Notes under the pieces: model-generated
What the model was told of the DNA's origin: nothing
The model's database searches: none
What the model saw: only the letters and a program-made list of their open reading frames with translations
Source of the DNA: an uncultured Anaerolineales bacterium
GTDB lineage: Bacteria; Planctomycetota; Phycisphaerae; FEN-1346
Length of the DNA: 54,123 bases
Assembly (NCBI GenBank): GCA_964353455.1
Contig: CAYGWP010000534.1
Coordinates: forward strand, 1 to 54,123
Direction of reading: 5' to 3'
Position numbers and translations under genes: made by a program
Part shown: positions 1-54,123 of the stretch, piece after piece
How the letters are laid out: every line of letters begins with the position of its first letter
Position numbering within the stretch: the first letter of the stretch is position 1

Positions 1-146
1 CAGTGGCAGGTGCAGAGGTATCGCGGGAAGTCCGGCTCGAAGGTGACGCGGTCGATGACCCACTCGTACCCGCCGCGGATGACCACGTCGTTCACCCGCA
101 GGTCCTTGCCCATCACGTTCTCGGTCTTGCGTGCTGCCGTCTTCAT
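1..146 (-). CDS. hypothetical protein, N-terminal part only (gene runs off the left window edge)
   Basis: ATG at 146-144 preceded by AAGGAG. Reads MKTAARKTENVMGKDLRVNDVVIRGGYEWVIDRVTFEPDF... and stays open to the window edge. No family recognised. Confidence 0.4.
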   Translation of the reverse strand, partial: MKTAARKTENVMGKDLRVNDVVIRGGYEWVIDRVTFEPDFPRYLCTCH

Positions 147-170
147 GGTCTGCTCCTTTTTCTGGTCGCC

Positions 171-458
171 TCAGTCGGCGAAGTTCTGGACGGCCCGCAG
201 GTAGTCGGCCACGTCGCCCTCGGTGCCCTCGTACCCGTCGAGGGTCGCCTGGAGCCGGCGGGCAGTGCGTTCCAGGAGTTCCTCGTCGCCGCCGCGGGCC
301 GCGACCTCCCAGACCGCCGTTTCGAACACCGGTACGTCGCGCTTCTTGCCCGCGATGATCCGCCCCAGCCATTTGGCTTCGATGCGGATGTTGCCATCGG
401 CCCGGCAGAGCCTCGCCTCGCCCCTCGCGCCCTCGACCGTCATCTGCGTCGTCTTCAT
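171..458 (-). CDS. hypothetical protein (95 aa)
   Basis: ORF with AAGGAG 6-7 nt upstream of the ATG at 458, closely followed by the next minus-strand gene. No family recognised. Confidence 0.5.
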   Translation of the reverse strand: MKTTQMTVEGARGEARLCRADGNIRIEAKWLGRIIAGKKRDVPVFETAVWEVAARGGDEELLERTARRLQATLDGYEGTEGDVADYLRAVQNFAD

Positions 459-784
459 CGCGTTCTCCTTCGTGGTTCGTGTTCGCCCCCGCCATGTGGA
501 TCAGGGCATGCTTTCGGAGAGGAATCAAGGCGAAAAGATGGACCAGCATCAATAATTCCGGGAGGCCGACCGTGGCTGAGCAGGGCCTACCTTCAACCGA
601 ACGCGTGACCCGGCGGCCCTCACTGTTGCCGAGGCGGCCCCCATCCTGGGCGTGGCCGTGGAGGTGGTCGAGAAGGACGTCCTAGAGGGCACCGCTGTGA
701 CGCCGCCGGGAATGGACGAGCATGAGCAGCCCGGGGCTCCTCAGCCGGACTGCCCGCGGCGCGCGCCCCTACGGTTTCTTGAGT

Positions 785-3619
785 CTATTGGGCGAAGAGA
801 CGCTCCAGCGCCTCGCGTGCGTTGTTGTTATTGGGGTCCAAGTCCACGGCGCGTCTCAGGTGGCGTTCGGCCTCTTCGTCCTTGTCTGTCCAGGCATAGA
901 CGACGCCCGCGATGTAATGGGCCACGGAGTCATCCGCACCCATAGAGAAGGCGGCCTCAATCTCGCGCCTGGCCTGAACGACGTAGCGCTGGGTCATGCA
1001 GGCATAGGCCAGTTCCGTGCGGACACGAGGGTCTTGGGGGGATCGCTGGCGCGCGGTCCAGAGCGCCAGCAGGGCTTCGCCGGTCCTTTGCGACTGACGC
1101 GCCTGGACCGCCGTCTCAAGAAGGTCAGCGGTGTCGCTCGGCAGTGCCGGGAGTGTGGCTCGCGAAGACCGGTCCTCCCGCAAGTGCCACCAACCCGCAC
1201 CGCCTGCGGTCACCGCCGTCGCTATGGCTGCGACAGCAAGGGCCGCCAGCCAGCGCGGCCAAGGCCGCTTTGGGGACTCCGCGACCGAGGTCCTTCTTTC
1301 GGCCATGAGGAGGGAGGCCACGAGGGCGGTGGCGGGGCCCGTGGCTGCAAGGGCAATCGAACCAACAAGGGCATTGAGGACTTCGGAGGCGCCGGCCTCG
1401 GAGTTGATCATCTCCGCCGCCGACATGTTGAGCGCCGCCGGCAAGAGGAATACCGGCAGGCGCATGCCTACGAAGGCAAAGAGCAGCGTCAGGACCATCG
1501 TGCCGACGACGTCGCGGGAGATGTTCATTCCTGCGGCGACCGCCTTCCAGCGCTTGATGCCCGGCTGCACGGCGCACACCTGCGCCACACCTGCCGCGAC
1601 GGTGACCGCCGTGTCCATCGCAAGGCCCAGGAAGGCAACCATCAGGCTGGCGGCGAGCAAACCAGTATAGTCATAACTGATCTTGAGCCCCTCGCTCGCC
1701 CACTCCAGGAAACGCGCCGGCACGGACTCCCGTCCGGTAAAACCCAGCCATCGGCAGGACAGTATCAGAAGGCCGGCGGCGATGCCAAGGCCGACCGCGC
1801 TGCCCACAATTGCCGCCAAGGCTTTTCGGTCGGCCGTACCCGTAATCGCAAGGACCGCCAGAAGCATCACCACGCAGAAGACTCCGGTCGTAAGCAGTGG
1901 CGGGCGACCTTCCGCCAGGAGGGGTATCAAGACCCCGATCATGAGCGCCGCTGCGGCGAGCATCACCAACAGCATCCGCACTCCACCGCGCCCGCCGGAC
2001 ACAATCACCATCGCAGCCGTGATAACGAACGCGATCAGCCCCCAGCGATATCGCAGCGGGGGTTTGTAGAACTGCACGTCCACCCCCGCGACGGTCTCCT
2101 CGACCGAAACATGTATCACGGCATCCCGTTGCAGGACCAGGTTATGTGACGGATTCGGTCCGAGCAGCAGCTGCGAGGTCAGGAGTTCACCCGCACGAGG
2201 CCCGAAGTAGGGCTGGATCACAGCCACCTGCGAGCGAAAGAAGGTCTTCTCGTGCGGATCGGCGGATTCTGCGTCGAGCTCGACAACCGGTTCGTCAAAA
2301 GCGACGACACGCGCCAGGGTTTCTGGCTCTCTCCGGCCAGGACCGCCCTGGTAGCCTCGTAGCATCAACTCGTCTGCCAAGCCAGCCGCCGCCAGGCAGA
2401 CCATCACGGCAAGGAAAGGACGGACGATTGACGCGAGCTGCACCGGGGGCCGAGGTGCGCGCTCTCCCTCAGGTGATGTTCTGTTACCGTAGGACATGGC
2501 GGCGAGGAGTGCCGTCGCCGGCACGCTGAGCGCCATGCCTACGGCCACCGCCGCCACACGCGCCAGGTCGGACGCCGTCAGTTCGTAATTCGTCAGCCGC
2601 AACCATCGGTCGGCCTGCCAGGCGGGCCCAACTGAGACGAAGAAGATGAGATGGCTACCGACGAAAACCAGCGTCAGCGTGAAGACCATCACGCCGAAGA
2701 TGTCGCGCCCGGCTGCCAGGCCCGAGCGGAACAAGCACCACCGGCGCTCCAGCGGGGCGATGCGATGCACCTCAGCAACTGTGGATGCCACCGCCATCGA
2801 CACGTCCATCACGGCCCCCAACCCGGCCAGCAGCATGCCCGCCACCAGCAGACTCCCGAACCGGACGCCGCGGAGCGGTTCGGCAAACCACAGTAGGTTA
2901 TCAAGGTGGTGATACGGCCCAAACTCTGCCTCGAGGCCAGTCAGCGCCATCGCCTCCACGAGACCAACGGCCAGCAGACCTCCAGCCACAAGGCCGCACA
3001 ATGTGCCTCCGAGGGCTGCGATGGACTTGCGGTTGAACCCGCCGATGGCAATGAGCGTGGGCGCGGCGATTGCCAGCGCAAGCGGCACGGACCATGTCGC
3101 CGCAGGGGCACCGATGGAAACCGCGGGAAGCATCAGCCCCACCAGCAGGGCCAAGGCCCAGGCCACAGAGCCGAGGGTCGCGATTCCCTTGCGTCCGGCC
3201 GTCACGGCGAGAAGGGCTGCCAGGGCGGCCGACAAGGCGATCAGGTAACCGTCGCGCTCACGCGAGAGCAGATGCGCCGTAAGCCTGCCATCAAGCGAGC
3301 GCACGTCCACAAGCCACTCTTCGCCCGCTCGAACGGCGTCGTGTTCTTGAGCGCCCTGAGAGGTGTGTGTGGCACGCAATCTCTGGCCGCTGTACGGTCC
3401 CGAAGTGATGGTCACTTTGACCTGTGCCTGCCCCTCGTTCCCCGCCACGCGGTCCACCGTGGCGCGGCATACGGCGGCGCCCTCGGCCCCCACAGCGGGC
3501 CGCGTGTGATAGGCGGCCCAGTAAGGCAGAAGGCGGGCGGCAAGCAAGCCGACAACGAAGGCGGCAGCCACCGCTGTCGTCTTCAGTCCGGCGACGACAT
3601 GTCTCTCGGTTACGCTCAT
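785..3619 (-). CDS. polytopic membrane protein with two YibE/F-like modules and a C-terminal TPR region
   Basis: 944-aa ORF. It contains two repeats of a soluble beta-rich segment followed by multiple hydrophobic helices, the layout typical of YibE/F. The C-terminus is TPR-like (AHYIAGVVYAWTDKDEEAERHLRRAVDLDPNN). Family assignment is by recall only. Confidence 0.6.
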   Translation of the reverse strand: MSVTERHVVAGLKTTAVAAAFVVGLLAARLLPYWAAYHTRPAVGAEGAAVCRATVDRVAGNEGQAQVKVTITSGPYSGQRLRATHTSQGAQEHDAVRAGEEWLVDVRSLDGRLTAHLLSRERDGYLIALSAALAALLAVTAGRKGIATLGSVAWALALLVGLMLPAVSIGAPAATWSVPLALAIAAPTLIAIGGFNRKSIAALGGTLCGLVAGGLLAVGLVEAMALTGLEAEFGPYHHLDNLLWFAEPLRGVRFGSLLVAGMLLAGLGAVMDVSMAVASTVAEVHRIAPLERRWCLFRSGLAAGRDIFGVMVFTLTLVFVGSHLIFFVSVGPAWQADRWLRLTNYELTASDLARVAAVAVGMALSVPATALLAAMSYGNRTSPEGERAPRPPVQLASIVRPFLAVMVCLAAAGLADELMLRGYQGGPGRREPETLARVVAFDEPVVELDAESADPHEKTFFRSQVAVIQPYFGPRAGELLTSQLLLGPNPSHNLVLQRDAVIHVSVEETVAGVDVQFYKPPLRYRWGLIAFVITAAMVIVSGGRGGVRMLLVMLAAAALMIGVLIPLLAEGRPPLLTTGVFCVVMLLAVLAITGTADRKALAAIVGSAVGLGIAAGLLILSCRWLGFTGRESVPARFLEWASEGLKISYDYTGLLAASLMVAFLGLAMDTAVTVAAGVAQVCAVQPGIKRWKAVAAGMNISRDVVGTMVLTLLFAFVGMRLPVFLLPAALNMSAAEMINSEAGASEVLNALVGSIALAATGPATALVASLLMAERRTSVAESPKRPWPRWLAALAVAAIATAVTAGGAGWWHLREDRSSRATLPALPSDTADLLETAVQARQSQRTGEALLALWTARQRSPQDPRVRTELAYACMTQRYVVQARREIEAAFSMGADDSVAHYIAGVVYAWTDKDEEAERHLRRAVDLDPNNNNAREALERLFAQ

Positions 3620-3844
3620 GGCCTTATTGCGCGACCCGCCCGGCCCATGCGGGAATACCTGCGAACCATCCCGCGGTCGCCCGGCAATTCGAGTGCTCCG
3701 TGATGCCGGGGACGCCGCGCAGCGAACGCGAAAGCACCGCTTGGGCGGCCTGCCGGCAAGAGCGTACGAGCCCGTGTCGAGTCCGATCTGCCGCGCGGCA
3801 CAATTCTCACCGTGCCACGTCCGAAGTTCGTGCAGGATGTCGCG

Positions 3845-4465
3845 CTATTTCTGCGGCGCGTATTTCACTGAGCAGCCGTAGGGTTCCGTCTTGGGCACCG
3901 AGATGGCCTTGTCAGCCAGGAGTTCCGAGAGGGCCTGGTCAACGTAGTTGACCCGCTTTTCCTTCTTGCCCGACGGGTCATCGTCAATCGCCCCCTGGTA
4001 GGCAAGGGCGCCGCTCTTCTCAATAATGAACATATGAGGGGTCGTCCTTGCACCATACGCGCGCCCTATGTCGCCCGCGTGGTCGTCGAGGTACGGGTAC
4101 GGCAGACCCTCAGCCTCGGCGAACTTGCGGTTCTTCTCCCGGTCGCTGGTGTGCGTGCTGTTGATCGCCAGCCAGACGACGCCTTTGTCCTTGTACTTTT
4201 CGGCCAGCGCCTTGAACGTACCGGCCCTGTGAACCCGAAGCCAGATCGGGCACCCCGGGTTGGCCCATTCGAGGACCACGATCTTGCCAGCGAAGTCCGC
4301 CAGGCTGACCTTCTTGCCGTTCACGTCCTCCAGGGTGAACGCCGGGGCCTTTCCGGGCTCCGCCTTGGCCTGTTCGGCCGTTGCGGCCTGACGCGCCGCC
4401 ATCCCAGCGACCGCCATGACCGCCAGGGCGACCGCCGCCGCCAACCACTGCTTACGCTTACGCAT
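3845..4465 (-). CDS. exported thioredoxin-fold (redoxin/TlpA-like) protein
   Basis: Signal peptide MRKRKQWLAAAVALAVMAVAG, motif VVLEWANPGCPIW, and a C-terminal YGCSVKY typical of this thioredoxin-like family. Confidence 0.7.
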   Translation of the reverse strand: MRKRKQWLAAAVALAVMAVAGMAARQAATAEQAKAEPGKAPAFTLEDVNGKKVSLADFAGKIVVLEWANPGCPIWLRVHRAGTFKALAEKYKDKGVVWLAINSTHTSDREKNRKFAEAEGLPYPYLDDHAGDIGRAYGARTTPHMFIIEKSGALAYQGAIDDDPSGKKEKRVNYVDQALSELLADKAISVPKTEPYGCSVKYAPQK

Positions 4466-4494
4466 GCTGATCTCCTTTCTGAAAGCACCCCTCT

Positions 4495-4542
4495 CATTCG
4501 GATTCCGAGCCTCGTCACTTGGAGGCGCTCAGCGCCTTGGCC
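4495..4542. repeat. copy 1 of a ~48-bp repeat spanning a gene 3' end, its stop codon and the palindrome TCGGATTCCGA (4498-4508)
   Basis: catTCGGATTCCGAgcctcgTCACTTGGAgGCGCTCAGCGCCTTgGCC compared with copy 2 at 6143-6191. Confidence 0.75.
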
Positions 4543-5111
4543 TTCTCGGCCGCTGCCGCGCCGGCCGCCGGGGCCGCCTGCACCTTCGCGGGTCCGCCCA
4601 CCGGATTGGCCGCCGGTTTCGCTTCCGCCGGCGCCTTCTTCCCCCGGGAAGCCAGGACTTGGTCAATCACTTTTTCGTATTCGGAGGCCAGGATGATGAT
4701 CGGCCAGCGGTGGACCTCCTTGCCATCGACGAAGAGGATCACCGTCGGGATGTAGAAGATGTCGTACTGCTGCTTCAGCCTCTCCGAGGTGACTTCGAAC
4801 CACATGGTGATCAACTCGTAGCTGTAGAATGAGACCTTCCCCTGATATTTCTTGGCCAGCAGGTCGAGCGTGGGCAGCACCATCTTGCAGGGCGGACACC
4901 CGCCGCCCTTATGGAAGTCGACGAGGACCGGCTCCTTGGCCTGGAGCACGCGTTTATTGAAGTCGGCCTCATTCGCCAGGGGTATCAGGTACTGACTCTC
5001 GCAACCTGTGACGGCGAGGGCCAGAACGATGAGGGCCAGAAGGCTGGCCCTCGGGCCGTACGCTACCCCGCGAGCATGTGCGGCCATGTGAACCGTCACC
5101 TCGTGCCCCAT
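4515..5111 (-). CDS. thioredoxin-like lipoprotein (CPPC active site)
   Basis: Lipobox LALAVTGC and motif HKGGGCPPCKMV. GGAGGA lies upstream of the ATG at 5111; ATGs at 5087 and 5195 are alternatives. The C-terminus is ...EKAKALSASK. Confidence 0.7.
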   Translation of the reverse strand: MGHEVTVHMAAHARGVAYGPRASLLALIVLALAVTGCESQYLIPLANEADFNKRVLQAKEPVLVDFHKGGGCPPCKMVLPTLDLLAKKYQGKVSFYSYELITMWFEVTSERLKQQYDIFYIPTVILFVDGKEVHRWPIIILASEYEKVIDQVLASRGKKAPAEAKPAANPVGGPAKVQAAPAAGAAAAEKAKALSASK

Positions 5112-5456
5112 CGGTCTCCTCCAGTAGTACATTCCTGGTTTCCCAGATACTCCCGCCTGCGACCGCCGGGAGCCGCTGGATGTTGATTCTCTCACGTTTC
5201 CATGATCCTGTAGGCCTTCTCACGCCCCCAATCATCGGCTCCGCCTGCTGCCGGGGCCAGATTTCGGCCATTGTCGGCCTCCAGCACTCTGGCCCAACGC
5301 TGACCTGCCCCCACAGGTAATGCCAGTCATAAAGTTGTAGTTGATGCCAACAGAGCCCTTGCCGGAGGGCGGAGCGCAGCGGAGCCCGGAGGCAGGAGCC
5401 GTTCCAAGATCCGCCCTCGCTTCTTTGAGGCGTACCGGCCATGATCTCGCCGCGCG

Positions 5457-6023
5457 CTATTTCAGCGGCAGCGATTCTTCAGCGTTCAACAGGATCTCCC
5501 GCAAGGCGACTCTTCCGCCCTCCGCGGGTTTTCCGCCTGGCACCCTGACTGTTTTATGAGCCTCGACCACAAGGCGGATGGCGCGCGGGTCGGATAAGGC
5601 GCCCTTGAGGACGCAGTCTTCAAGGGTCATGGCATCAAGCCCGGCTGCACCTTTCGGACGGGAGTCCGCCGGAATCAATGCAACGAAATTCAGGCCGGGC
5701 GCCCCGGCGCTGTTCCCCGTCACGCAGGCCCCGGTGTCGCCCGGTGCTTGAACTCCCGGGGGATACTCGAAGCGGTAGCAAAAAGTCGGGCGACTATGGT
5801 TGGCTTCGACCAGGACCTCGCGCGAACCACGGTTTACGACACGGGAGTGTATGATCAGGCTCCCATCCTTCTGGTGCTCGCATTGTGTGAGGAGGGCCAG
5901 TCCTTCGCTGTTGACGGCGTCGCGAGGCGCCATGGAGCCGCCGCAGCCAGCGCAGGCGGCCAGGACTACAAGGCCGGAGAAAAGGAGAAACCGTCGCCGT
6001 GCGATTCCCGTGTTGACGGACAT
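5457..6023 (-). CDS. hypothetical lipoprotein with a twin-arginine-like signal
   Basis: MSVNTGIARRRFLLFSGLVVLAACAGCGG, with AGGAGAG upstream of the ATG at 6023. No family recognised. Confidence 0.5.
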   Translation of the reverse strand: MSVNTGIARRRFLLFSGLVVLAACAGCGGSMAPRDAVNSEGLALLTQCEHQKDGSLIIHSRVVNRGSREVLVEANHSRPTFCYRFEYPPGVQAPGDTGACVTGNSAGAPGLNFVALIPADSRPKGAAGLDAMTLEDCVLKGALSDPRAIRLVVEAHKTVRVPGGKPAEGGRVALREILLNAEESLPLK

Positions 6024-6142
6024 AAACTCTCCTCTTGTCTGACGAAAGTCCAGAATCATGCAGTGTGAGAATACCGGTGAGTCGGATTGCCACCGGCGCA
6101 AGCGGCGCGACTTCAACGCGCCACAAGGCGGCCCGCCGTTGT

Positions 6143-6191
6143 CATCTCGGATTCCGAACCCTGTCACTTGGATGCGCTCAGCGCCTTTGCC
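6143..6191. repeat. copy 2 of the ~48-bp repeat with palindrome TCGGATTCCGA (6147-6157)
   Basis: catcTCGGATTCCGAaccctgTCACTTGGAtGCGCTCAGCGCCTTtGCC. It covers the last 9 codons (KAKALSASK) and stop codon of the TlpA-like gene. Confidence 0.75.
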
Positions 6192-7168
6192 TTATCGTCC
6201 GCCGACGCGCCGGCTTTCGTGTTCGGGAATCGCTCGGCCAGGTCTTCCAAGGCCTTGGCCGTTGCTGCCGGGTTGGCCTTTTCGCGCTTGAGGATGTCGC
6301 TCAGCAGAGCATCGGTGGCCTTCTCACGGCCCTGCTCGACTTCGGCCTTGATCTTCTCGTCGGCCTGAAGTTCCTTCAACCGCTCCTCAGCCTTCTTGGC
6401 CTGCGGCGAGTCGGGGGCCATGAGGGTGACATCCTGGAACGCCTCGTTCGCTTTGTAGTACTCCTTGGCGACAAGGCTCTTCTCTCCTTGGGCCAGCCGG
6501 GCAGGGGCTTGCGCCACGAGGGCCTTCCGGATGCGTTCGGCTTGATTCTTTGCGGCCGCGTTGTCTTCGGGAACCTGGAACTTCGCGAGCAAGGCTGCCG
6601 CGCGGCCAAACTGGGTCTTCTGCATGGCAGCGGAGATGTCTTCGAGCGGTGTCGGCCCTTTCGTCTGGCTGACCTTGGGCGGCGTCTTCTTGATCTGTGC
6701 CTCAAGGGTGGACTCGAAATCCGGCTGCATCGGGTGCCCTTCCCAGACGACGTTACCGGCGGTATCCACGATGGCCGCGTGCGGGATGCCCGTCACGCCA
6801 TACGCACCGCCCGACTTGCTGCCGCAGCCGACCGGATAGATCATGCCCATTTCCTTGGCGAAGGGCTCGACCTTGGCTTTCGGCTCGTCCGTGAGGCCCA
6901 TGATGACGACGCCCTGCCCGCTGAACTTCTTGTAGAGTTCGATGAGGTGCGGAATGGACTTGCGGCACGGCGGGCACCACGTGGCCCAGAACTCCACGAC
7001 GACGATCTTGCCGCGGAGCGCCGCCAGCGCGAGCGGCGGCGAGTTCAGCCAGTCCTGCGCTGAGACCTCCGGTGCTGCTTTGCCGACCAGGGCGGGTGGC
7101 TGGGCCGCGTGCGCGACACCAAACATCGTCGCCGCCACAACCAACACAAGGATCGTCACTCTCTTCAT
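6164..7168 (-). CDS. TlpA-like periplasmic thiol:disulfide oxidoreductase with a helical C-terminal extension
   Basis: Signal peptide, motif VVVEFWATWCPPCRKSIPHL, and AAGGAGAG upstream of the ATG at 7168. The C-terminus is ...DDKAKALSASK. Confidence 0.8.
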   Translation of the reverse strand: MKRVTILVLVVAATMFGVAHAAQPPALVGKAAPEVSAQDWLNSPPLALAALRGKIVVVEFWATWCPPCRKSIPHLIELYKKFSGQGVVIMGLTDEPKAKVEPFAKEMGMIYPVGCGSKSGGAYGVTGIPHAAIVDTAGNVVWEGHPMQPDFESTLEAQIKKTPPKVSQTKGPTPLEDISAAMQKTQFGRAAALLAKFQVPEDNAAAKNQAERIRKALVAQAPARLAQGEKSLVAKEYYKANEAFQDVTLMAPDSPQAKKAEERLKELQADEKIKAEVEQGREKATDALLSDILKREKANPAATAKALEDLAERFPNTKAGASADDKAKALSASK

Positions 7169-7231
7169 CGGTGCTCTCCTTTCAGACCGGATGCTTGCTC
7201 AACGGCTACCATTGTCGCCTGCTTCACGGTC

Positions 7232-7468
7232 TCACATCTCCTTGCCGACAACGTGGATTCCACTCGCTTCGATGCCACAATCGCTCAGAATGGCTTGAAC
7301 CCGGTCCTTCTGCGACGCCGGCAGCGCCAGTGCTACCGTGCAATCGGGGCTCAGATCCCTCGGGGCCGGGATGAGTCTGCCGGCGATACCCGCTCGTTTG
7401 ACCAGTTCTTCCGCGCGCAGGGCCGCATGAGTCGTGAAGAAGGTCGCGATACATGTTTCAGGCCCCAT
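7232..7468 (-). CDS. DUF3343-type small protein (putative Se/S carrier-like)
   Basis: 78 aa: ATFFTTHAALRAEELVKRAGIAGRLIPAPRDLSPDCTVALA. The family and its usual location next to yedE/selD are recalled, not verified. Confidence 0.65.
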   Translation of the reverse strand: MGPETCIATFFTTHAALRAEELVKRAGIAGRLIPAPRDLSPDCTVALALPASQKDRVQAILSDCGIEASGIHVVGKEM

Positions 7469-8636
7469 GATGCTCCGCCTGCACGCCCTGAAGTTCTCGG
7501 AGGCACAAGACGAAGTACTGGATTTCCTCGGCGGTGTTGAAAGGTCCCAGGCTCACGCGGACGGTTCCGCCGGTCCGGCGGAATGTCCCGAGGGTCCTGT
7601 GGGCGGCGGGGGAGCACTGAAGCCCCGCTCGGGTCATGATGCCGAAGCGATCATCCAGTATCTCGCTCACCGCGGCGGTATCCATCCCCGCCACCGTGAA
7701 AGAGGCCACGGCCGTCTGTTTCTCAGGGTCGTGCGGACCATAGACGGTCACACCCGGCGTTAGCGAGAGTTCATCGAGCAGCAGTGCGGTTAGTTCTTGG
7801 AGTCTCTTCTTGATGACCGCCACTCCCTGTTCTTCCAAGTACGCCAGTCCTGCGGCAAGGCCCGCAATGCCAAGCCCGTTCAGCGTGCCGCTCTCGTATC
7901 GGTCGGGCAGGTGCGTCGGTTGGGTCTCGTGCTGGGAGCGGCTGCCCGTGCCGCCCTCCTTGAGCGGAATCAGGTCCATGCCATCGCCGACAACAAGACC
8001 GCCGGTTCCCTGAGGCCCCAAGAGCCCCTTGTGTCCGCTGAAGGCGAGCAGGTCCGCGCCGAGGGCGGGGATATCAATGGGCACGCATCCCGCCGATTGG
8101 GCCGCATCCACCAAGAGCCGGATGCCGTGCTTGCGAGTGATGTCGCCGATTTCAGCCACCGGCTGAATCGTACCCACCACGTTCGAGGCGTGGGTCACGA
8201 CAACCAGCCGCGTGTTCGGCCTGAGATGCTTCTCGACATCAGCAGGGCTGAGCCACCCCTCGCGCGAGCATGGCACCACGGTCAACTCAATGGTGCCGTC
8301 GGCCTCCAATCGACGGAGCGGCCGCATGACGGAATTGTGCTCGACGCTGCTCGTGACCACGTGGTCGCCCGGGCGGACGAGGCCCTTGATGGCCAGGTTC
8401 AGCGCCTCGGTACAGTTCGGCGTCAGGATGACGCGGGCGGAATCGGCCACGTTGAACAGGCGGGCCAGCCGCTGGCGCGCGTCAAGGACCACCCGTCCGG
8501 CAGCCAAGGCCAAGCGATGGCCGGAACGCCCCGGTGTTGCGCCAACCTCCCGTTGGTAGTGATCGACAGCGCGGTACACCTCTTCCGGCTTCGGATGGGA
8601 GGTGGCCGCATTGTCGAAGTACACGATCCGGCTCAT
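7458..8636 (-). CDS. class-V aminotransferase, cysteine desulfurase / selenocysteine lyase-like
   Basis: MSRIVYFDNAATSHPKPEEV..., PLP-lysine region AFSGHKGLLGPQG, and C-terminal GLQCSP. The start ATG at 8636 overlaps the yedE stop codon (ATGA). Confidence 0.85.
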   Translation of the reverse strand: MSRIVYFDNAATSHPKPEEVYRAVDHYQREVGATPGRSGHRLALAAGRVVLDARQRLARLFNVADSARVILTPNCTEALNLAIKGLVRPGDHVVTSSVEHNSVMRPLRRLEADGTIELTVVPCSREGWLSPADVEKHLRPNTRLVVVTHASNVVGTIQPVAEIGDITRKHGIRLLVDAAQSAGCVPIDIPALGADLLAFSGHKGLLGPQGTGGLVVGDGMDLIPLKEGGTGSRSQHETQPTHLPDRYESGTLNGLGIAGLAAGLAYLEEQGVAVIKKRLQELTALLLDELSLTPGVTVYGPHDPEKQTAVASFTVAGMDTAAVSEILDDRFGIMTRAGLQCSPAAHRTLGTFRRTGGTVRVSLGPFNTAEEIQYFVLCLRELQGVQAEHHGA

Positions 8637-9694
8637 GTTTCCCTCACACTCCGGCCAACGGCCAGGCAGATGACGAGGCCCGCCACGACAGCCACTTGCC
8701 CGCCCACAGGGACACCGGCGGGCGAGGCGGCCAGGTCGAAGTTGTGCGCGACCGCCGCGCCGGCGAACATGCCCCAGATCGCGCAGAACGCCGCGCCATC
8801 CCCCTGGGCAGCCAGCACCAACTGCCGGAGCGGACACCCGCCCAGAAGCACGGCCCCCAGCCCCACCAGCGCCATGCCCAGAAAACTCCACAGGTGCTCC
8901 GTGTGGGCGATGGGCTGGCCGGAGAACCCCAGGTTGAACTGGCCGAGGGCCAGATTCGTCAGAGCAGCCGCGACCAGTGCCGCCGCCAGCCCCACCAGCA
9001 GGTGAGGACTGCGTATCAACAACATGTCCCGGATGCCTCCCGCAAAACACAGCCGGCTTCGCCGGGCCAGCGCCCCGAGGAGCAGTGCCGCACCCACCGA
9101 GGCCAGGACGGGCGCGGCCTGGCTTCCCGGTCCTGCGGCACTGAAGAAGATGAACGCGGGTCTGAGAAACAAGAGGACCAGGAGGCCTGCGGCCAGAACG
9201 GGGAGCACCAGCGTGGGCACGCGAGACACCGGGGCGGAGCGGCCCAGCGAGAAGCCCCGCCGCAAGAGGAGCGTGCCGACCCAGATGCCCGCGCCAAATC
9301 CGGCCAGTCCGGCAAGCGCCGTCAGGTCGCCGCCCCCCAGCCGCAGGGTCATGCGAACAGGGCAGCCAAGAAACACCAAGGCGCCGATCATCACGAGCGC
9401 GCCCAACAGGAAACTGATGCCCGGCGCCGGGGCGCTCCGGCCTTTCCACTCCTTGTGGAGCGCGGCAGCAAGCGTCGCCCCCAGGATCAGGGCCGGTATC
9501 TCCGGACGCAGGTACTGAACCTTGGCCGCATGGTGAAGGCCGAGCGCCCCGACGATGTCCCGCTGGAAGCACGCGATACATACACCCATGTTGGGCGGAT
9601 TGCCCGCCCACACCAGGACGGCGCCCAGCACGCCCAGGACGGCCCCGGCCACGATCACGACGGGCGGCATCATGGCCTTCCAGTCCGTTTTCAT
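8633..9694 (-). CDS. yedE: YedE-family putative selenium/sulfur-compound transporter
   Basis: 353-aa polytopic protein with motifs GVCIACF and GGCPLRQ. ATGA overlaps with both neighbouring genes. Confidence 0.8.
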   Translation of the reverse strand: MKTDWKAMMPPVVIVAGAVLGVLGAVLVWAGNPPNMGVCIACFQRDIVGALGLHHAAKVQYLRPEIPALILGATLAAALHKEWKGRSAPAPGISFLLGALVMIGALVFLGCPVRMTLRLGGGDLTALAGLAGFGAGIWVGTLLLRRGFSLGRSAPVSRVPTLVLPVLAAGLLVLLFLRPAFIFFSAAGPGSQAAPVLASVGAALLLGALARRSRLCFAGGIRDMLLIRSPHLLVGLAAALVAAALTNLALGQFNLGFSGQPIAHTEHLWSFLGMALVGLGAVLLGGCPLRQLVLAAQGDGAAFCAIWGMFAGAAVAHNFDLAASPAGVPVGGQVAVVAGLVICLAVGRSVRET

Positions 9695-9933
9695 GGTCCC
9701 TCTCCGCCAGCGCCGGGCTTCTCGATGATGATCCGGAAACCGCCCTCGCAGGCTGCGCACTGGTGCGAGCATCGCATGTACCCCGCCAGCCGCGTGATGT
9801 TCTCCACGGCCACCTGCTCGTCGACGAGCACGACCACGCGCCCCTGAGGAACGCTCTCCAGTGCCTTCTTGACCCGAATCACCGGGACGGGGCAGGCTAG
9901 CCCGCGGGCATCGACGGTCATGTCTTGATTCAC
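9691..9933 (-). CDS. yedF: YedF/TusA-like sulfur/selenium carrier
   Basis: 80 aa with motif DARGLACPVPVIRVKKAL (CPxP). Confidence 0.75.
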   Translation of the reverse strand: MNQDMTVDARGLACPVPVIRVKKALESVPQGRVVVLVDEQVAVENITRLAGYMRCSHQCAACEGGFRIIIEKPGAGGEGP

Positions 9934-9945
9934 GGCGGCGCGCCC

Positions 9946-11052
9946 TCACATTTCCACGAGGAGGCGAGGCTCTGCGTCTCCCTCCTCGACCTGTCCCACA
10001 ATGGCACAACCGCATTCCCATCGCCCGGCGGCAGCCTGCCGGAACTTCTCCAGATTATCCGGTGGCAGACAGACGAGCAGGCCGCCCGAAGTCTGCGGAT
10101 CGAAGAGTGCGTCCTGTAGGGCCAGCGGAACCTTCTCGCAGATGCGGACTCGGCCATCCAGAAACCGCCGGTTGGCATAGGCGCCAGCCGGCACCAGCCC
10201 CATCGAGGCGAACTCCAGCGCGTTTTCAAGCAACGGGGCCTGGCCTGCATGGAACCTCATCCGCACACCGCTGGCCTTGGCCATCTGCCAACAGTGCCCG
10301 AGGAGCCCGAAGCCGGTTATGTCGGTGGCCGCGTGGGCGCCGCTCTGAACTGCCGCCTCCGCAGCCGCGCGGTTGAGCGCCGACATCCACCGGTTGCACT
10401 CCTCGACAAGGGACGCTGGAGCAAGCCCGGCCTTGGCGGCGGTAATCGTCAGGCCGGTGCCTAGCGGCTTCGTGAGGATCAAGATGTCGCCCAGTCTTGC
10501 ACCGGCATTGCTGAGGATTTGCCCCGGCTCAACGAGCCCCGCGACCGACAGGCCAAACTTGAGTTGAGGGTCCTCCAAGGTGTGGCCGCCTACGAGCAAC
10601 GCCCCCGCCTCGGTCAACTTCTCGGTGGCGCCTTGGACGATGGCACGGGCCACACCCAATGGAACCTGCTTTGAGGGAAGGCACATCAGGGCAAGCGCCG
10701 TCAGAGGACGCCCCCCCATGGCATAGATATCGCTGAGGGCGTTGGCGGCTGCAATGCGCCCGAAAGTCTCGGGGTCGCTGGCCACCGGCGGGAAGAAGTC
10801 CACCGTTTGCACGAGGAGACAATCATCCCTGAGACGATAGACGGCGGCATCATCAAAGGTAGCAGGACCGATTAAAAGGCGTGGATCGCGCGAGGCGGGG
10901 AGGCCCGATAGGAACTCCCGGAGGTCGGCCGCCGGGAGTTTGGCCCCGCAGCCGCAATGCTCCGTGAGTTGCAGGAGGTCGCACTGGCCCTCAATAGCCA
11001 TGTGGGGTTCTTTCGCCGGGCCGCCGCGGCCGGGCATCTTGTGGTCATTCAC
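9946..11052 (-). CDS. selD: selenophosphate synthetase (Cys form)
   Basis: N-terminal LTEHCGCGAKLP motif and an AIR-synthase-like body (DAAV..., GGHT...). An alternative start lies at 11001. Confidence 0.9.
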   Translation of the reverse strand: MNDHKMPGRGGPAKEPHMAIEGQCDLLQLTEHCGCGAKLPAADLREFLSGLPASRDPRLLIGPATFDDAAVYRLRDDCLLVQTVDFFPPVASDPETFGRIAAANALSDIYAMGGRPLTALALMCLPSKQVPLGVARAIVQGATEKLTEAGALLVGGHTLEDPQLKFGLSVAGLVEPGQILSNAGARLGDILILTKPLGTGLTITAAKAGLAPASLVEECNRWMSALNRAAAEAAVQSGAHAATDITGFGLLGHCWQMAKASGVRMRFHAGQAPLLENALEFASMGLVPAGAYANRRFLDGRVRICEKVPLALQDALFDPQTSGGLLVCLPPDNLEKFRQAAAGRWECGCAIVGQVEEGDAEPRLLVEM

Positions 11053-11398
11053 AACAGGCGCATCGTGTAGAAGATGAGCATTGCCCTTGCCTCTTGCATT
11101 CCCCCTTCAGAGTCCCACCTGCACGCACAACAATACCGTATGGTCGGCCTGCCCGCAAGAGGGTCGGAACCGAGCGCGTCATGCCGCGTATGCATGCTTG
11201 CCGCCCCTTGTGCGGCTTTCTGATCTCGCAGCAACCAGCGCGCCCACAACATAACACGCGCAGGCGATACCATCTGCGAAGAGCAGCACGGAGCCAGGAT
11301 GGATGTAACAGGTCAAGTACGCGGGGAACCGGCGAACGGTGTGCCCCGTCCCCCGCCGACCCACTGATAAACGAGCGCGGCCGCCCGAGTGGAGCCAA

Positions 11399-11433
11399 CC
11401 ATGAAACGCCGCGCGGCGTTTGGGCATTCATGG
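11399..11433 (-). terminator. GC-rich nested hairpin downstream of the radical SAM gene (possible terminator or structured element)
   Basis: CCATGAA...TTCATGG encloses the perfect palindrome AAACGCCGCGCGGCGTTT (11404-11421). No U-run follows on the minus strand. Confidence 0.3.
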
Positions 11434-11479
11434 CTTGCTCAGATCAATCTTGCGAGTAAAGAGCATCGGTCCTGGCCCG

Positions 11480-12523
11480 CTACGGCCGCTGCAACATGTA
11501 CGCCAGCGTCAGCGGTACGCTTGTCCCATCACCTCGTTGAAGAGCGTCGAACCCGGCCTCGTAAAGCATCTTGCGACAGGCCGCCATGTCAAGGCCGCGG
11601 TGCTTCTCGGTCTGGAGTTCGGTGTCGCGCGGATTTGCCCCGCTCTCGGCATAGACGACGTTGGCGCCAGCCGCCAGCCCCAGCAGGTTTGGCTCGTGCA
11701 CGGCGATGTTCTTCGTTTCCGGACAGCCAACGCTCGCCAGCGTCACGACGGCAACGATCTCGGCCAGACGGCGCTCGGTGATCTGTCCGTTTGGGCCTAG
11801 CGGCATACCTGGCACATAGACGCGGCGCATCGCTGCGTGCTGGAAGCACCCGTACTCAATCCCCAGGAACATCTGGTCCACGAGTTCCTCCGGGTGATGC
11901 TCCGGGCCGATAGGTTCGCAGCAGTAGTAGAAGTCAAGCCCAGCGTCCTTGATGGCGCGGAAGGTCCGTCTTCTCGCTTGAGGGTCCAGCGACGTGTCTT
12001 GCCCTTCCCGCAAACGACAGACATGGTAGGCCCCATTGACGCCCGCCTCGCTCATCCGGCGGGCTTGCGTCAGATCGAAGTCACCCACATTAACCACAAC
12101 CTGCGTGTGGGAAGGGATCTCTTGCCGGACGGCCGCCACAGTCTCCAACAGCCAGTCCAGGTCAAACTCGTGCATCGTCATCAGAAACAGCGCATACAGG
12201 TCGCCGCCGGCCGCGAAGGCGCGAGCGCGCCGAAGGATCTCATCGAGTGTCAGCCGCTCGGACTCCATGTTGGAGTGGTCTTTCCCGAAGACACAGAACC
12301 CGCAATTGCCCGGGCACGGCGCCGTCTCAATGCCAATCTGTCCGAGCAACATGGCGCGGTTGGTGAAACGCCGGCGCGAAACGCTATCGGCTACCGCCAT
12401 GAGAACCGCCGTCTCCAGCGTGTTCGCCGGTAGGCCCAGCAGGTAAACGCAGTCCCCTCGAGTAGGCGCGGAACCGTCCACGGACTTGCGCAGAATCCGA
12501 TCCAGCCTTTCCGGAAGATGCAT
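11480..12523 (-). CDS. radical SAM protein, BioB/HydE-like layout (paralog of 32123-33268)
   Basis: CPGNCGFC (CxxxCxxC) about 75 aa from the start, with AGGAGA upstream of the ATG at 12523. It aligns along its length with the 32123 protein (shared YHVCRLREG and CEPIGPEH). Confidence 0.75.
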   Translation of the reverse strand: MHLPERLDRILRKSVDGSAPTRGDCVYLLGLPANTLETAVLMAVADSVSRRRFTNRAMLLGQIGIETAPCPGNCGFCVFGKDHSNMESERLTLDEILRRARAFAAGGDLYALFLMTMHEFDLDWLLETVAAVRQEIPSHTQVVVNVGDFDLTQARRMSEAGVNGAYHVCRLREGQDTSLDPQARRRTFRAIKDAGLDFYYCCEPIGPEHHPEELVDQMFLGIEYGCFQHAAMRRVYVPGMPLGPNGQITERRLAEIVAVVTLASVGCPETKNIAVHEPNLLGLAAGANVVYAESGANPRDTELQTEKHRGLDMAACRKMLYEAGFDALQRGDGTSVPLTLAYMLQRP

Positions 12524-12612
12524 CGCGATATCTCCTCTTGCGAGTGTCCAACACAACCCCGGGGCGCGAGTTCGTGCCGCACGCGTGGCCTTTCCCTTAC
12601 CAACGAAGGCCT

Positions 12613-13023
12613 TTATCGCTTCTGGCGGATACGGTCCACTTCGATGACGACGCGGTCGGCGACAAGTTTTACAGCAGCAAGTTCCGCCTCGGTGAGCCCC
12701 CGGCGGGCCTCGCGTTTCACCCTAAGCCCCTTGCCTCTGATGGCCTCCAGAACGGAGACGGTAGCCGCCGGCGCGCCGCCCCTGGTCGCCAAGGCGTGTG
12801 TCGCACAGGATTCCTTGCACCCCTCGATGACGACCACGGGACACTCGGCGACCATGTCAAGGTCTTCCTGCACCCCCTTGACCAGGGCGGGCAGGCAGAC
12901 CAGCACCGTCTCGCCCGGGCGCAGGTCCTCGCAGACCCGGTAGGCCGCCTGGCGGGCTATGGCGCCGACGACCTGCCCGACGCCCGTGCAGGGGAGGATG
13001 GCGGCTTTGCCTTTGAGAGTCAC
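12613..13023 (-). CDS. DGC-domain putative zinc-binding protein
   Basis: LPCTGVGQVVGAIARQAA...VVVIEGCKESC. The GTG start at 13023 overlaps the PadR stop codon (GTGA). Confidence 0.6.
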   Translation of the reverse strand: MTLKGKAAILPCTGVGQVVGAIARQAAYRVCEDLRPGETVLVCLPALVKGVQEDLDMVAECPVVVIEGCKESCATHALATRGGAPAATVSVLEAIRGKGLRVKREARRGLTEAELAAVKLVADRVVIEVDRIRQKR

Positions 13024-13361
13024 TTTCTCCCCTTGTCCCGCTCTCTCGGTTGCCTGGCCCGCTCGGCCGACGCTTGCCGGGCGGCGGCCAGCAGCCTTCC
13101 AATCGCCCGGTGGTAATCCGTGAGAGTCTCGACCCAGCGGCCGAGGCACTGGCGGCCTTCAGGGGTCAGCCGGTACAGCCTCTTGGCGGGGCCGCTGTTA
13201 GAGAGGTCCCAAGAGGAGACAACGAGCCCTCGCTTCTCCATGATGCGAAGCATGCGGTAAACGCCCGTCGGGTCGGGGCGGCTCCCGCCCAGCAGGGGCG
13301 TCTTCGCCAGCCGCTGCACAATCCGGTAGCCATGCAGCGGGCCGCCGGCCAGGAGGGTCAT
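13020..13361 (-). CDS. PadR-family transcriptional regulator (true N-terminus probably further upstream)
   Basis: LLAGGPLHGYRIVQRL...GLVVSSW...KRLYRLTPEG. The first ATG falls inside the expected first helix, and the frame stays open upstream to 13454. Confidence 0.7.
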   Translation of the reverse strand: MTLLAGGPLHGYRIVQRLAKTPLLGGSRPDPTGVYRMLRIMEKRGLVVSSWDLSNSGPAKRLYRLTPEGRQCLGRWVETLTDYHRAIGRLLAAARQASAERARQPRERDKGRK

Positions 13362-13554
13362 TATCGCCGGCTGAATCAGTCTGGCCAGCGTTGCCCCCGA
13401 GCACGGGCACTCGTCCCAGTCTGCCTTCGGAGATCGTCTGCTAGTGGATATTGTCTATTACCTCCGCGGCTGATGCTACCTGCTCGCGGCGGCTTGTCAA
13501 TCGTAAAGCGCGGGCTTCCCGGCCCAGGGCCGCGCCGGCCCTGTCGCCGGCCGG

Positions 13555-14322
13555 TCAGGGGAAGGTCGCTTGCACCGCCGCACCGAGAGTCCAAGTGATG
13601 TGCATATGCGATCCGAACGCGGCGGCGATGTTGTCCGCGGTCAGCACGCTTGGTGCGGAGCCCTCGGCGAGAGTCCGCCCCCCTGCCATCAGCACAGCAG
13701 TGTCCACGTATAGCGGCGCGACAAGGAGGTCGTGACAGACCATGAGGACGGCCAGGCCCTCGGCGGCCAGCGTGCGCACCAGCCGGTAGAGTTCCAGTTG
13801 ATGTGCGATGTCCAGGTGCAGGGCCGGCTCGTCCAGCAGGAGAACGCGGCCCTCCTGGGCCAGGGCGCGGGCAATGACAACCCGCTGCCGCTCACCGCCG
13901 CTGAGGTTTGAGAAGGGGCGATTCGCAAAGTCGGCCACGTTCATTCGCCGCAGGCAGGATTGGACGATCTCTGTGTCTTCCGGCGATTCCTGACCCCAGG
14001 CATCCCAGCGGGCGTAGCGACCGAGCATGACCATCTGGGCCGCCGTGAATGGCACATCAAGTGGGGTGTCCTGTGGCACGACGGCGACCTGGCGGGCGAC
14101 CTCGCGCGGCGTCATGTTGCCGACATTGCTGCCGCCGAGCATCACGCGACCCAACTGCGGCCGCAGCGACCCGTTCATGCAACGCAGGAGCGTGCTCTTG
14201 CCGCACCCGTTAGGGCCGAAGAGGGCCGTGACGCGGCCGGGCGCCACCTCCAACGTCACGTTACGGAGAACGGGATCTCGGGGGTCGTAGCCGAACGTGA
14301 TGTTTTCAGCCCGCAGGTTCAT
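13555..14322 (-). CDS. ABC transporter ATPase, FepC/BtuD-type
   Basis: Walker A GPNGCGKST, signature LSGGERQR, Walker B LLLDEP. Confidence 0.9.
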   Translation of the reverse strand: MNLRAENITFGYDPRDPVLRNVTLEVAPGRVTALFGPNGCGKSTLLRCMNGSLRPQLGRVMLGGSNVGNMTPREVARQVAVVPQDTPLDVPFTAAQMVMLGRYARWDAWGQESPEDTEIVQSCLRRMNVADFANRPFSNLSGGERQRVVIARALAQEGRVLLLDEPALHLDIAHQLELYRLVRTLAAEGLAVLMVCHDLLVAPLYVDTAVLMAGGRTLAEGSAPSVLTADNIAAAFGSHMHITWTLGAAVQATFP

Positions 14323-15347
14323 GCCGCAGGCCTCCCGATGCCGCGCCGCTGCAAGAGCCAGAGAAAGACCGGCGCCCCCACGAGGGCAGTGAGAATGCCG
14401 ACCGGCACCTCGGCCGGGGCGGCAACCGTGCGGGCCAGCGTGTCGGCCACAAGCAGCAGCAGAGCGCCGCCGACGGCACAGGCCGGCACAAGCCCGCGAT
14501 GGCCGGCGCCGATGGCCATGCGCAGAAGGTGAGGCACAATCAGTCCGACGAATCCGATCACGCCCGTGAGGCTGACCGCGACCGATGTGGTGGCGGCCAC
14601 GAGGATCAGAAGCCCGTTCTGCAAACGCCGGACGTTCACGCCCAGGTCCCTGGCCGACCGTTCGCCCACCAGGGCCACGTCCATCGCCGGCGCCAGGAAC
14701 ACCAGCGCCGTGAAGCAAGCGGCCGTCGCGGGAGCCATCACGAGCGCGTCCCGCCACGCGGACTGCCACAGGCCGCCCATCAGCCAGAAGACGAGGGTCT
14801 GCAAGCGTTCGCCGGCCAGGTACAGCGCTGCCGCCGTCAGGGCCGAGCAGAACGCGCTGACGGCAATCCCCGCCAAGAGGAGCGACTGCCCGAAGTGGCC
14901 TCCCCGGCGGGCCAGGATAAAGACCGCGGCCGTGACGGCCAGTCCGGTTGCCACGCTGAAGACCGGCACGGCAGCGAATCCGATCACTCTTCCCACGAGG
15001 AGCATCCCGAAGACGGCCCCGACCGCCGCGCCGCTCGAGACGCCCATGACGTAAGGGCTGGCCAGGGGGTTGCGAAAGAGCGTCTGCGATGCCAAGCCAG
15101 CGAGTCCCATTGCCGCGCCCACCGCCAAGGCCAGGATGATCCGCGGAAGCCGCGTCTCGAAGAGTATCCGCCCGGTCACATCATCCGGCGTTTGGCCGCC
15201 CAGAACCTGCCAGCACTGACGCAGGACCTCCTGGGGCGAGATCGCCGCCCCGCCGACCATGAGCGCCACGAAGGCCGCGAGCAGTGTGGCGGCTCCCAGG
15301 ATGATCAGGACCTGCCGCGGCGATAGGATGTGGGTTTCGTGGGCCAT
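14319..15347 (-). CDS. FecCD/BtuC-type ABC permease
   Basis: ETRLPRIILALAVGAAMGLAG...NPLASPYVMGVSSGAA. ATGA overlap with the ATPase gene. Confidence 0.9.
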   Translation of the reverse strand: MAHETHILSPRQVLIILGAATLLAAFVALMVGGAAISPQEVLRQCWQVLGGQTPDDVTGRILFETRLPRIILALAVGAAMGLAGLASQTLFRNPLASPYVMGVSSGAAVGAVFGMLLVGRVIGFAAVPVFSVATGLAVTAAVFILARRGGHFGQSLLLAGIAVSAFCSALTAAALYLAGERLQTLVFWLMGGLWQSAWRDALVMAPATAACFTALVFLAPAMDVALVGERSARDLGVNVRRLQNGLLILVAATTSVAVSLTGVIGFVGLIVPHLLRMAIGAGHRGLVPACAVGGALLLLVADTLARTVAAPAEVPVGILTALVGAPVFLWLLQRRGIGRPAA

Positions 15348-15355
15348 CGCTTGGG

Positions 15356-16093
15356 CTACGCGATCTCTCGGACGACGAACCGGTCGTCGCGGGCCGAGAG
15401 GTCCAGCGCCTGCTCGCTCGTCAGGTGCGAACTGGCAACCTGGGCGAGGTGCTTGCGGCACGCATCCACGGCCGCCGCCATCTGCTCCTCGGTCGGACGC
15501 GCGTACGGCTGCCCCGGCACGGGGATGTATCCCATGATGTGCAGCGGGATGTCGCGGCTGAGCGCGGCCAACCATGCGGCAATGGCCTCCACCTGGTCAA
15601 GGTCCACGAGGCCCGGTACGTACACGACGTTGGCCCGCAACTCCATGCCGGCGTGAAAGGCCGCGGCGAAGTTCTCGAAGATCGGCCCCTTCTCGCGGCC
15701 CGTGTAGGCAAGGTGGACCTTCTCATCCCACGCCTTGAGGCCCACGTTCGCCCCGTCGAGGTTGGGCAGGGGCAGGCGGCTGCCGTTCGTGTGGCCCAGG
15801 AAGGTCCGGGCATTCAGTTCGTTCTTGGCGAACTCAAGGATCACGGGCAGTTCGGAAGCAACCGTTGGCTCACCGCCCATGAAGTAGACCTTGTCCACAG
15901 CGACCGAATTCAGGGCGTAGCGGACCTGGCAAGGGGTGAGGAACCGCTCGGGCTTGGGATGGGCCTGCCCGGAGTGTCCGTCGGGGCCGCTGCGCAGTTT
16001 GTAACTGCACACCGGGCACCGGAACGTACACCCGAAGTTGTGGACCGTCGCAAAGTGGTACTTCTCGTGGTAGGTGACTTTGTAGAACGCCAT
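15356..16093 (-). CDS. small radical SAM protein (PflA/NrdG activase-like class)
   Basis: FGCTFRCPVCSY (CxxxCxxC) at residues ~21-28; 245 aa. It sits between the binding-protein and permease genes. Confidence 0.75.
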   Translation of the reverse strand: MAFYKVTYHEKYHFATVHNFGCTFRCPVCSYKLRSGPDGHSGQAHPKPERFLTPCQVRYALNSVAVDKVYFMGGEPTVASELPVILEFAKNELNARTFLGHTNGSRLPLPNLDGANVGLKAWDEKVHLAYTGREKGPIFENFAAAFHAGMELRANVVYVPGLVDLDQVEAIAAWLAALSRDIPLHIMGYIPVPGQPYARPTEEQMAAAVDACRKHLAQVASSHLTSEQALDLSARDDRFVVREIA

Positions 16094-16095
16094 GT

Positions 16096-17022
16096 TTACC
16101 GCCGTTCTTGTCGTGAGACGCCGGCAAGGGTGCTGTGAATCTCCGCTACGGCTTCGGGAAGGTGCGGGCCGGCCACAAGCCATCGCCGGTCAACCGGGAA
16201 AATGCGCCCCAGCCGCACGGCCGTCAGGCCGGCCATGCCGGGGCGGCTGGCGACTTCGCCGGCGTCGGCGAAACCCTCGGCAAACAGGATCACGTCCGGG
16301 TCGGCCTGGATGAGCCGCTCGGCCGAGAGCAGGGCCTTCCCGGTGATATCGCCGGCGATGTTGTCCGCGCCAGCCAGTGCCAGCAGGTCGCTCATGTACG
16401 AGTCGCGGCCGACGGTCCTGAAGGGGCCGTAGAGTTCCAGGTACACGCGCGGTCTGCCGGCTGGCAACGGGAGGCCCGATGCGGCGCGGTCAAGAAACTC
16501 CTCTACGCCCCGGGCCAGGGGCTCGGCCGCCTTCCGCCGGTTCAGGCACTCGCCGACCAAGCGGATCATGGGCGGGATTTCTGCGGCGCGATCGGTGCGA
16601 ACCCGCACGACTGGCACTGAAAGCCCCTTCAACATCGCGGCGGCATCGTCCTGATACCACCACACAAACGCCAAATCGATGCCGAGCGCCAGCACCGCCT
16701 CGCGCGAGATGGCGCTGCCCTTGCCGACAACCTGCGCGCGTTCCACGCCCGGCACGACGCGGCCGTACTCGTCAATTGCCGCAAGGCGGGCGGCTTCCCC
16801 CAAGACTGCCAGCGTGTCGTTGGCCGAGGTGCAGAGGCTCAGGATGCGGGCGGGGTCGGCCGACACGCGGACCGTGCGCCCTGTCATATCGACGACCTCG
16901 CGGCCGGATTCCTCGATCACAGGCGCTGGCGTCTCGGCGCTCCGTGCCGCCAGCCACACGGCCCCGACCAGCATCAGCACCGAGGCTCCGGCCGCCAAGA
17001 TGACCTGGGCCTTGCGGCTCAC
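16096..17022 (-). CDS. periplasmic binding protein, FecB/BtuF-type (class III)
   Basis: The GTG start at 17022 overlaps the upstream stop codon (GTGA). Hydrophobic N-terminus followed by RILSLCTSANDTLAVLG...DPDVILF. Confidence 0.8.
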   Translation of the reverse strand: MSRKAQVILAAGASVLMLVGAVWLAARSAETPAPVIEESGREVVDMTGRTVRVSADPARILSLCTSANDTLAVLGEAARLAAIDEYGRVVPGVERAQVVGKGSAISREAVLALGIDLAFVWWYQDDAAAMLKGLSVPVVRVRTDRAAEIPPMIRLVGECLNRRKAAEPLARGVEEFLDRAASGLPLPAGRPRVYLELYGPFRTVGRDSYMSDLLALAGADNIAGDITGKALLSAERLIQADPDVILFAEGFADAGEVASRPGMAGLTAVRLGRIFPVDRRWLVAGPHLPEAVAEIHSTLAGVSRQERR

Positions 17023-18050
17023 GCCTTCACCTTCTTCCTGCGAAGGATCGCCGCGGCGCCCAGCGCCAGCAGGCCGAGGGTGGCAGGCTCGGGCAGCGGG
17101 TGCATGACTTCCAGCAGACTGATGTTCGGACGCAGGTAGCCTTCGCCCGACGCCCCGACATCCGCCGAGGCGACGCTGTAGCGGACCGTGGAGGAACCGG
17201 TCAGGTAACTCGTGACGTCGTATGCATGATTGCTCGGCCCGTAATCCAGCGACGTGCCGAGGGCGATGTCGTTCGCCGCGTCGCCCAGCGCGTGGCCGTT
17301 GAAGTAGAGTTGGTCCTCCTCCCCGGTTGTACCGTGCGTGTACCCGGCGACATAGGTTGCGGCCATCAGGTCGGCCGTGTCGAGGCCGGTGAAGGTCAGC
17401 GAGCGCTGGGCCGGCGAGTTGTTGGTGCCGGGGGTCTTGCGGATTGTGCCGTCGGCCTCGGCCAGATAATAGTCCAACGTCTGGTTGATGCCGGGGTCGG
17501 TGTAAACGGCGACCAGGCTGGCGCACGCCGTCCGGCCGTCGAAGCCGCTGCCGCCGGGGTCAGAGACCGTAAAACTCAAGATGTTGGCCGTGCCGTCCGT
17601 ATGAAGCAGACCACCGACGCCGCTGTAGGCCACCTGCCACATGCCCGACCCCGTGCCATAGACACAGGTCTTGGTGGCATCAAAGGTGGGGTTGTCGTCG
17701 GCGTTGTAACCCTTGATGTTGACCACGCCCAGGGAGGTGCCATTGAGTGTCGCCGAGACCGTGCTGGTGTAGTTGCGTGTGCCGCCCCAGATGTCCAGGT
17801 AGAGCCGGGCGAACCGTATGTCCTGGCATGCGGACAGGGTGAAACTCGTATTGACCTGGGTATCCAGCCCCGAAACTCCCCAGGTGGGATCCGTCAGGTA
17901 ACTGACCGCCCCATGTTCCACCCCCTGTTCGGACTTGACCACTTGGAGGTCATAGCCCGGCTGCATGTATCCGGCCAACGCCGGCCCCGTCGCCGCCAGC
18001 AAGAATGACAGCGCCAGCGCCACCAAGAAACCCCTCCACGGCTTCAGCAT
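17019..18050 (-). CDS. secreted PEP-CTERM-anchored protein (possibly DUF3344-like)
   Basis: Signal peptide and a C-terminal PLPEPATLGLLALGAAAILRRKK. Confidence 0.75.
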   Translation of the reverse strand: MLKPWRGFLVALALSFLLAATGPALAGYMQPGYDLQVVKSEQGVEHGAVSYLTDPTWGVSGLDTQVNTSFTLSACQDIRFARLYLDIWGGTRNYTSTVSATLNGTSLGVVNIKGYNADDNPTFDATKTCVYGTGSGMWQVAYSGVGGLLHTDGTANILSFTVSDPGGSGFDGRTACASLVAVYTDPGINQTLDYYLAEADGTIRKTPGTNNSPAQRSLTFTGLDTADLMAATYVAGYTHGTTGEEDQLYFNGHALGDAANDIALGTSLDYGPSNHAYDVTSYLTGSSTVRYSVASADVGASGEGYLRPNISLLEVMHPLPEPATLGLLALGAAAILRRKKVKA

Positions 18051-18125
18051 GACTTGTCCTCCTCCGAGACGGTACTGCCCTTGTTTCCCCTCTCACCCCG
18101 CCGCGTTGGCGGAGATTCGGTGGGT

Positions 18126-18827
18126 TCAGTTCCTCAGCGAGGCATCCCAATCGCTCTGCGTCGTGGACTTCAGGGCGTCGGCGTGTCCGTCGCAGAAGAC
18201 CGCGCAGAACGCCCCGCCGGCGTGGCGATAGTCCACCCCCGGCACGGGGTCCTTGAACTTCTTGCCCCCGCCGCAGTAGTACTTGCCGGGCGTGCAGTCG
18301 GCGATGAGGATCACCCGCGACGACTGCCGCACATCGGTGGCCGAGACGCCGTACCAGAAGCAGTAACGCTCGCCCGCGAAGTTGAAGCAGTTCATGCCGT
18401 AACTCATCGTGATGTTGGGGTCCCAGGGAAGTGGGACCTGTTGCCGATCCTCGGGGCAGCGGTACACGTCGCATTTCTTGTCTAGGTACGGCTTCAGCAC
18501 GTCCATCCAGCGGCACGTGTCGCCCTTCCACGTCGGCGGATAGAACCCCGACTGGCACTTGTACTGGTGCACCGCCAGGCCGATCTGCCGCAGGTTGTTC
18601 AGGCACGAGGTTTCGTTGGCAACGGCCATCGCGTAGCCCAGTGCGGGCAACAACAGCCCGGCCAGAACACCCACGATCGCCAGGACCACGAGCAGCTCCA
18701 CCAACGTGAAGCCTCTTCTCCCGACATGAGCCCCGTAATAGACGCAGCACCGCTGCCGGATGACCCCGGCTTGGGTGGGCGCAGGAATCGGACAGGGTTG
18801 CACAAGATGACCTTCACACGGTGGCAC
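18126..18827 (-). CDS. prepilin-type N-terminal domain protein, DUF1559 / H-X9-DG class
   Basis: [27 protein letters not shown] and a C-terminal [13 protein letters not shown] motif. The start is uncertain because the leader is unusually long. Confidence 0.75.
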
Positions 18828-18842
18828 GCGCGTCCCCCGAGG

Positions 18843-18885
18843 GTAACACGATTGTTATAATCGTAACACGACCGACTGTAACACG
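18843..18885. promoter_or_regulatory. three direct GTAACACG repeats interleaved with TGTTA/TAACA inverted arms; candidate Zur/Fur-family operator
   Basis: GTAACACG at 18843, 18863 and 18878. TGTTATAAT (18853-18861) is an extended -10-like element and resembles a Zur-box half site. The element lies in the divergent region upstream of the ZnuA/FeoB operon. Confidence 0.4.
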
Positions 18886-18902
18886 TCAGCGGAGAGAACA
18901 CA

Positions 18903-18932
18903 AGCATAAAAAGACGCAGCATAAAAAGACGC
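18903..18932. repeat. perfect 15-bp tandem duplication AGCATAAAAAGACGC x2
   Basis: Read directly from the sequence. It lies immediately upstream of the -35 element at 18943. Confidence 0.8.
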
Positions 18933-18942
18933 GGTCAGGGTA

Positions 18943-18971
18943 TTGACAGACGGCGCCCCCGGAGACACAAT
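18943..18971 (+). promoter_or_regulatory. sigma-70-like promoter (TTGACA, 17-nt spacer, CACAAT)
   Basis: Consensus -35 at 18943-18948, a 17-nt spacer, and a weak -10 at 18966-18971. It sits about 25 nt upstream of the ATG at 18996. Confidence 0.45.
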
Positions 18972-18995
18972 GCTCACGGCACGACGGGTGGCTGG

Positions 18996-19445
18996 ATGGA
19001 GCCCGCTTGCCGCAGCCGGCAGTGCGATACAACAGGGGTCAGGATCGTGCGGGATCTAACGACCAGGGTCGTTCACGGCCTTCTGCTGCTGGCGACCCTG
19101 ACCGCCAGCGTTGGCATCCATGTCATCCATCCGGCCTTCCATGGCGATTCGTCACACGACGGATGCCAATCCGAGGCAAACCCCGCATGCTCGGGCAGTT
19201 GCACGGACGGACCGGCAAGACCGGCCCGTGTGGCCCGTGATGCGGACCGGACGTGGTGCGGCGAATGCCCCGTCTGCGTCTTCCTGAAGTCCTTTCACTC
19301 TCGTGACGTAGGGGCACGGCCGGTTTCGGTCCCTCTCGGCACCACGATAGAGGCAACGCCCCGGGCTGACGCCCCCACTCCTCAGTCGCCCTGCTGGTAC
19401 GTCGCCAGCGCTCGGGCTCCTCCCTCGGTCCTTCCTTCGTCGTAA
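18996..19445 (+). CDS. hypothetical Cys/His-rich membrane-anchored protein
   Basis: One TM segment (VVHGLLLLATLTASVGIHVI) followed by HPAFHGDSSHDGC...CSGSC...WCGECPVC. The start is uncertain. Confidence 0.4.
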   Translation: MEPACRSRQCDTTGVRIVRDLTTRVVHGLLLLATLTASVGIHVIHPAFHGDSSHDGCQSEANPACSGSCTDGPARPARVARDADRTWCGECPVCVFLKSFHSRDVGARPVSVPLGTTIEATPRADAPTPQSPCWYVASARAPPSVLPSS

Positions 19446-19554
19446 CTTCCTCGAGAGATCGTTTGCGTCAGGCTTTGGCTCGCCGGCGCTAGAGGCGCTC
19501 CGCCGCGGCGGCGTGCCCCGTTTCGTGCAAGCCCTCTTACGGAAAGGACCAACC

Positions 19555-20910
19555 ATGATGAACCGATACGCGCTGTTGGCTTTCTTGCTGGCGGGCGTGA
19601 TGGCCCCGTCCGGTCTGCACGCCGAGCAATCTGCGCCCCCCGCCTCGCAGGACGACCTTGCGGCAATGCGGGCCGAGATTACCGCCCTTCGCAAACAGAT
19701 GGAGGAGCAGCAGAAGCGGTACGAATCGCAGGTTTCCGAACTGCGACAGAAGGTGGACGACCTCTCGCGGGCGGCTGCCAAGGCTGCGCCCTCGCCGGAA
19801 GAAGAACTGGCCGCCGCCGTTGAAAAGGCCAGGGGCGACGTGCCCAAGACCGAGCCGGGCCTGCTGCCGATGTTCTTCAACCGGGGCGCCGGCCAGAGTT
19901 CCATCCCCGACATCAGCGTCATCGGCGACACGCTCGGCCACTACGTTGCCAATCACCATGGCGCGCCTAACCCAGCCCAGCAGGAGGGCGGCAAGCGGCC
20001 CTTCCAGTTCCGCGAGTTGGAACTGGCCTTCTCGGCGCCGGTCGATCCCAATTCCAAGGCCGACCTGATCCTGACCGGCGGCGAGGACGAATTCGGCCAG
20101 TGGAGCATGGAACTGGAGGAGGGCTACCTGACCCTCACGACGCTGCCCTACGATCTCCAGGCCCGTTTCGGCAAGTTCCGGACGGTCTTCGGCAAGGCCA
20201 ATATGCTCCACACCCACGCGCGGCCCTGGGTGGACGCGCCGAGCATGATCACCAACTACTTCGGCGGCGAAGGGATGAGTGAGAGCGGCGCAGAGGTCTC
20301 CTGGCTCATACCCAACCGCTGGAAGAAGTACATCGAATGGACCGCCGCATTCCAGAATAACGGGAACCCGGAGAGTTTCGCCGGCGACCGACAGGACGAC
20401 GTGATGTTCACGAACCACCTGAAGTACTTCGACAACCTGACGCAGGCGACGACCGCCGAACTGGGCGGCAGCGTGGCAACGGGCGCCAACGGCGATGGCC
20501 GCGGCGGGCGGACGACGCTCGAAGGCATCGATTTCACGGTCAAGTGGAAGCCGCAGCGCGAAGGGCTATACAAGGGCCTGACGTGGATGTCGGAGGCGCT
20601 CCTCAGCCAGAAGGACCAGCCCGACGGCACGACCGTGTGTTCATGGGGGGCCTATTCGTCACTCGAATACCAGTTCGCGCGGCAATGGCGGGCATTCGCG
20701 CGGCTTGACTTCTCCGAGTTTCCCGACGATTCCCAATCCAGGCAGATCGCCGGCGCGACCGGGCTGACCTTCATGCAGAGCGAGTTCTGCTACTGGCGGT
20801 TCGAGTACAAGCACACAAGCGCCCAGGGCCCCCTGGCCGGTCAGGACCGCGACGAACTCTGGCTCCAACTCGACTTCGGTATCGGCCCGCACCAAGCCCA
20901 CAAGTACTAA
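19555..20910 (+). CDS. putative outer-membrane porin-like protein with an N-terminal coiled coil
   Basis: Signal peptide MMNRYALLAFLLAGVMAPSGLHA, a coiled-coil segment, and alternating beta-strand-like sequence to the C-terminus. Confidence 0.55.
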   Translation: MMNRYALLAFLLAGVMAPSGLHAEQSAPPASQDDLAAMRAEITALRKQMEEQQKRYESQVSELRQKVDDLSRAAAKAAPSPEEELAAAVEKARGDVPKTEPGLLPMFFNRGAGQSSIPDISVIGDTLGHYVANHHGAPNPAQQEGGKRPFQFRELELAFSAPVDPNSKADLILTGGEDEFGQWSMELEEGYLTLTTLPYDLQARFGKFRTVFGKANMLHTHARPWVDAPSMITNYFGGEGMSESGAEVSWLIPNRWKKYIEWTAAFQNNGNPESFAGDRQDDVMFTNHLKYFDNLTQATTAELGGSVATGANGDGRGGRTTLEGIDFTVKWKPQREGLYKGLTWMSEALLSQKDQPDGTTVCSWGAYSSLEYQFARQWRAFARLDFSEFPDDSQSRQIAGATGLTFMQSEFCYWRFEYKHTSAQGPLAGQDRDELWLQLDFGIGPHQAHKY

Positions 20911-20920
20911 GGAGCGTATC

Positions 20921-21982
20921 ATGAAGAGCATGAGTATGGCTGTTCTTACAGCGATGGTCGTCTTCGCCGCCGTCGGATATCTGTTGTCCCCGGCCGTTGC
21001 GGCGGACCCCCTGAACATTGTCACCACTACGCCCAACCTGAAGTTCATCGCCGAGGCCGTCGGCGGCAACCGCGTGAAAGTCACGAGCATCGCCACCGGC
21101 ACGGAGGACCCCCACTTCGTCTCCGCGAAGCCCAGTTTCATGATGACGGCCCGCGAGGCGGACCTCTGGATCGCCATCGGCATGGAACTGGAGATCGGCT
21201 GGGAGGGGCTGATCCTGGAAGGCTCCCGCAACCCGAAGATCCGCAAGGACACCAGGGGGTACCTTGACGCCTCACAGGGCGTGCTGCGCCTGGAGGTGCC
21301 CACCGAGAAGGTCACGCGGACAATGGGCGACGTGCATCCCCTCGGCAACCCGCATTACTGGCTCGACCCGCTGAACGTCCGCATCGTGGCCAAGGCCGTG
21401 GCGGACCGGCTGGCTGAACTCGACCCCGCCGGCGCCGAGGACTTCAAGCGGAACCTCAAGGCGTTTCAGCGGACTTTAGACGAGCACATGTTCGGCAAGG
21501 AACTGGTGGCCGAAGTCGGCGGCGACAAACTCTGGCTCCTGGAACTCAAGGGCGGACTCCAGGGTTTCCTCCAGGAGCAGCATCTCGCCGCGAAGTTGGG
21601 CGGCTGGGCGGCCAGGATGCTTCCCTTCCGCGGCGCGGAAATCCTGACCTACCATCGCAGTTGGATTTACTTCACCAACCGGTTCGGCCTTGTCGTGGCG
21701 GATGAGTTGGAGCCGAAGCCGGGGATTCCGCCGAGCCCCGGCCACGTCCTGAAGGTCATCGAGGAGGTCAAGAGCCGCCATATCCGGGCCATGCTGATGG
21801 AGCCCTTCTACGAGCGCAAGGCCCCGGACCTGATCGCCGAGAAGACCGGCCTGAAGGTCCTCGTGTGCACCAATGCGGTCGGGGGCGACGAGGCGGCCAA
21901 GGATTACTTCTCGATGATCGGCAACGTTGTGGACAGCCTGGCGGCCGCCCTGAAACCGGCGTCCGAACCGGAAAGGAGATAG
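20921..21982 (+). CDS. ZnuA/TroA-family metal ABC substrate-binding protein
   Basis: GTEDPHF...GDVHPLGNPHYWLDP...YHRSWIYF, typical cluster-9 metal-binding-protein motifs. Confidence 0.85.
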   Translation: MKSMSMAVLTAMVVFAAVGYLLSPAVAADPLNIVTTTPNLKFIAEAVGGNRVKVTSIATGTEDPHFVSAKPSFMMTAREADLWIAIGMELEIGWEGLILEGSRNPKIRKDTRGYLDASQGVLRLEVPTEKVTRTMGDVHPLGNPHYWLDPLNVRIVAKAVADRLAELDPAGAEDFKRNLKAFQRTLDEHMFGKELVAEVGGDKLWLLELKGGLQGFLQEQHLAAKLGGWAARMLPFRGAEILTYHRSWIYFTNRFGLVVADELEPKPGIPPSPGHVLKVIEEVKSRHIRAMLMEPFYERKAPDLIAEKTGLKVLVCTNAVGGDEAAKDYFSMIGNVVDSLAAALKPASEPERR

Positions 21983-21985
21983 GCC

Positions 21986-22978
21986 ATGAGCGACTTCATT
22001 GACCTCCTTGCGGCCCCGTTCGTGGGGTGCCTCCTGATTGCCGCACTCCACTGCTACATGGGCCTGCACGTTGTCCGGCGCGGCATAATCTTCGTGGACC
22101 TCGCGCTGGCCCAGTTGGCCGCGCTGGGGGCCACGGTGGCGCTCCTCGTGGTGCCCCTGGTGTTCGGAGAAACGCTTCACGAGCACCACGGGGGGCAGGC
22201 CGGGCACAGTTATCACCAGCCGGCCGACCCCGGTTCGGCCATGGAGGGCATGGCCCAGGTCGGCGGTGCAGGAACCGCCGCTGCTGCGGACGAGCACGCG
22301 GAGGAGGAGGAACACGCCGGCGGCCTGAGGGCGTGGCTGATGGAGGAGACGCCATACATCCTCTCGCTCCTCTTTGCATTCGCCGGCGCGGGGATCTTCG
22401 CCCTCGGCCGTTTCCGCGACGAGCGGGTGCCACACGAGGCCATTATCGGGATCGTCTTCGTCGTCTCGGCGGCGCTGGCGGTTCTCGTCCTCAGCAAGGC
22501 CCCGCACGGCCACGAGCGGATGGAGTCCATGCTGGTGGGTAACATCCTGTTCGTCGGATGGCACGATGCATGGATGATGCTCCTTCTGTATCTGCCGCTG
22601 GGCGTGCTGCACTTCGCGGTCCGCCGGCGGCTCCTGGCCATCTCCGACAACATCCGTGCGGCAGAGTCGGCGGGCGTGCCGGTCCGCGCGTGGGATTTCC
22701 TCTTCTACGCCACCTTCGGCCTGATGGTCACGCAGTCTGTCGGTATGGCCGGCGTGCTCGTGGTCTTCAGTTACCTCATCATTCCGGCGGTGTGCGCGGG
22801 CATGCTGGTCAGAGGCTTCGGCCGGCGCCTGCTGGTCGCGTGGGGAATCGCCGTGGTCGCCAGCGTGGTCGGACTCGCCCTTTCGGCGGTGAAGGACCTG
22901 CCTACCGGGCCGTCGCTGGTGGCCACGTTCGGAGCGGTCCTGGTTCTATGCGCGCTGGTTCGGCCGAAGGGAGTGTAA
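21986..22978 (+). CDS. ZnuB-type (ABC-3) metal permease with a His/Glu-rich loop
   Basis: ABC-3 family membrane pattern. An inserted loop reads ETLHEHHGGQAGHSYHQ...DEHAEEEEHAGG (approximately 22148-22361). Confidence 0.85.
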   Translation: MSDFIDLLAAPFVGCLLIAALHCYMGLHVVRRGIIFVDLALAQLAALGATVALLVVPLVFGETLHEHHGGQAGHSYHQPADPGSAMEGMAQVGGAGTAAAADEHAEEEEHAGGLRAWLMEETPYILSLLFAFAGAGIFALGRFRDERVPHEAIIGIVFVVSAALAVLVLSKAPHGHERMESMLVGNILFVGWHDAWMMLLLYLPLGVLHFAVRRRLLAISDNIRAAESAGVPVRAWDFLFYATFGLMVTQSVGMAGVLVVFSYLIIPAVCAGMLVRGFGRRLLVAWGIAVVASVVGLALSAVKDLPTGPSLVATFGAVLVLCALVRPKGV

Positions 22979-23030
22979 CGAATCGTGGCTGATGTGTAAA
23001 ATGGAGGGCGGGTCAGGAGGTGGCAGCAGC

Positions 23031-23285
23031 ATGAGTCAGGCACGGGACCTGGTGAGCATGCGATCTGGGCAGAAGGGCGTCGTGGCAAGCGTCCACGGAG
23101 GTCTCGGGGTCACCAAGAGACTTGACGCCATGGGGATCAGGCCCGGTGTCAACCTGGTGAAAGTGGCGGGGCAACTGTTCGGCGGCCCGGTCGTGGTCCA
23201 GGTTGGGAATGCCCAGATGGCCGTAGGCTTCGGCATGGCGAAGAAGATCATTGTGGAGACCGAAACGCAGCAGGAGAGGTCATGA
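23031..23285 (+). CDS. feoA: FeoA
   Basis: 84 aa: LVSMRSGQKGVVASVHGG...RLDAMGIRPG. Its end overlaps the feoB start. Confidence 0.8.
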   Translation: MSQARDLVSMRSGQKGVVASVHGGLGVTKRLDAMGIRPGVNLVKVAGQLFGGPVVVQVGNAQMAVGFGMAKKIIVETETQQERS

Positions 23286-25009
23286 AGATAGCCCTGGTGG
23301 GCAACCCCAACGTCGGCAAGAGCGCTATTTTCAACAGGCTTACGGGGGCCAGCGTGATTGTCTCCAACTACCCCGGCACCACGGTGGAATTCACGCGCGG
23401 CACGATGCGCGTTGGGGGTCAGTACGCCGACGTGGTGGACCTCCCGGGGACTTACTCGCTGGAACCCACCTGCAAGGCGGAGGAGGTGACGGCGCAGGCA
23501 CTGGATGAGTTGGCGCCGGGCGATGTCATCCTGAACGTCGTGGACTCGACCAATCTGGAGCGAAGCCTGGGATTGACCCTCCAACTTATCAAGCTGCGAA
23601 AGCCCATGGTGGCGGCACTCAACTTCTGGGATGAAGCCAAACACACCGGTGTTCAGATCGACGTGCCGGCGCTGGAGAAAGAACTCGGGGTTGCTTGTGT
23701 CCCGGTCGTGGCCATAACCGGCGAAGGAACAAAGACCCTGGTGGAAAGGACCCTCCAGGCCACCGCGTCGCCGTGCGATTTCGACGACTCCCGGCGATGG
23801 TGCGAAGTCGGAAGGATCCTGGGCACCGCGCAGAAACTGGCCCACCGCCACCACACTTTCCTGGAGCGGCTGGGGGACGCTTCCTTGAAACCGCTTGCGG
23901 GCTCCGCCATCGCCGTAGCGGTGCTCGGACTATCGCTGGGAGCTATCCGGCTGGTGGGGGAGGGTTTGATCGCCTATGTCTTCGCGCCGTTCTTTGAGAA
24001 TGTGTGGAGCCCTCTGGCGCTAGAACTCTCGGCGCTGCTGGGAGGCAAGGGATGGCTGCACGACCTGCTTATCGGGAAGCTGGCGGACGGCACTGTTGAC
24101 TACGGCGCATCTTTCGGCTTGCTGACCACGGGGCTCTACGTGCCCTTTGCGGCTGTCCTCCCCTACGTGTTCGCGTTCTACCTGGTATTGTCGGTCCTCG
24201 AGGACTCCGGATACCTTCCGAGGCTGGCGGTGCTTACCGACCGCATCATGCACAAGGTAGGGCTGCACGGGATGGGGATGATCCCGATGTTGCTGGGGCT
24301 GGGATGCAACGTGCCCGGGGTACTGTCGAGCCGAATCATGGAAAGCGCCAGGGAGCGTTTCATTTGCACAACACTGTTGGCCATAGCTGTGCCCTGTGCC
24401 GCCAAGGCGGCCATGATAATCGGTTTGGCCGGCCGATACGGCCCGCAGGCCCTTGCCCTCATCTTCGGAACTCTTCTCTTAGTGTGGTTTGTTCTCGGGG
24501 TCATTCTGAACGGCCTGCTGAAAGGGGAAAGCCCCGAGATACTCGTCGACATACCGCCATACCGGGTTCCTTACTTCAAGGGCCTGCTGAAGAAAGTGTG
24601 GATGAGGCTTGTGGCGTTCATCTTTGAGGCCGTGCCCTTCGTACTGGTGGGAGTACTCTTGGCCAACTTGCTTTACGCGCTCGGGGTGATTGATCTTGTC
24701 GGCAGGCTGACCGAACCGGTGGTAACAGGGCTCATGGGTCTGCCGCGGGAATCCGTCGGCGGGCTCGTCGTCGGATTCCTCCGAAAAGATGTGGCTATAG
24801 GCATGCTTGCCCCACTGGACTTGTCGTTCAGGCAGACCGTCGTGGCCTGCGTGGTATTGTCCATCTGGTTCCCCTGCGTCGCCACATTCGCCGTGATGCT
24901 ACGGGAATTGGGAGCCCTCAAGATGCTCAAGGCCAGTGCAATCATGGCGCTGACGGCGCTGACGGTAGGCACACTCATGAACCTCGTGCTCAGGGTTGCG
25001 GTGGGTTAG
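23282..25009 (+). CDS. feoB: ferrous iron transporter FeoB
   Basis: MKIALVGNPNVGKSAIFNRLTG G-domain followed by a polytopic membrane domain. Confidence 0.95.
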   Translation: MKIALVGNPNVGKSAIFNRLTGASVIVSNYPGTTVEFTRGTMRVGGQYADVVDLPGTYSLEPTCKAEEVTAQALDELAPGDVILNVVDSTNLERSLGLTLQLIKLRKPMVAALNFWDEAKHTGVQIDVPALEKELGVACVPVVAITGEGTKTLVERTLQATASPCDFDDSRRWCEVGRILGTAQKLAHRHHTFLERLGDASLKPLAGSAIAVAVLGLSLGAIRLVGEGLIAYVFAPFFENVWSPLALELSALLGGKGWLHDLLIGKLADGTVDYGASFGLLTTGLYVPFAAVLPYVFAFYLVLSVLEDSGYLPRLAVLTDRIMHKVGLHGMGMIPMLLGLGCNVPGVLSSRIMESARERFICTTLLAIAVPCAAKAAMIIGLAGRYGPQALALIFGTLLLVWFVLGVILNGLLKGESPEILVDIPPYRVPYFKGLLKKVWMRLVAFIFEAVPFVLVGVLLANLLYALGVIDLVGRLTEPVVTGLMGLPRESVGGLVVGFLRKDVAIGMLAPLDLSFRQTVVACVVLSIWFPCVATFAVMLRELGALKMLKASAIMALTALTVGTLMNLVLRVAVG

Positions 25010-25116
25010 CAGCACGGTAGGGATTCGCCCCCGGCTACGCCGGTTCCAGGGAGGCTGGGGGAATGTACAGCGGCGACAGGAGAACCAGTTGCGGCCTGAA
25101 GACCACAGTCGAACCG

Positions 25117-25215
25117 GGATCATCCTGGACTCAATGGCCGATGGCGTCTTTACGGTGGGCGCAGGTTGGCGCATTACGTGGTTTAACCGGGCCGCAACGG
25201 CCCGCTTCCGGCACA
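25117..25215 (+). pseudogene. remnant of a PAS sensor N-terminus, paralogous to the activator at 30130
   Basis: ILDSMADGVFTVGAGWRITWFNRAA...GRRC aligns with ILESISDGVFTVDHEWRITSFNRAA...GRRC of the 30130 protein, but breaks off after about 45 aa. Confidence 0.45.
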
Positions 25216-25259
25216 AGGGCCGCCGCTGCCGCTGCTGGAAGATTGACAAGCCGGCGCTA

Positions 25260-25928
25260 ATGCGGACAATGCTCGACACCATGACAACGAGTTATTTCGA
25301 CGAAGCGGCAGCAGGCTGGGATAAGGAACCCAAGCGGGTTCGGTTGATGAGGGCCGTGGGCGAGGCCATCGTCCGCGAAGTCGCGCCGACCCACGATATG
25401 ACTGTGCTGGATTACGGGTGTGGGACCGGTCTTCTGGGGCTCTATCTTCTCCCCTATGTCCGCAGCGTCACCGGGGCCGACAACTCGCCGGGCATGCTCC
25501 AGGTCCTGAACCAGAAGATTGCCGAGGGCGGCCTCAGGGACATGAAGACCGTCCGGCTGGACCTGGCCCAGGATGCGGTGCCGGATGCACGCTATCACAT
25601 GATCGTCACGAGCATGGTCCTGCACCACATCGCCGACCCGGAGAAGACGCTCCGGGCCTTCTACACGATGCTCCTGCCCGGCGGCGTCCTCTGCCTGGCC
25701 GACCTCGACTCCGAGCCGGGAACGTTTCACACCGCCGAGGCTGCCGGCAGCGTGCACCATCACGGGTTCGACCGCGAGGAGTTGAAGAAGCGGCTGGCGC
25801 AGATCGGCTTCTCAGAGGTGAAGGCTGTGACCGCCGTCGAGTTCTCCAAGCCGGTTGAGGCCGGTGGGGAAGAACAGTTCTCGATCTTTCTAGTCACCGC
25901 CAAACGCTCTCGCGGTGAGGCTTGCTAG
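25260..25928 (+). CDS. class I SAM-dependent methyltransferase
   Basis: VLDYGCGTGLL motif I and LLPGGVLCLADL. The start could be 25260, 25269 or 25281. Confidence 0.8.
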   Translation: MRTMLDTMTTSYFDEAAAGWDKEPKRVRLMRAVGEAIVREVAPTHDMTVLDYGCGTGLLGLYLLPYVRSVTGADNSPGMLQVLNQKIAEGGLRDMKTVRLDLAQDAVPDARYHMIVTSMVLHHIADPEKTLRAFYTMLLPGGVLCLADLDSEPGTFHTAEAAGSVHHHGFDREELKKRLAQIGFSEVKAVTAVEFSKPVEAGGEEQFSIFLVTAKRSRGEAC

Positions 25929-25990
25929 GGGGACAAGGCGCACCGTAGGAGAAGGCGGACGGTTTTCCGGCAGGTACAGGAGGCCGACTC

Positions 25991-26437
25991 ATGCCCACCA
26001 TCGTTTACTGTCACATGATCTGGATGCTTGCGGCGGTCGCCGTTGGCACGTGGTCGGGGTATCTGGGGCTTCTGCGGGCGCTTCAGGGCCGTGACGGCAG
26101 AACGCGGCTCCCGGGGCGTTTCAACCTGCGCGTGCATAAATGGACCGGCATCGTCTACTACGCGATGCTCTACGTGGGTATCCTGGGCGGGCTCCTCATG
26201 GCCGAATTCCTCCTCGACGGCTTTTCCACGGAGGGCATCTGGCGGGTTCACGCGTGGCTGGGTGTGGCGGTCGGCGCCGTATATGCCCCCGGCATGTGGC
26301 TGGGGCTCCAGTTGCTCTGGAAGCCAGGAGGGAGCCGCACGCGAGCCATCGCCCACATGGTACTGAACTATACCGCCTGCACGCTCATCGGCGTGCAAAT
26401 CCTGGTGGCGCTGCTGGCGGTCAAGGGGCTGATCTAA
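25991..26437 (+). CDS. hypothetical 4-TM membrane protein
   Basis: 148 aa with four hydrophobic segments and conserved His residues. No confident family. Confidence 0.55.
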   Translation: MPTIVYCHMIWMLAAVAVGTWSGYLGLLRALQGRDGRTRLPGRFNLRVHKWTGIVYYAMLYVGILGGLLMAEFLLDGFSTEGIWRVHAWLGVAVGAVYAPGMWLGLQLLWKPGGSRTRAIAHMVLNYTACTLIGVQILVALLAVKGLI

Positions 26438-26615
26438 GTGACCGTGTGTGAGTAGTAGCCTTGACCAAGAACAGCATTTGGCCGGGTCGTCACTCTTCGC
26501 GGGCCAAGGTAGGACGCTTTTTCGCGAGAAGATTGCACTTGCTGGTTCCCTGAGTGCGGACGTCACGGCCCATAGCAATGCTTTGTTACTTTGCTCGACC
26601 ACGTGCTCCACCCCG

Positions 26616-27467
26616 TCATTCGAACTGCCGGGCATACTCGGCATTTCGGTAGAGTGCCTCACCATACCGGTCTTTGCCGTAGTCTCGAATGATCATCTGG
26701 GCTTTCTCAGAGGCAAGGAAGTCCACGAATTTCGCCGCGAGGGCCGCGCCGGGAGTTGCCCCCTCCGGCTGACAGAGGGCATGGTAAACGTTCAAGACGA
26801 AGGGATCGCCCCGGAAAAGGAGCCTGAGGTTCGGCGTGCGGCTTCTGGCGACGACCCAGGTGCTGCTGTCGGTCATGAAGTAGCCGTTCTCGGCGTTTGC
26901 GCGCAGAAGCGTGGCCATCATGAAATCGTGCGTGCGGACATACCAGTCTCCCCCCGGCACGAGGCCCGCCTTCTGCCAGATAGCCATCTCCTTCTTGTGC
27001 GTGCCCGAGTCGTCCGCCCGTGAGAAGAACTTCGCGCGGGACCTAGCGACTCGCTGGTACGCCTCGACGACACTCTTGGCGGTCCGTACCCCGGCCGGAT
27101 CATCCGCCGGCCCGACGATGAAGAACTCGTTCGATCCGACCAGCGTCCGGCGCCTCGCCCATCCCTCATCCACCGCCTTCTTCTCGGCTGAAGCCGCATG
27201 CACCATGACGACATCGGCCTGCTTGTCGTGCAGGAGTTGGAGCGATTCCCCCGAGCCCGCCTCTCGCCAAAGGACCCTCACGTCGTTTTCGCGCGAGAAC
27301 GCCTCGCAAAGGACTTTCAGCAGGCCCAGTTCGCCGGGGCTCCCTGTCGCCACGACGAGTTGCTTTGAGCCGTTGCCGTAGATGGCAGCAGGTTCGTGTT
27401 GAGGCAAGCGCGTACACGAACTTGCCGCAAGCCCGGCCAGGATAATGACCACCACGCTGTTCCTCAC
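26616..27467 (-). CDS. TupA-like (tungstate/oxyanion-type) periplasmic binding lipoprotein
   Basis: Lipobox LAASSC, and motifs ATGSPGE, GSGESL and ADDSGTHKKE that resemble TupA family motifs. Confidence 0.7.
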   Translation of the reverse strand: MRNSVVVIILAGLAASSCTRLPQHEPAAIYGNGSKQLVVATGSPGELGLLKVLCEAFSRENDVRVLWREAGSGESLQLLHDKQADVVMVHAASAEKKAVDEGWARRRTLVGSNEFFIVGPADDPAGVRTAKSVVEAYQRVARSRAKFFSRADDSGTHKKEMAIWQKAGLVPGGDWYVRTHDFMMATLLRANAENGYFMTDSSTWVVARSRTPNLRLLFRGDPFVLNVYHALCQPEGATPGAALAAKFVDFLASEKAQMIIRDYGKDRYGEALYRNAEYARQFE

Positions 27468-27515
27468 GGACCTTGCTCCATTGCCTGAGATTCCCAGATG
27501 AACTCCCGCCCACGA

Positions 27516-28367
27516 TCATTGTGAGCCGACTTGCACTCGCATGAACAACGGCTGGTCGTCAAGTTGACCCTTGCCATACTGCGCTATCCATTCCTGGGTC
27601 TCTTCTTGCCTCATGAACTCCGCCAGTTGCCTTGCTGCCGCCACATGGGCGGAGGGGAATCGCCCCGCGCTGGCGACGGCAACCACGTATGGCCGCCTGA
27701 TCTGCGGGTCGCCGCGGACCATCAAGACCAGGCCGTTGTTGGGCAGTTTGCCGTTGAGGAATGGAATCCGGCCCACGAGGGTGTACGCCTTTTTCTCGGA
27801 CGCAATCTTGAGCACCTCGCGGGCCTTGTCGGTGAAGAGGAGGGTTGTCTTCTGGGGGTCGAGCGACACGCCCGCGGAGTCCAGCACGTCCCGAAGAACG
27901 TCCTGGGCGCCGAGGCTGGCATGCACGACAAACGCACTACCGCTGGCGTTGATCTTGCGAAGTGCTTCCGCGGCATCGGTCATACCGCGGATGCCGGCGG
28001 GGTCCTCGGGCGGTCCGACGATCACGAGGTCGTTCTTCAGCCACGGTTGCGGGTCCGTGGCGTAGCCGTCCGCGACGAGATTGATAATCGTATCGCTGGC
28101 ATGCATGGTGATCAGGTCGGCCTCGCCCCGGCGGAACGCCTCGGCGATGACTCGCTTGGGGCCGCTGACAACCACCTCCACCCGGTGACCGGTGGTTTTT
28201 TCGAACCGCGCGGCCAAGGCCTCCCAGAAGCCGGTCTCCACCATGCCGCCGATAACGGCTACACGCACGCTCTCCGGCTGTGCGCGTCCGGGTTGCGTCT
28301 GGCCAGCGCAACCGGCCACCAGTGCCACAGCCCCTCCCAGCAGTGCGAAGCAGAGAAGTCCTCTCAT
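27516..28367 (-). CDS. periplasmic substrate-binding lipoprotein, distant paralog of 26616-27467
   Basis: Lipobox LVAGC and the same fold-level pattern (VIGGMVETG...VGPPEDPAGIRG). ATGA overlap with the upstream PEP-CTERM gene. Confidence 0.65.
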   Translation of the reverse strand: MRGLLCFALLGGAVALVAGCAGQTQPGRAQPESVRVAVIGGMVETGFWEALAARFEKTTGHRVEVVVSGPKRVIAEAFRRGEADLITMHASDTIINLVADGYATDPQPWLKNDLVIVGPPEDPAGIRGMTDAAEALRKINASGSAFVVHASLGAQDVLRDVLDSAGVSLDPQKTTLLFTDKAREVLKIASEKKAYTLVGRIPFLNGKLPNNGLVLMVRGDPQIRRPYVVAVASAGRFPSAHVAAARQLAEFMRQEETQEWIAQYGKGQLDDQPLFMRVQVGSQ

Positions 28368-29125
28368 GACCGTTTGCCTCGTTTTCCGCGCGCCAGAAGC
28401 AGCGTGCCGACCGCCAGTAAGGCGAGGGTTGCCGGTTCGGGCGTGGTAGCCGTGATCGAAAGGACCGGCCGATTGGCCACGGTCCCGAAATTGCGGGAAT
28501 TAAGGAGGTAACTCACGCTGGAGTCCGCCGGAAACAGGAGCAGACTGACACTGCTGCCGGCCGCAAGATCGGCCACTAAGCCGGAGGCCAATGTAAGGTC
28601 GTACGTCGTTTGCCCGCTCGTGGCACCATTGAAACTGAACGTGCCCGCCGCCTGGTCCCCCGCGCCGAGGAAAGATGGCAGCGTGTTGTACGTAATGCCC
28701 GTCGTACCGGGCGTAGAAGGGTTGCCCGTTCCTTCCGTCCAGGAGTCATTCTGCATCCATTGCACCGAGAACTGTCCGATCGCCGAGGAGTTGAAGATCG
28801 GGTTGTTCGGGGAGGCTGCGGTCAATTGGAGGGTCACCGCCTGGATGATCCATTGTCCAGCCCCGTAAGTTGAGTCGAAACTGCTCTTGGCCGACGAGGT
28901 GTCGAACATCATGACGCTCTGGAACTCGCCCTTCGCCAGGCCGCTTGCGGCCACCGAGAGCGAACCGGCCCCGCCGTAGTTGCCCGACGGATTGCTGGCC
29001 GACACGAAAGCGTCAGCCGTCGGATTCAACGTGATGACGCTGGCCGTGGCCGGCAACGACCACAGGGCCAGCACGATTCCCATCCCCACTACCGCAACGA
29101 CTCTACCCCTCATTGATGTCCGCAT
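28364..29125 (-). CDS. secreted PEP-CTERM protein (DNRLRE-like N-terminal domain)
   Basis: GGGAGGAAG upstream of the ATG at 29125, a signal peptide, TADAFVSASNPSGNYGGAGSLSV, and a C-terminal TPEPATLALLAVGTLLLARGKR. Confidence 0.75.
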   Translation of the reverse strand: MRTSMRGRVVAVVGMGIVLALWSLPATASVITLNPTADAFVSASNPSGNYGGAGSLSVAASGLAKGEFQSVMMFDTSSAKSSFDSTYGAGQWIIQAVTLQLTAASPNNPIFNSSAIGQFSVQWMQNDSWTEGTGNPSTPGTTGITYNTLPSFLGAGDQAAGTFSFNGATSGQTTYDLTLASGLVADLAAGSSVSLLLFPADSSVSYLLNSRNFGTVANRPVLSITATTPEPATLALLAVGTLLLARGKRGKRS

Positions 29126-29166
29126 CTTCTTCCTCCCTTCAGGTTGTTCCGCCTTGCACACAGCAG

Positions 29167-29874
29167 TTACTCTCTAGGGCCGGGCCAAGGGCTGCCCGGC
29201 ACCACCCATCGAACGTCCGCTTGAAGTGGGTCGCCCTTCCCGCAACCCACGTAGTCGCCGGGAAAACTTGCCACGTGCCCGTCGAGAAAACTGATATTGA
29301 CCATGCCGTTATGGCGTGCCACCGGGCTATAGGCCTTGGACGACGGCAGAATCGAGCAATAGGTGCCGGGGCCGTCCGCCATGAATACCTGGGTGGATGG
29401 AGAGCGAATCGTGTCGAGGTAATCCGGCACGCCCGTCAGCCACGTTGAGAGCCGCATGTTCATGCCGTAGGCGAAGTAATACATGGTCTGGGCCTCGGCC
29501 TCGTGGGCCGACGGGCACATCCAGATGCCGCCGTCGCCCGGCCGCGGAATGCGCCCCTCGGCAGCCAGTTCCTTGTAGGCAGGCATCCCCATCACATTGG
29601 GGAGCGCATTGAACCAGTCCTCGGGCCGATCAACGATGGCGGTCGGCTGGACACCCTGCCCCCGGCGCGGCAGGGCGCCGTTGTTCTGCTGGGCGTAGAC
29701 GCGCATGGCCAATGCCCACTGCCGCAAGGCGGACTGGCACTTGGCGGAATCAGCCACACCGCAAGCATAGCCGAGCGCAGGGGTGATGATGGCAGCCAGC
29801 ACGCCCACGATGGCGAGGACCACCATCAACTCCACCAGCGTGAACCCCCTCGATCGTGACCTGCCCTCAACCAT
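29167..29874 (-). CDS. prepilin-type N-terminal domain protein, DUF1559 / H-X9-DG class
   Basis: [30 protein letters not shown] and ARHNGMVNISFLDGH. Confidence 0.8.
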   Translation of the reverse strand: MVEGRSRSRGFTLVELMVVLAIVGVLAAIITPALGYACGVADSAKCQSALRQWALAMRVYAQQNNGALPRRGQGVQPTAIVDRPEDWFNALPNVMGMPAYKELAAEGRIPRPGDGGIWMCPSAHEAEAQTMYYFAYGMNMRLSTWLTGVPDYLDTIRSPSTQVFMADGPGTYCSILPSSKAYSPVARHNGMVNISFLDGHVASFPGDYVGCGKGDPLQADVRWVVPGSPWPGPRE

Positions 29875-30129
29875 TTACCACCTGTTAAGTCAGAGTTGAC
29901 GGCCGCAGCGCCCTTGCAGGAAGGGCTCGCGCCCCGGAAGCGGCTGGAAATTGGGGTTCGGTGCGCGCCGACTCCGAAGCACAACTCGGCCCACTGTTCG
30001 AACGGGTCTGGCACCACGTTACGCCGCATCCTTGTACTTGTCAACCATCGAAACGTCACCATCGAAACGTCGACAGACCACGGCGTGGCCTTGACGCCTC
30101 GCCGGTCCGGGCGTACCCTTGGAGAAACC

Positions 30130-31509
30130 ATGAAACAACGTTCCCACGACCGCTTGCCCGAGTCCGTCACAGACGCCATTCTGGAGAGCATTTCCGACGG
30201 CGTTTTCACGGTGGACCACGAGTGGCGGATCACGTCGTTCAACCGGGCCGCGGAGGAAATCACCGGCGTGCCGCGCCAGGAGGCCGTCGGAAGGCGATGC
30301 AGCGAGGTCTTCCGGGCCAGCATGTGCGAGGCTGACTGCGCCCTGCGCCGCACGATGGCAAGCGGCAAGCCCGTGGTCAACCAGACGGGGTTCATCGTGG
30401 ACTCTGAGGGACGGCGGATTCCGATCAGCGTCTCTACCGCCCTGCTGCGCGACGGCCGCGGCAAGGTCGTCGGCGGCGTCGAGACGTTCCGCGACCTGAG
30501 CATCGTTGAGGAACTCCGCAAGGAACTCGAAGGGCGCTTTGAACTGGGCGACATGGTCAGCCGCAGCCCCGCCATGCACCGCCTCTTTGACCTCCTCCCC
30601 CAGGTGGCGGCCAGCGGCAGCACCGTGCTGGTCCAGGGCGAAACGGGCACGGGCAAGGAACTGCTTGCCCGGGCGATCCATTCGCTCAGCCCCCGCCGCG
30701 AGAAGCCGTTCGTGGCGGTCAACTGTGGTGCCCTGCCCGACACGCTCCTGGAATCGGAACTCTTCGGCTACAAGGCGGGGGCCTTCACGGGCGCCGGAAA
30801 GGACAAGCCCGGCCGGTTTGCCCTGGCCGAGGGGGGCACGATCTTCCTGGACGAGATCGGCGACGTGAGCCCGGCCCTCCAGGTCCGGCTGTTGCGATTC
30901 CTGGAGGGGCGAACGTACGAACCGCTGGGCGGAACCCAATCCGTTCAGGCCGACGTTCGAGTCGTGGCCGCCACGCATCGGGACCTTGCCGCCCTGGTCA
31001 AGGATGGGGCATTCCGGCAGGACCTGTTCTACCGGATCAATGTCGTGCGGCTGGAACTGCCCCCGCTCCGCCAACGCAAGGCCGACATCCCGCTGCTGGT
31101 CGAGCGGTTCGTGGGGCGCCTGAACCGGCTTCGTGGGCGGTCGGTGCCTGGCGTCAGCCGCGACACGCTCGCCATCCTCATGGCCCACGACTATCCCGGC
31201 AACATCCGCGAACTGGAGAACGTGATGGAGCACGCCTTCGTCCTGTGCGGCGAGGGCCCCATTGAGCCGTCCCACCTGCCGGACGACCTGATGGCCCGCG
31301 CGCCGCCGAAGGCGCGGCGTACCGACCTTCGCGGGTCGGTCCGGGCCGCCGAGGCCCAGTCCATCCTGGATGCCCTGAAGCGGAACCACTTTAACCGGTT
31401 GGCCGCGGCGCGGGAACTGGGCATGCACAAGACCACGCTGTTCCGGAAGATCAAGGCGCTGGGTCTGAACCTGCCCGAGACGGACGGCCGTTCAGGACCA
31501 GGGGCGTAG
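30130..31509 (+). CDS. sigma-54-dependent transcriptional activator with an N-terminal PAS domain carrying a Cys-rich motif
   Basis: PAS domain (ISDGVFTVDHEWRITSFN), motif RRCSEVFRASMCEADC, AAA+ Walker A GETGTGKE, GAFTGA loop, and a Fis-type HTH (AARELGMHKTTLFRKIKALG). Confidence 0.9.
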   Translation: MKQRSHDRLPESVTDAILESISDGVFTVDHEWRITSFNRAAEEITGVPRQEAVGRRCSEVFRASMCEADCALRRTMASGKPVVNQTGFIVDSEGRRIPISVSTALLRDGRGKVVGGVETFRDLSIVEELRKELEGRFELGDMVSRSPAMHRLFDLLPQVAASGSTVLVQGETGTGKELLARAIHSLSPRREKPFVAVNCGALPDTLLESELFGYKAGAFTGAGKDKPGRFALAEGGTIFLDEIGDVSPALQVRLLRFLEGRTYEPLGGTQSVQADVRVVAATHRDLAALVKDGAFRQDLFYRINVVRLELPPLRQRKADIPLLVERFVGRLNRLRGRSVPGVSRDTLAILMAHDYPGNIRELENVMEHAFVLCGEGPIEPSHLPDDLMARAPPKARRTDLRGSVRAAEAQSILDALKRNHFNRLAAARELGMHKTTLFRKIKALGLNLPETDGRSGPGA

Positions 31510-31519
31510 AGTCGCTTTC

Positions 31520-31549
31520 ATGCTACCGTCCGGGCTGCGACAGTAGCAT
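31520..31549. promoter_or_regulatory. inverted repeat ATGCTAC-N16-GTAGCAT, candidate activator binding site (UAS)
   Basis: Perfect 7-bp arms at 31520-31526 and 31543-31549, about 110-140 bp upstream of the sigma-54 promoter. Confidence 0.4.
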
Positions 31550-31659
31550 ACGTGCAACTCTTTTGTCGGGTCGCCGTATCCCTTCCAAGGCAATTCTGTC
31601 GTCATAAGTCCTTTATAAGGCGGAGGTTAACGCCGCGGGGCCGCCCCCTGCAATTGTGT

Positions 31660-31675
31660 TGGCACGCGTATTGCT
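31660..31675 (+). promoter_or_regulatory. sigma-54 promoter (-24/-12)
   Basis: TGGCACgcgtaTTGCT matches the TGGCAC-N5-TTGC consensus. It lies 28 nt upstream of the ATG at 31703 and directly downstream of the activator gene. Confidence 0.7.
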
Positions 31676-31702
31676 CATATATCGGATCGGAGGCCATAGG
31701 CG

Positions 31703-32083
31703 ATGCGTGTTGCACTGACAGCCTGGGACGGTCGGATCTCGCCGGTGTTCGACACCGCGCGCCACCTCCAGATCGTGGATGTGGAGGGCGGTCTGCCGAT
31801 GGGGCGCGTTGAGGAACCGCTGGAAGAGTGCCTTCCGGACCGAAGGGTCGCACGATTGGGCGCGCTCAAAGTGGATGCTCTGATCTGCGGGGCCATCTCC
31901 CGGCCGCTGGCCGACATGGTCCAGACTGCCGGCATCCAATTGGTGCCCTTCGTCGCCGGACCGGTCGAGGAAGTGCTGCACGCCTTCGTGAACGGCTCGC
32001 TGCCGACGGGCATGTTCCAGATGCCGGGCTGTTGCGGCGGGCGCCGCCGGTTCCGGGGTCAGCGTGGCTGGCGTATGGCATGA
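31703..32083 (+). CDS. NifX/NifB-C-terminal-like (dinitrogenase FeMo-cofactor-binding fold) protein with a Cys/Gly/Arg tail
   Basis: MRVALTAWDGRISPVFDTARHLQIVD...ALICGAISRPL...IQLV. The tail reads MPGCCGGRRRFRGQRG. Confidence 0.75.
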   Translation: MRVALTAWDGRISPVFDTARHLQIVDVEGGLPMGRVEEPLEECLPDRRVARLGALKVDALICGAISRPLADMVQTAGIQLVPFVAGPVEEVLHAFVNGSLPTGMFQMPGCCGGRRRFRGQRGWRMA

Positions 32084-32122
32084 GGCCGCAACCCGGCTGT
32101 CTGTCCAAGGAGGACGCGAAAG

Positions 32123-33268
32123 ATGCCTCGAGGCGAAGGAATCGGGCCCTACGGGCCAGGAAGACCGGCCGACGCCGATCTCGCTTGGCGATTCTGGGAC
32201 AGCGGCCCTGTGCCCACGCGCCTTGCAGAGATCCTTGGTCGTGCAATGGCGAGTGAAGGGCCATCGAAGGAGGACTGCATTTATCTACTCTGCTTTCCAG
32301 AGCGCTCCATCGAGGCGGGGATGATCCGCACCGTGGCGGACGCGGTCTCCCGGAAACGTTTCGGGAACGAGGCGATGCTGCTGGGGCAGATCGGCGTGGC
32401 TATGGCCCCCTGTGACGGCGGATGCGCGTTCTGCGCCTTTGCCAAGCCTCATACGACGATCCGGGAGTCCACCCTCTCGGTCGAAGAGACGATCGAGAGG
32501 GCCATCGCCTTTGAACGTGGGGGCGTGGCCGGCATCTTCATCATGACCATGCACTATTTCGGCTTCGAATGGTTCCTCGACCTGGTGTCGCGCGTCAGCA
32601 AGGCCCTTCCGGCTGAAACGAGACTGCTGGCGAACATCGGCGACATCGACGCCGCGCAGATGCAGGCCCTCAAGGACGCAGGGCTGACGGGCGCCTACCA
32701 TGTCTGCCGCCTGCGCGAAGGGATCGATACCCACATGACCCCCCGGCAGCGGATCCGCACCATTGAGTGTGTCCGCGAAACGGGGCTGGACTGGTACAAC
32801 TCCTGCGAGCCGATCGGACCGGAGCATACTCCGGAGGAACTGGCCGAGCAGATCCACCTCGGACGGGAACTGGGCTGCGCCCAGCACGCGGCGATGCGAA
32901 GGTTCCCCGTGCCGGGTTCGCCCCTGTTCCGTCACGGGCAGGTCTCGCTCTCGCGACTTGCCCAGATCGTGGCGATCATCTCGTTGGCCACTCTTGAGTC
33001 GAAGACCGTTCGAAGCATCGCCGTGCACGAACCCAATCTTCTTGGGCTCATGAGCGGTGCAAATGCCCTCTACCCGGAGGCAGGGGAGCCTGATCCTGCA
33101 CCCGAAGGCGCCCCTCTGACAGGACACGAGGCGACGGAAGGATTCAGTTCGGCCCTTTGGCGGCGCACTCTGGAGATCACCACGGCCGATTGTCGGAAGA
33201 TGCTCCTGGAGACGGGCTTCACGACTCTTCGACGTGGCAACGGAACGACGGTGCCTCTGAAACTGTGA
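32123..33268 (+). CDS. radical SAM protein, BioB/HydE-like layout, with an N-terminal MPRGEGIGPYGPG extension
   Basis: AAGGAGGA upstream of the ATG; CDGGCAFC motif. Paralog of 11480-12523, but with about 30 extra N-terminal residues that resemble the DUF5320 N-terminus. Confidence 0.8.
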   Translation: MPRGEGIGPYGPGRPADADLAWRFWDSGPVPTRLAEILGRAMASEGPSKEDCIYLLCFPERSIEAGMIRTVADAVSRKRFGNEAMLLGQIGVAMAPCDGGCAFCAFAKPHTTIRESTLSVEETIERAIAFERGGVAGIFIMTMHYFGFEWFLDLVSRVSKALPAETRLLANIGDIDAAQMQALKDAGLTGAYHVCRLREGIDTHMTPRQRIRTIECVRETGLDWYNSCEPIGPEHTPEELAEQIHLGRELGCAQHAAMRRFPVPGSPLFRHGQVSLSRLAQIVAIISLATLESKTVRSIAVHEPNLLGLMSGANALYPEAGEPDPAPEGAPLTGHEATEGFSSALWRRTLEITTADCRKMLLETGFTTLRRGNGTTVPLKL

Positions 33269-33280
33269 AGGAGACAAGCC

Positions 33281-33526
33281 ATGCCAGGTGGAGATGGAAC
33301 GGGTCCGATGGGAATGGGACCGATGTCCGGTCGAGGCGCGGGATTCTGCGGCGGCTTCGGCGTGCCGGGGTCCGCCAATCCGGTGATGGGTCGTGGTCGC
33401 GGCGGCCGGGGGCGCGGCCTCGGCCGTATGTTCTGGGCGGCGGGGGTTCCGGTCTGGGCCCGCCTTGGCTGGGGCGCGCTATCATACGCCTTCGGGCCCC
33501 CCACGCCGGAAGTCGAACGCGAGACG
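33281..33526 (+). repeat. near-identical duplicated segment (pairs with 34499-34744)
   Basis: Hand alignment gives about 16 mismatches in 246 nt between the 5' parts of A1 and A2. Confidence 0.85.
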
Positions 33527-33619
33527 CTGAAGCAACAGATGGGTGCCATGGAGGCCCAGTTGGACGCCATCAAGCGGCGGCTTGAAGAACTCCAAGGCAG
33601 CCAGACCAAGGAAGACTGA
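33281..33619 (+). CDS. DUF5320-type protein, coiled-coil class (A1)
   Basis: MPGGDGTGPMGMGPMSGRGAGFCGG...GRGRGGRGRG... with a C-terminal heptad-like EAQLDAIKRRLEELQ. AAGGAGA Shine-Dalgarno upstream. Confidence 0.8.
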   Translation: MPGGDGTGPMGMGPMSGRGAGFCGGFGVPGSANPVMGRGRGGRGRGLGRMFWAAGVPVWARLGWGALSYAFGPPTPEVERETLKQQMGAMEAQLDAIKRRLEELQGSQTKED

Positions 33620-33761
33620 AAGCCGAACCCGCTGGGAAGTAAGGGCGAGAGAGAGGCGGCAGTGCGGGCCCTTGCACGGCCTCTCTCCACCCTCTATCCC
33701 CCGGCCGCCGCCAGAGGCAGTCACGCACAAGTGCGGTGCGGGGGCTGATGGCGGCAGGCGA

Positions 33762-33944
33762 GTGGGCCCTTGCGGCCGCGGCTTCGGCGGTCGAGGACGC
33801 GGACGGATGGGTGGGCCGTTCGGCGCTGGGCCGAGCGGGATGTGCGCGTATCCGAAGTGCGGGCATGGTGAACCGCACCGGCGCGGTGAGCCGTGCAACC
33901 GGAAGTCCTGCCCGGAGTGTGGGACGAAGCTGACCAGAGCGTGA
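33762..33944 (+). CDS. DUF5320-related zinc-ribbon protein (B1), 5'-truncated relative to B2; start uncertain (GTG 33762 or ATG 33807), possibly decaying
   Basis: ...GPSGMCAYPKCGHGEPHRRGEPCNRKSCPECGTKLTRA aligns with the B2 C-terminus. No MPRGDGTGP start is present in this frame. Confidence 0.45.
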   Translation: MGPCGRGFGGRGRGRMGGPFGAGPSGMCAYPKCGHGEPHRRGEPCNRKSCPECGTKLTRA

Positions 33945-33969
33945 AAACCTTATTACAGGGAGATTAGTC

Positions 33970-34152
33970 ATGCCAAGAAATGATGGAACTGGTCCGACCG
34001 GGCAAGGGTCCAGCACCGGCCGCAGGCGCGGTCCTTGCGGCGGTGGAAAGCGAAAGGGGCCATCGGCTGGAGCCAGCAAACGGCGAGGGCGAGGCCAAGG
34101 GCAAGGCGGGAAGGGACGCGGCTCGGGCCGTGGCCAAGCGGGCGGCCGTTAA
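33970..34152 (+). CDS. small Arg/Gly-rich protein with a DUF5320-type N-terminus (C)
   Basis: MPRNDGTGPTGQGSSTGRRRGPCGGGKRKG...GRGSGRGQAGGR, with GGGAGA upstream of the ATG. Confidence 0.5.
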   Translation: MPRNDGTGPTGQGSSTGRRRGPCGGGKRKGPSAGASKRRGRGQGQGGKGRGSGRGQAGGR

Positions 34153-34185
34153 ACAAGAATTACAAATAGAGAAAGGAGAATAGAA

Positions 34186-34512
34186 ATGCCCGGGTTTGGA
34201 TCCCCCTTTGCCGGGGTGGCACACGACAGAAAACTAACCGATGAAGAACTAATCCGTGCCATACGTTTCATGGTGGCTGCAGAGTACGAGGCGATTCAGT
34301 TGTACATGCAACTCGCCGAGTCAATAAACAACAAGCTCGCCATCGAAGTGCTCAAGGACATAGCGGACGAGGAACGCGTTCACGCTGGCGAGTTCATGAG
34401 ACTCCTCCGCGAGATTGCCCCTGACGAGCAAGAGCACTATGCCAAGGGTGTAGCGGAAGTTGAAGAGGAAATCGAAAAGCTGAAGAAAGGAGACAGCAAT
34501 GCCAGCGGGTGA
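34186..34512 (+). CDS. small ferritin-like protein (single E...ExxH half-site, EncFtn/rubrerythrin-like)
   Basis: LTDEELIRAIRFMVAAEYEAIQLYMQLA...VLKDIADEERVHAGEFMRLLREI, with AAGGAGA upstream of the ATG. Family placement is by recall. Confidence 0.65.
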   Translation: MPGFGSPFAGVAHDRKLTDEELIRAIRFMVAAEYEAIQLYMQLAESINNKLAIEVLKDIADEERVHAGEFMRLLREIAPDEQEHYAKGVAEVEEEIEKLKKGDSNASG

Positions 34513-34834
34513 TGGAACGGGTCCGATGGGAATGGGACCGATGTCCGGTCGAGGCGCGGGGTTCTGCGGGGGCCTCGGTGTGCCGGGGTACGCCAATCCG
34601 GTGATGGGTCGCGGTCGCGGCGGCCGGGGGCGCGGCCTCGGCCGCATGTTCTGGGCGGCGGGGGTTCCGGGCTGGGCCCGCCTCGGATGGGGCGCGCTAT
34701 CGTACGTCTTCGGGCCGCCCACGCCGGAAGTCGAACGCGAGACGCCGTGTTCCCAGGCCGAGTACTTCGGCAACGCCCTTGAAGAAATCCGCAAGCGGAT
34801 CGAGGAACTTGAGTCTGAGGCAGAGAAGAAGTAG
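34499..34834 (+). CDS. DUF5320-type protein, coiled-coil class (A2)
   Basis: MPAGDGTGPMGMGPMSGRGAGFCGG... with a C-terminal AEYFGNALEEIRKRIEELESE. The ATG overlaps the last 14 nt of the ferritin-like gene. Confidence 0.8.
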   Translation: MPAGDGTGPMGMGPMSGRGAGFCGGLGVPGYANPVMGRGRGGRGRGLGRMFWAAGVPGWARLGWGALSYVFGPPTPEVERETPCSQAEYFGNALEEIRKRIEELESEAEKK

Positions 34835-34970
34835 GCATACCGCAGAAGGGTGCTGGGTGAGGGCGCGCAGGTAACGGGGGCGGATGGCGGCACGCGCGGG
34901 CCCTTGCGGCCGCGTCCGCCCTCTAGCCCGCGCCATCGCAGCCACGGACCAGGTATGGAGAGGTGATGTC

Positions 34971-35225
34971 ATGCCACGAGGCGATGGAACAGGACCGTTC
35001 CGACAAGGCCCCGGTTTGGGCCGAGGCGGCGGCGCAGGCGGCAGAGGCCGCGGCCTGGGCGCCGGCGGGCCGGGGCGCGGACGCCTACGGGGTCCTTTGG
35101 CCGCCGGGCCGGGCGGCACGTGCGTGTGCCCTCAGTGCGGCACGACGGTTCGCCACGAGCGGGGCGTGCCGTGTGCCCAGATGAAGTGCCCGAAGTGCGG
35201 CGCGGCCATGACGCGCCAGGCGTGA
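34971..35225 (+). CDS. DUF5320-related zinc-ribbon protein (B2)
   Basis: GGAGAGG 7 nt upstream of the ATG. Reads MPRGDGTGPFRQGPGLGRGGG...TCVCPQCGTTVRHERGVPCAQMKCPKCGAAMTRQA. Confidence 0.7.
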   Translation: MPRGDGTGPFRQGPGLGRGGGAGGRGRGLGAGGPGRGRLRGPLAAGPGGTCVCPQCGTTVRHERGVPCAQMKCPKCGAAMTRQA

Positions 35226-35344
35226 TGCGGCAGCCCTGGGCGTCCCAGGTCGCCGGGTAACAGAACAAAGTAGCCTTTCATGTCGATATGGTACTCTATT
35301 CTGGCGCCGAATAAGCGCGAGAGTCGAAGTTAGGAGAACAAGAC

Positions 35345-35548
35345 ATGAAACGCACAATGGTTCTGACCCTGCTGTTGCTCATGGCGAACCTGCTGCTGTT
35401 CAGTGCAGGGTGTGCGGCTCCCCAGCAGAGGCCGACAGACGCACAGCCGGAGATCAGGCAGCCGGAGTGGCGTCCTGCCTGGGTAAGAGACGGGCGATGG
35501 GATCCGCATTGGGTAAAGAACGAGCCGTATCGCCCGTGGCCCCTATAG
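35345..35548 (+). CDS. small lipoprotein, Trp/Pro-rich
   Basis: AGGAGA Shine-Dalgarno. MKRTMVLTLLLLMANLLLFSAGC lipobox, then PEWRPAWVRDGRWDPHWVKNEPYRPWP. Confidence 0.5.
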   Translation: MKRTMVLTLLLLMANLLLFSAGCAAPQQRPTDAQPEIRQPEWRPAWVRDGRWDPHWVKNEPYRPWPL

Positions 35549-35572
35549 TTGATGTGGGGACGCGAACATCCT

Positions 35573-35755
35573 ATGCCGGGACTCGACGGGTACAACCTCG
35601 GGCATGGGGCGCGTCCGGCGCGAGACGGCGTTCCGCGTTGCCGCGGCCAGTGCGTGTGCCCGCTGTGAGGGACAACCGCCCCCCGTGAGCGCGGTGTGCC
35701 CTGCGCGCAGCAGAAGTGTCCGCAATGCGGGGCGCGCTTGACCAGGCAGGCCTAG
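35573..35755 (+). CDS. candidate selenoprotein: DUF5320-related zinc-ribbon paralog (B3) with an in-frame TGA at 35666-35668
   Basis: [62 protein letters not shown]. The TGA aligns with a Cys in CPQCG of B2, and conservation continues to the TAG at 35753. Confidence 0.6.
35686..35709 (+). other. candidate SECIS-like stem-loop downstream of the TGA
   Basis: UG(A)GCGCGG-[UGUGC]-CC(U)GCGC(G)CA. It has 8 base pairs with one bulged U and one A/G mismatch, starts 18 nt after the TGA, and places its loop 27-31 nt after the TGA. Folded by hand only. Confidence 0.35.
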
Positions 35756-35911
35756 CGGCCGGTTAAGGCGGACATCGGGCGCCGCGGTTCAGGCGTAGCG
35801 TGACGCGATGAGGAGGCGGCCCGATCAACCAGCCGCACGGGCGTCCACAAGACATAGCCGTTGGCACACCGCCAGCGGGGAACCCAGTGTGCGTGGAGAG
35901 GAGACGCGACG

Positions 35912-36268
35912 ATGGCCAGATCAGCGAAAGAAGTTCTCGCGGAGTTTCAGGCCAACCTGCCCAAGATGCAGAAGGCCATCCCCCAGGTGACGGACGACTT
36001 CGTCAAGAGGCTGATGCCCGATGTGTTGAATGACGGCGTGCTGACGACGAAGCAGAAGGAACTGATCGCGCTCGGGATAGCCGTCTGCGCGACCTGCGAC
36101 TATTGCATCGCCATCCACGTCAAGAAGTGCTTCGACGCAGGTGCCACGAAGGCAGAGATCGCGGAGGCCTGCGGCGTGGCCATCCTGATGGGCGGCGGCC
36201 CGGCGCTGACTTACTCCGCCTTCGTCTTCCAGGCCATCGAGGAGATGGCCCCAGGGACGGCCGTTTAA
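35912..36268 (+). CDS. carboxymuconolactone decarboxylase / AhpD-like protein
   Basis: KQKELIALGIAVCATCDYCIAIHVKK (CxxC...H core), with GGAGAGGAGA upstream of the ATG. Confidence 0.8.
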   Translation: MARSAKEVLAEFQANLPKMQKAIPQVTDDFVKRLMPDVLNDGVLTTKQKELIALGIAVCATCDYCIAIHVKKCFDAGATKAEIAEACGVAILMGGGPALTYSAFVFQAIEEMAPGTAV

Positions 36269-36372
36269 CATCCGGCGGCAAGACGCTCGAATCGTAGGCC
36301 GGCCCCGTTCCGGTCGCGCCGCGTGCCAGAGTCGGCGCGGGTGCTGAGCCTTGACAGTGGCGGAGTGGCGGG

Positions 36373-36918
36373 ATGACCAAGCCCCAGGGACGGGTGGCAT
36401 TTGCATTCATGGTTCTCGTGTTCCGCGTCCGGGACCGCGTATGGCCGCCGGCCGAGGTGCTCCGTCAGGTGGGCGTCCTGCCAGGGCACACGGTTCTGGA
36501 CTTCGGCTGCGGCCCGGGGGGCTACTCGCTCGCGGCGGCGCGGCTGGTCGGCCCGGCCGGCAAGGTCTATGCCCTGGACTTCAATCCGCTTGCGGCCAGG
36601 GCGGTCGAGAGGGCCGCCGGGAAGGAGCGCCTTGGAAATATCACGGCGGTCCTTGCCGACAGCGCGGCAGACGTTCCGAACGGGAGCGTGGATGTCGCGG
36701 TCCTGCACGATGTGCTCCACCTGCTGGCCGATCCGGCGGGCGTCATCGCCAGCCTTCGCCGCGCTCTCAAGCGGGAAGGCCGGCTCTGGGTGGGTGATCA
36801 CCACATGAAGGGCGCGGCGATTGTCTCCGCTGTGACCGCTGGGGGGTTCTTCCGGCCATCACGAGACGGCCGGCGGTGCCAACGGATGTACGGCTTCGAG
36901 CCGACGAACCGGGAGTGA
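36373..36918 (+). CDS. class I SAM-dependent methyltransferase
   Basis: VLDFGCGPGGYS motif I and VDVAVLHDVLHLL. Confidence 0.75.
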   Translation: MTKPQGRVAFAFMVLVFRVRDRVWPPAEVLRQVGVLPGHTVLDFGCGPGGYSLAAARLVGPAGKVYALDFNPLAARAVERAAGKERLGNITAVLADSAADVPNGSVDVAVLHDVLHLLADPAGVIASLRRALKREGRLWVGDHHMKGAAIVSAVTAGGFFRPSRDGRRCQRMYGFEPTNRE

Positions 36919-36922
36919 GCCG

Positions 36923-38788
36923 ATGATACTCGCCGTGGCGAGCGGAAAAGGCGGGACAGGCAAGACGTTCATCGCCACCAATCTGGCGGCGGCCATGGGC
37001 GCCGCTTACGTGGACTGCGACGTGGAGGGCGCCAACGGCCACATCTTCTTCAGACCCGAGATTGCCGTGCGCCGGCCGGCCGCCATCGACGTGCCGCAGG
37101 CCTCCGACGCCTGCACTGGTTGCGGGGCTTGTGCCATGGTCTGCCGGTTCGGCGCCTTGGCGGCCCTGAAGTCGGGCGTCCTGGTTTTCAACGAACTGTG
37201 TCACTCGTGCGGGGCGTGCTTGGAGGCATGCCCGTCGCACGCCCTCCGGTGGACGAAGCACGTGCTGGGGCACGTGCGGCTCGGACGTTGCCGCGCGGGG
37301 CGCGGCCAGTGGCTGCCCTTTGCCGACGGCGAGTTGGCGGTCGGGCAGATCCGCGCCTCGGCCGTCATCCGGCAGGTCAAGCAAGCCGTCGGTGCGGTCG
37401 CGCGCACGATCATCGACTGCCCGCCGGGGGCCTCGTGCGCAGTGGCCGAGGCCGTCCGCGGGGCCGACCTGTGCCTCTTGGTGACGGAACCGACGCCGCT
37501 CGGCCTCTCGGACCTCGGCAAGGCCCTCGCACTGGCTCGCCATCTGGGGGTGCCCTGCGGCGTGGTCCTGAACCGCGGCGGCCTGACCGGGGTGGACGTG
37601 GGGGCGTTTTGCCGCGAGCACGAGGTGCCGCTGGTTGCGACCTTCCCCTATGACCAGGGCGTGGCGCGCCTCTACGCCGAAGGCCGCCTCGTCGTCGAGG
37701 AATTGGCCGGCTGGCGCCGGCAGTTTGAAACGCTGGCCGCGGAGGTCCTTGCAATGGCGTCGTGCCCCCCGGCACACCGGGCCGAGGCATCGGCCGTGGC
37801 CAGAACACTCGCCGGGGCTGAGGAGCCATCTGCCGCCGGCCCGTCGCGGCCGCGGGAAGATGCGTTTCAGGTGGTGATCCTGAGCGGCAAAGGCGGAACA
37901 GGAAAGACCTGCCTGGCCTCATCCCTGGCTGTGATGGGAGGGAGCGTGGTGGCTGCCGACGCCGACGTCGATGCGGCCAACCTGCACCTGGTGCTGAAGG
38001 TCAATGGCGAGCGGCAGGTGCCCTTCAGCGGCGGGCACGTGGCGGCGATAGACCCCGCCAGATGCCGGGGCTGCGGCGTCTGCGCCAACGAGTGCCGCTT
38101 CGAGGCCATCGCACTCGGGGAGCACGCCATTGTCGATCCCTTGAAGTGCGAGGGGTGCGGCCTGTGCGCCCTGGTGTGCCCCTTGGCAGACACCGACGAG
38201 CAGCCCGTCCGGCTCCTCCCCCGTCTCTCTGGCTATGCTTATGTGGGGGACCTGCCCAACGGCGCGCTGGCGCGCGGCGAGTTACTGCCCGGGGGCGAGG
38301 CTTCCGGCAAACTCGTGACGCTCGTCCGGCGGATGGCCGACGCGCGGGCGGCCGACACCAGCCACTTACGGATGATCATCGACGCGTCGCCCGGCATGGG
38401 GTGTCCCGTCAACGCCAGTCTGACCGGCTGCGACTGGGCCATTGCCGTCACCGAGCCGACGCAGAGCGGCCTGCACGACCTGCGCCGGGCTCTGGACCTG
38501 GCGGCGTGGTTCAAGGTCCCCGCCGCCGTCGTCATCAACAAGGCCGACCTGTGCCCGGAAGTGGCGGCCGAGATTCGGGCCGCATGCGGGGAGCGGGGTG
38601 TCGAGATCATCGGCGAGATTCCTTTCGACCGGCACGTGCCCGAAGACCTGGCGTTGGGCCGGGCTCCGGTTCTTGGGAGCGGAGGCGCCGCCACGGCGTT
38701 GCGCGAGGTATGTCGTGTCATTTGGAGTCGCCTGGCAGTGTCCAAGGATCAGAGGAGAGCGAACCGTGAAAGTATGCCTACCCGCTGA
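36923..38788 (+). CDS. fusion of two MinD/ParA-type P-loop ATPases, each with an inserted 4Fe-4S ferredoxin domain (COG1149-like x2)
   Basis: Two GKGGTGKT Walker A motifs (residues ~8 and ~318). Ferredoxin motifs CTGCGACAMVC / CHSCGACLEACP and CRGCGVCANEC / CEGCGLCALVCP. Confidence 0.85.
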   Translation: MILAVASGKGGTGKTFIATNLAAAMGAAYVDCDVEGANGHIFFRPEIAVRRPAAIDVPQASDACTGCGACAMVCRFGALAALKSGVLVFNELCHSCGACLEACPSHALRWTKHVLGHVRLGRCRAGRGQWLPFADGELAVGQIRASAVIRQVKQAVGAVARTIIDCPPGASCAVAEAVRGADLCLLVTEPTPLGLSDLGKALALARHLGVPCGVVLNRGGLTGVDVGAFCREHEVPLVATFPYDQGVARLYAEGRLVVEELAGWRRQFETLAAEVLAMASCPPAHRAEASAVARTLAGAEEPSAAGPSRPREDAFQVVILSGKGGTGKTCLASSLAVMGGSVVAADADVDAANLHLVLKVNGERQVPFSGGHVAAIDPARCRGCGVCANECRFEAIALGEHAIVDPLKCEGCGLCALVCPLADTDEQPVRLLPRLSGYAYVGDLPNGALARGELLPGGEASGKLVTLVRRMADARAADTSHLRMIIDASPGMGCPVNASLTGCDWAIAVTEPTQSGLHDLRRALDLAAWFKVPAAVVINKADLCPEVAAEIRAACGERGVEIIGEIPFDRHVPEDLALGRAPVLGSGGAATALREVCRVIWSRLAVSKDQRRANRESMPTR

Positions 38789-39128
38789 AGCCCCGCGCCT
38801 CGACGCGCGGGTGGACGAGCGCCTGGGCCGCGCGGCCTGTTTCGTGCTGGTCGATAGCGAGACCGACGCTGTGCTCATCAGCATCCCCAATGTGCAAAAC
38901 AAGCAGGCCGCGCAGGGGGCCGGCATCCAGGCCGGGCAGGCCATCGCCTCCCTGGAACCGGACGCCGTCCTCTGCGCCAACTGCGGGCCGAAGGCGTTCC
39001 GCGTTCTCCAGGCGGCGGGCATCAAGGTCTTCCTCGGCGCGGCAGGCACGGTGGGCGAGGCCGTCCGCGCGCTTCGGGAAGGCCGGCTTCAGGAGGCCAC
39101 GGACGCCAACGTCGAAGGGCATTGGTGA
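38766..39128 (+). CDS. NifX/NifB-C-terminal-like protein
   Basis: The GTG start overlaps the end of the upstream gene. FVLVDSETD...GAGIQAGQAI...DAVLCANCGPKAFRVLQAAGIKVF. Confidence 0.75.
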   Translation: MKVCLPAEAPRLDARVDERLGRAACFVLVDSETDAVLISIPNVQNKQAAQGAGIQAGQAIASLEPDAVLCANCGPKAFRVLQAAGIKVFLGAAGTVGEAVRALREGRLQEATDANVEGHW

Positions 39129-39156
39129 CAGGGCAAAGCAACCACGACATGGAGAA

Positions 39157-40383
39157 ATGATGGAACCGAAACAACACAGTCACTGCGGGGGAACGTGCGA
39201 TGCCGACCCGCGCAAGGAAACCGAGCGCCGCCGCGATGAGAACCTGCGGCACATCCGCCGCGTCGTCGCCGTCATGAGCGGCAAGGGCGGCGTCGGCAAG
39301 AGCACCATTGCCGCGTCGCTGGCCCTGAGCCTGGCGCGCCTGGGTCACAAGACCGGCCTGCTGGACGTGGACTTCCACGGCCCTAGCGTGCCGACGCTCC
39401 TGGGCATCCGCGAAGTGCGCGCCGCTTCCGACGGAGGACAACTCCAGCCCGTCCGCTTGGGCTGCAACCTGGGCGTCATGAGCCTGGGGCTCCTCCTGGC
39501 CGAGGGTGACCAGGCCGTCATCTGGCGCGGGCCGATGAAGATCGGCGTCATCGACCAACTACTGGGCGAGGTGGCCTGGGGCGACCTGGACTTCCTTGTC
39601 CTCGACTGCCCGCCCGGCACGGGCGACGAACCGCTCACGATCGGCCAGGTCGTGCCGGCGGCGGAGGTGGTCATGGTCGGCACACCCCAGGAGGTGGCGA
39701 TGGCCGACGTCCGGAAGGCCGTCTCGTTCTGCGAGCAACTCGGCCTGGCGGTCCTCGGCCTCGTGGAGACGATGGGGATGATGCGGTGCCCGACGTGCGG
39801 GGCCCAGGTGCCGCTCTTCCGCCGCGCCAAGGACGCGAGGCCGCCCGAGGTCCGGCTGCTGGCCGAAATCCCGTTCGACGCGGCTCTCCAGGCAGCCTGC
39901 GATCAGGGGCGCCTGGAAGCGTTCCTTGACGAGCAAAGCCCCACCGCCGAAGCCCTGATGGCCCTGGCCCGCGAGGTGGCCGGTCAGGCCCCCGCAACGG
40001 CACCACAAGCAACGGTCTCAGAAAACCCTATCCAAGGAGGTAACGGTAACATGCGCTACGCGATTCCCACAGAAGACGGCCGGTTGACCGCGCACTTCGG
40101 ACACGCCGGTGTGTTCACATTGATTGATGTTGAGAATGGCCAGGTCTGCCGCACGCAGGCGGTGAACCCGCCGCCTCACGAGCCGGGCGTGCTGCCCCGG
40201 TGGCTGAAGGAGCAGGGCGTCAACGTGATTATCGCCGGCGGCATGGGCCAGCGGGCACAGGCCCTGTTTGCCGAAAACGGGATTCAGGTCGTCGTCGGCG
40301 CCGAGGCCGCCCCGGTCGAGGACCTCGTGCGGCAGCACCTGGCCGGCGCTCTGAAGACCGGCGAGAATGTCTGTGACCATTGA
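39157..40383 (+). CDS. Mrp/NBP35/ApbC-type Fe-S cluster carrier ATPase fused to a C-terminal NifX-like domain
   Basis: VMSGKGGVGKST, DCPPGTGDE and CPTCG. The C-terminal domain reads MRYAIPTEDGRLTAHFGHAGVFTLIDVE...VIIAGGMGQRA. Confidence 0.85.
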   Translation: MMEPKQHSHCGGTCDADPRKETERRRDENLRHIRRVVAVMSGKGGVGKSTIAASLALSLARLGHKTGLLDVDFHGPSVPTLLGIREVRAASDGGQLQPVRLGCNLGVMSLGLLLAEGDQAVIWRGPMKIGVIDQLLGEVAWGDLDFLVLDCPPGTGDEPLTIGQVVPAAEVVMVGTPQEVAMADVRKAVSFCEQLGLAVLGLVETMGMMRCPTCGAQVPLFRRAKDARPPEVRLLAEIPFDAALQAACDQGRLEAFLDEQSPTAEALMALAREVAGQAPATAPQATVSENPIQGGNGNMRYAIPTEDGRLTAHFGHAGVFTLIDVENGQVCRTQAVNPPPHEPGVLPRWLKEQGVNVIIAGGMGQRAQALFAENGIQVVVGAEAAPVEDLVRQHLAGALKTGENVCDH

Positions 40384-40499
40384 GGCTGCGGGCAGCGACC
40401 ACCACGGTGCGTAGGCCATCGCCTGCCTGTTCACACATCGAGTAACGGCGGCGAAGCGGCGAAGAAAAGCGGCCGCTGCTCGGGGGCAAGGAGCCGGTC

Positions 40500-41183
40500 A
40501 TGGACGCGACCAAGAGGAAGTTCTTCTCGCTGCGGGGATTCACATCCTTTGCCGTGACCCTGTTTTTCCTCATTCTGATCGCCTCCGGCGCCGTCCTCTT
40601 CGCGGCACCCCGAGGCCGGGATGCCAACTGGTCCGCTTGGCAGGTGATGGGGCTTCTTCGCCCGGAGTGGGTCGCTCTTCATGTCCTCACAGGGTGTGCT
40701 TTCGTGGTCTTTGGAACGATCCACCTGGTCCTGAACTGGCGGCCCCTCTGGCATTACGTCCACGTGAAGGCCGAGGCCGGTATTCATTTCTGGAAGGAAC
40801 TGCTTCTGGCGGTCGCACTGGTCGCGGTTCTATCCGCGGGTGCGATCCTGCGGTTCCCGCCAATGGCGACCGTGATGGCGTGGAACGAGCAGATCAAGGA
40901 CGCTTGGACCGCGGCCTTGTCCTACGCCCCCCGTGATCTCGCCGAGGAGGCTTCCCTGGAGGACTTGGCCGCGCGGGCAGGTGTACTGTCAGAAGCACTG
41001 ATTGCGGCGCTGCGCCAGCGAGGTTACGACATAAGCAGCCCCCAGGATTCCCTTACCCGCGTTGCCGAGGCCAACCACACAACTGCGGCGGCCATCTTCC
41101 GTGACCTGCAGAAGGACTACCCGCAACTGGGCGGCGGCAAAGGGCGGGGGCGCCAGTTCGGGGAAGGACGGCGACGGCCATGA
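40500..41183 (+). CDS. membrane protein, DUF4405-like
   Basis: AAGGAG Shine-Dalgarno. Four TM segments with conserved His (HVLTGCAFVVFGTIHLVLNW). Family assignment by recall. Confidence 0.55.
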   Translation: MDATKRKFFSLRGFTSFAVTLFFLILIASGAVLFAAPRGRDANWSAWQVMGLLRPEWVALHVLTGCAFVVFGTIHLVLNWRPLWHYVHVKAEAGIHFWKELLLAVALVAVLSAGAILRFPPMATVMAWNEQIKDAWTAALSYAPRDLAEEASLEDLAARAGVLSEALIAALRQRGYDISSPQDSLTRVAEANHTTAAAIFRDLQKDYPQLGGGKGRGRQFGEGRRRP

Positions 41184-42034
41184 GTGACGCCCTTGGCGCA
41201 ACGTGCCCTGCGCAGTCGCTCCGCCTCACCGTCCTCGTCGAGAACACGTGCCCTGTAGGCGGACTGGTCGCGGAACATGGCCTCGCGCTGCTCGTGGAAA
41301 CGGATCGCGGCGCGGTCCTGTTCGACGCGGGGGCCACGCCGGCCGTCTTGGCGGCCAATGCCGCCGCGCTAGGCGTCGACCTGGCCCGCGTAAGCGCCGT
41401 CGTCCTCAGCCACGGACATTACGACCACACGGGCGGTCTGCCGGCAGTTCTGGCCGCAGCGCCGTCAGCCCGCGTGTACTACCACTGGCGGTGCGCGGTC
41501 CCGCGGTGGGGCCGACGTTGGTGGGTCAGGAAATCCATCGGTATGCCCGCCGAGAGTCGCCGGGCGCTGGAATCGGCCGCACGCGAGCCGGTCGCCGGCC
41601 CTGTGCTCCTGCCGGAAGGCGTCATCCTCAGCGGCCCCATCCCCGGCGCGCCCGCTGCGGCCCAGGACGGCTTCCTGGTTGACTCGGACGGCGGCCCGCA
41701 ACCGGATGACTTTACGGACGAGATGTTCCTCCTCGCCCGCACGCCCTCCGGCTGGCTGCTTGTGACCGGCTGCTGTCACCGTGGCGTCGAGAACACCCTC
41801 GCCCACGCCATGACGCTGACTGGCGGCGAGCCCGTTCACGCGATTCTCGGCGGACTCCATCTCAAGGACTTCCGGCCCCGCGACCTCGAACCGGTTGTGG
41901 CCGCCCTTCGCGGAGCCGGTGTACGCGAGGTTCTGTGCGGCCACTGCACCGGCGAGGCCGCGCAAGAACACCTTGCCGGCCATCTGCAAAGCCGGGTGCA
42001 GCCGATTCACGTCGGATTTCGGTATGAGGCGTAA
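41180..42034 (+). CDS. MBL-fold metallo-hydrolase
   Basis: EHGLALLVE...VVLSHGHYDHTGG motif. ATGA overlap with the upstream gene. Confidence 0.75.
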   Translation: MSDALGATCPAQSLRLTVLVENTCPVGGLVAEHGLALLVETDRGAVLFDAGATPAVLAANAAALGVDLARVSAVVLSHGHYDHTGGLPAVLAAAPSARVYYHWRCAVPRWGRRWWVRKSIGMPAESRRALESAAREPVAGPVLLPEGVILSGPIPGAPAAAQDGFLVDSDGGPQPDDFTDEMFLLARTPSGWLLVTGCCHRGVENTLAHAMTLTGGEPVHAILGGLHLKDFRPRDLEPVVAALRGAGVREVLCGHCTGEAAQEHLAGHLQSRVQPIHVGFRYEA

Positions 42035-42045
42035 GGAGTAACACC

Positions 42046-43437
42046 GTGGTTGAATACGTGTACGGCCCCGTGTTTTCTCGCCGCTTGGGCCGTTCGCTCG
42101 GCGTTGACCTGGTACCGCTTAAGATCTGCACGTATGACTGCGTTTACTGCCAACTGGGCCGGACGACGAACAAAACCCTCGAACGAAGGGAATACGTGCC
42201 CCTGCCGGACGTTCTGTCCCAACTGGACCGCCGGTTGCGGGACAAACCGGCACTGGACTTCATCACCCTGGCAGGCTCGGGCGAACCCACCTTGTACGCG
42301 CGGCTCCCCGAGGTGATCCGCGCCGTCAAGCAGCGGACGGCAACGCCGCTGGCCGTCTTGACCAACGGCTCTCTTCTGTGGGACCCCCAGGTGCGGGATT
42401 CCCTGCGGGAAGCCGACCTCGTCATCCCGTCACTGGACGCCGGGAACGAGCGGATCTTCCAGTACGTGAACCGCCCCCACGAAGATATCGCATTTGAGAA
42501 GATGGTAGATGGCCTCGTTGCCTTCCGGCATGAGTTTGTCAAGCCCATCTGGCTTGAGGTCTTCCTCCTTGGGGGCATTACGGCTATCGATGTCGAGGTA
42601 CAGAAGATGGTCCACCTCGTTGACCAAATCAGGCCGGACCGTGTGCAGTTAAACACCGTGGCGCGTCCGCCGGTCGAGGCCTTCGCGATTCCGGTCCCCG
42701 ATGACCAGTTGCGCGCGCTGGCCGCGATGTTCGGCCACCGGGGCGAGGTCATCGCCGCCCGGCCGGACACGGGTGGCACGACGCTTCGCCCTGCAACGGA
42801 AGCCGACATCCTGAACCTGCTCCGTCGGCGTCCGTGTACGCTTCGCGACTTGGCCGACGGACTGCGCCTGCATCCCGCTGAAGCCATGAAGCAGATCGAC
42901 CACCTCCTGGCAGGCGGCCTCCTGACGGCCGCCTCGGAGGGCGGACATATCTTCTACCGCGCGCCCCACAACTTCCTTGCGTCGCCGAAGACCCAACTCG
43001 ACACGGCAGAACACCGTGTGGAGGAGTCCGGGGCTTTCTGGGACGAGGATATGATGGATGTGCCCGAGGAGTATTCCGCCCTGGCCGTCGAGCGGTTCTA
43101 TGATCCTCGTAACCGAGGCCCCATGACGGCGCCCGATGGCCACGCCGTAATCACGGGGCCCTGTGGCGACACGATGGAGATCTGGCTGCGAGTGGCAAAC
43201 GGGCGGATCAGCCAGGCCACCTTCACGACCGACGGCTGTGGCCCCTCGCTCGCCAGCGGAAGCATGGCGACAGAATTGGCCGGCGGCAAGACCCTTGACG
43301 AGGCGGCGCGGATCGAGCAACAAGACATCCTGGACACCCTGGGCGGCCTGCCGGAAGGATCCCGGCATTGCGCGCTTCTGGCCGCCAACACGCTTAAGGC
43401 CGCCATCGAGAATTTCAGAAACCGGCGGGCGGAGTGA
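42046..43437 (+). CDS. radical SAM protein fused to a C-terminal IscU/NifU-N-like scaffold domain
   Basis: GTG start with AAGGAG 7 nt upstream. YGPVFSRRLGRSLGVDLVPLKICTYDCVYCQLG, and a C-terminal GPCGDTMEIWL...TTDGCGPSLASGS...RHCALLAANTLKAA. Confidence 0.8.
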   Translation: MVEYVYGPVFSRRLGRSLGVDLVPLKICTYDCVYCQLGRTTNKTLERREYVPLPDVLSQLDRRLRDKPALDFITLAGSGEPTLYARLPEVIRAVKQRTATPLAVLTNGSLLWDPQVRDSLREADLVIPSLDAGNERIFQYVNRPHEDIAFEKMVDGLVAFRHEFVKPIWLEVFLLGGITAIDVEVQKMVHLVDQIRPDRVQLNTVARPPVEAFAIPVPDDQLRALAAMFGHRGEVIAARPDTGGTTLRPATEADILNLLRRRPCTLRDLADGLRLHPAEAMKQIDHLLAGGLLTAASEGGHIFYRAPHNFLASPKTQLDTAEHRVEESGAFWDEDMMDVPEEYSALAVERFYDPRNRGPMTAPDGHAVITGPCGDTMEIWLRVANGRISQATFTTDGCGPSLASGSMATELAGGKTLDEAARIEQQDILDTLGGLPEGSRHCALLAANTLKAAIENFRNRRAE

Positions 43438-43513
43438 CGGCGAGGGCCCTGCGGCAAATGGGGTCACGGCCCATCGGTTTGCGCCAGGCCAGGCATCACA
43501 TGAGGGCAACGAC

Positions 43514-44344
43514 ATGCCTTTCGACGAAGTCGAGATCACCAGGGCGATCCTGGACCAGTACCACGAGAAGGTCACGCGCAGCCTGACCGGCGACGTCGCC
43601 ATCATTGGCGCGGGCCCCTCGGGCTTGGTTGCCGCTGATCAACTGGCCAGGGCCGGCGTCAGAGTTACGGTCTTCGAAAAACGCCTGGCGCCCGGCGGCG
43701 GGGTCTGGGGAGGCGGTATGGGAATGGCCGTCGCTGTGGTGCAGGAGGCGGCCGTCCCCCTTCTGCGGGAGATGGGAATCCGCCATCTCCCGGTCGGGGA
43801 AGGGCTCTACGCCGTTGACGCCATCGAGTTGGCGGGCACGCTGTGCGTCCGAGCGGTCCAGGCGGGGGCGGTCCTGCTGAACCTGACCGTGCTGCAAGAT
43901 GTCATCATTCATCAAAGCCGCGTCGCTGGCGTGGTCGTCAACCGGGCGGCCCATTCCGGCGCCCTTCCTGTGGATCCGGTGGCCTTCTCGGCGAAGGTTG
44001 TCATCGACGCCACGGGCCATGAGGCCGCAGTGGTCGAGGCCCTGCGACGCAGGGGGCTGCTCGGGTCTAATGGGGGCAACCTTCCGGGCGAGGGCCCTAT
44101 GGATGCCGCCGCCGGCGAGGCTTTCGTCGTTGAGAATGTGGCCGAAGTGTACCCCGGTCTTTGGGTGTGCGGGATGAGCGTCTGCGCAACGTTCGGCGGG
44201 CCGCGCATGGGGCCGATCTTCGGCGGCATGTTGATGTCCGGCCGGCGTGTGGCCGAATGCGTTCTGGCGGCCCGGCAAGTCATCCCTGGGGCATCAGGAA
44301 CTGGGGCGCCAACGGCTGGCGGACACCCTCAAGCCGGGCGCTAA
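43514..44344 (+). CDS. thi4: Thi4-type thiazole synthase, non-suicidal (sulfide-dependent) form
   Basis: DVAIIGAGPSGL, DATGHEA (no active-site Cys at the yeast position), and GGPRMGPIFGGMLMSG. Confidence 0.85.
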   Translation: MPFDEVEITRAILDQYHEKVTRSLTGDVAIIGAGPSGLVAADQLARAGVRVTVFEKRLAPGGGVWGGGMGMAVAVVQEAAVPLLREMGIRHLPVGEGLYAVDAIELAGTLCVRAVQAGAVLLNLTVLQDVIIHQSRVAGVVVNRAAHSGALPVDPVAFSAKVVIDATGHEAAVVEALRRRGLLGSNGGNLPGEGPMDAAAGEAFVVENVAEVYPGLWVCGMSVCATFGGPRMGPIFGGMLMSGRRVAECVLAARQVIPGASGTGAPTAGGHPQAGR

Positions 44345-44400
44345 CGTCTGTGACCGCTGACGACCCGACAAGGCGACGTGGTGCGCTCCCGAGAAGGGGG

Positions 44401-44434
44401 TTGACCGGGGGCACCAGAATGCGTATTATTATCA
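44401..44434 (+). promoter_or_regulatory. sigma-70-like promoter (TTGACC-17-TATTAT) overlapping a partial Fur/PerR-box half site (ATTATCA)
   Basis: -35 at 44401-44406, -10 at 44424-29, and ATTATCA at 44428-44434, within the only AT-rich patch of this region. Confidence 0.4.
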
Positions 44435-44466
44435 GGTAGTAGTAAGTCCTATTATGGAGCGCGTCC

Positions 44467-44943
44467 ATGACGGTTTCGCGGGCGGAGATTCGGCGACGTG
44501 TGAGCCGATTCGCCGAAACATGCCGCCGGCAAGGGCTGAAAGTCACCCACCAGCGCATGGAAGTCTTCCGCGAACTGGCGGCCAGCGACGAACACCCCGA
44601 CGCGGAGACGGTCTATGAGCGCGTGCGCAAGCGGCTGCCCACGGTCTCGTGCGATACCGTGTACCGCACGCTCTCGACCCTGGAGGCCCAGGGGCTCGTA
44701 AGCCGGACGGAGGTTCTCGGCGGTCCGGCCCGATACGACGCCAACACGGCCCCCCATCACCACTTCGTCTGCACGGCGTGCGGCGGGATCAGGGACTTCC
44801 ATAGCGATGCGCTGGACGTTCTGCCGATCCCCCGGTCCGTTGAGTCCCTGGGCCGCATAGAGTCCGCCCATGTCCAGGTTCGCGGAGTCTGTTCCGCCTG
44901 CGCGGCCCGGAAACGCAAGGCCGGACGCCGCCGGAAAAAATGA
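44467..44943 (+). CDS. Fur-family regulator, PerR-like by context
   Basis: KVTHQRMEVFREL...HHHFVCTACGG...CSAC, located directly upstream of the catalase gene. Confidence 0.85.
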   Translation: MTVSRAEIRRRVSRFAETCRRQGLKVTHQRMEVFRELAASDEHPDAETVYERVRKRLPTVSCDTVYRTLSTLEAQGLVSRTEVLGGPARYDANTAPHHHFVCTACGGIRDFHSDALDVLPIPRSVESLGRIESAHVQVRGVCSACAARKRKAGRRRKK

Positions 44944-45012
44944 CGGGCCGGGTGTGCCCGTGAAGCGCGAATCACTGAGAAACAGGAACCTTGAGACGCA
45001 AAGGAGCGACCC

Positions 45013-46521
45013 ATGGCAGAAGACAAGAGATTGACCACCGCCTCTGGAATGCCCGTGGACGACGATCAGAACACGGTGACCGCCGGGCCGCGCGGGCCGG
45101 CCCTTATGCAGGACGTCCACCTGATGGAGAAACTCGCCCATTTCAACCGCGAGCGCATCCCCGAGCGCGTGGTGCACGCCAAGGGGGCGGGGGCTCACGG
45201 GGTCTTCGAGTGCACGGCCGATATGTCGAGGTACACGCGGGCCCGGTTCCTCTCCAAGGCGGGCGAGAAGACCGAGGTGTTCGTGCGCTTCTCGACCGTT
45301 GGTGGCGAGAAGGGCTCGGCGGATGCGGCCCGCGATCCGCGGGGCTTCGCCATCAAGTTCTACACCGAGGAGGGCAACTATGACATGACCGGCAACAACA
45401 CGCCGGTGTTCTTCATCCGCGACCCGCTGAAGTTCCCCGACTTCATCCACACCCAGAAGCGCGATCCGGCCACCAACGCCCCGAATCCGGACATGTTCTG
45501 GGACTTCCTGTCGCTGACGCCCGAGTCGATCCACCAAGTGACCATCCTCTTCTCGGACCGCGGCACGCCCAAGAACTACCGTCACATGAACGGCCACAGC
45601 AGCCACACCTTCAAGTGGTACAACGCCAAGGGCGAATGCGTATGGGTGAAATACCACTTCAAGACCGTCCAGGGCATCCAGAACCTGACGCGCGACGAGG
45701 CCACGCGCCTGGCCGGCGAGGACCCGAACCACGCCACGACCGACCTGTTCCGCGCCATCGAGAAGGGCGAGTTCCCGGCTTGGCGAGTCTGCGTGCAGAT
45801 CATGCCAGCCAAGGACGCCAGGAACTACCGCTGGAACATCTTCGACATCACCAAGGTCTGGCCGCACAAGGACTATCCCCTCATCGAGATCGGGCAGATG
45901 GTTCTCAACCGCAACCCCGCCAACTACTTCGCCGAGGTGGAGCAAGCGGCGTTCAGCCCCGGTAACTTCGTGCCGGGAATCGCCGCCTCGCCCGACAAGA
46001 TGCTTCAGGCGCGGATCATCTCCTACCACGACGCCCACCTGTACCGACTGGGCCCCAACTACCAACTCCTGCCGGTGAACGCCCCGAAGGCCTGCAAGGC
46101 CGCCAACTACCAGCGCGACGGGTCCATGCGGCTGGATGAGAACGGGAGCGGCGGGCCCAACTACTGGCCCAACTCCATGGGCGGTCCCGCACCCGACGCG
46201 AGCCTTGCCGAGCCGCCCATAGGGCTGGAGGGCCAGGCCGCGCGGCATCCGCAGGAACTGACCGACGACGACTTCTTCCAGGCCGGGGAGTTGTACCGCC
46301 GCGTCATGACCGACACGGACCGTGACCACCTGGTTGGCAACATCGTTGCCCACCTGGGCAACGCCCAGAAGCGAATCCAACTTCGCCAGACCGCGCTGTT
46401 CTTCAAGGCCGATGCGGACTACGGGCATAGGGTGGCTGCCGGCCTGGGCTTGGATGTCAAGGAGGTGCAGCGCCTGGCGGCGATGTCGCAGGCGGAGCGA
46501 GTCAAGACGACCTCGGCCTGA
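45013..46521 (+). CDS. monofunctional heme catalase
   Basis: [33 protein letters not shown] and [10 protein letters not shown]. Confidence 0.95.
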
Positions 46522-46554
46522 GCCCATCACCACAGCAGACCGTGTCAGGCGGAT

Positions 46555-47301
46555 ATGGGAATCCTGGAGAACGCGAGAACACGGTTCATCCGCAACTGCC
46601 GGGCACGCGGTGTTGACCCGTCTGCCAGGATTGCGGTCCGGCCCTTGTCCGCCGACGAGGCCATTGGGCCGAAGGCAGGCACCGAGTTTGTCATCAAGAA
46701 GGGCAAGGAGCGGGTGATTGAAGCCGCGTTCTCGGGCGCGCGGGGGCAAGCCTTCACCGACCAGCCCTCGTCGTGGTCGGGCCGCCAGGAGGACCTGTTC
46801 GCACTGGACCTCTCCCAGGTTCCCCACCGCGCCGTCTTCGTGGCGGGGATGAACGCCGTGTTGCGGGCCTTGGATGAGGCAAAGGGCACGGTACACTGCA
46901 CCGATGAGGATCCGATGCGATGCGGGCCGGAACTGGCACGGACGCTCGGTGAACGCTTCGGCGCCGTGCGCGTGGGCCTCGTGGGACTCCAGCCTGCCAT
47001 CCTGGCGGCCCTGGCGGATCGCTTCGGCCCGGCGTCCGTTCGCGTTCTTGACCTTGACCCCAACAGCATCGGAACCACCAAGTCAGGCGTGCCCATCTGG
47101 GACGGGCACACCGACCTTGCGCGCCTGGTGGATTGGTGCGGCGTGGGACTGGCCACAGGGTCGAGCCTCGTAAACGGGACCATCGATGACATCCGCGACC
47201 GTTTCGGCGGGGCCGGTAAGCCGCTCGTGTTCTTTGGCAACACGATCTCCGGTGCGGCCGCGCTTCTGGGACTGGATCGTCTGTGTCCGTTCGGGAGATA
47301 A
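46555..47301 (+). CDS. DUF364/DUF4213-type Rossmann-like protein (putative heavy-metal chelation domain)
   Basis: 248 aa: VGLVGLQPAILAAL...VLDLDP...VGLATGSSLVNGT. Family assignment by recall. Confidence 0.6.
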   Translation: MGILENARTRFIRNCRARGVDPSARIAVRPLSADEAIGPKAGTEFVIKKGKERVIEAAFSGARGQAFTDQPSSWSGRQEDLFALDLSQVPHRAVFVAGMNAVLRALDEAKGTVHCTDEDPMRCGPELARTLGERFGAVRVGLVGLQPAILAALADRFGPASVRVLDLDPNSIGTTKSGVPIWDGHTDLARLVDWCGVGLATGSSLVNGTIDDIRDRFGGAGKPLVFFGNTISGAAALLGLDRLCPFGR

Positions 47302-47816
47302 GTTTGCCGGTCCGCTTGCCGGGATTCCACTGGCAGAATCCCACCGGCATCCACAGCCGGCCTCGGCGTCCGCGGGGTCACGAGGGCAAAGGCCGCGCTC
47401 CCGAACCGACCGCGGTTTGACGCGCGGCACACCCCTGGGTCTCGGACATACGCGAGGCGCCGTCGTGGCAGTACCTTGATGCCAAGTCCTTGAACACGTA
47501 CAGCAAGGCGGGGTATGCCCCGACGCCCGCGGCCGCTACGGGCGCCTCGCTTTCTGCCACTGCGAAAACAGAGACAGTTTCGCTGACAGGAATGTTTGCT
47601 CCACCATACCTTGGCGAGCGAAACGTCTCTCTCGCTTTTTCGCCGCCCCGCGACCCTGCCTGTCACCGCGTGCACCGCGCGTATTCTCGCGTGGTTCCGC
47701 GGGCCTTCTCCCACCGTAGTCTCGCTACCGGCCGCCCGCGCTTGGCCTCGACGTTTGGTCTCGCGCCACCCTCCGCCGCCGCTTTATCTCTCTCCGGCCC
47801 GAAAGTCTCTGATTTG

Positions 47817-47842
47817 TTTGGACTACCCCCAAAGAGTCCAAA
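47817..47842. other. isolated perfect 8-bp hairpin (TTTGGACT-N10-AGTCCAAA) in an ~0.8-kb gene-poor gap
   Basis: Read directly from the sequence. No adjacent gene end makes it an obvious terminator. Confidence 0.5.
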
Positions 47843-48128
47843 CGCGCGCAAGTTCTGCGATTGAAAGACCTTACGAAAACGGGCCTCGGACGGCCCCTCG
47901 CATTTCGCAGCCGGATGGTTGCTCGGGCAAACATGCCGGCGAAACACTCGACCAAACAGGTCGCCCGCCACCGATGGTGCAAGTGCGGATGAGTTGCCGT
48001 ATAATGCCAGCCGCTTGACGGCGCCGACGCAGCGTACTGCCAAGGCAATGGAAACAAGAAGGAACGGGCGATCATGCCGCGCAAACGAGCCAGCCTCCAG
48101 CACGTGAACCGTGCAACCAGGAGGGGAT

Positions 48129-49124
48129 ATGAGTGCTGAGAACGTGCAAGGCGATCCCGCCAGCGGCGCCCCCGGAGCGGAAACTCTGCCGGAACGCCTG
48201 GAACGCTTCGGCGACCCCCGCAAGACCTGGAAGTGGAGGACCGGCGAAGTCGACTACATCTCGCAACTTGGACTGACGGCCGCCGACGTGCCGGAGTTGA
48301 TGGCCATTGCGCGGCAGTGGGCCGAGCCGTTCGACTGGCCCGAAGACAAGAACGATGTCTCGGGGTACGCGCCCGTGCATGCCTGGCGGGGCCTGGCACA
48401 GTTGCGCGCCACGGCGGCGATCGGCCTCTTGCTGGAGATGATGGACCCTCTGGATAAGGACGGCGACGACTGGTATCTGGAGGAGTTCCCGCACGCCTTC
48501 GCATGGACCGGCCCGGCGTCGCTGGCCCCGCTACGGGACTACCTGGCGGATGAGCGGCACGGCACGTACCCGCGGATCGCGGCCTCCGGGGGCCTGCGGG
48601 AACTGGCGAAACGCCACGAGCAACTCCGCGGCGAGGTGGTGAAGGCCCTCTGCGACATCCTGGCGCGATTCGAGACGACGGACGAGACGGTTAACGCCTT
48701 CGTCGTCAGCGATCTCCTGGACCTAAAGGCTACCGAGGCCGCCGAGTTGATCGAGCGGGCCCATGCGGCTGACCGCGTGGACCTCACCGTGTGCGGGAAC
48801 TGGGAGACTGTGCGCAAGGAACTGGGCGTCGAGGGCCTGGGGCTTGTCCCGAAAGACCTGGCGACGCGGAAGACCTGCTTGTTCCCGCCCGAAACCCATG
48901 CGAAAATGGAGGCGGCGTTCGACTTGTTGTTCCGCCGACCGATTCCGCCAACCGACCATTGGGAGGGTCCGGACGATCTGGACGACGTGGACGCCCCGCT
49001 GGCCGACGCCTCGGTGCCGCTTGGTGCTCCCGTCGCGCATCTTCAACGGGCGCGGAAAGCAGGGCGCAACGACCCCTGCCCTTGCGGCAGCGGCAAGAAG
49101 TACAAGAAATGCTGCGGGCGGTGA
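48129..49124 (+). CDS. DUF1186-like protein with a C-terminal SEC-C metal-binding motif
   Basis: AGGAGGGGA Shine-Dalgarno and a C-terminal [19 protein letters not shown]. Confidence 0.75.
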
Positions 49125-49134
49125 TCGGCCCGAA

Positions 49135-49546
49135 GAGAGCGGTCGCCTGTCGTCCTGACGGAGCGCACCGAGCACCTCGAACACTTGGCCGAGCGGCTGT
49201 TTCCCGATGCCCGCCACCTGGTTGTTCTTCGGGGCGGCATGAGCTGGAAGGAACTCGGGGCGACCATCCCGGACAGCGAGCAGCGGGTACTGCTGGCAGC
49301 CGGGCGGTACCTTGGAGAAGACTTCGACGACGCCAAGATGGGCGTGCCGCAATCGAACTGGACGGGGCACGACATCTGGGCGATCCCGAAGCCTACCGTT
49401 GCGGCCGTCGGAAGGACGCCTTGCTCCAGCGAAACGGGTTCCTCGTGCTGCGGTTTCCGGCCGAGGGCGCCGGCAAGCATCTTGATGACGTTCTCAATGC
49501 CATACTGCGGGCCTTGGCACACCAGCAGAAGGGGCAATCTTCGTAG
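49135..49546 (+). pseudogene. remnant of a helicase C-terminus fused out of frame to a DUF559 endonuclease-like tail
   Basis: Frame 0 reads LTERTEHLEHLAERL...VLRGGMSWKELGATI...RVLLAAGRYLGEDFDD (helicase motif V/VI-like). It then shifts to frame 2, AIELDGARHLGDPEAYRCGRRKDALLQRNGFLVLRF (DUF559-like). No N-terminal helicase part is present. Confidence 0.55.
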
Positions 49547-49640
49547 CGGGCATCGCACCGGCATTGCGACAGGTCATTGTGCCCGGAACATGTTTCCGCC
49601 ATGGTAGGCGAGGTTGAAGTATCTGGCGGGAGGCGGGCCC

Positions 49641-50501
49641 ATGGCCAAGAGGACGAGGCGAGGCAGCGACAGCCAACAAGAGCCGATCACTTACCCGACG
49701 TGCGTCCGCCATGCGCAGCCGAGAAAGGACGTCAGGCTCAGGCACTTCTTCCTTTGCGATTCATGTACGCGCCGGTGGGTGCAGGAAGCCTTCGACGGAA
49801 ATGAGCCTTGCACCTACGGAGAGCCCGTCGAGGGGTACTGCCTGCTGTGTAACAAAGTCACGGATGTCAGGCTCCAGACCTGGTTCCTGTGCGACATTTG
49901 CGAGCGCGTTGCGCGTTCTATTGGCCGCAACCACGTCGCCGAGAAGGCGATCATGGACTTCTGGGAGCAGCAGATACGTCCAAGGTATCCGCACCTGAGG
50001 ATCACGCAGAACGACCTGTCATCCCTGCGGCCGCGTCGCACCAGCGACGTCTCCGGCGAAGGGCCGTTGGACTTCCTGGTGACCGACGAACGGAACGGCC
50101 AGACCGTCTTCGGGATCGAGAACAAGACCGGCCGCAGCTCAATCAAAGAGATGAGCCAGTTCCAACTGGACGTGTCGGACTGCGATTCTATCCTGCACCA
50201 CGTGCGGCAACTCAACATTCCCGCCTACGTCATCCACGCGCAGGTGCTTGAGATCTGGCAACCGCCAACAATGGGGTTCCGGACCGTTGGCCCGTGGTGG
50301 TCGGATATCTACCGGATGGCCGAGAACTTCGTGACGGTCAAGATGCGGCGGATGGAGAATCGTGGCGCGGCGTACTTCAAGCGGGCGGCCTTCGCCGCAA
50401 TCAACACACTCGGCGACGACCTGTATGACAGAAGCGGCGAACCTCGGTTGGTGAGCCGTTTCCGGGAAGAAGGCATCCCGCGGATGTACGTCATCGAGTA
50501 G
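49641..50501 (+). CDS. candidate type II restriction endonuclease (N-terminal Cys-rich zinc-finger-like region plus a PD-(D/E)xK-like core)
   Basis: CDSC...CLLC...CDIC, then PLDFLVTD...FGIENKTG (D...ExK). Convergent with the adjacent DNA methyltransferase gene. Confidence 0.5.
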   Translation: MAKRTRRGSDSQQEPITYPTCVRHAQPRKDVRLRHFFLCDSCTRRWVQEAFDGNEPCTYGEPVEGYCLLCNKVTDVRLQTWFLCDICERVARSIGRNHVAEKAIMDFWEQQIRPRYPHLRITQNDLSSLRPRRTSDVSGEGPLDFLVTDERNGQTVFGIENKTGRSSIKEMSQFQLDVSDCDSILHHVRQLNIPAYVIHAQVLEIWQPPTMGFRTVGPWWSDIYRMAENFVTVKMRRMENRGAAYFKRAAFAAINTLGDDLYDRSGEPRLVSRFREEGIPRMYVIE

Positions 50502-50525
50502 CGATGCTTCGCTCGCCGCTACGGG

Positions 50526-52085
50526 TCACGTTGCGAAAAGGACCTTCTCGACCACCTCATCAACGGCGTCTTGATCGTCCGTCAGGCGCGGCGTCTTCGC
50601 CGCCATCGCTCGAAGCTGTTCTTGCGACGGGTATCGCAGGCTCTGAAGGTCCAAGGCGTTGACTTGCGTATGCCCGCTGAACTGCCGGAAGAACGTATCC
50701 ACCACAGTGGAATTTAGAAAGATACACAGTCCCTTGGCGAAGTCTTTGGGGAGACCACGACCGCCGCAGTGGAAGTAGTTCAGGTGATTCTCGAACCCGA
50801 CCGGTCCGCCTGAAACGCAATCCGCGTCGTACACAGCCGCTACGATCCGGCGCCGTTCCTCCTTCGCGGAAAACCTACGCACTAGCACGTACGCGCCGGG
50901 CGGCACCAACAGGTCTTCCGTGTGTCTATCAACTATGATCGCGTTGGGCTTGCGCGTCTGGCCGTTTGGCCACTTGATGCGGCCCTTGTGGAAGTGCACG
51001 GGGTAGATCAGCGGCGCCGTGCCGCGCTGGGGCTGCGGGCGCAAGTGGCTCTTCGCCCGGAAATCAACCACCCGCCCCGTGGACACCGAAAAGCCGATGT
51101 CGGCAAGGGTTGCAGGCAACCGCGACATGCACTCGGCGGCGCGCTCGCCATTATCATCCACGACAAGGTGGATGAAGCGGTTGGGATCGCCAGGGTTGAC
51201 CGCCTGATGATATGGAACGCGGCGAATCCTCGCGCGATCTGTCGATGCGGCCGATACAGAAAGGACAACCCGGTCTGGTTTACGGACCCCTCTAGTCGCA
51301 TGGACGATGATATTCTCCTGGAGAACCTCGTCCTCCTTGAAGGCGTCGCTACGGGACTCAAAGACGTGGACGCGCTCCAGGGCCATCAGGTTGAGGAAGA
51401 ACCGCCGGAATGGGCGGAAATACGGGCCGTTGCAGAAACTACGCGGGGTGACGGAGACCAACTCGCCCGCTTCCTTGAGTTGGCTGGCCGCCACGGCCAT
51501 AAAAGCGGTGTAGAGGTTGCTCGTCTCGATGCCGAGCGAGCGTAGATTGCGCCTGGTCTCTGAGTCACTGTGAATCTTCCGATACGGCGGATTCATGATG
51601 ACGCAGTCGTACCGGCCCGTCCCTTCCTCGAACAGTTGGCTGGCGGCCTCCTTGGCGGCGGCTACGATGTAATCCTCCTGGCGGATCTCCCCCACGAAAC
51701 CGATGCCGGCGGCTTCGCATGCCTCCCGGCAGAACGATAAAGCCGTCTCCAAATGCCGGGCCAGAAATGCGTCGACCTCAAATGCCGTGACATGTATCCG
51801 TTCAGGAGGCAACGGCCGGTTCAGCACGTTAGCCACGAACGCGGCTGTCAACGAACCCACAGCCGCCCCCGGGTCGAGCAAGCGAATGCTGGATTGGCGA
51901 GCACGGAACATCGACGCCATGAAGGAACCGATGGCCGCAGGCGTCATGAACTGAGCGTACTTGGCCCTGGTGGTAGGCTCGATTGTGCCGTTGACGGCAA
52001 GACGGAGCCGATCCACCTGATCCATCAGCCATGCCGCATCGCGCCGTAGTGTCGCGATTTCGCTCGTTTTCCCGTTTCCGGTCAT
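50526..52085 (-). CDS. N6-adenine DNA methyltransferase (gamma-class, NPPY)
   Basis: FMTPAAIGSFMA, LLDPGAAVGSLTAAF (motif I) and VIMNPPYRK (motif IV). Confidence 0.85.
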   Translation of the reverse strand: MTGNGKTSEIATLRRDAAWLMDQVDRLRLAVNGTIEPTTRAKYAQFMTPAAIGSFMASMFRARQSSIRLLDPGAAVGSLTAAFVANVLNRPLPPERIHVTAFEVDAFLARHLETALSFCREACEAAGIGFVGEIRQEDYIVAAAKEAASQLFEEGTGRYDCVIMNPPYRKIHSDSETRRNLRSLGIETSNLYTAFMAVAASQLKEAGELVSVTPRSFCNGPYFRPFRRFFLNLMALERVHVFESRSDAFKEDEVLQENIIVHATRGVRKPDRVVLSVSAASTDRARIRRVPYHQAVNPGDPNRFIHLVVDDNGERAAECMSRLPATLADIGFSVSTGRVVDFRAKSHLRPQPQRGTAPLIYPVHFHKGRIKWPNGQTRKPNAIIVDRHTEDLLVPPGAYVLVRRFSAKEERRRIVAAVYDADCVSGGPVGFENHLNYFHCGGRGLPKDFAKGLCIFLNSTVVDTFFRQFSGHTQVNALDLQSLRYPSQEQLRAMAAKTPRLTDDQDAVDEVVEKVLFAT

Positions 52086-52172
52086 CGCAGTAGCATCCTA
52101 ACCCATCCTCAACACCAAATCCAGCCCATGTCCAGCCTCGCGGGTCCATGAAGCCCAAGCGGCTCTGAGATG

Positions 52173-52643
52173 TCAAGCCCCGTCTCGTCGGGCTGTCACT
52201 TCGTGCTTCCCGCCAAGACTCAGCGCCCTGCACTGTTCTTCCCACAGCAACGGGATCTCCTTCTTCAGGCTCCTCAAGGACAGCCCGTCGGGCTCCTGGC
52301 CGTCAAGAATGGCCTCGATGAAATCCGGCGCGAGTGCCGCCAGACGGATGATGCGGGCGACGTAAGAGGGGTCGAGTTTCAGCCGGCGGGCGATGTCGCT
52401 GTTGGACTCTGCCTCACCAGACTCGATCATCTCTTGCCACACGAGCGCCCGGGCTACAGCCAGCGCGAGCGGGCTTGGCGGCCGTGGCGGTGCCGAGGTG
52501 GCGACACCGGGCGGAAGGACAATTTCCTTGCGCTTGCCGCGCCGGCGGAAGGTCATGGGAATGTCGATGACGATCGACTCGCCGTCGCGGCGGACGGTCG
52601 GGTGACGCTCCTGGGCCTGAACCCTGTCGGCCTGCTCTATCAT
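52173..52643 (-). CDS. recombinase-associated HTH-like accessory protein
   Basis: MTFRRRGKRKEIV...IARRLKLDPSYVARIIRLAALAPDFIEAILDGQEP. ATGA overlap with the recombinase stop codon. Confidence 0.6.
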   Translation of the reverse strand: MIEQADRVQAQERHPTVRRDGESIVIDIPMTFRRRGKRKEIVLPPGVATSAPPRPPSPLALAVARALVWQEMIESGEAESNSDIARRLKLDPSYVARIIRLAALAPDFIEAILDGQEPDGLSLRSLKKEIPLLWEEQCRALSLGGKHEVTARRDGA

Positions 52644-54123
52644 GCCGTCGCCTCCACCGGTTCTGTTTCCGCGTCCTGCACCTCGGCCGCCAAGGCCGTC
52701 AGGCCGCCCGGCCTCAGACGTACCGAGAGGCCGTCGGGCCGAACGGTAACGCTCTCCACCAGCAGGCGGACGATCCGCTCCTTCTCGGCGGGGAACAACT
52801 CCGCCCACAGCGGGTCGATCGTCTTCAGTGCCGCGGCCACGTCCTGCTCGGTCGGCAGGTCCTCCCGTTGTCTGCTCAGCGCATCTTCTGCACTGTGCAG
52901 TAGATGCTCGGCTTCGGCATGCTCTTCATTCAGGCGGCGAAGTTCCGCCGACAGGGCGCCCTCGGCCTTACTGTCCGCGGCCCGCACGAGCCTGCCGATC
53001 GCCTTACGGAGGTCCGCCAGCCGGCGCTGAAGCGCATCCCTTTCCTTTTCCAGCCCCCGCCGCCCCTCCTCGGCCCGGGCTTGAGTTGCACGAAACGTCC
53101 GGGCGACCGTCTCGGGGTCAGCAAAGAGCGACCGCAGGTACTCAAACACCGCCCCTTCGATCTGGCCGGCGGGAACGGACTTCACCGGGCAGGTATTGTG
53201 GCCATTCTTGCTGGCAGTGTGACAGACGTAATACTGGTATCGCTTACCCCGCCGCGTGGTGTAGGCCGGCGCCATGGGCACCCCGCCCGCGCCGCACCGC
53301 AGGATGCCCTTCAGGATGGCGGCCGTCTTCTTGCGGGTCTGCGTGGCGCGATACCGGCGGTTCTCGCCCAGGATTGCGTGGGCGCGGTCCCACGTCCGCC
53401 GGTCAATGATGGCCTCGTGCTCGCCCGGATACGACTGACCCTGATGGACCACCACGCCGAGATACCGGCGGTTTGTGAGCGTCCAGTGGACGTAGGCCTT
53501 ATTCCACAGCGCCCCGCCGCGATTGTTGCCACCGCGGGAGGTCCATGCCTTGGTGCGGTGGCCCTGGCGGTTCAGGTCCCGCGCCACCAGCATGCAGGAC
53601 CCGAGTTGGATGAACCGCTGGAAGATGTGCCGCACGAGGTCGGCCTCCTGAGGGTTGACCACCAGACGCATCTTTTCACGGTTCACATCGTAGCCCAGTA
53701 GCGGCCGGCCGCCGACGTACTTGCCCTTCATCTTAGCGGCGGCCAGTTTGTCCCGAATCCGCTCGGCCGTGAGTTCGCGCTCGAACTGCGCGAACGAGAG
53801 TAGCACGTTGAGCGTCAACCGGCCCATACTGGACTTGGTGTCGAAGTGCTGCGTCACGCTCACAAAACTCACGCCGCGATTCTCGAAGAGTTCCATCAGC
53901 CGCACGAAGTCCGCGAGCGACCGCGACAGCCGGTCGAGTTTGTAGCACAAGACGGCGTCGATGCGGCCGGCATCAACATCATCAAGGAGCCGCTTCAGGG
54001 CGGGCCGCTCGGTGTTCCCGCCGGAGAAGCCCCCGTCGTCGTACCGCGTGGGCAGCGCAACCCAACCGTCATGCCGCTGGCTGGCCACATACGCCTCGCA
54101 GGACTCGCGCTGGGCATCGAGGG
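52640..54123 (-). CDS. large serine recombinase (N-terminus beyond the window edge)
   Basis: The resolvase domain LDAQRESCEAYV...RPALKRLLDDVDAGRIDAVLCYKLDRLSRSL continues past position 54123. It is followed by a recombinase domain, a zinc ribbon (CGAGG...YYVCH) and a coiled coil. Confidence 0.9.
   Translation of the reverse strand, partial: LDAQRESCEAYVASQRHDGWVALPTRYDDGGFSGGNTERPALKRLLDDVDAGRIDAVLCYKLDRLSRSLADFVRLMELFENRGVSFVSVTQHFDTKSSMGRLTLNVLLSFAQFERELTAERIRDKLAAAKMKGKYVGGRPLLGYDVNREKMRLVVNPQEADLVRHIFQRFIQLGSCMLVARDLNRQGHRTKAWTSRGGNNRGGALWNKAYVHWTLTNRRYLGVVVHQGQSYPGEHEAIIDRRTWDRAHAILGENRRYRATQTRKKTAAILKGILRCGAGGVPMAPAYTTRRGKRYQYYVCHTASKNGHNTCPVKSVPAGQIEGAVFEYLRSLFADPETVARTFRATQARAEEGRRGLEKERDALQRRLADLRKAIGRLVRAADSKAEGALSAELRRLNEEHAEAEHLLHSAEDALSRQREDLPTEQDVAAALKTIDPLWAELFPAEKERIVRLLVESVTVRPDGLSVRLRPGGLTALAAEVQDAETEPVEATA

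Follow-up and report, generated by a model that had tools for sequence, protein, structure and literature searches.

The OrpR/ORP/MrpORP system has been described from Desulfovibrio (PMC8359166, PMC6345978), in which OrpR carries a PAS domain with a redox-sensitive [4Fe-4S] cluster (PMC8359166); the physiological role of the ORP (orange protein) complex is unsettled, the complex being 'putatively involved in cell division' (PMC6345978). IssA, an Fe-S storage protein, combines a NifX-fold domain with a disordered cationic Gly/Arg/aromatic tail that has been suggested to envelop anionic thioferrate (PMC5524996). Our literature search found no experiment or paper linking DUF5320 to a function. 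The window analysed here, a 54,123-nt stretch of DNA, carries a block of genes (Table 1) whose core is the redox-switched ORP metal-sulfur system of anaerobes known from Desulfovibrio. Comparison with about 90 other genomes, including 80 DUF5320-anchored loci from many phyla and a smaller set of MrpORP-anchored loci (n = 7), shows that DUF5320 (A-type) proteins and a B-type sister family, both uncharacterised, are regular parts of the ORP operon.

Table 1. Features of the ORP-type locus, with positions in the window
Feature	Position	Strand	Evidence
OrpR-type sigma-54 enhancer-binding protein (PAS, AAA+, HTH_8)	30130..31509	+	Pfam PAS, Sigma54_activat, HTH_8
Imperfect inverted repeat, candidate activator-binding site	31508..31561	+	23-nt arms, 74% complementary
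Sigma-54 -24/-12 promoter TGGCACGCGTATTGCT	31660..31675	+	sole strict match in 54 kb window
NifX-like protein 1, cationic Cys/Arg/Gly tail (...MPGCCGGRRRFRGQRGWRMA)	31703..32083	+	PF02579, 39 bits
BioB/PylB/HydE-like radical SAM enzyme	32123..33268	+	family scans
A1, DUF5320 protein	33281..33619	+	PF17253, 102 bits
B1, 5'-truncated B-type copy	33807..33944	+	sequence, alignment, junction with L001 spacer
C, 60 aa, DUF5320 N-module only	33970..34152	+	PF17253, 32 bits (cut-off 27)
EncB-family ferritin-like protein	34186..34512	+	NCBIfam NF058679, 99 bits (cut-off 90); Pfam Rubrerythrin/EncFtn-like
A2, second DUF5320 protein	34499..34834	+	PF17253, 89 bits
B2, intact B-type protein	34971..35225	+	MPRGDGTGP, Gly/Arg-rich linker, CxCPxCG..H..GxPC....CPxCG knuckle
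Small predicted lipoprotein	35345..35548	+	ORF with signal peptide and Cys
B3, divergent B-type paralogue, in-frame TGA 35666-35668	35573..35755	+	sequence, alignment
AhpD/CMD-family protein (CxxC), accessory	35861..36268	+	PF02627, 68 bits
Class I SAM methyltransferase (ArsM/UbiE-like)	36373..36918	+	family scans
Two fused MinD-type ATPases, each with 2x[4Fe-4S] ferredoxin insert (Orp3/Orp4-like)	36923..38788	+	Pfam CbiA x2, Fer4 x4
NifX-like protein 2 (Orp5/Orp8-like)	38790..39128	+	PF02579, 68 bits
MrpORP, Mrp/NBP35 ATPase fused to NifX-like domain	39151..40383	+	NCBIfam NF041136, Pfam ParA, Nitro_FeMo-Co
DUF4405	40500-41183	+	Pfam
MBL-fold hydrolase	41180-42034	+	Pfam
Radical SAM-wHTH-NifU_N fusion	42046-43437	+	Pfam
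Thi4	43511-44344	+	Pfam

The ORP identity follows from the MrpORP score, the cysteine triad of the activator, the unique and conserved -24/-12 promoter, and the MinD-ferredoxin and NifX components, which match the ORP composition given in PMC6345978. The Mrp-NifX protein scores 470 bits against the NCBI equivalog model for MrpORP (cut-off 450), although the Di-Nase motif of MrpORP, CXHFGHCE, reads TAHFGHAG in this protein and counts against the ORP explanation. The PAS segment of the activator (longest ORF form from 29896; likely ATG at 30130), CSEVFRASMCEADC, has the pattern C-x-[DE]-x6-C-x3-C with Glu at +2, a spacing identical to that of Cys52/Cys61/Cys65 with D/E54 in OrpR (PMC8359166), and the OrpR-type motif was present in 28 of 31 such activators adjoining DUF5320 loci. 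A first-pass annotation of this DNA gave a gene order and gene families on the plus strand with which the family scans agree, and overlooked the known OrpR/ORP/MrpORP identity of the activator, promoter, MinD-ferredoxin ATPases, NifX-like proteins and Mrp-NifX protein.

Its sigma-54 promoter, placed after the activator gene at the head of a plus-strand block running to 44344, stands: the element is the unique strict match, lies 27 nt upstream of the start codon (ATG) of the first NifX-like gene, and relatives have kept it. Of 22 intergenic regions between activator and NifX genes at related loci, 17 contained a relaxed -24/-12 motif, compared with a background of 0.13 per kb. The inverted repeat may be the site at which the activator binds; GTCGC...GCGAC blocks are kept in the close relatives L001 and L134-L136, approximately 100-150 nt upstream of the -24/-12 element. 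Between 31400 and 45100, no terminator-like sites exceeded shuffled expectation, and a sigma-70-like promoter was seen only at 44401-44429, preceding a Fur-family (PerR-like) gene.

DUF5320 is encoded in genomes of at least 528 species, and its linkage with NifX-like, COG1149-type and Mrp genes, on the recurrence of which the earlier annotation had staked its reading, proved strongly recurrent and polar. NifX, MinD-ferredoxin or Mrp genes were within 10 kb in 76 of the 80 DUF5320 loci, with NifX at 2.5 kb or less in approximately 50% of loci per side versus 2% at 7.5-10 kb upstream. Activators were found upstream only, MinD genes downstream only (MinD-ferredoxin ATPases in 59/80 loci) and B-type genes, present in 51/80, immediately upstream of A-type genes, the commonest order being OrpR-NifX-B-A-NifX-MinD-MinD-MrpORP. 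Fortuitous adjacency, for which no point in favour was found, is refuted by these data and retains practically no probability, as order and polarity are conserved across Planctomycetota, Desulfobacterota, Chloroflexota, Firmicutes, Omnitrophota, Zixibacteria, Acidobacteriota and others, and the association falls steeply with distance. DUF5320 was also present in 6 of 7 MrpORP-anchored loci; the Desulfovibrio-like layout sampled (L140) has none, and the characterised ORP complex may thus function without it.

Where the first-pass annotation had counted six MPxGDGTGP proteins of DUF5320 type, HMM searches placed three of the six, A1, A2 and C, above the PF17253 gathering score, whereas B1, B2 and B3 had no DUF5320 match. 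Across the A-, B- and C-type members the N-terminal motif is invariant and every protein has a conserved Cys; within the window, A1, A2, C and B2 have an intact MPxGDGTGP, which is degenerate in B3 (MPGLDGYNL) and absent from B1. A1, with more than 1200 homologues and 23% Gly, consists of a disordered cationic Gly/Arg/aromatic N-part (pI 11.9) followed by a long C-terminal helix (C-part pI 4.8); in the AlphaFold2 model, residues 1-57 have pLDDT mostly below 55 and helices span residues 58-71 and 76-110. C (pI 12.0, 37% Gly, 25% Arg+Lys) has an orthologue in L135 at 1898-2086, and in L030 a C-type module is fused in-frame with a NifX domain in a single ORF. B2 (pI 11.4, 207 homologues) is a member of a conserved family, sister to DUF5320, that shares the N-terminal motif and adds a Cys6-His knuckle. 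In 113 sequences, five knuckle Cys are invariant, and the sixth Cys and one His are kept in at least 90%; AlphaFold2 predicts B2 residues 48-84 with pLDDT 84-91 and a disordered N-part.

The general reading of the earlier annotation, namely metal-sulfur cluster assembly or trafficking with no obvious client enzyme and no function assigned to DUF5320, holds. In the mechanism we propose, the OrpR-type activator would, by homology, turn on the sigma-54 promoter in reducing conditions, and the transcript would carry the ORP core, that is, MrpORP as Fe-S carrier, the fused pair of ferredoxin-inserted MinD-type ATPases and the NifX-fold carriers, together with the radical SAM-IscU fusion and MBL-fold protein as recurrent partners. 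Outside the Desulfovibrio layout, A-type and B-type proteins are regular small subunits in most phyla, as the operon architecture observed here shows. Their strongly cationic, disordered Gly/Arg/aromatic segments all contain an invariant Cys and would act as the C-terminal tail of IssA does, binding and charge-neutralising anionic metal-sulfide species on NifX-fold domains, with thioferrate-like Fe-S or a thiometallate as in orange protein as candidates; the A-type helix may provide oligomerisation, and the B-type knuckle may bind metal or a cluster. The likeness to IssA is one of composition and architecture, short of demonstrated homology, and draws on basic pI, the disorder predicted for A1 and B2 N-parts, the conserved Cys, the L030 NifX-DUF5320 ORF and the cationic tail of NifX-like protein 1, which resembles the MPGC-Arg/Gly tails encoded by the first NifX gene at many related loci. 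For the combined reading, an ORP-type operon in a Phycisphaerae-like planctomycete with small proteins that hold anionic metal-sulfide much as IssA's cationic tail would, we see about an even chance.

Counted against cluster carrying is that disordered RG-rich segments are typical nucleic-acid binders as well. The small proteins could instead be regulatory or nucleic-acid-binding factors whose RG-rich segments and zinc ribbon bind DNA or RNA, or in which the B-type knuckle is a metal or cluster sensor controlling a DNA-binding partner, so that they tune operon expression or connect ORP with cell division. Whole B-type modules are indeed fused to the C-terminus of DUF134, a sigma-70 region 4-like HTH protein (e.g. 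P0140, P0147, P0165, P0184 and P0188), DUF134 genes occur in 15/80 loci, most of which lack an OrpR-type activator, and also in L005 and L139, and the knuckle finds its nearest fold matches, none of them significant, in zinc ribbons from RNA polymerase and from ribosomal proteins. However, A and B genes sit between NifX genes in the structural operon, downstream of the promoter and apart from the regulator, A-type models have no recognisable DNA-binding fold (AlphaFold2), six Cys plus His exceed the needs of a structural Zn ribbon, and the L030 fusion and NifX-like protein 1 tails tie the RG-rich module to a carrier domain; we consider a regulatory role unlikely. A role as substrates, either RiPP-like precursors or targets of the operon's radical SAM enzymes or SAM methyltransferase (for example, Arg or Cys modification in the RG-rich region), appears more improbable still. 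The N-terminal motif and Cys are invariant, a radical SAM-wHTH-IscU-type gene is present in 39/80 loci and the methyltransferase is fixed in position in all close relatives (L001, L134-L138), but this recurrent radical SAM protein comes fused to, or next to, an IscU/NifU scaffold, an arrangement that speaks more for cluster chemistry than for peptide maturation. The small proteins are conserved over their entire length, and no protease, transporter or leader/core organisation was seen. The suggestion of the first-pass annotation that they may be substrates of the radical SAM enzyme finds no support in the BioB-like enzyme beside A1: its gene is a lineage-specific insertion, seen in 1/80 loci and missing from L001 and L134-L138, the closest relatives.

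Damage and recent mosaicism mark the gene set in the window. A1 and A2 are 93% identical over the 5' 260 nt and differ in their helical C-parts, and L001 has a plain A-to-B spacer where the window has B1-C-EncB-A2; on these comparisons, the high copy number is at least partly the product of recent mosaic expansion. A vestigial seventh copy, MPRGEGIGPYGPGRPA, forms the first 16 codons (32123-32170) of the BioB-like ORF, which from residue 30 on is 48% identical to a paralogue at 11480-12556; in L001 the identical 16 residues open an intact B-type gene at this place. Two copies are damaged, B1 and B3. B1, which lacks its 5' end and has Tyr in place of the second, conserved Cys, has no Pfam match and is possibly a remnant. 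The in-frame TGA of B3 was confirmed and aligns with the third conserved Cys, invariant in the B-type family. Were it selenocysteine, the ORP operon would include in B3 a metal-binding selenoprotein with a CxCPxU motif: the codon stands in for an invariant ligand Cys, the frame runs on to the family's normal C-terminus, and the knuckle, including 28 codons 3' of the TGA, has pN of 0.15-0.21 versus pS of 0.67-0.85 against intact B genes, a ratio that a recent TGC-to-TGA mutation fits equally well. Among the genes of the window are those for SelD (353 bits, cut-off 125) and for a YedE-family selenium transporter (447 bits, cut-off 200), and the adjacent AhpD and methyltransferase resemble families with Sec forms, AhpD having sub-threshold matches to (seleno)protein AhpD-type models. 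Yet this SelD is of the Cys type, no tRNA-Sec, SelA or SelB was found in the window, and no SECIS-like structure stands out for B3 (z = -0.69; no Rfam match). Moreover, Arg replaces the conserved His and the Gly/Arg linker has collapsed. The selenium idea of the earlier annotation comes down to this single TGA, a search for Sec orthologues having found none: among 88 sequences, the 55 remaining B-type knuckles are free of stops at their Cys positions, pattern searching of 241 million metagenome records turned up only one further case, itself degenerate, the L001 counterpart is a 30-aa stub, and the candidate positional counterpart in L135, directly upstream of AhpD, has Cys and His. A selenoprotein is thus a doubtful reading of B3, and a recent pseudogene is more likely.

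The EncB-family gene was found in 3/80 loci and in L135, and the scan of window ORFs turned up no gene for an encapsulin shell. Thi4, AhpD, DUF4405 and the small lipoprotein were each present in 0/80 loci; AhpD recurs in one close relative (L135), DUF4405 only in close relatives L136-L138, and the lipoprotein has an orthologue in L001. The MBL gene was shared by 28/80 loci.

Two uncharacterised families of small proteins belong to the ORP operon, and the value of the locus lies there. DUF5320 occurs in at least 528 species-representative genomes, and in the best 80 loci taken from these, which were searched by tblastn with the proteins of the window (Planctomycetota, Chloroflexota, Desulfobacterota, Firmicutes, Omnitrophota, Zixibacteria, Acidobacteriota, Spirochaetota and others), a NifX, MinD-ferredoxin or Mrp gene was present in 76, with NifX domains in 69, MinD-ferredoxin in 59 and Mrp in 46. 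B-type knuckles were found in 51 of the 80 loci, radical SAM/IscU-type proteins in 39, MBL-fold proteins and OrpR-type activators in 28 each, DUF134 in 15, EncB-type ferritins in three, the BioB-like radical SAM in one, and AhpD, Thi4, DUF4405 and the lipoprotein in none. The commonest order was activator, NifX, B, A, NifX, MinD, MinD, (radical SAM), Mrp-NifX, MBL. Gene frequency as a function of distance from the DUF5320 gene served as an internal control and dropped steeply, with polarity: NifX lay within 2.5 kb on either side in about 50% of loci and 7.5–10 kb upstream in 2%, B lay within 2.5 kb upstream in 45%, and the activator was exclusively upstream and MinD exclusively downstream. Conversely, DUF5320 was present in six of seven loci chosen by their MrpORP gene (close relatives L134, L135 and L136, and the further loci L139, L141 and L142), and was not seen in the seventh, L140, a deltaproteobacterial locus with the sampled Desulfovibrio-like gene set and layout. 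Given this steep, polar decay and the reverse linkage, the adjacency reflects operon architecture rather than chance, so that the check set by the first-pass annotation, recurrent linkage of DUF5320 with NifX, MinD-ferredoxin and Mrp genes, comes out positive and fortuitous adjacency is ruled out.

To our knowledge, the ORP complex has been assigned no settled function despite study since 2011. In D. vulgaris Hildenborough, Orp3, Orp4, Orp5, Orp8 and Orp9 (MrpORP) make up the complex under OrpR/sigma-54 control (PMC6345978, PMC8359166, PMC3897727). Its members include MinD-like Orp3 and Orp4 with two [4Fe-4S] motifs each, NifX-fold Orp5 and Orp8, and MrpORP, and they form a physical complex with a Mo-Cu-S cluster on the orange protein and Fe-S transfer from MrpORP (PMC6345978). 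The genes are under sigma-54 promoters with OrpR as activator (PMC6345978; PMC8359166), which senses redox potential via a PAS [4Fe-4S] cluster and needs Cys52, Cys61, Cys65 and Asp or Glu at position 54 (PMC8359166). Judged by homology, the core of the operon in the window is this same system: it shares the sigma-54 promoter and an activator with the PAS Cys triad, an MrpORP above the equivalog cut-off (NCBIfam NF041136, 470.2 bits against a cut-off of 450, residues 33–400), MinD ATPases with 2x[4Fe-4S] inserts, two single-domain NifX-fold proteins and an anaerobe-type genomic context. In the predicted PAS segment of the activator, CSEVFRASMCEADC, the spacing of the Cys triad is identical to that in OrpR, with Glu at +2, and the OrpR Cys motif recurs in 28 of 31 activators adjoining DUF5320 loci. 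By homology, the operon has an Fe-S-carrying machinery of Mrp, MinD and NifX proteins and sigma-54 expression that depends on redox state.

The locus also departs from the Desulfovibrio arrangement: the operon type is known, but this variant of it is new and unusually expanded. Whereas Desulfovibrio has two divergent operons flanking orpR, the window has one co-directional operon downstream of the activator, a single-strand layout also seen in most related loci. Its two MinD-ferredoxin genes are fused, and the Di-Nase domain of its MrpORP, which in Desulfovibrio opens with CXHFGHCE and closes with CDH (PMC6345978), retains a terminal ...VCDH but begins with LTAHFGHAG, both Cys being replaced. 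Additional to the Desulfovibrio gene set are the DUF5320 A, B and C genes, the EncB-type ferritin, AhpD, the methyltransferase, radical SAM enzymes, MBL and Thi4. The nearest MrpORP relatives are encoded in Phycisphaerae MAGs (82–89% identity), of which one carries the order label FEN-1346; the DUF1559 and PEP-CTERM genes of the window agree with this.

Gene map of the window from ORF listing and family scans, with sites and flanking features
Feature	Position	Strand	Match or remark
YedE-family putative selenium transporter	8633-10021	minus	TIGR04112, 447 bits
SelD	9946-11052	minus	TIGR00476, 353 bits; Cys-type active site
Selenium gene group	8633-13361	minus	
BioB/PylB/HydE-like radical SAM paralogue	11480-12556	minus	
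ZnuA/ABC-3	20921-22978		
FeoB	23282-25009		
Methyltransferase ORF	24996-25928		opposite strand to the tRNA call
tRNA-Lys(CTT) call	25490-25576	minus	ARAGORN, 87 nt
Segment absent in L001	26437-30167		~3.7 kb
Sigma-54 activator	29896-31509	plus	PAS, Sigma54_activat, HTH_8; likely ATG 30130
Inverted repeat (candidate activator site)	31508-31561		GTCGC/GCGAC blocks
-24/-12 match	31660-31675		TGGCACGCGTATTGCT
NifX-like 1	31703-32083	plus	PF02579
BioB/PylB/HydE-like radical SAM	32123-33268	plus	
A1	33281-33619	plus	PF17253
B1	33807-33944	plus	
C	33970-34152	plus	PF17253
Ferritin-like protein	34186-34512	plus	108 aa; EncB_fam NF058679
A2	34499-34834	plus	PF17253
B2	34971-35225	plus	
Small lipoprotein	35345-35548	plus	
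B3	35573-35755	plus	
AhpD/CMD protein	35861-36268	plus	
Class I methyltransferase	36373-36918	plus	
Two fused MinD ATPases with ferredoxin inserts	36923-38788	plus	621 aa; CbiA x2, Fer4 x4
NifX-like 2	38790-39128	plus	PF02579
Mrp fused to NifX domain (MrpORP)	39151-40383	plus	NF041136
DUF4405, MBL-fold protein, radical SAM-wHTH-NifU_N fusion, Thi4	40500-44344	plus	
Sigma-70-type promoter-like site	44401-44429		
Fur-family (PerR-like) regulator and catalase	44467-46521		
DUF364	46555-47301		

G+C makes up 65% of the window, and from the activator through Thi4 the plus-strand gene series runs without interruption. The strict -24/-12 match ahead of it is the sole one in the window, and a relaxed form of the motif was found in 17 of 22 activator-to-NifX intergenic regions of related loci, against 0.13 per kb across the loci overall. 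Between 31400 and 45100, no terminator-like sites exceeded shuffled expectation, and the next promoter-like site, of sigma-70 type, precedes the Fur-family gene. Since the gene series, the unique promoter and the absence of a terminator excess agree, the operon map drawn in the first-pass annotation was correct. The position of the inverted repeat with its conserved blocks is the one expected of an activator site. A possible IHF site between repeat and promoter, TAAGTCCTTTATAAGG, was seen by eye only and is not claimed.

Six small proteins had been described as DUF5320-type. This holds for A1, A2 and C, which score 102.1, 88.8 and 32.0 bits against PF17253 (Pfam gathering threshold 27), whereas B1, B2 and B3 had no PF17253 match at E <= 0.1; some B-family homologues elsewhere carry a precomputed PF17253 match or the NCBI name DUF5320. 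The B2 family, of about 75 residues, has 207 homologues at E <= 0.01. Among 113 B-type sequences, a nearly invariant MPRGDGTGP start is followed by a Gly/Arg-rich linker and, at the C-terminus, by C-x-C-P-x-C-G ... H ... G-x-P-C ... C-P-x-C-G. All of the sequences keep five of these Cys, and at least 90% keep the sixth and the His. B2 matches every conserved position and by alignment is a member of a well-conserved, unnamed sister family. AlphaFold2 predicts a small beta knuckle for its residues 48–84 (pLDDT 84–91) and disorder before residue 48; with this model, Foldseek returned generic zinc-ribbon or rubredoxin knuckles only, at E > 0.6 and without significance, and PDB profile searches with the small proteins gave nothing better than E = 0.01. 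A-type proteins share the start MPGGDGTGPMGMGPMTGRGAGxCxG, with an invariant Cys, and a Gly/Arg/aromatic stretch after it; for A1, AlphaFold2 predicts disorder to about residue 57 and a long helix over residues 76–110. The N-terminal part of A1 has a pI of 11.9 and its helical part 4.8; C has a pI of 12.0 and is 37% Gly, and the pI of B2 is 11.4. Rfam gave no match over 31400–36500, and nothing relevant to DUF5320, PF17253, the GDGTGP motif or IPR035205 turned up in the literature searched. No gene is called over the B-type ORFs L001:4713-4916 and L001:5576-5830 (in the close-relative locus L001), L135:2929-3201 and L136:~6880-7115, which appear as gaps in their operons; the B-type family is probably under-counted in databases.

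The number six also needs qualifying: four of the genes (A1, A2, C and B2) are intact, two (B1 and B3) are damaged, and there is one vestige besides. B1 lacks the N-terminal motif and has Tyr for the second Cys; B3 has a degenerate start (MPGLDGYNL), a collapsed linker, Arg for the conserved His and TGA for the third Cys. In L001, used for comparison and with an A protein 95% identical to that of the window, NifX-like 1 is followed by an intact B-type gene (L001:4713-4916), whose opening 16 residues, MPRGEGIGPYGPGRPA, also open the window's radical SAM ORF (16 codons at 32123-32170). As the alignment of this radical SAM with its paralogue at 11480-12556 (48% identity) begins only at residue 30, it seems that the radical SAM gene now uses the start of what was once a B-type gene, whose body it has replaced. 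Where L001 has A, a spacer and B2, the spacer of the window holds an insertion, B1-C-ferritin-A2. A1 and A2 share 93% identity over their 5' 260 nt. L001 also lacks AhpD, and a dead 30-residue stub is all that is left there of B3. L135 has the order NifX-C-ferritin-A-B-AhpD-methyltransferase, with a C-ferritin segment 90% identical to that of the window. With L001 and L135 each arranged differently from it, the window unites modules found separately in its relatives.

We know of IssA-type Fe-S storage from one archaeon only. IssA, the thioferrate Fe-S storage protein of Pyrococcus furiosus, combines a NifX-fold domain (IPR003731) with a disordered, cationic Gly/Arg/aromatic tail containing one Cys, which was proposed to wrap anionic thioferrate (PMC5524996). 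It is the closest functional precedent for the small proteins, whose role we infer. In the window too, a NifX-fold domain is associated with disordered, cationic, Gly/Arg/aromatic-rich and Cys-containing segments: NifX-like 1 ends in MPGCCGGRRRFRGQRGWRMA, a short Cys/Arg/Gly tail of 20–22 aa with a pI of 12, comparable tails occur on the first NifX gene in many related loci, and A, B and C have longer cationic Gly/Arg segments (aromatic too in A) with a conserved Cys in each. In a Desulfobacterales MAG (L030:9291-9965), a NifX-like domain with an MPGC-Arg tail extends, with no stop codon between, into a C-type DUF5320 module beginning MPRGDGTGP... (PF17253, 24 bits), and the ORF, as read, has an IssA-like architecture. 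IssA is one polypeptide, whereas the longer cationic segments of the window are mostly separate small proteins with their own conserved MPxGDGTGP start and an added long helix (A) or Cys6-His knuckle (B). IssA is also characterised by thioferrate binding and nanoparticle formation, and the likeness to its tail is one of composition and architecture.

On the strength of the NifX-like 1 tails, the cationic Cys-bearing segments of A, B and C and the single ORF in L030, all of which resemble IssA, we propose that IssA-like chemistry may be spread over several polypeptides of the operon. A, B and C would neutralise anionic metal-sulfide species by binding them, either on the NifX-fold carriers or between these; oligomerisation would fall to the A helix, and the B knuckle would provide a metal or cluster site. 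The most complete version of this reading, which is unlikely to hold in its entirety, is that DUF5320 and the Cys6-His family would be missing ORP subunits, free-standing equivalents of the IssA tail, which together with the NifX-fold carriers, MinD/Mrp ATPases and radical SAM-IscU would build, store or hand over polyanionic metal-sulfide material (candidates being thioferrate-like Fe-S and Mo/W-Cu thiometallate) under OrpR redox control, and that B3 may also use a selenocysteine ligand. If true, it would provide a concrete biochemical role for the long-enigmatic ORP complex across anaerobic phyla. The small proteins may account for the way in which anaerobes hold and move labile anionic metal-sulfide species.

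Instead of binding metal sulfide, the small proteins may act in regulation or bind nucleic acids; this is the main rival, and the fusion of complete B-type modules (Gly/Arg linker and Cys6-His knuckle) to the C-terminus of DUF134 putative DNA-binding proteins speaks for it (homologues P0140, P0147, P0165, P0184, P0188 and P0200). DUF134 genes lie mostly in DUF5320 loci without an OrpR-type activator; the window has no DUF134 (UPF0251) gene, its OrpR-type activator holding the regulator position. That the small proteins are substrates or RiPP-like is less likely, and action of the BioB-like radical SAM on A1 is rejected as a general explanation because that gene is an insertion unique to the lineage.

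Comparison with nitrogenase cofactor maturation (NifB radical SAM with NifX domain, NifX/NafY carriers, NifH-type ATPase and NifU scaffold) reveals common folds, namely radical SAM, NifX-fold carriers, SIMIBI-class Fe-S ATPases and IscU/NifU scaffolds, but the ATPases in the window are of MinD/Mrp rather than NifH type, and no nitrogenase, NifEN or NifDK was found in the window or the related loci. An encapsulin system was suggested by the match of the ferritin-like protein to EncB_fam NF058679 (99.1 bits, cut-off 90) and is rejected, since none of the approximately 55 window ORFs scanned belongs to an encapsulin shell family. Unlike EncB/EncFtn cargo, the protein has, from its sequence, no evident C-terminal targeting peptide, and its gene lies within the ORP operon, between C and A2.

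The partnership of the small proteins with ORP gives a testable hypothesis for both widespread families, which, if they are constant ORP partners in hundreds of anaerobic species, clearly deserve pull-downs, deletion in tractable hosts and metal analysis under anaerobic conditions. For annotation, it means that PF17253 proteins can be named from their context (ORP-operon associated) and that a sister family of about 75 aa, as yet unnamed and not reliably assigned to DUF5320 by Pfam, is now defined; it also warns that B-type genes are missed by gene callers, as in L001, L135 and L136.

The TGA in B3 aligns with a Cys invariant in homologues, and the ORF is conserved beyond it. Judging from substitutions against four intact B genes (pN 0.15–0.21 versus pS 0.67–0.85, including the part 3' of the TGA), the B3 knuckle evolved under purifying selection, and SelD and a YedE-family protein are encoded in the window. 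Folding around the TGA gave no SECIS-like signal and did not surpass that of shuffled sequences (z = -0.69); about 28 nt 3' of it, a GC stem of 5 bp whose loop starts with GU was noted by eye, which is unremarkable in DNA of 65% GC. None of the other 55 B-type knuckles among the 56 examined has a stop at a Cys position, a metagenome pattern scan for a Sec knuckle gave 46 matches (45 in unrelated GC-rich DNA and one degenerate B gene), SelD is of the Cys type, the window contains no tRNA-Sec, L001 retains only the dead stub, and the L135 B gene directly upstream of AhpD, a possible positional counterpart of B3, keeps both Cys and His. A recent TGC-to-TGA mutation explains all of these observations, and we consider it improbable that this TGA is a selenocysteine codon. 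Just one other B-type knuckle was found to have TGA in place of this Cys, CICPD*GEKAAHQLGTPCYDQKYPKCG (L093:~560-810, in a further locus); it is probably a pseudogene, since another of its Cys is changed to Tyr and the MPRGDGTGP start is missing.

Beside SelD and YedE lie a BioB/PylB/HydE-like radical SAM, a DGC-domain protein and a PadR regulator; as this selenium-gene neighbour is 48% identical to the ORP-operon radical SAM, the BioB-like family may be selenium-linked. The flanks of the operon are of an iron and oxidative-stress context, with FeoB on the activator side (directly adjacent to it in L001) and the PerR-like regulator and catalase on the other. Between the FeoB-side genes and the activator gene, the segment absent in L001 encodes two TupA-like solute-binding proteins (sub-threshold TupA scores of 120 and 45 bits), a CBM96-domain protein with a PEP-CTERM-like end and a protein with an N-terminal methylation (prepilin-type) motif. 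The tRNA-Lys(CTT) call, within a methyltransferase ORF and in a 146-nt stretch without L001 counterpart, may be a false positive or a small insertion. Genes for TrmO_N, 1-Cys peroxiredoxin, PvlArgDC, NifU_N, CGGC, DUF364/DUF4213 and ZnuA/ABC-3 transporters recur around ORP/DUF5320 operons (L134, L135, L139, L141 and L142); in the window, ZnuA/ABC-3 lies upstream of the operon and DUF364 downstream.

Follow-up and report, generated by a model that had tools for sequence, protein, structure and literature searches.

A radical SAM enzyme that begins like its small neighbours: a probable gene-fusion scar in an ORP-type cluster

Why does a radical SAM enzyme begin with nearly the same residues as several small proteins encoded beside it? 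The question is raised by a locus in a 54,123-nucleotide stretch of DNA, here called the window; coordinates are those of its plus strand unless stated otherwise. An ORF at 32123..33268 that opens with ATG encodes an enzyme of 381 aa, the N-terminus of which reads MPRGEGIGPYGPGRPADADLAWRFWDSGPV PTRLAEIL.... At its extreme N-terminus stands a short "head", MPRGEGIGPYGPG. The original prediction, which had reported a strong Shine-Dalgarno sequence before this ATG, took the shared head to be a common docking or targeting peptide. The Shine-Dalgarno is indeed there, AAGGAGGA (32107..32114), read directly from the sequence 8 nt 5' of the ATG. The docking peptide fares less well. The extension is probably the scar of a gene fusion, with the head a passenger on an enzyme that is made as a fusion protein.

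The enzyme core (32210..33268) is a BioB/HydE/PylB-like full TIM barrel, as judged from the Pfam Radical_SAM match (PF04055, 30.4 bits against a cut-off of 29.5), the alignment of homologues and an AlphaFold model. Its CxxxCxxC cluster motif consists of C97, C101 and C104 and is invariant in 74 aligned homologues. The model has a pLDDT of 87.6 for the whole enzyme, but only 36 for residues 1-10, 47 for residues 11-20 and 59 for residues 21-30, rising to 97 from residue 31. Residues 1-30 are thus predicted to be disordered, with the folded core beginning at residue 31; this low-confidence segment lies outside the core, in line with the earlier view that the N-terminal element is not catalytic. 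A paralogous radical SAM gene (11480..12523, minus strand, by translation) encodes a protein with 49% identity that starts MHLPERLDRIL. This start aligns with residues 29-39 of the enzyme, and the extension is therefore about 29-30 aa long, as had been estimated from its absence in the paralogue. The N-termini of other homologues likewise align with the enzyme from about residue 20-30 onward.

A Foldseek search with the enzyme model (E = 2e-19) gives TM scores of 0.70-0.79 to Veillonella parvula biotin synthase, Thermotoga maritima HydE and related structures (8vdw, 5few, 3t7v). The enzyme shares with the BioB/HydE/PylB clade the CxxxCxxC motif and the full (beta-alpha)8 barrel, and gives weak NCBIfam matches to the bioB, PylB, MqnE and CofH models, but it is only 16-19% identical to the solved structures. 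The match to bioB TIGR00433, 35.4 bits, does not reach the equivalog cut-off of 225. Since all NCBIfam scores are far below cut-off, the enzyme belongs to an uncharacterised family. The "biotin synthase" labels that its homologues carry are automatic annotation.

The small proteins lie directly downstream. A1 (33281..33619; MPGGDGTGP...) is a DUF5320 protein with a coiled-coil C-terminus (Pfam DUF5320, 102 bits), and a 95% identical protein is encoded on the related contigs L129 and L130. A2 (34499..34834; MPAGDGTGP...) is a second DUF5320 coiled-coil protein (88.8 bits). C (33970..34152) is an Arg/Gly-rich protein of 60 aa with the head MPRNDGTGP; Pfam DUF5320 covers its positions 1-50 (32 bits), and it is conserved in the related contig L005. 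B2 (34971..35225) is an intact B-type protein, which homologues and a model show to consist of an MPRGDGTGP head, an Arg/Gly-rich linker and a Cys-rich zinc-ribbon-like end. It shares this layout with 201 homologues that are 64-86 aa long, and in its model residues 1-45 are of low confidence while the ribbon has a pLDDT of 77-90. Two further B-type genes are damaged. B1 (33753..33944; tblastn and translation) is a 5'-truncated zinc-ribbon fragment that has lost the MPRGDG start, and B3 (35573..35749; MPGLDGYNLG..., found by motif scan and tblastn) is decayed, with an in-frame stop (...CVCPL*GTTAPRERGVPCAQQKCPQCGARLTR).

The strength of the head match was measured with a position matrix for residues 2-14, built from 141 family N-termini whose members had not been chosen by the motif. 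On this matrix the enzyme head reaches +19.5 bits, against 34.7-37.6 bits for A1, A2, B2 and C. Among 3,703 further start-codon-anchored peptides from all six frames of the whole window, none exceeds -3.6 bits (mean -39, sd 8.8). The first 13 or so residues of the enzyme are the same element as the small-protein heads, by descent and not by chance. The motif that had been said to join the enzyme to A1, A2, B2 and C therefore stands on these scores, although B2 starts at 34971 and not 34968; the looser match proposed for B3 exists, but in a gene with a stop in it.

The likeness is confined to the very end of the protein. Only residues 1-13 or 1-14 of the enzyme align to the family, at positions 1-14, and what follows in the DUF5320 proteins and their Cys-rich B-type relatives, namely the TGRGxGxC part, the Arg/Gly-rich linker and the coiled coil or ribbon, is missing. 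The enzyme head, MPRGEGIGPYGPGR, is an altered version of M-P-R-G-D-[GR]-T-G-P-x-G-x-G-P. Its E5 and I7 stand in place of the family's D (131/141) and T (134/141), and each occurs in about 1 of the 141 heads. The A-type consensus is MPRGDGTGPMGMGP, with G3 in A1, and B2 has MPRGDGTGPFRQGP. Pfam DUF5320 (PF17253, gathering score 27 bits) has no match in the full enzyme at E<=0.01, nor at E<=10 in the N-terminal 40 aa alone of this enzyme and that of L005. A local profile of 54 A-type proteins gives the N-terminal peptide 7.7 bits, aligned to positions 1-14 only. This alignment also disposes of the idea that AWRFWDSGP, the segment just before the core, derives from the central motif of DUF5320 (WRNRFYATGLPGW). 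A recent DNA duplication of the 5' end of A1, A2, B2 or C was rejected as the source of the head, the nucleotide similarity being only what a shared peptide requires.

The source of the head was found in sister metagenome contigs, retrieved with a degenerate DNA pattern for MPxG[DE]GxGPYGPG. Three of them, L129, L130 and L131 (samples Ga0315294, Ga0315285 and Ga0315277), have the same NifX-like gene, spacer, ribosome site and ATG as the window, but here the ATG opens an intact B-type zinc-ribbon gene of 67 aa, B0. Its protein starts MPRGEGIGPYGPGRPAGAGR and continues into a Cys-rich zinc ribbon. The ATG is preceded by CCAAGGAGG in L129, L130 and L005, and by TTCAGGAGG in L131. Enzyme residues 1-16 are identical to B0, so that the two share the head MPRGEGIGPYGPG, and in position, ribosome site, start codon and codons 1-20 the 5' end of the enzyme gene is orthologous to B0 at the nucleotide level. 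This part (start codon and codons 1-20, MPRGEGIGPYGPGRPADADL) occupies 32123..32183. From codon 21 on, the Cys-rich ribbon of B0 is gone and radical SAM sequence stands in its place.

The breakpoints can be placed closely. By BLAST, the window and the sister contigs are 88.7-93.0% identical in nucleotides up to 32177, have no similarity across 32178-33279, and become homologous again at 33280, at A1, with 92.4-94.0% identity. A multiple nucleotide alignment of the window, L005 and L129-L131 places the left breakpoint immediately 3' of codon 20, at about 32177-32184. No radical SAM homologue occurs anywhere on L129, L130 (12.2 kb) or L131, and the window has no B0 as a gene of its own; a tblastn search with B0 finds no copy of its tail there besides B1, B2 and B3. 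L005, a relative from a different sequencing run (SRR18214733) with 92.7% nucleotide identity, was assembled independently and shows this junction again, in an ORF of 381 aa; the fusion is therefore not an assembly artefact. The junction segment itself (codons 21-29, AWRFWDSGP; 32184..32209) has no counterpart in B0. It is common to the window and L005, bears no resemblance to L129-L131, and changes faster than any other part between the two fused genes, with 3 amino-acid changes in 9 codons. It is probably what is left of the N-terminus or leader that the radical SAM gene brought with it.

The fusion is restricted to two close lineages. None of the 119 nearest homologues of the enzyme (49-70% identity) starts with the motif, and the extension is seen in one near-identical relative only, L005. 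The original prediction had suggested asking whether the extension accompanies DUF5320 neighbours in orthologues. It does not: it is absent even from the homologues on L001 and L006, which have a DUF5320 gene in the same ORP-type cluster. Homologues of the enzyme often adjoin methyltransferase, ARMT1-like, CGGC and NUDIX genes within such clusters. No donor for the radical SAM cassette could be found: identity is at most 70% for the nearest homologues and 49% for the paralogue in the window.

The following sequence of events would account for these observations. In a recent ancestor the NifX-like gene would have been followed first by B0, whose 67-aa product is of the B type within the DUF5320-like small proteins. 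A radical SAM gene of the BioB/HydE-like kind would then have been inserted in frame, displacing everything from B0 codon 21 through the spacer that precedes A1. In its present form the enzyme would use the sigma-54-driven operon position of B0, its Shine-Dalgarno, its ATG and its first 20 codons, followed by nine codons of what is probably the enzyme's own former N-terminus or leader and, from about residue 30, by the conserved core. The head would be a disordered tail on the folded barrel, carried along as a passenger and not selected for in the enzyme family. That intact B0 is the ancestral state, which sets the direction of the event, is suggested by its being a complete member of a family that is widespread. 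As an alternative history, B0 and the enzyme gene may once have been neighbours, with a deletion fusing them in one lineage and loss of the enzyme in the other; for the head this would lead to the same conclusion.

There are signs of relaxed constraint on the head after the fusion. Among the three intact B0 genes codons 1-20 have no amino-acid change, and the two fused genes have four, G17D and G19D in both, R20L in the window and R3Q in L005; the counts are small (4 vs 0) and the difference is statistically non-significant. R3Q removes the Arg that is conserved in 131 of 141 family heads. A comparison of the window with L005 gives 3 synonymous and 5 non-synonymous changes for the 30 codons of the extension, and 34 synonymous and 30 non-synonymous changes for the 351 codons of the core. 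Against the passenger reading, no stop has entered the frame and the window has kept residues 1-16 as they were, an argument that is weak either way at about 7% divergence but leaves room for selection on the head. The head probably has no selected function on the enzyme.

Could the head nevertheless have been kept as a functional tag, a docking or ATPase-engaging peptide that tethers the enzyme to, for example, the COG1149 or MrpORP ATPases? The family as a whole gives some reason to ask. The head is strongly conserved and modular. At least four different small-protein layouts carry it as their very N-terminus: the bodies behind it are a coiled coil (at least 36), a Cys-rich ribbon (52), an Arg/Gly-rich stretch only, or a 2x[4Fe-4S] ferredoxin (3). 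It is predicted to be disordered in B2, as a linear motif would be. The proteins occur across bacteria and archaea, and within 8 kb of MPRGDGTGP genes the COG1149 ATPase is the most frequent neighbour (52 of 114 loci), followed by Mrp (32) and NifX-like genes (25-30). Flexible N-terminal peptides of MinE, ParB and ParG engage ATPases of the ParA/MinD type. The small-protein heads resemble these peptides in being extreme N-terminal and predicted disordered, with a near-invariant Arg, and in being encoded beside MinD/ParA-like ATPases; they differ in having no sequence similarity to them, and binding or stimulation of an ATPase by the heads is only putative. A docking role in the small-protein family, with the MinD/ParA-like ATPases named in the original prediction as the likeliest candidate partners, is plausible.

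For the enzyme the same role is unlikely, even with the fused ORF intact in two lineages. The fusion is limited to one shallow clade and would have originated by an accidental replacement of one cassette by another; the enzyme head has the rare E5 and I7 and stops short of TGRGxGxC; and in L005 it has lost Arg3. In addition, the head is otherwise a feature of small proteins. Of 121 MPRGDGTGP-starting genes sampled from reference genomes none encodes an enzyme, the longest product being at most 149 aa against the 381 aa of the radical SAM protein, and the best 150 of the 2,514 representative clusters (at 50% identity) recovered by a head-profile search are all at most 261 aa. Compared with the MinE, ParB and ParG peptides, the head on the enzyme would be a recent hitch-hiker. 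The claim of a common docking peptide, so far as it drew on an enzyme sharing the tag, thus gives way to the left-over 5' end of B0.

In a broader form of the docking idea, MPRGDGTGP would be a widespread, undescribed linear motif that docks small Fe-S or metal-handling proteins of anaerobes onto ORP-type MinD/ParA-like ATPases (COG1149, MrpORP) and perhaps switches them, and the fusion would owe its retention to bringing a radical SAM enzyme there. As a whole this seems quite doubtful. If it were true, the window would be a ready-made natural tag-swap experiment. A full-text literature search for DUF5320 returned two incidental mentions only.

The fusion stands in an ORP-type gene cluster. 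Upstream lies an OrpR-like sigma-54 enhancer-binding protein (30130..31509, start uncertain, the ORF opening at 29896) with PAS, AAA+ and Fis-type HTH domains (Pfam PAS_4, Sigma54_activat at 229 bits, HTH_8), of which a 95% identical protein is encoded on L130. A putative sigma-54 promoter, TGGCACGCGTATTGC (31660..31674), matches the -24/-12 consensus, is the sole exact match to TGGCAC-N5-TTGC in the window, and lies 29 nt before the ATG of the NifX-like gene. The latter, a NifX/NafY-like gene of the "orange protein" type (31703..32083; Nitro_FeMo-Co, PF02579, 39.3 bits), is the first in the operon and is conserved directly 5' of the shared start site in L005, L129, L130 and L131. Downstream are a ferritin-like protein of the EncB family (34186..34512; NCBIfam EncB_fam, 99.1 bits, cut-off 90; Pfam Rubrerythrin); a two-in-one MinD/ParA-like P-loop ATPase of the COG1149 type with inserted 4Fe-4S ferredoxin domains, like Orp3 plus Orp4 (36923..38788; Pfam CbiA, ParA and four Fer4); and MrpORP, an Mrp/NBP35 ATPase with a NifX-like domain (39154..40383, start uncertain, the ORF opening at 38890; NCBIfam equivalog, 470.2 bits against a cut-off of 450; Pfam ParA and Nitro_FeMo-Co).

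The ORP cluster of Desulfovibrio vulgaris Hildenborough comprises OrpR, Orp3/Orp4, Orp8 and Orp9, which is MrpORP (PMC6345978, PMC8359166, PMC3897727). The window resembles this cluster in its PAS-type sigma-54 activator, exact sigma-54 consensus site, NifX-like gene, COG1149 ATPase with ferredoxin inserts, and MrpORP. It differs in that its genes form one co-directional array, that Orp3 and Orp4 are fused, and that a radical SAM gene, several DUF5320-type genes, an EncB-like ferritin gene and a CMD gene are added. No evidence was found that Orp5 (DVU2105) of the published, purified ORP complex is a DUF5320 protein: Dde_3197 has been likened in the literature to NifX-like proteins, a search with a Solidesulfovibrio A-type protein finds 43 relatives, none from D. 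vulgaris, and the gene of that protein adjoins DUF134 and not orp genes. Membership of the MPRGDGTGP small proteins in an ORP complex is hypothetical. The locus is also in flux: B1 is truncated, B3 is stopped, A1 is missing from L005, and L130 has neither C nor A2, nor the ferritin-like and CMD genes.

A third reading places the fusion in the DNA and not in the protein. Translation would begin at the GTG at 32210 (V30), and the upstream 87 nt would be a dead, in-frame remnant of B0. It is true that V30-P-T-R-L-A-E-I-L aligns with the N-termini of the paralogue (MHLPERLDRIL) and of the homologue P0002 (MRLPERLVRIL), and that the folded core begins at the next residue, so that this GTG is a possible original or internal start. 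It has no good ribosome site, however; only GGGA precedes it, and neither the window nor L005 has anything comparable to AAGGAGGA there. At 32123 the ATG, with its Shine-Dalgarno inherited from B0, stands in the initiation context of a gene that is intact and conserved in the sister contigs, where it is the working start, and no stop is met from it before 33266. In several homologues, moreover, 8-11 residues precede the [IVL]PxRL motif, and the native start may have been lost to the fusion. Translation of the enzyme from GTG 32210 in place of the ATG is thus improbable; minor use of the GTG as an internal start is possible. The upstream ATG is the best candidate, and from the conserved context we infer that the enzyme is translated from it.

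A cargo tag for an encapsulin or microcompartment, which would likewise be a short terminal peptide common to different proteins, was considered because of the EncB-family match and rejected together with the compartment that had been proposed as a partner: no encapsulin (Linocin_M18) or BMC shell gene occurs among about 60 scanned ORFs of the window, known encapsulin cargo-loading peptides are mostly C-terminal, and the ferritin-like protein at 34186..34512 itself lacks the head.

With the extension read as a fusion scar, an apparent targeting tag is explained as the recent in-frame capture of a neighbouring gene's start. The locus would be a clean, datable case in which a single step supplies an enzyme gene with promoter and ribosome site together with a foreign N-terminus, and it cautions against inferring function from a terminus that is shared within a single genome. 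The more valuable lead lies in the small proteins themselves, some 2,500 clusters of them in anaerobic bacteria and archaea, with a near-invariant N-terminal nonapeptide and often encoded beside MinD-like Fe-S ATPases of the orange-protein system. If that head is a docking peptide, the fusion and the unfused sister strains would give a natural comparison.

The radical SAM enzyme is encoded by an ORF at 32123-33268 (+) in a window of 65% G+C. The 381-residue protein begins with MPRGEGIGPYGPGRPADADLAWRFWDSGPV, and the Shine-Dalgarno sequence AAGGAGGA sits 8 nt 5' of its ATG. Similar heads, short N-terminal motifs of the MPRGDGTGP type, are carried by four small genes downstream: A1 (start 33281, MPGGDGTGP), C (33970, MPRNDGTGP) and A2 (34499, MPAGDGTGP), each with a Pfam DUF5320 match, and B2 (34971, MPRGDGTGP), a Cys-rich zinc-ribbon variant. 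They were compared using a position matrix of 141 family N-termini, gathered by full-length protein searches rather than by motif. The enzyme scored +19.5 bits and the four small proteins 34.7-37.6 bits, against a top score of -3.6 among 3,703 other start-anchored window peptides, which bears out the original observation that all five carry the same kind of head. The resemblance is genuine yet partial. The match to the family is confined to residues 1-13 or 1-14, E5 and I7 stand where the family has D (93% of members) and T (95%), the TGRGxGxC segment expected next is absent from the enzyme, and its N-terminal peptide falls short of the Pfam DUF5320 model.

The paralogous radical SAM at 11480-12523 (-), 49% identical to the enzyme, starts at the equivalent of enzyme residue 29-30, and lacks the extension as had been noted. 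It lies among minus-strand genes (7458-16183) that include a cysteine desulfurase-like gene (7458-9611), an AIR-synthase-related gene (9946-11052), a DGC-domain gene (12613-13149), an ABC/FecCD transporter and a further small radical SAM (15356-16183); the group may be a second cluster for metal or cofactor maturation.

Homologues of the enzyme numbered 1,099 at E<=1e-10, and the best 119 of these, 52-70% identical, were inspected. None of the 119 has the head at its N-terminus; they start 2-11 residues ahead of a conserved [IVL]PxRL. The extension, expected to be conserved in orthologs and to co-occur with DUF5320 neighbours, is present only in the enzyme's own 90% cluster, and the head is missing also from homologues clustered with a DUF5320 gene (L001, L006). 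In an AlphaFold model (74-sequence alignment, mean pLDDT 87.6), pLDDT is 36 for residues 1-10, 47 for 11-20, 59 for 21-30 and 97 from residue 31; the conserved core begins at about V30. In fold, the core is a complete TIM-barrel radical SAM and is nearest to biotin synthase, HydE and PylB (TM 0.70-0.79, 16-19% identity). Since the enzyme falls far under all cut-offs of the NCBIfam equivalog models, it is a member of an uncharacterised family.

The origin of the head is indicated by sister genomes. Metagenome contigs were scanned with a degenerate DNA pattern encoding MPxG[DE]GxGPYGPG, which gave three contigs (L129, L130, L131), each a close relative of the window. Their left flanks are 88.7-93.0% identical to it by BLAST, and L130 is as close as L005, a relative with the same fusion. 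The sister contigs have the same NifX-like gene, the same spacer and CCAAGGAGG (TTCAGGAGG in L131), followed by an ATG that opens an intact 67-aa gene, B0. Its protein, MPRGEGIGPYGPGRPAGAGRGQRRRGVGPRGEC(L/V)(R/C)P(Q/K)CGHRQPH(E/G)RGQPC(G/S)QQVCVKCGARMVRSQE, is an ordinary member of the widespread B-type family. In a multiple alignment, homology to the window runs through codon 20, ends at ~32177-32184, and is back at the A1 ribosome site and ATG (~33270-33280). No radical SAM homologue was found on the sister contigs, 12.2 kb of L130 included. These breakpoints, and sister contigs without such a homologue, indicate that in the window lineage a radical SAM cassette (~32184-33270) replaced, with the frame kept, codons 21-67 of B0 together with the 100-nt spacer.

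Codons 1-20 of the extension are thus B0-derived, and codons 21-29 (AWRFWDSGP) derive from the incoming gene. Because [IVL]PxRL is preceded by 8-11 residues in several homologues, AWRFWDSGP may be a remnant of the enzyme's own N-terminus, its native start lost. B0 is complete and its family is large, which argues that the intact gene is ancestral and the fusion derived. It is possible that the history had two steps: B0 and the enzyme stood side by side, after which one lineage fused them through a deletion and the other lost the enzyme; the conclusion on the head would be unchanged. The head of the enzyme is highly likely to originate from B0. On this reading it is the 5' end of a small gene, captured when that gene was disrupted, and it is confined to a single shallow clade. 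Its occurrence on the enzyme should not be taken to indicate a designed tag.

The small-gene locus around the enzyme is in flux. L005 is without A1 and the 5' part of B1. B1 (33753-33944) is in the window a 5'-truncated B-type fragment without an MPRGDG start, and B3 (35573-35749), also B-type, begins with the degenerate head MPGLDGYNLG and is broken by an in-frame stop (CVCPL*GTT). Several paralogues of the head-bearing family are decaying here. Whole cassettes distinguish L130, L129, L131 and L005 from the window at 26.4-36.4 kb. L130 is without ~26.4-30.2 kb, the radical SAM, 33781-34874 (B1 tail, C, ferritin-like gene, A2) and 35643-36358 (B3 tail, CMD gene). These differences may stem from recombination between the repeated heads and Arg/Gly-rich stretches. 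The end of the window (50526-54088, -) encodes a large serine recombinase and an Eco57I-like methylase, a possible sign of a mobile element or of the edge of an island.

The head-bearing genes belong to an ORP-type cluster. A PAS sigma-54 activator, OrpR-like, adjoins a consensus sigma-54 -24/-12 site, TGGCACGCGTATTGC (31660-31674), which lies 29 nt before the NifX-like gene of the cluster and is the only exact match to TGGCAC-N5-TTGC within the 54-kb window. The cluster also has a fused COG1149 MinD-like ATPase (36923-38788) with four ferredoxin motifs, and one of its proteins passes the MrpORP equivalog cut-off. The Desulfovibrio ORP system is a complex of Orp3, Orp4, Orp5, Orp8 and Orp9 controlled by OrpR and sigma-54 (PMC6345978, PMC8359166, PMC3897727). 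Orp3-like and Orp4-like halves are joined in the COG1149 ATPase of the window, L038 and L045, and are two separate genes in L001, L006, L016 and L018. The surroundings of the cluster are rich in genes for metal handling, namely ZnuA/ABC-3, FeoAB, two molybdate-type binding proteins, Fur, catalase, a NifU-fused radical SAM and an EncB-family ferritin-like gene. The NifU fusion (42046-43437) has three parts: a MoaA/viperin-like radical SAM, a MarR-like HTH and NifU_N. The ferritin-like protein (34186-34512) scores 99.1 bits against NCBIfam EncB_fam, an encapsulin cargo family (cut-off 90), and a 75% identical homologue lies in a cluster of the same kind in a Sedimentisphaerales genome (L016, 4807-5121). 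A search for an encapsulin or other shell protein gene among roughly 60 reading frames of the window found none.

An exact-pattern scan for MPRGDGTGP in 185,579 reference genomes gave at least 127 matches at at least 120 loci; six matches were spurious Streptomyces frames. Among the matches listed, 121 are real genes, every one <=149 aa: at least 36 coiled coils, 52 Cys-rich ribbons, 3 with a 2x[4Fe-4S] ferredoxin, 24 Arg/Gly/Gln-rich only or unclassified, and 6 interrupted by contig ends. The head is fused to a 2x[4Fe-4S] ferredoxin in L045, L061 and L094, and in P0175 and P0185 a DUF134 DNA-binding-like domain replaces it ahead of the B-type ribbon. In 8-kb windows at 114 loci among the matches listed, neighbours include the COG1149 ATPase (52/114), Mrp (32/114), a NifX-like gene (25-30/114) and DUF134 (19/114). 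A NifU-type radical SAM, with the radical SAM part of 42046-43437, is far commoner there than the BioB-like enzyme family (21/114 versus 0/114).

With a 32-column profile built on the four heads, 2,514 clusters were found at 50% identity. None of the best 150 exceeds 261 aa, and among 12 of these that were inspected the longer ones were two-headed tandems or mis-called starts. Two-headed ORFs in the representative library (P0286-P0294, P0370) have a ~55-70-aa unit, MPxFDGTGPxGQGPMTGRGxGFC..., no stop, and a second MPRGDGTGP unit. The junction of those inspected often reads KEVxxM, as an in-frame ribosome-binding site would yield, and they could be genuine tandems or pairs of genes without an intervening stop.

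In the B2 model disorder is predicted for residues 1-45, with confidence limited to the ribbon. Position, disorder, conservation and neighbourhood point to the head being a short linear motif that small Fe-S or metal-handling proteins carry at their free N-terminus, with MinD/ParA-like ATPases the most likely candidate partners. As an analogy, the Arg/Gly-rich middles of the head-bearing small proteins bring to mind IssA, whose cationic, glycine-rich tail has been proposed as a binder of anionic thioferrate (PMC5524996).

The enzyme is very likely translated as a fusion. ATG 32123, the start originally proposed, is the one that a conserved gene of the sister genomes uses, and no stop follows it before 33266, so expression of the operon should always yield the fusion protein; GTG 32210 lacks a comparable ribosome site. 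The head, as predicted, is the same non-catalytic element on the enzyme as on the small proteins. Codons 1-20 have no amino-acid changes among three intact B0 genes and four in the two fused genes (G17D and G19D, both shared, R20L and R3Q), and the conserved Arg3 is already gone in one of the two fusion carriers (P0122, L005). Between the window and L005, the extension (30 codons) has 3 synonymous and 5 non-synonymous changes, and the core (351 codons) 34 and 30. The direction is toward relaxed constraint after fusion, in counts too small for a statistical test, and the head is possibly already decaying. It is probably a passenger on the enzyme; that it functionally recruits the enzyme is unlikely. 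An assembly artefact is ruled out as the cause of the fusion by P0122, from a different sequencing run, whose DNA is 92.7% identical and which has the extension (start MPQGEGIGPYGPGRPADADRAWRFRDRVPV) and the same ribosome site. Fused and unfused sister strains exist, and a recruitment role of the head is therefore directly testable.
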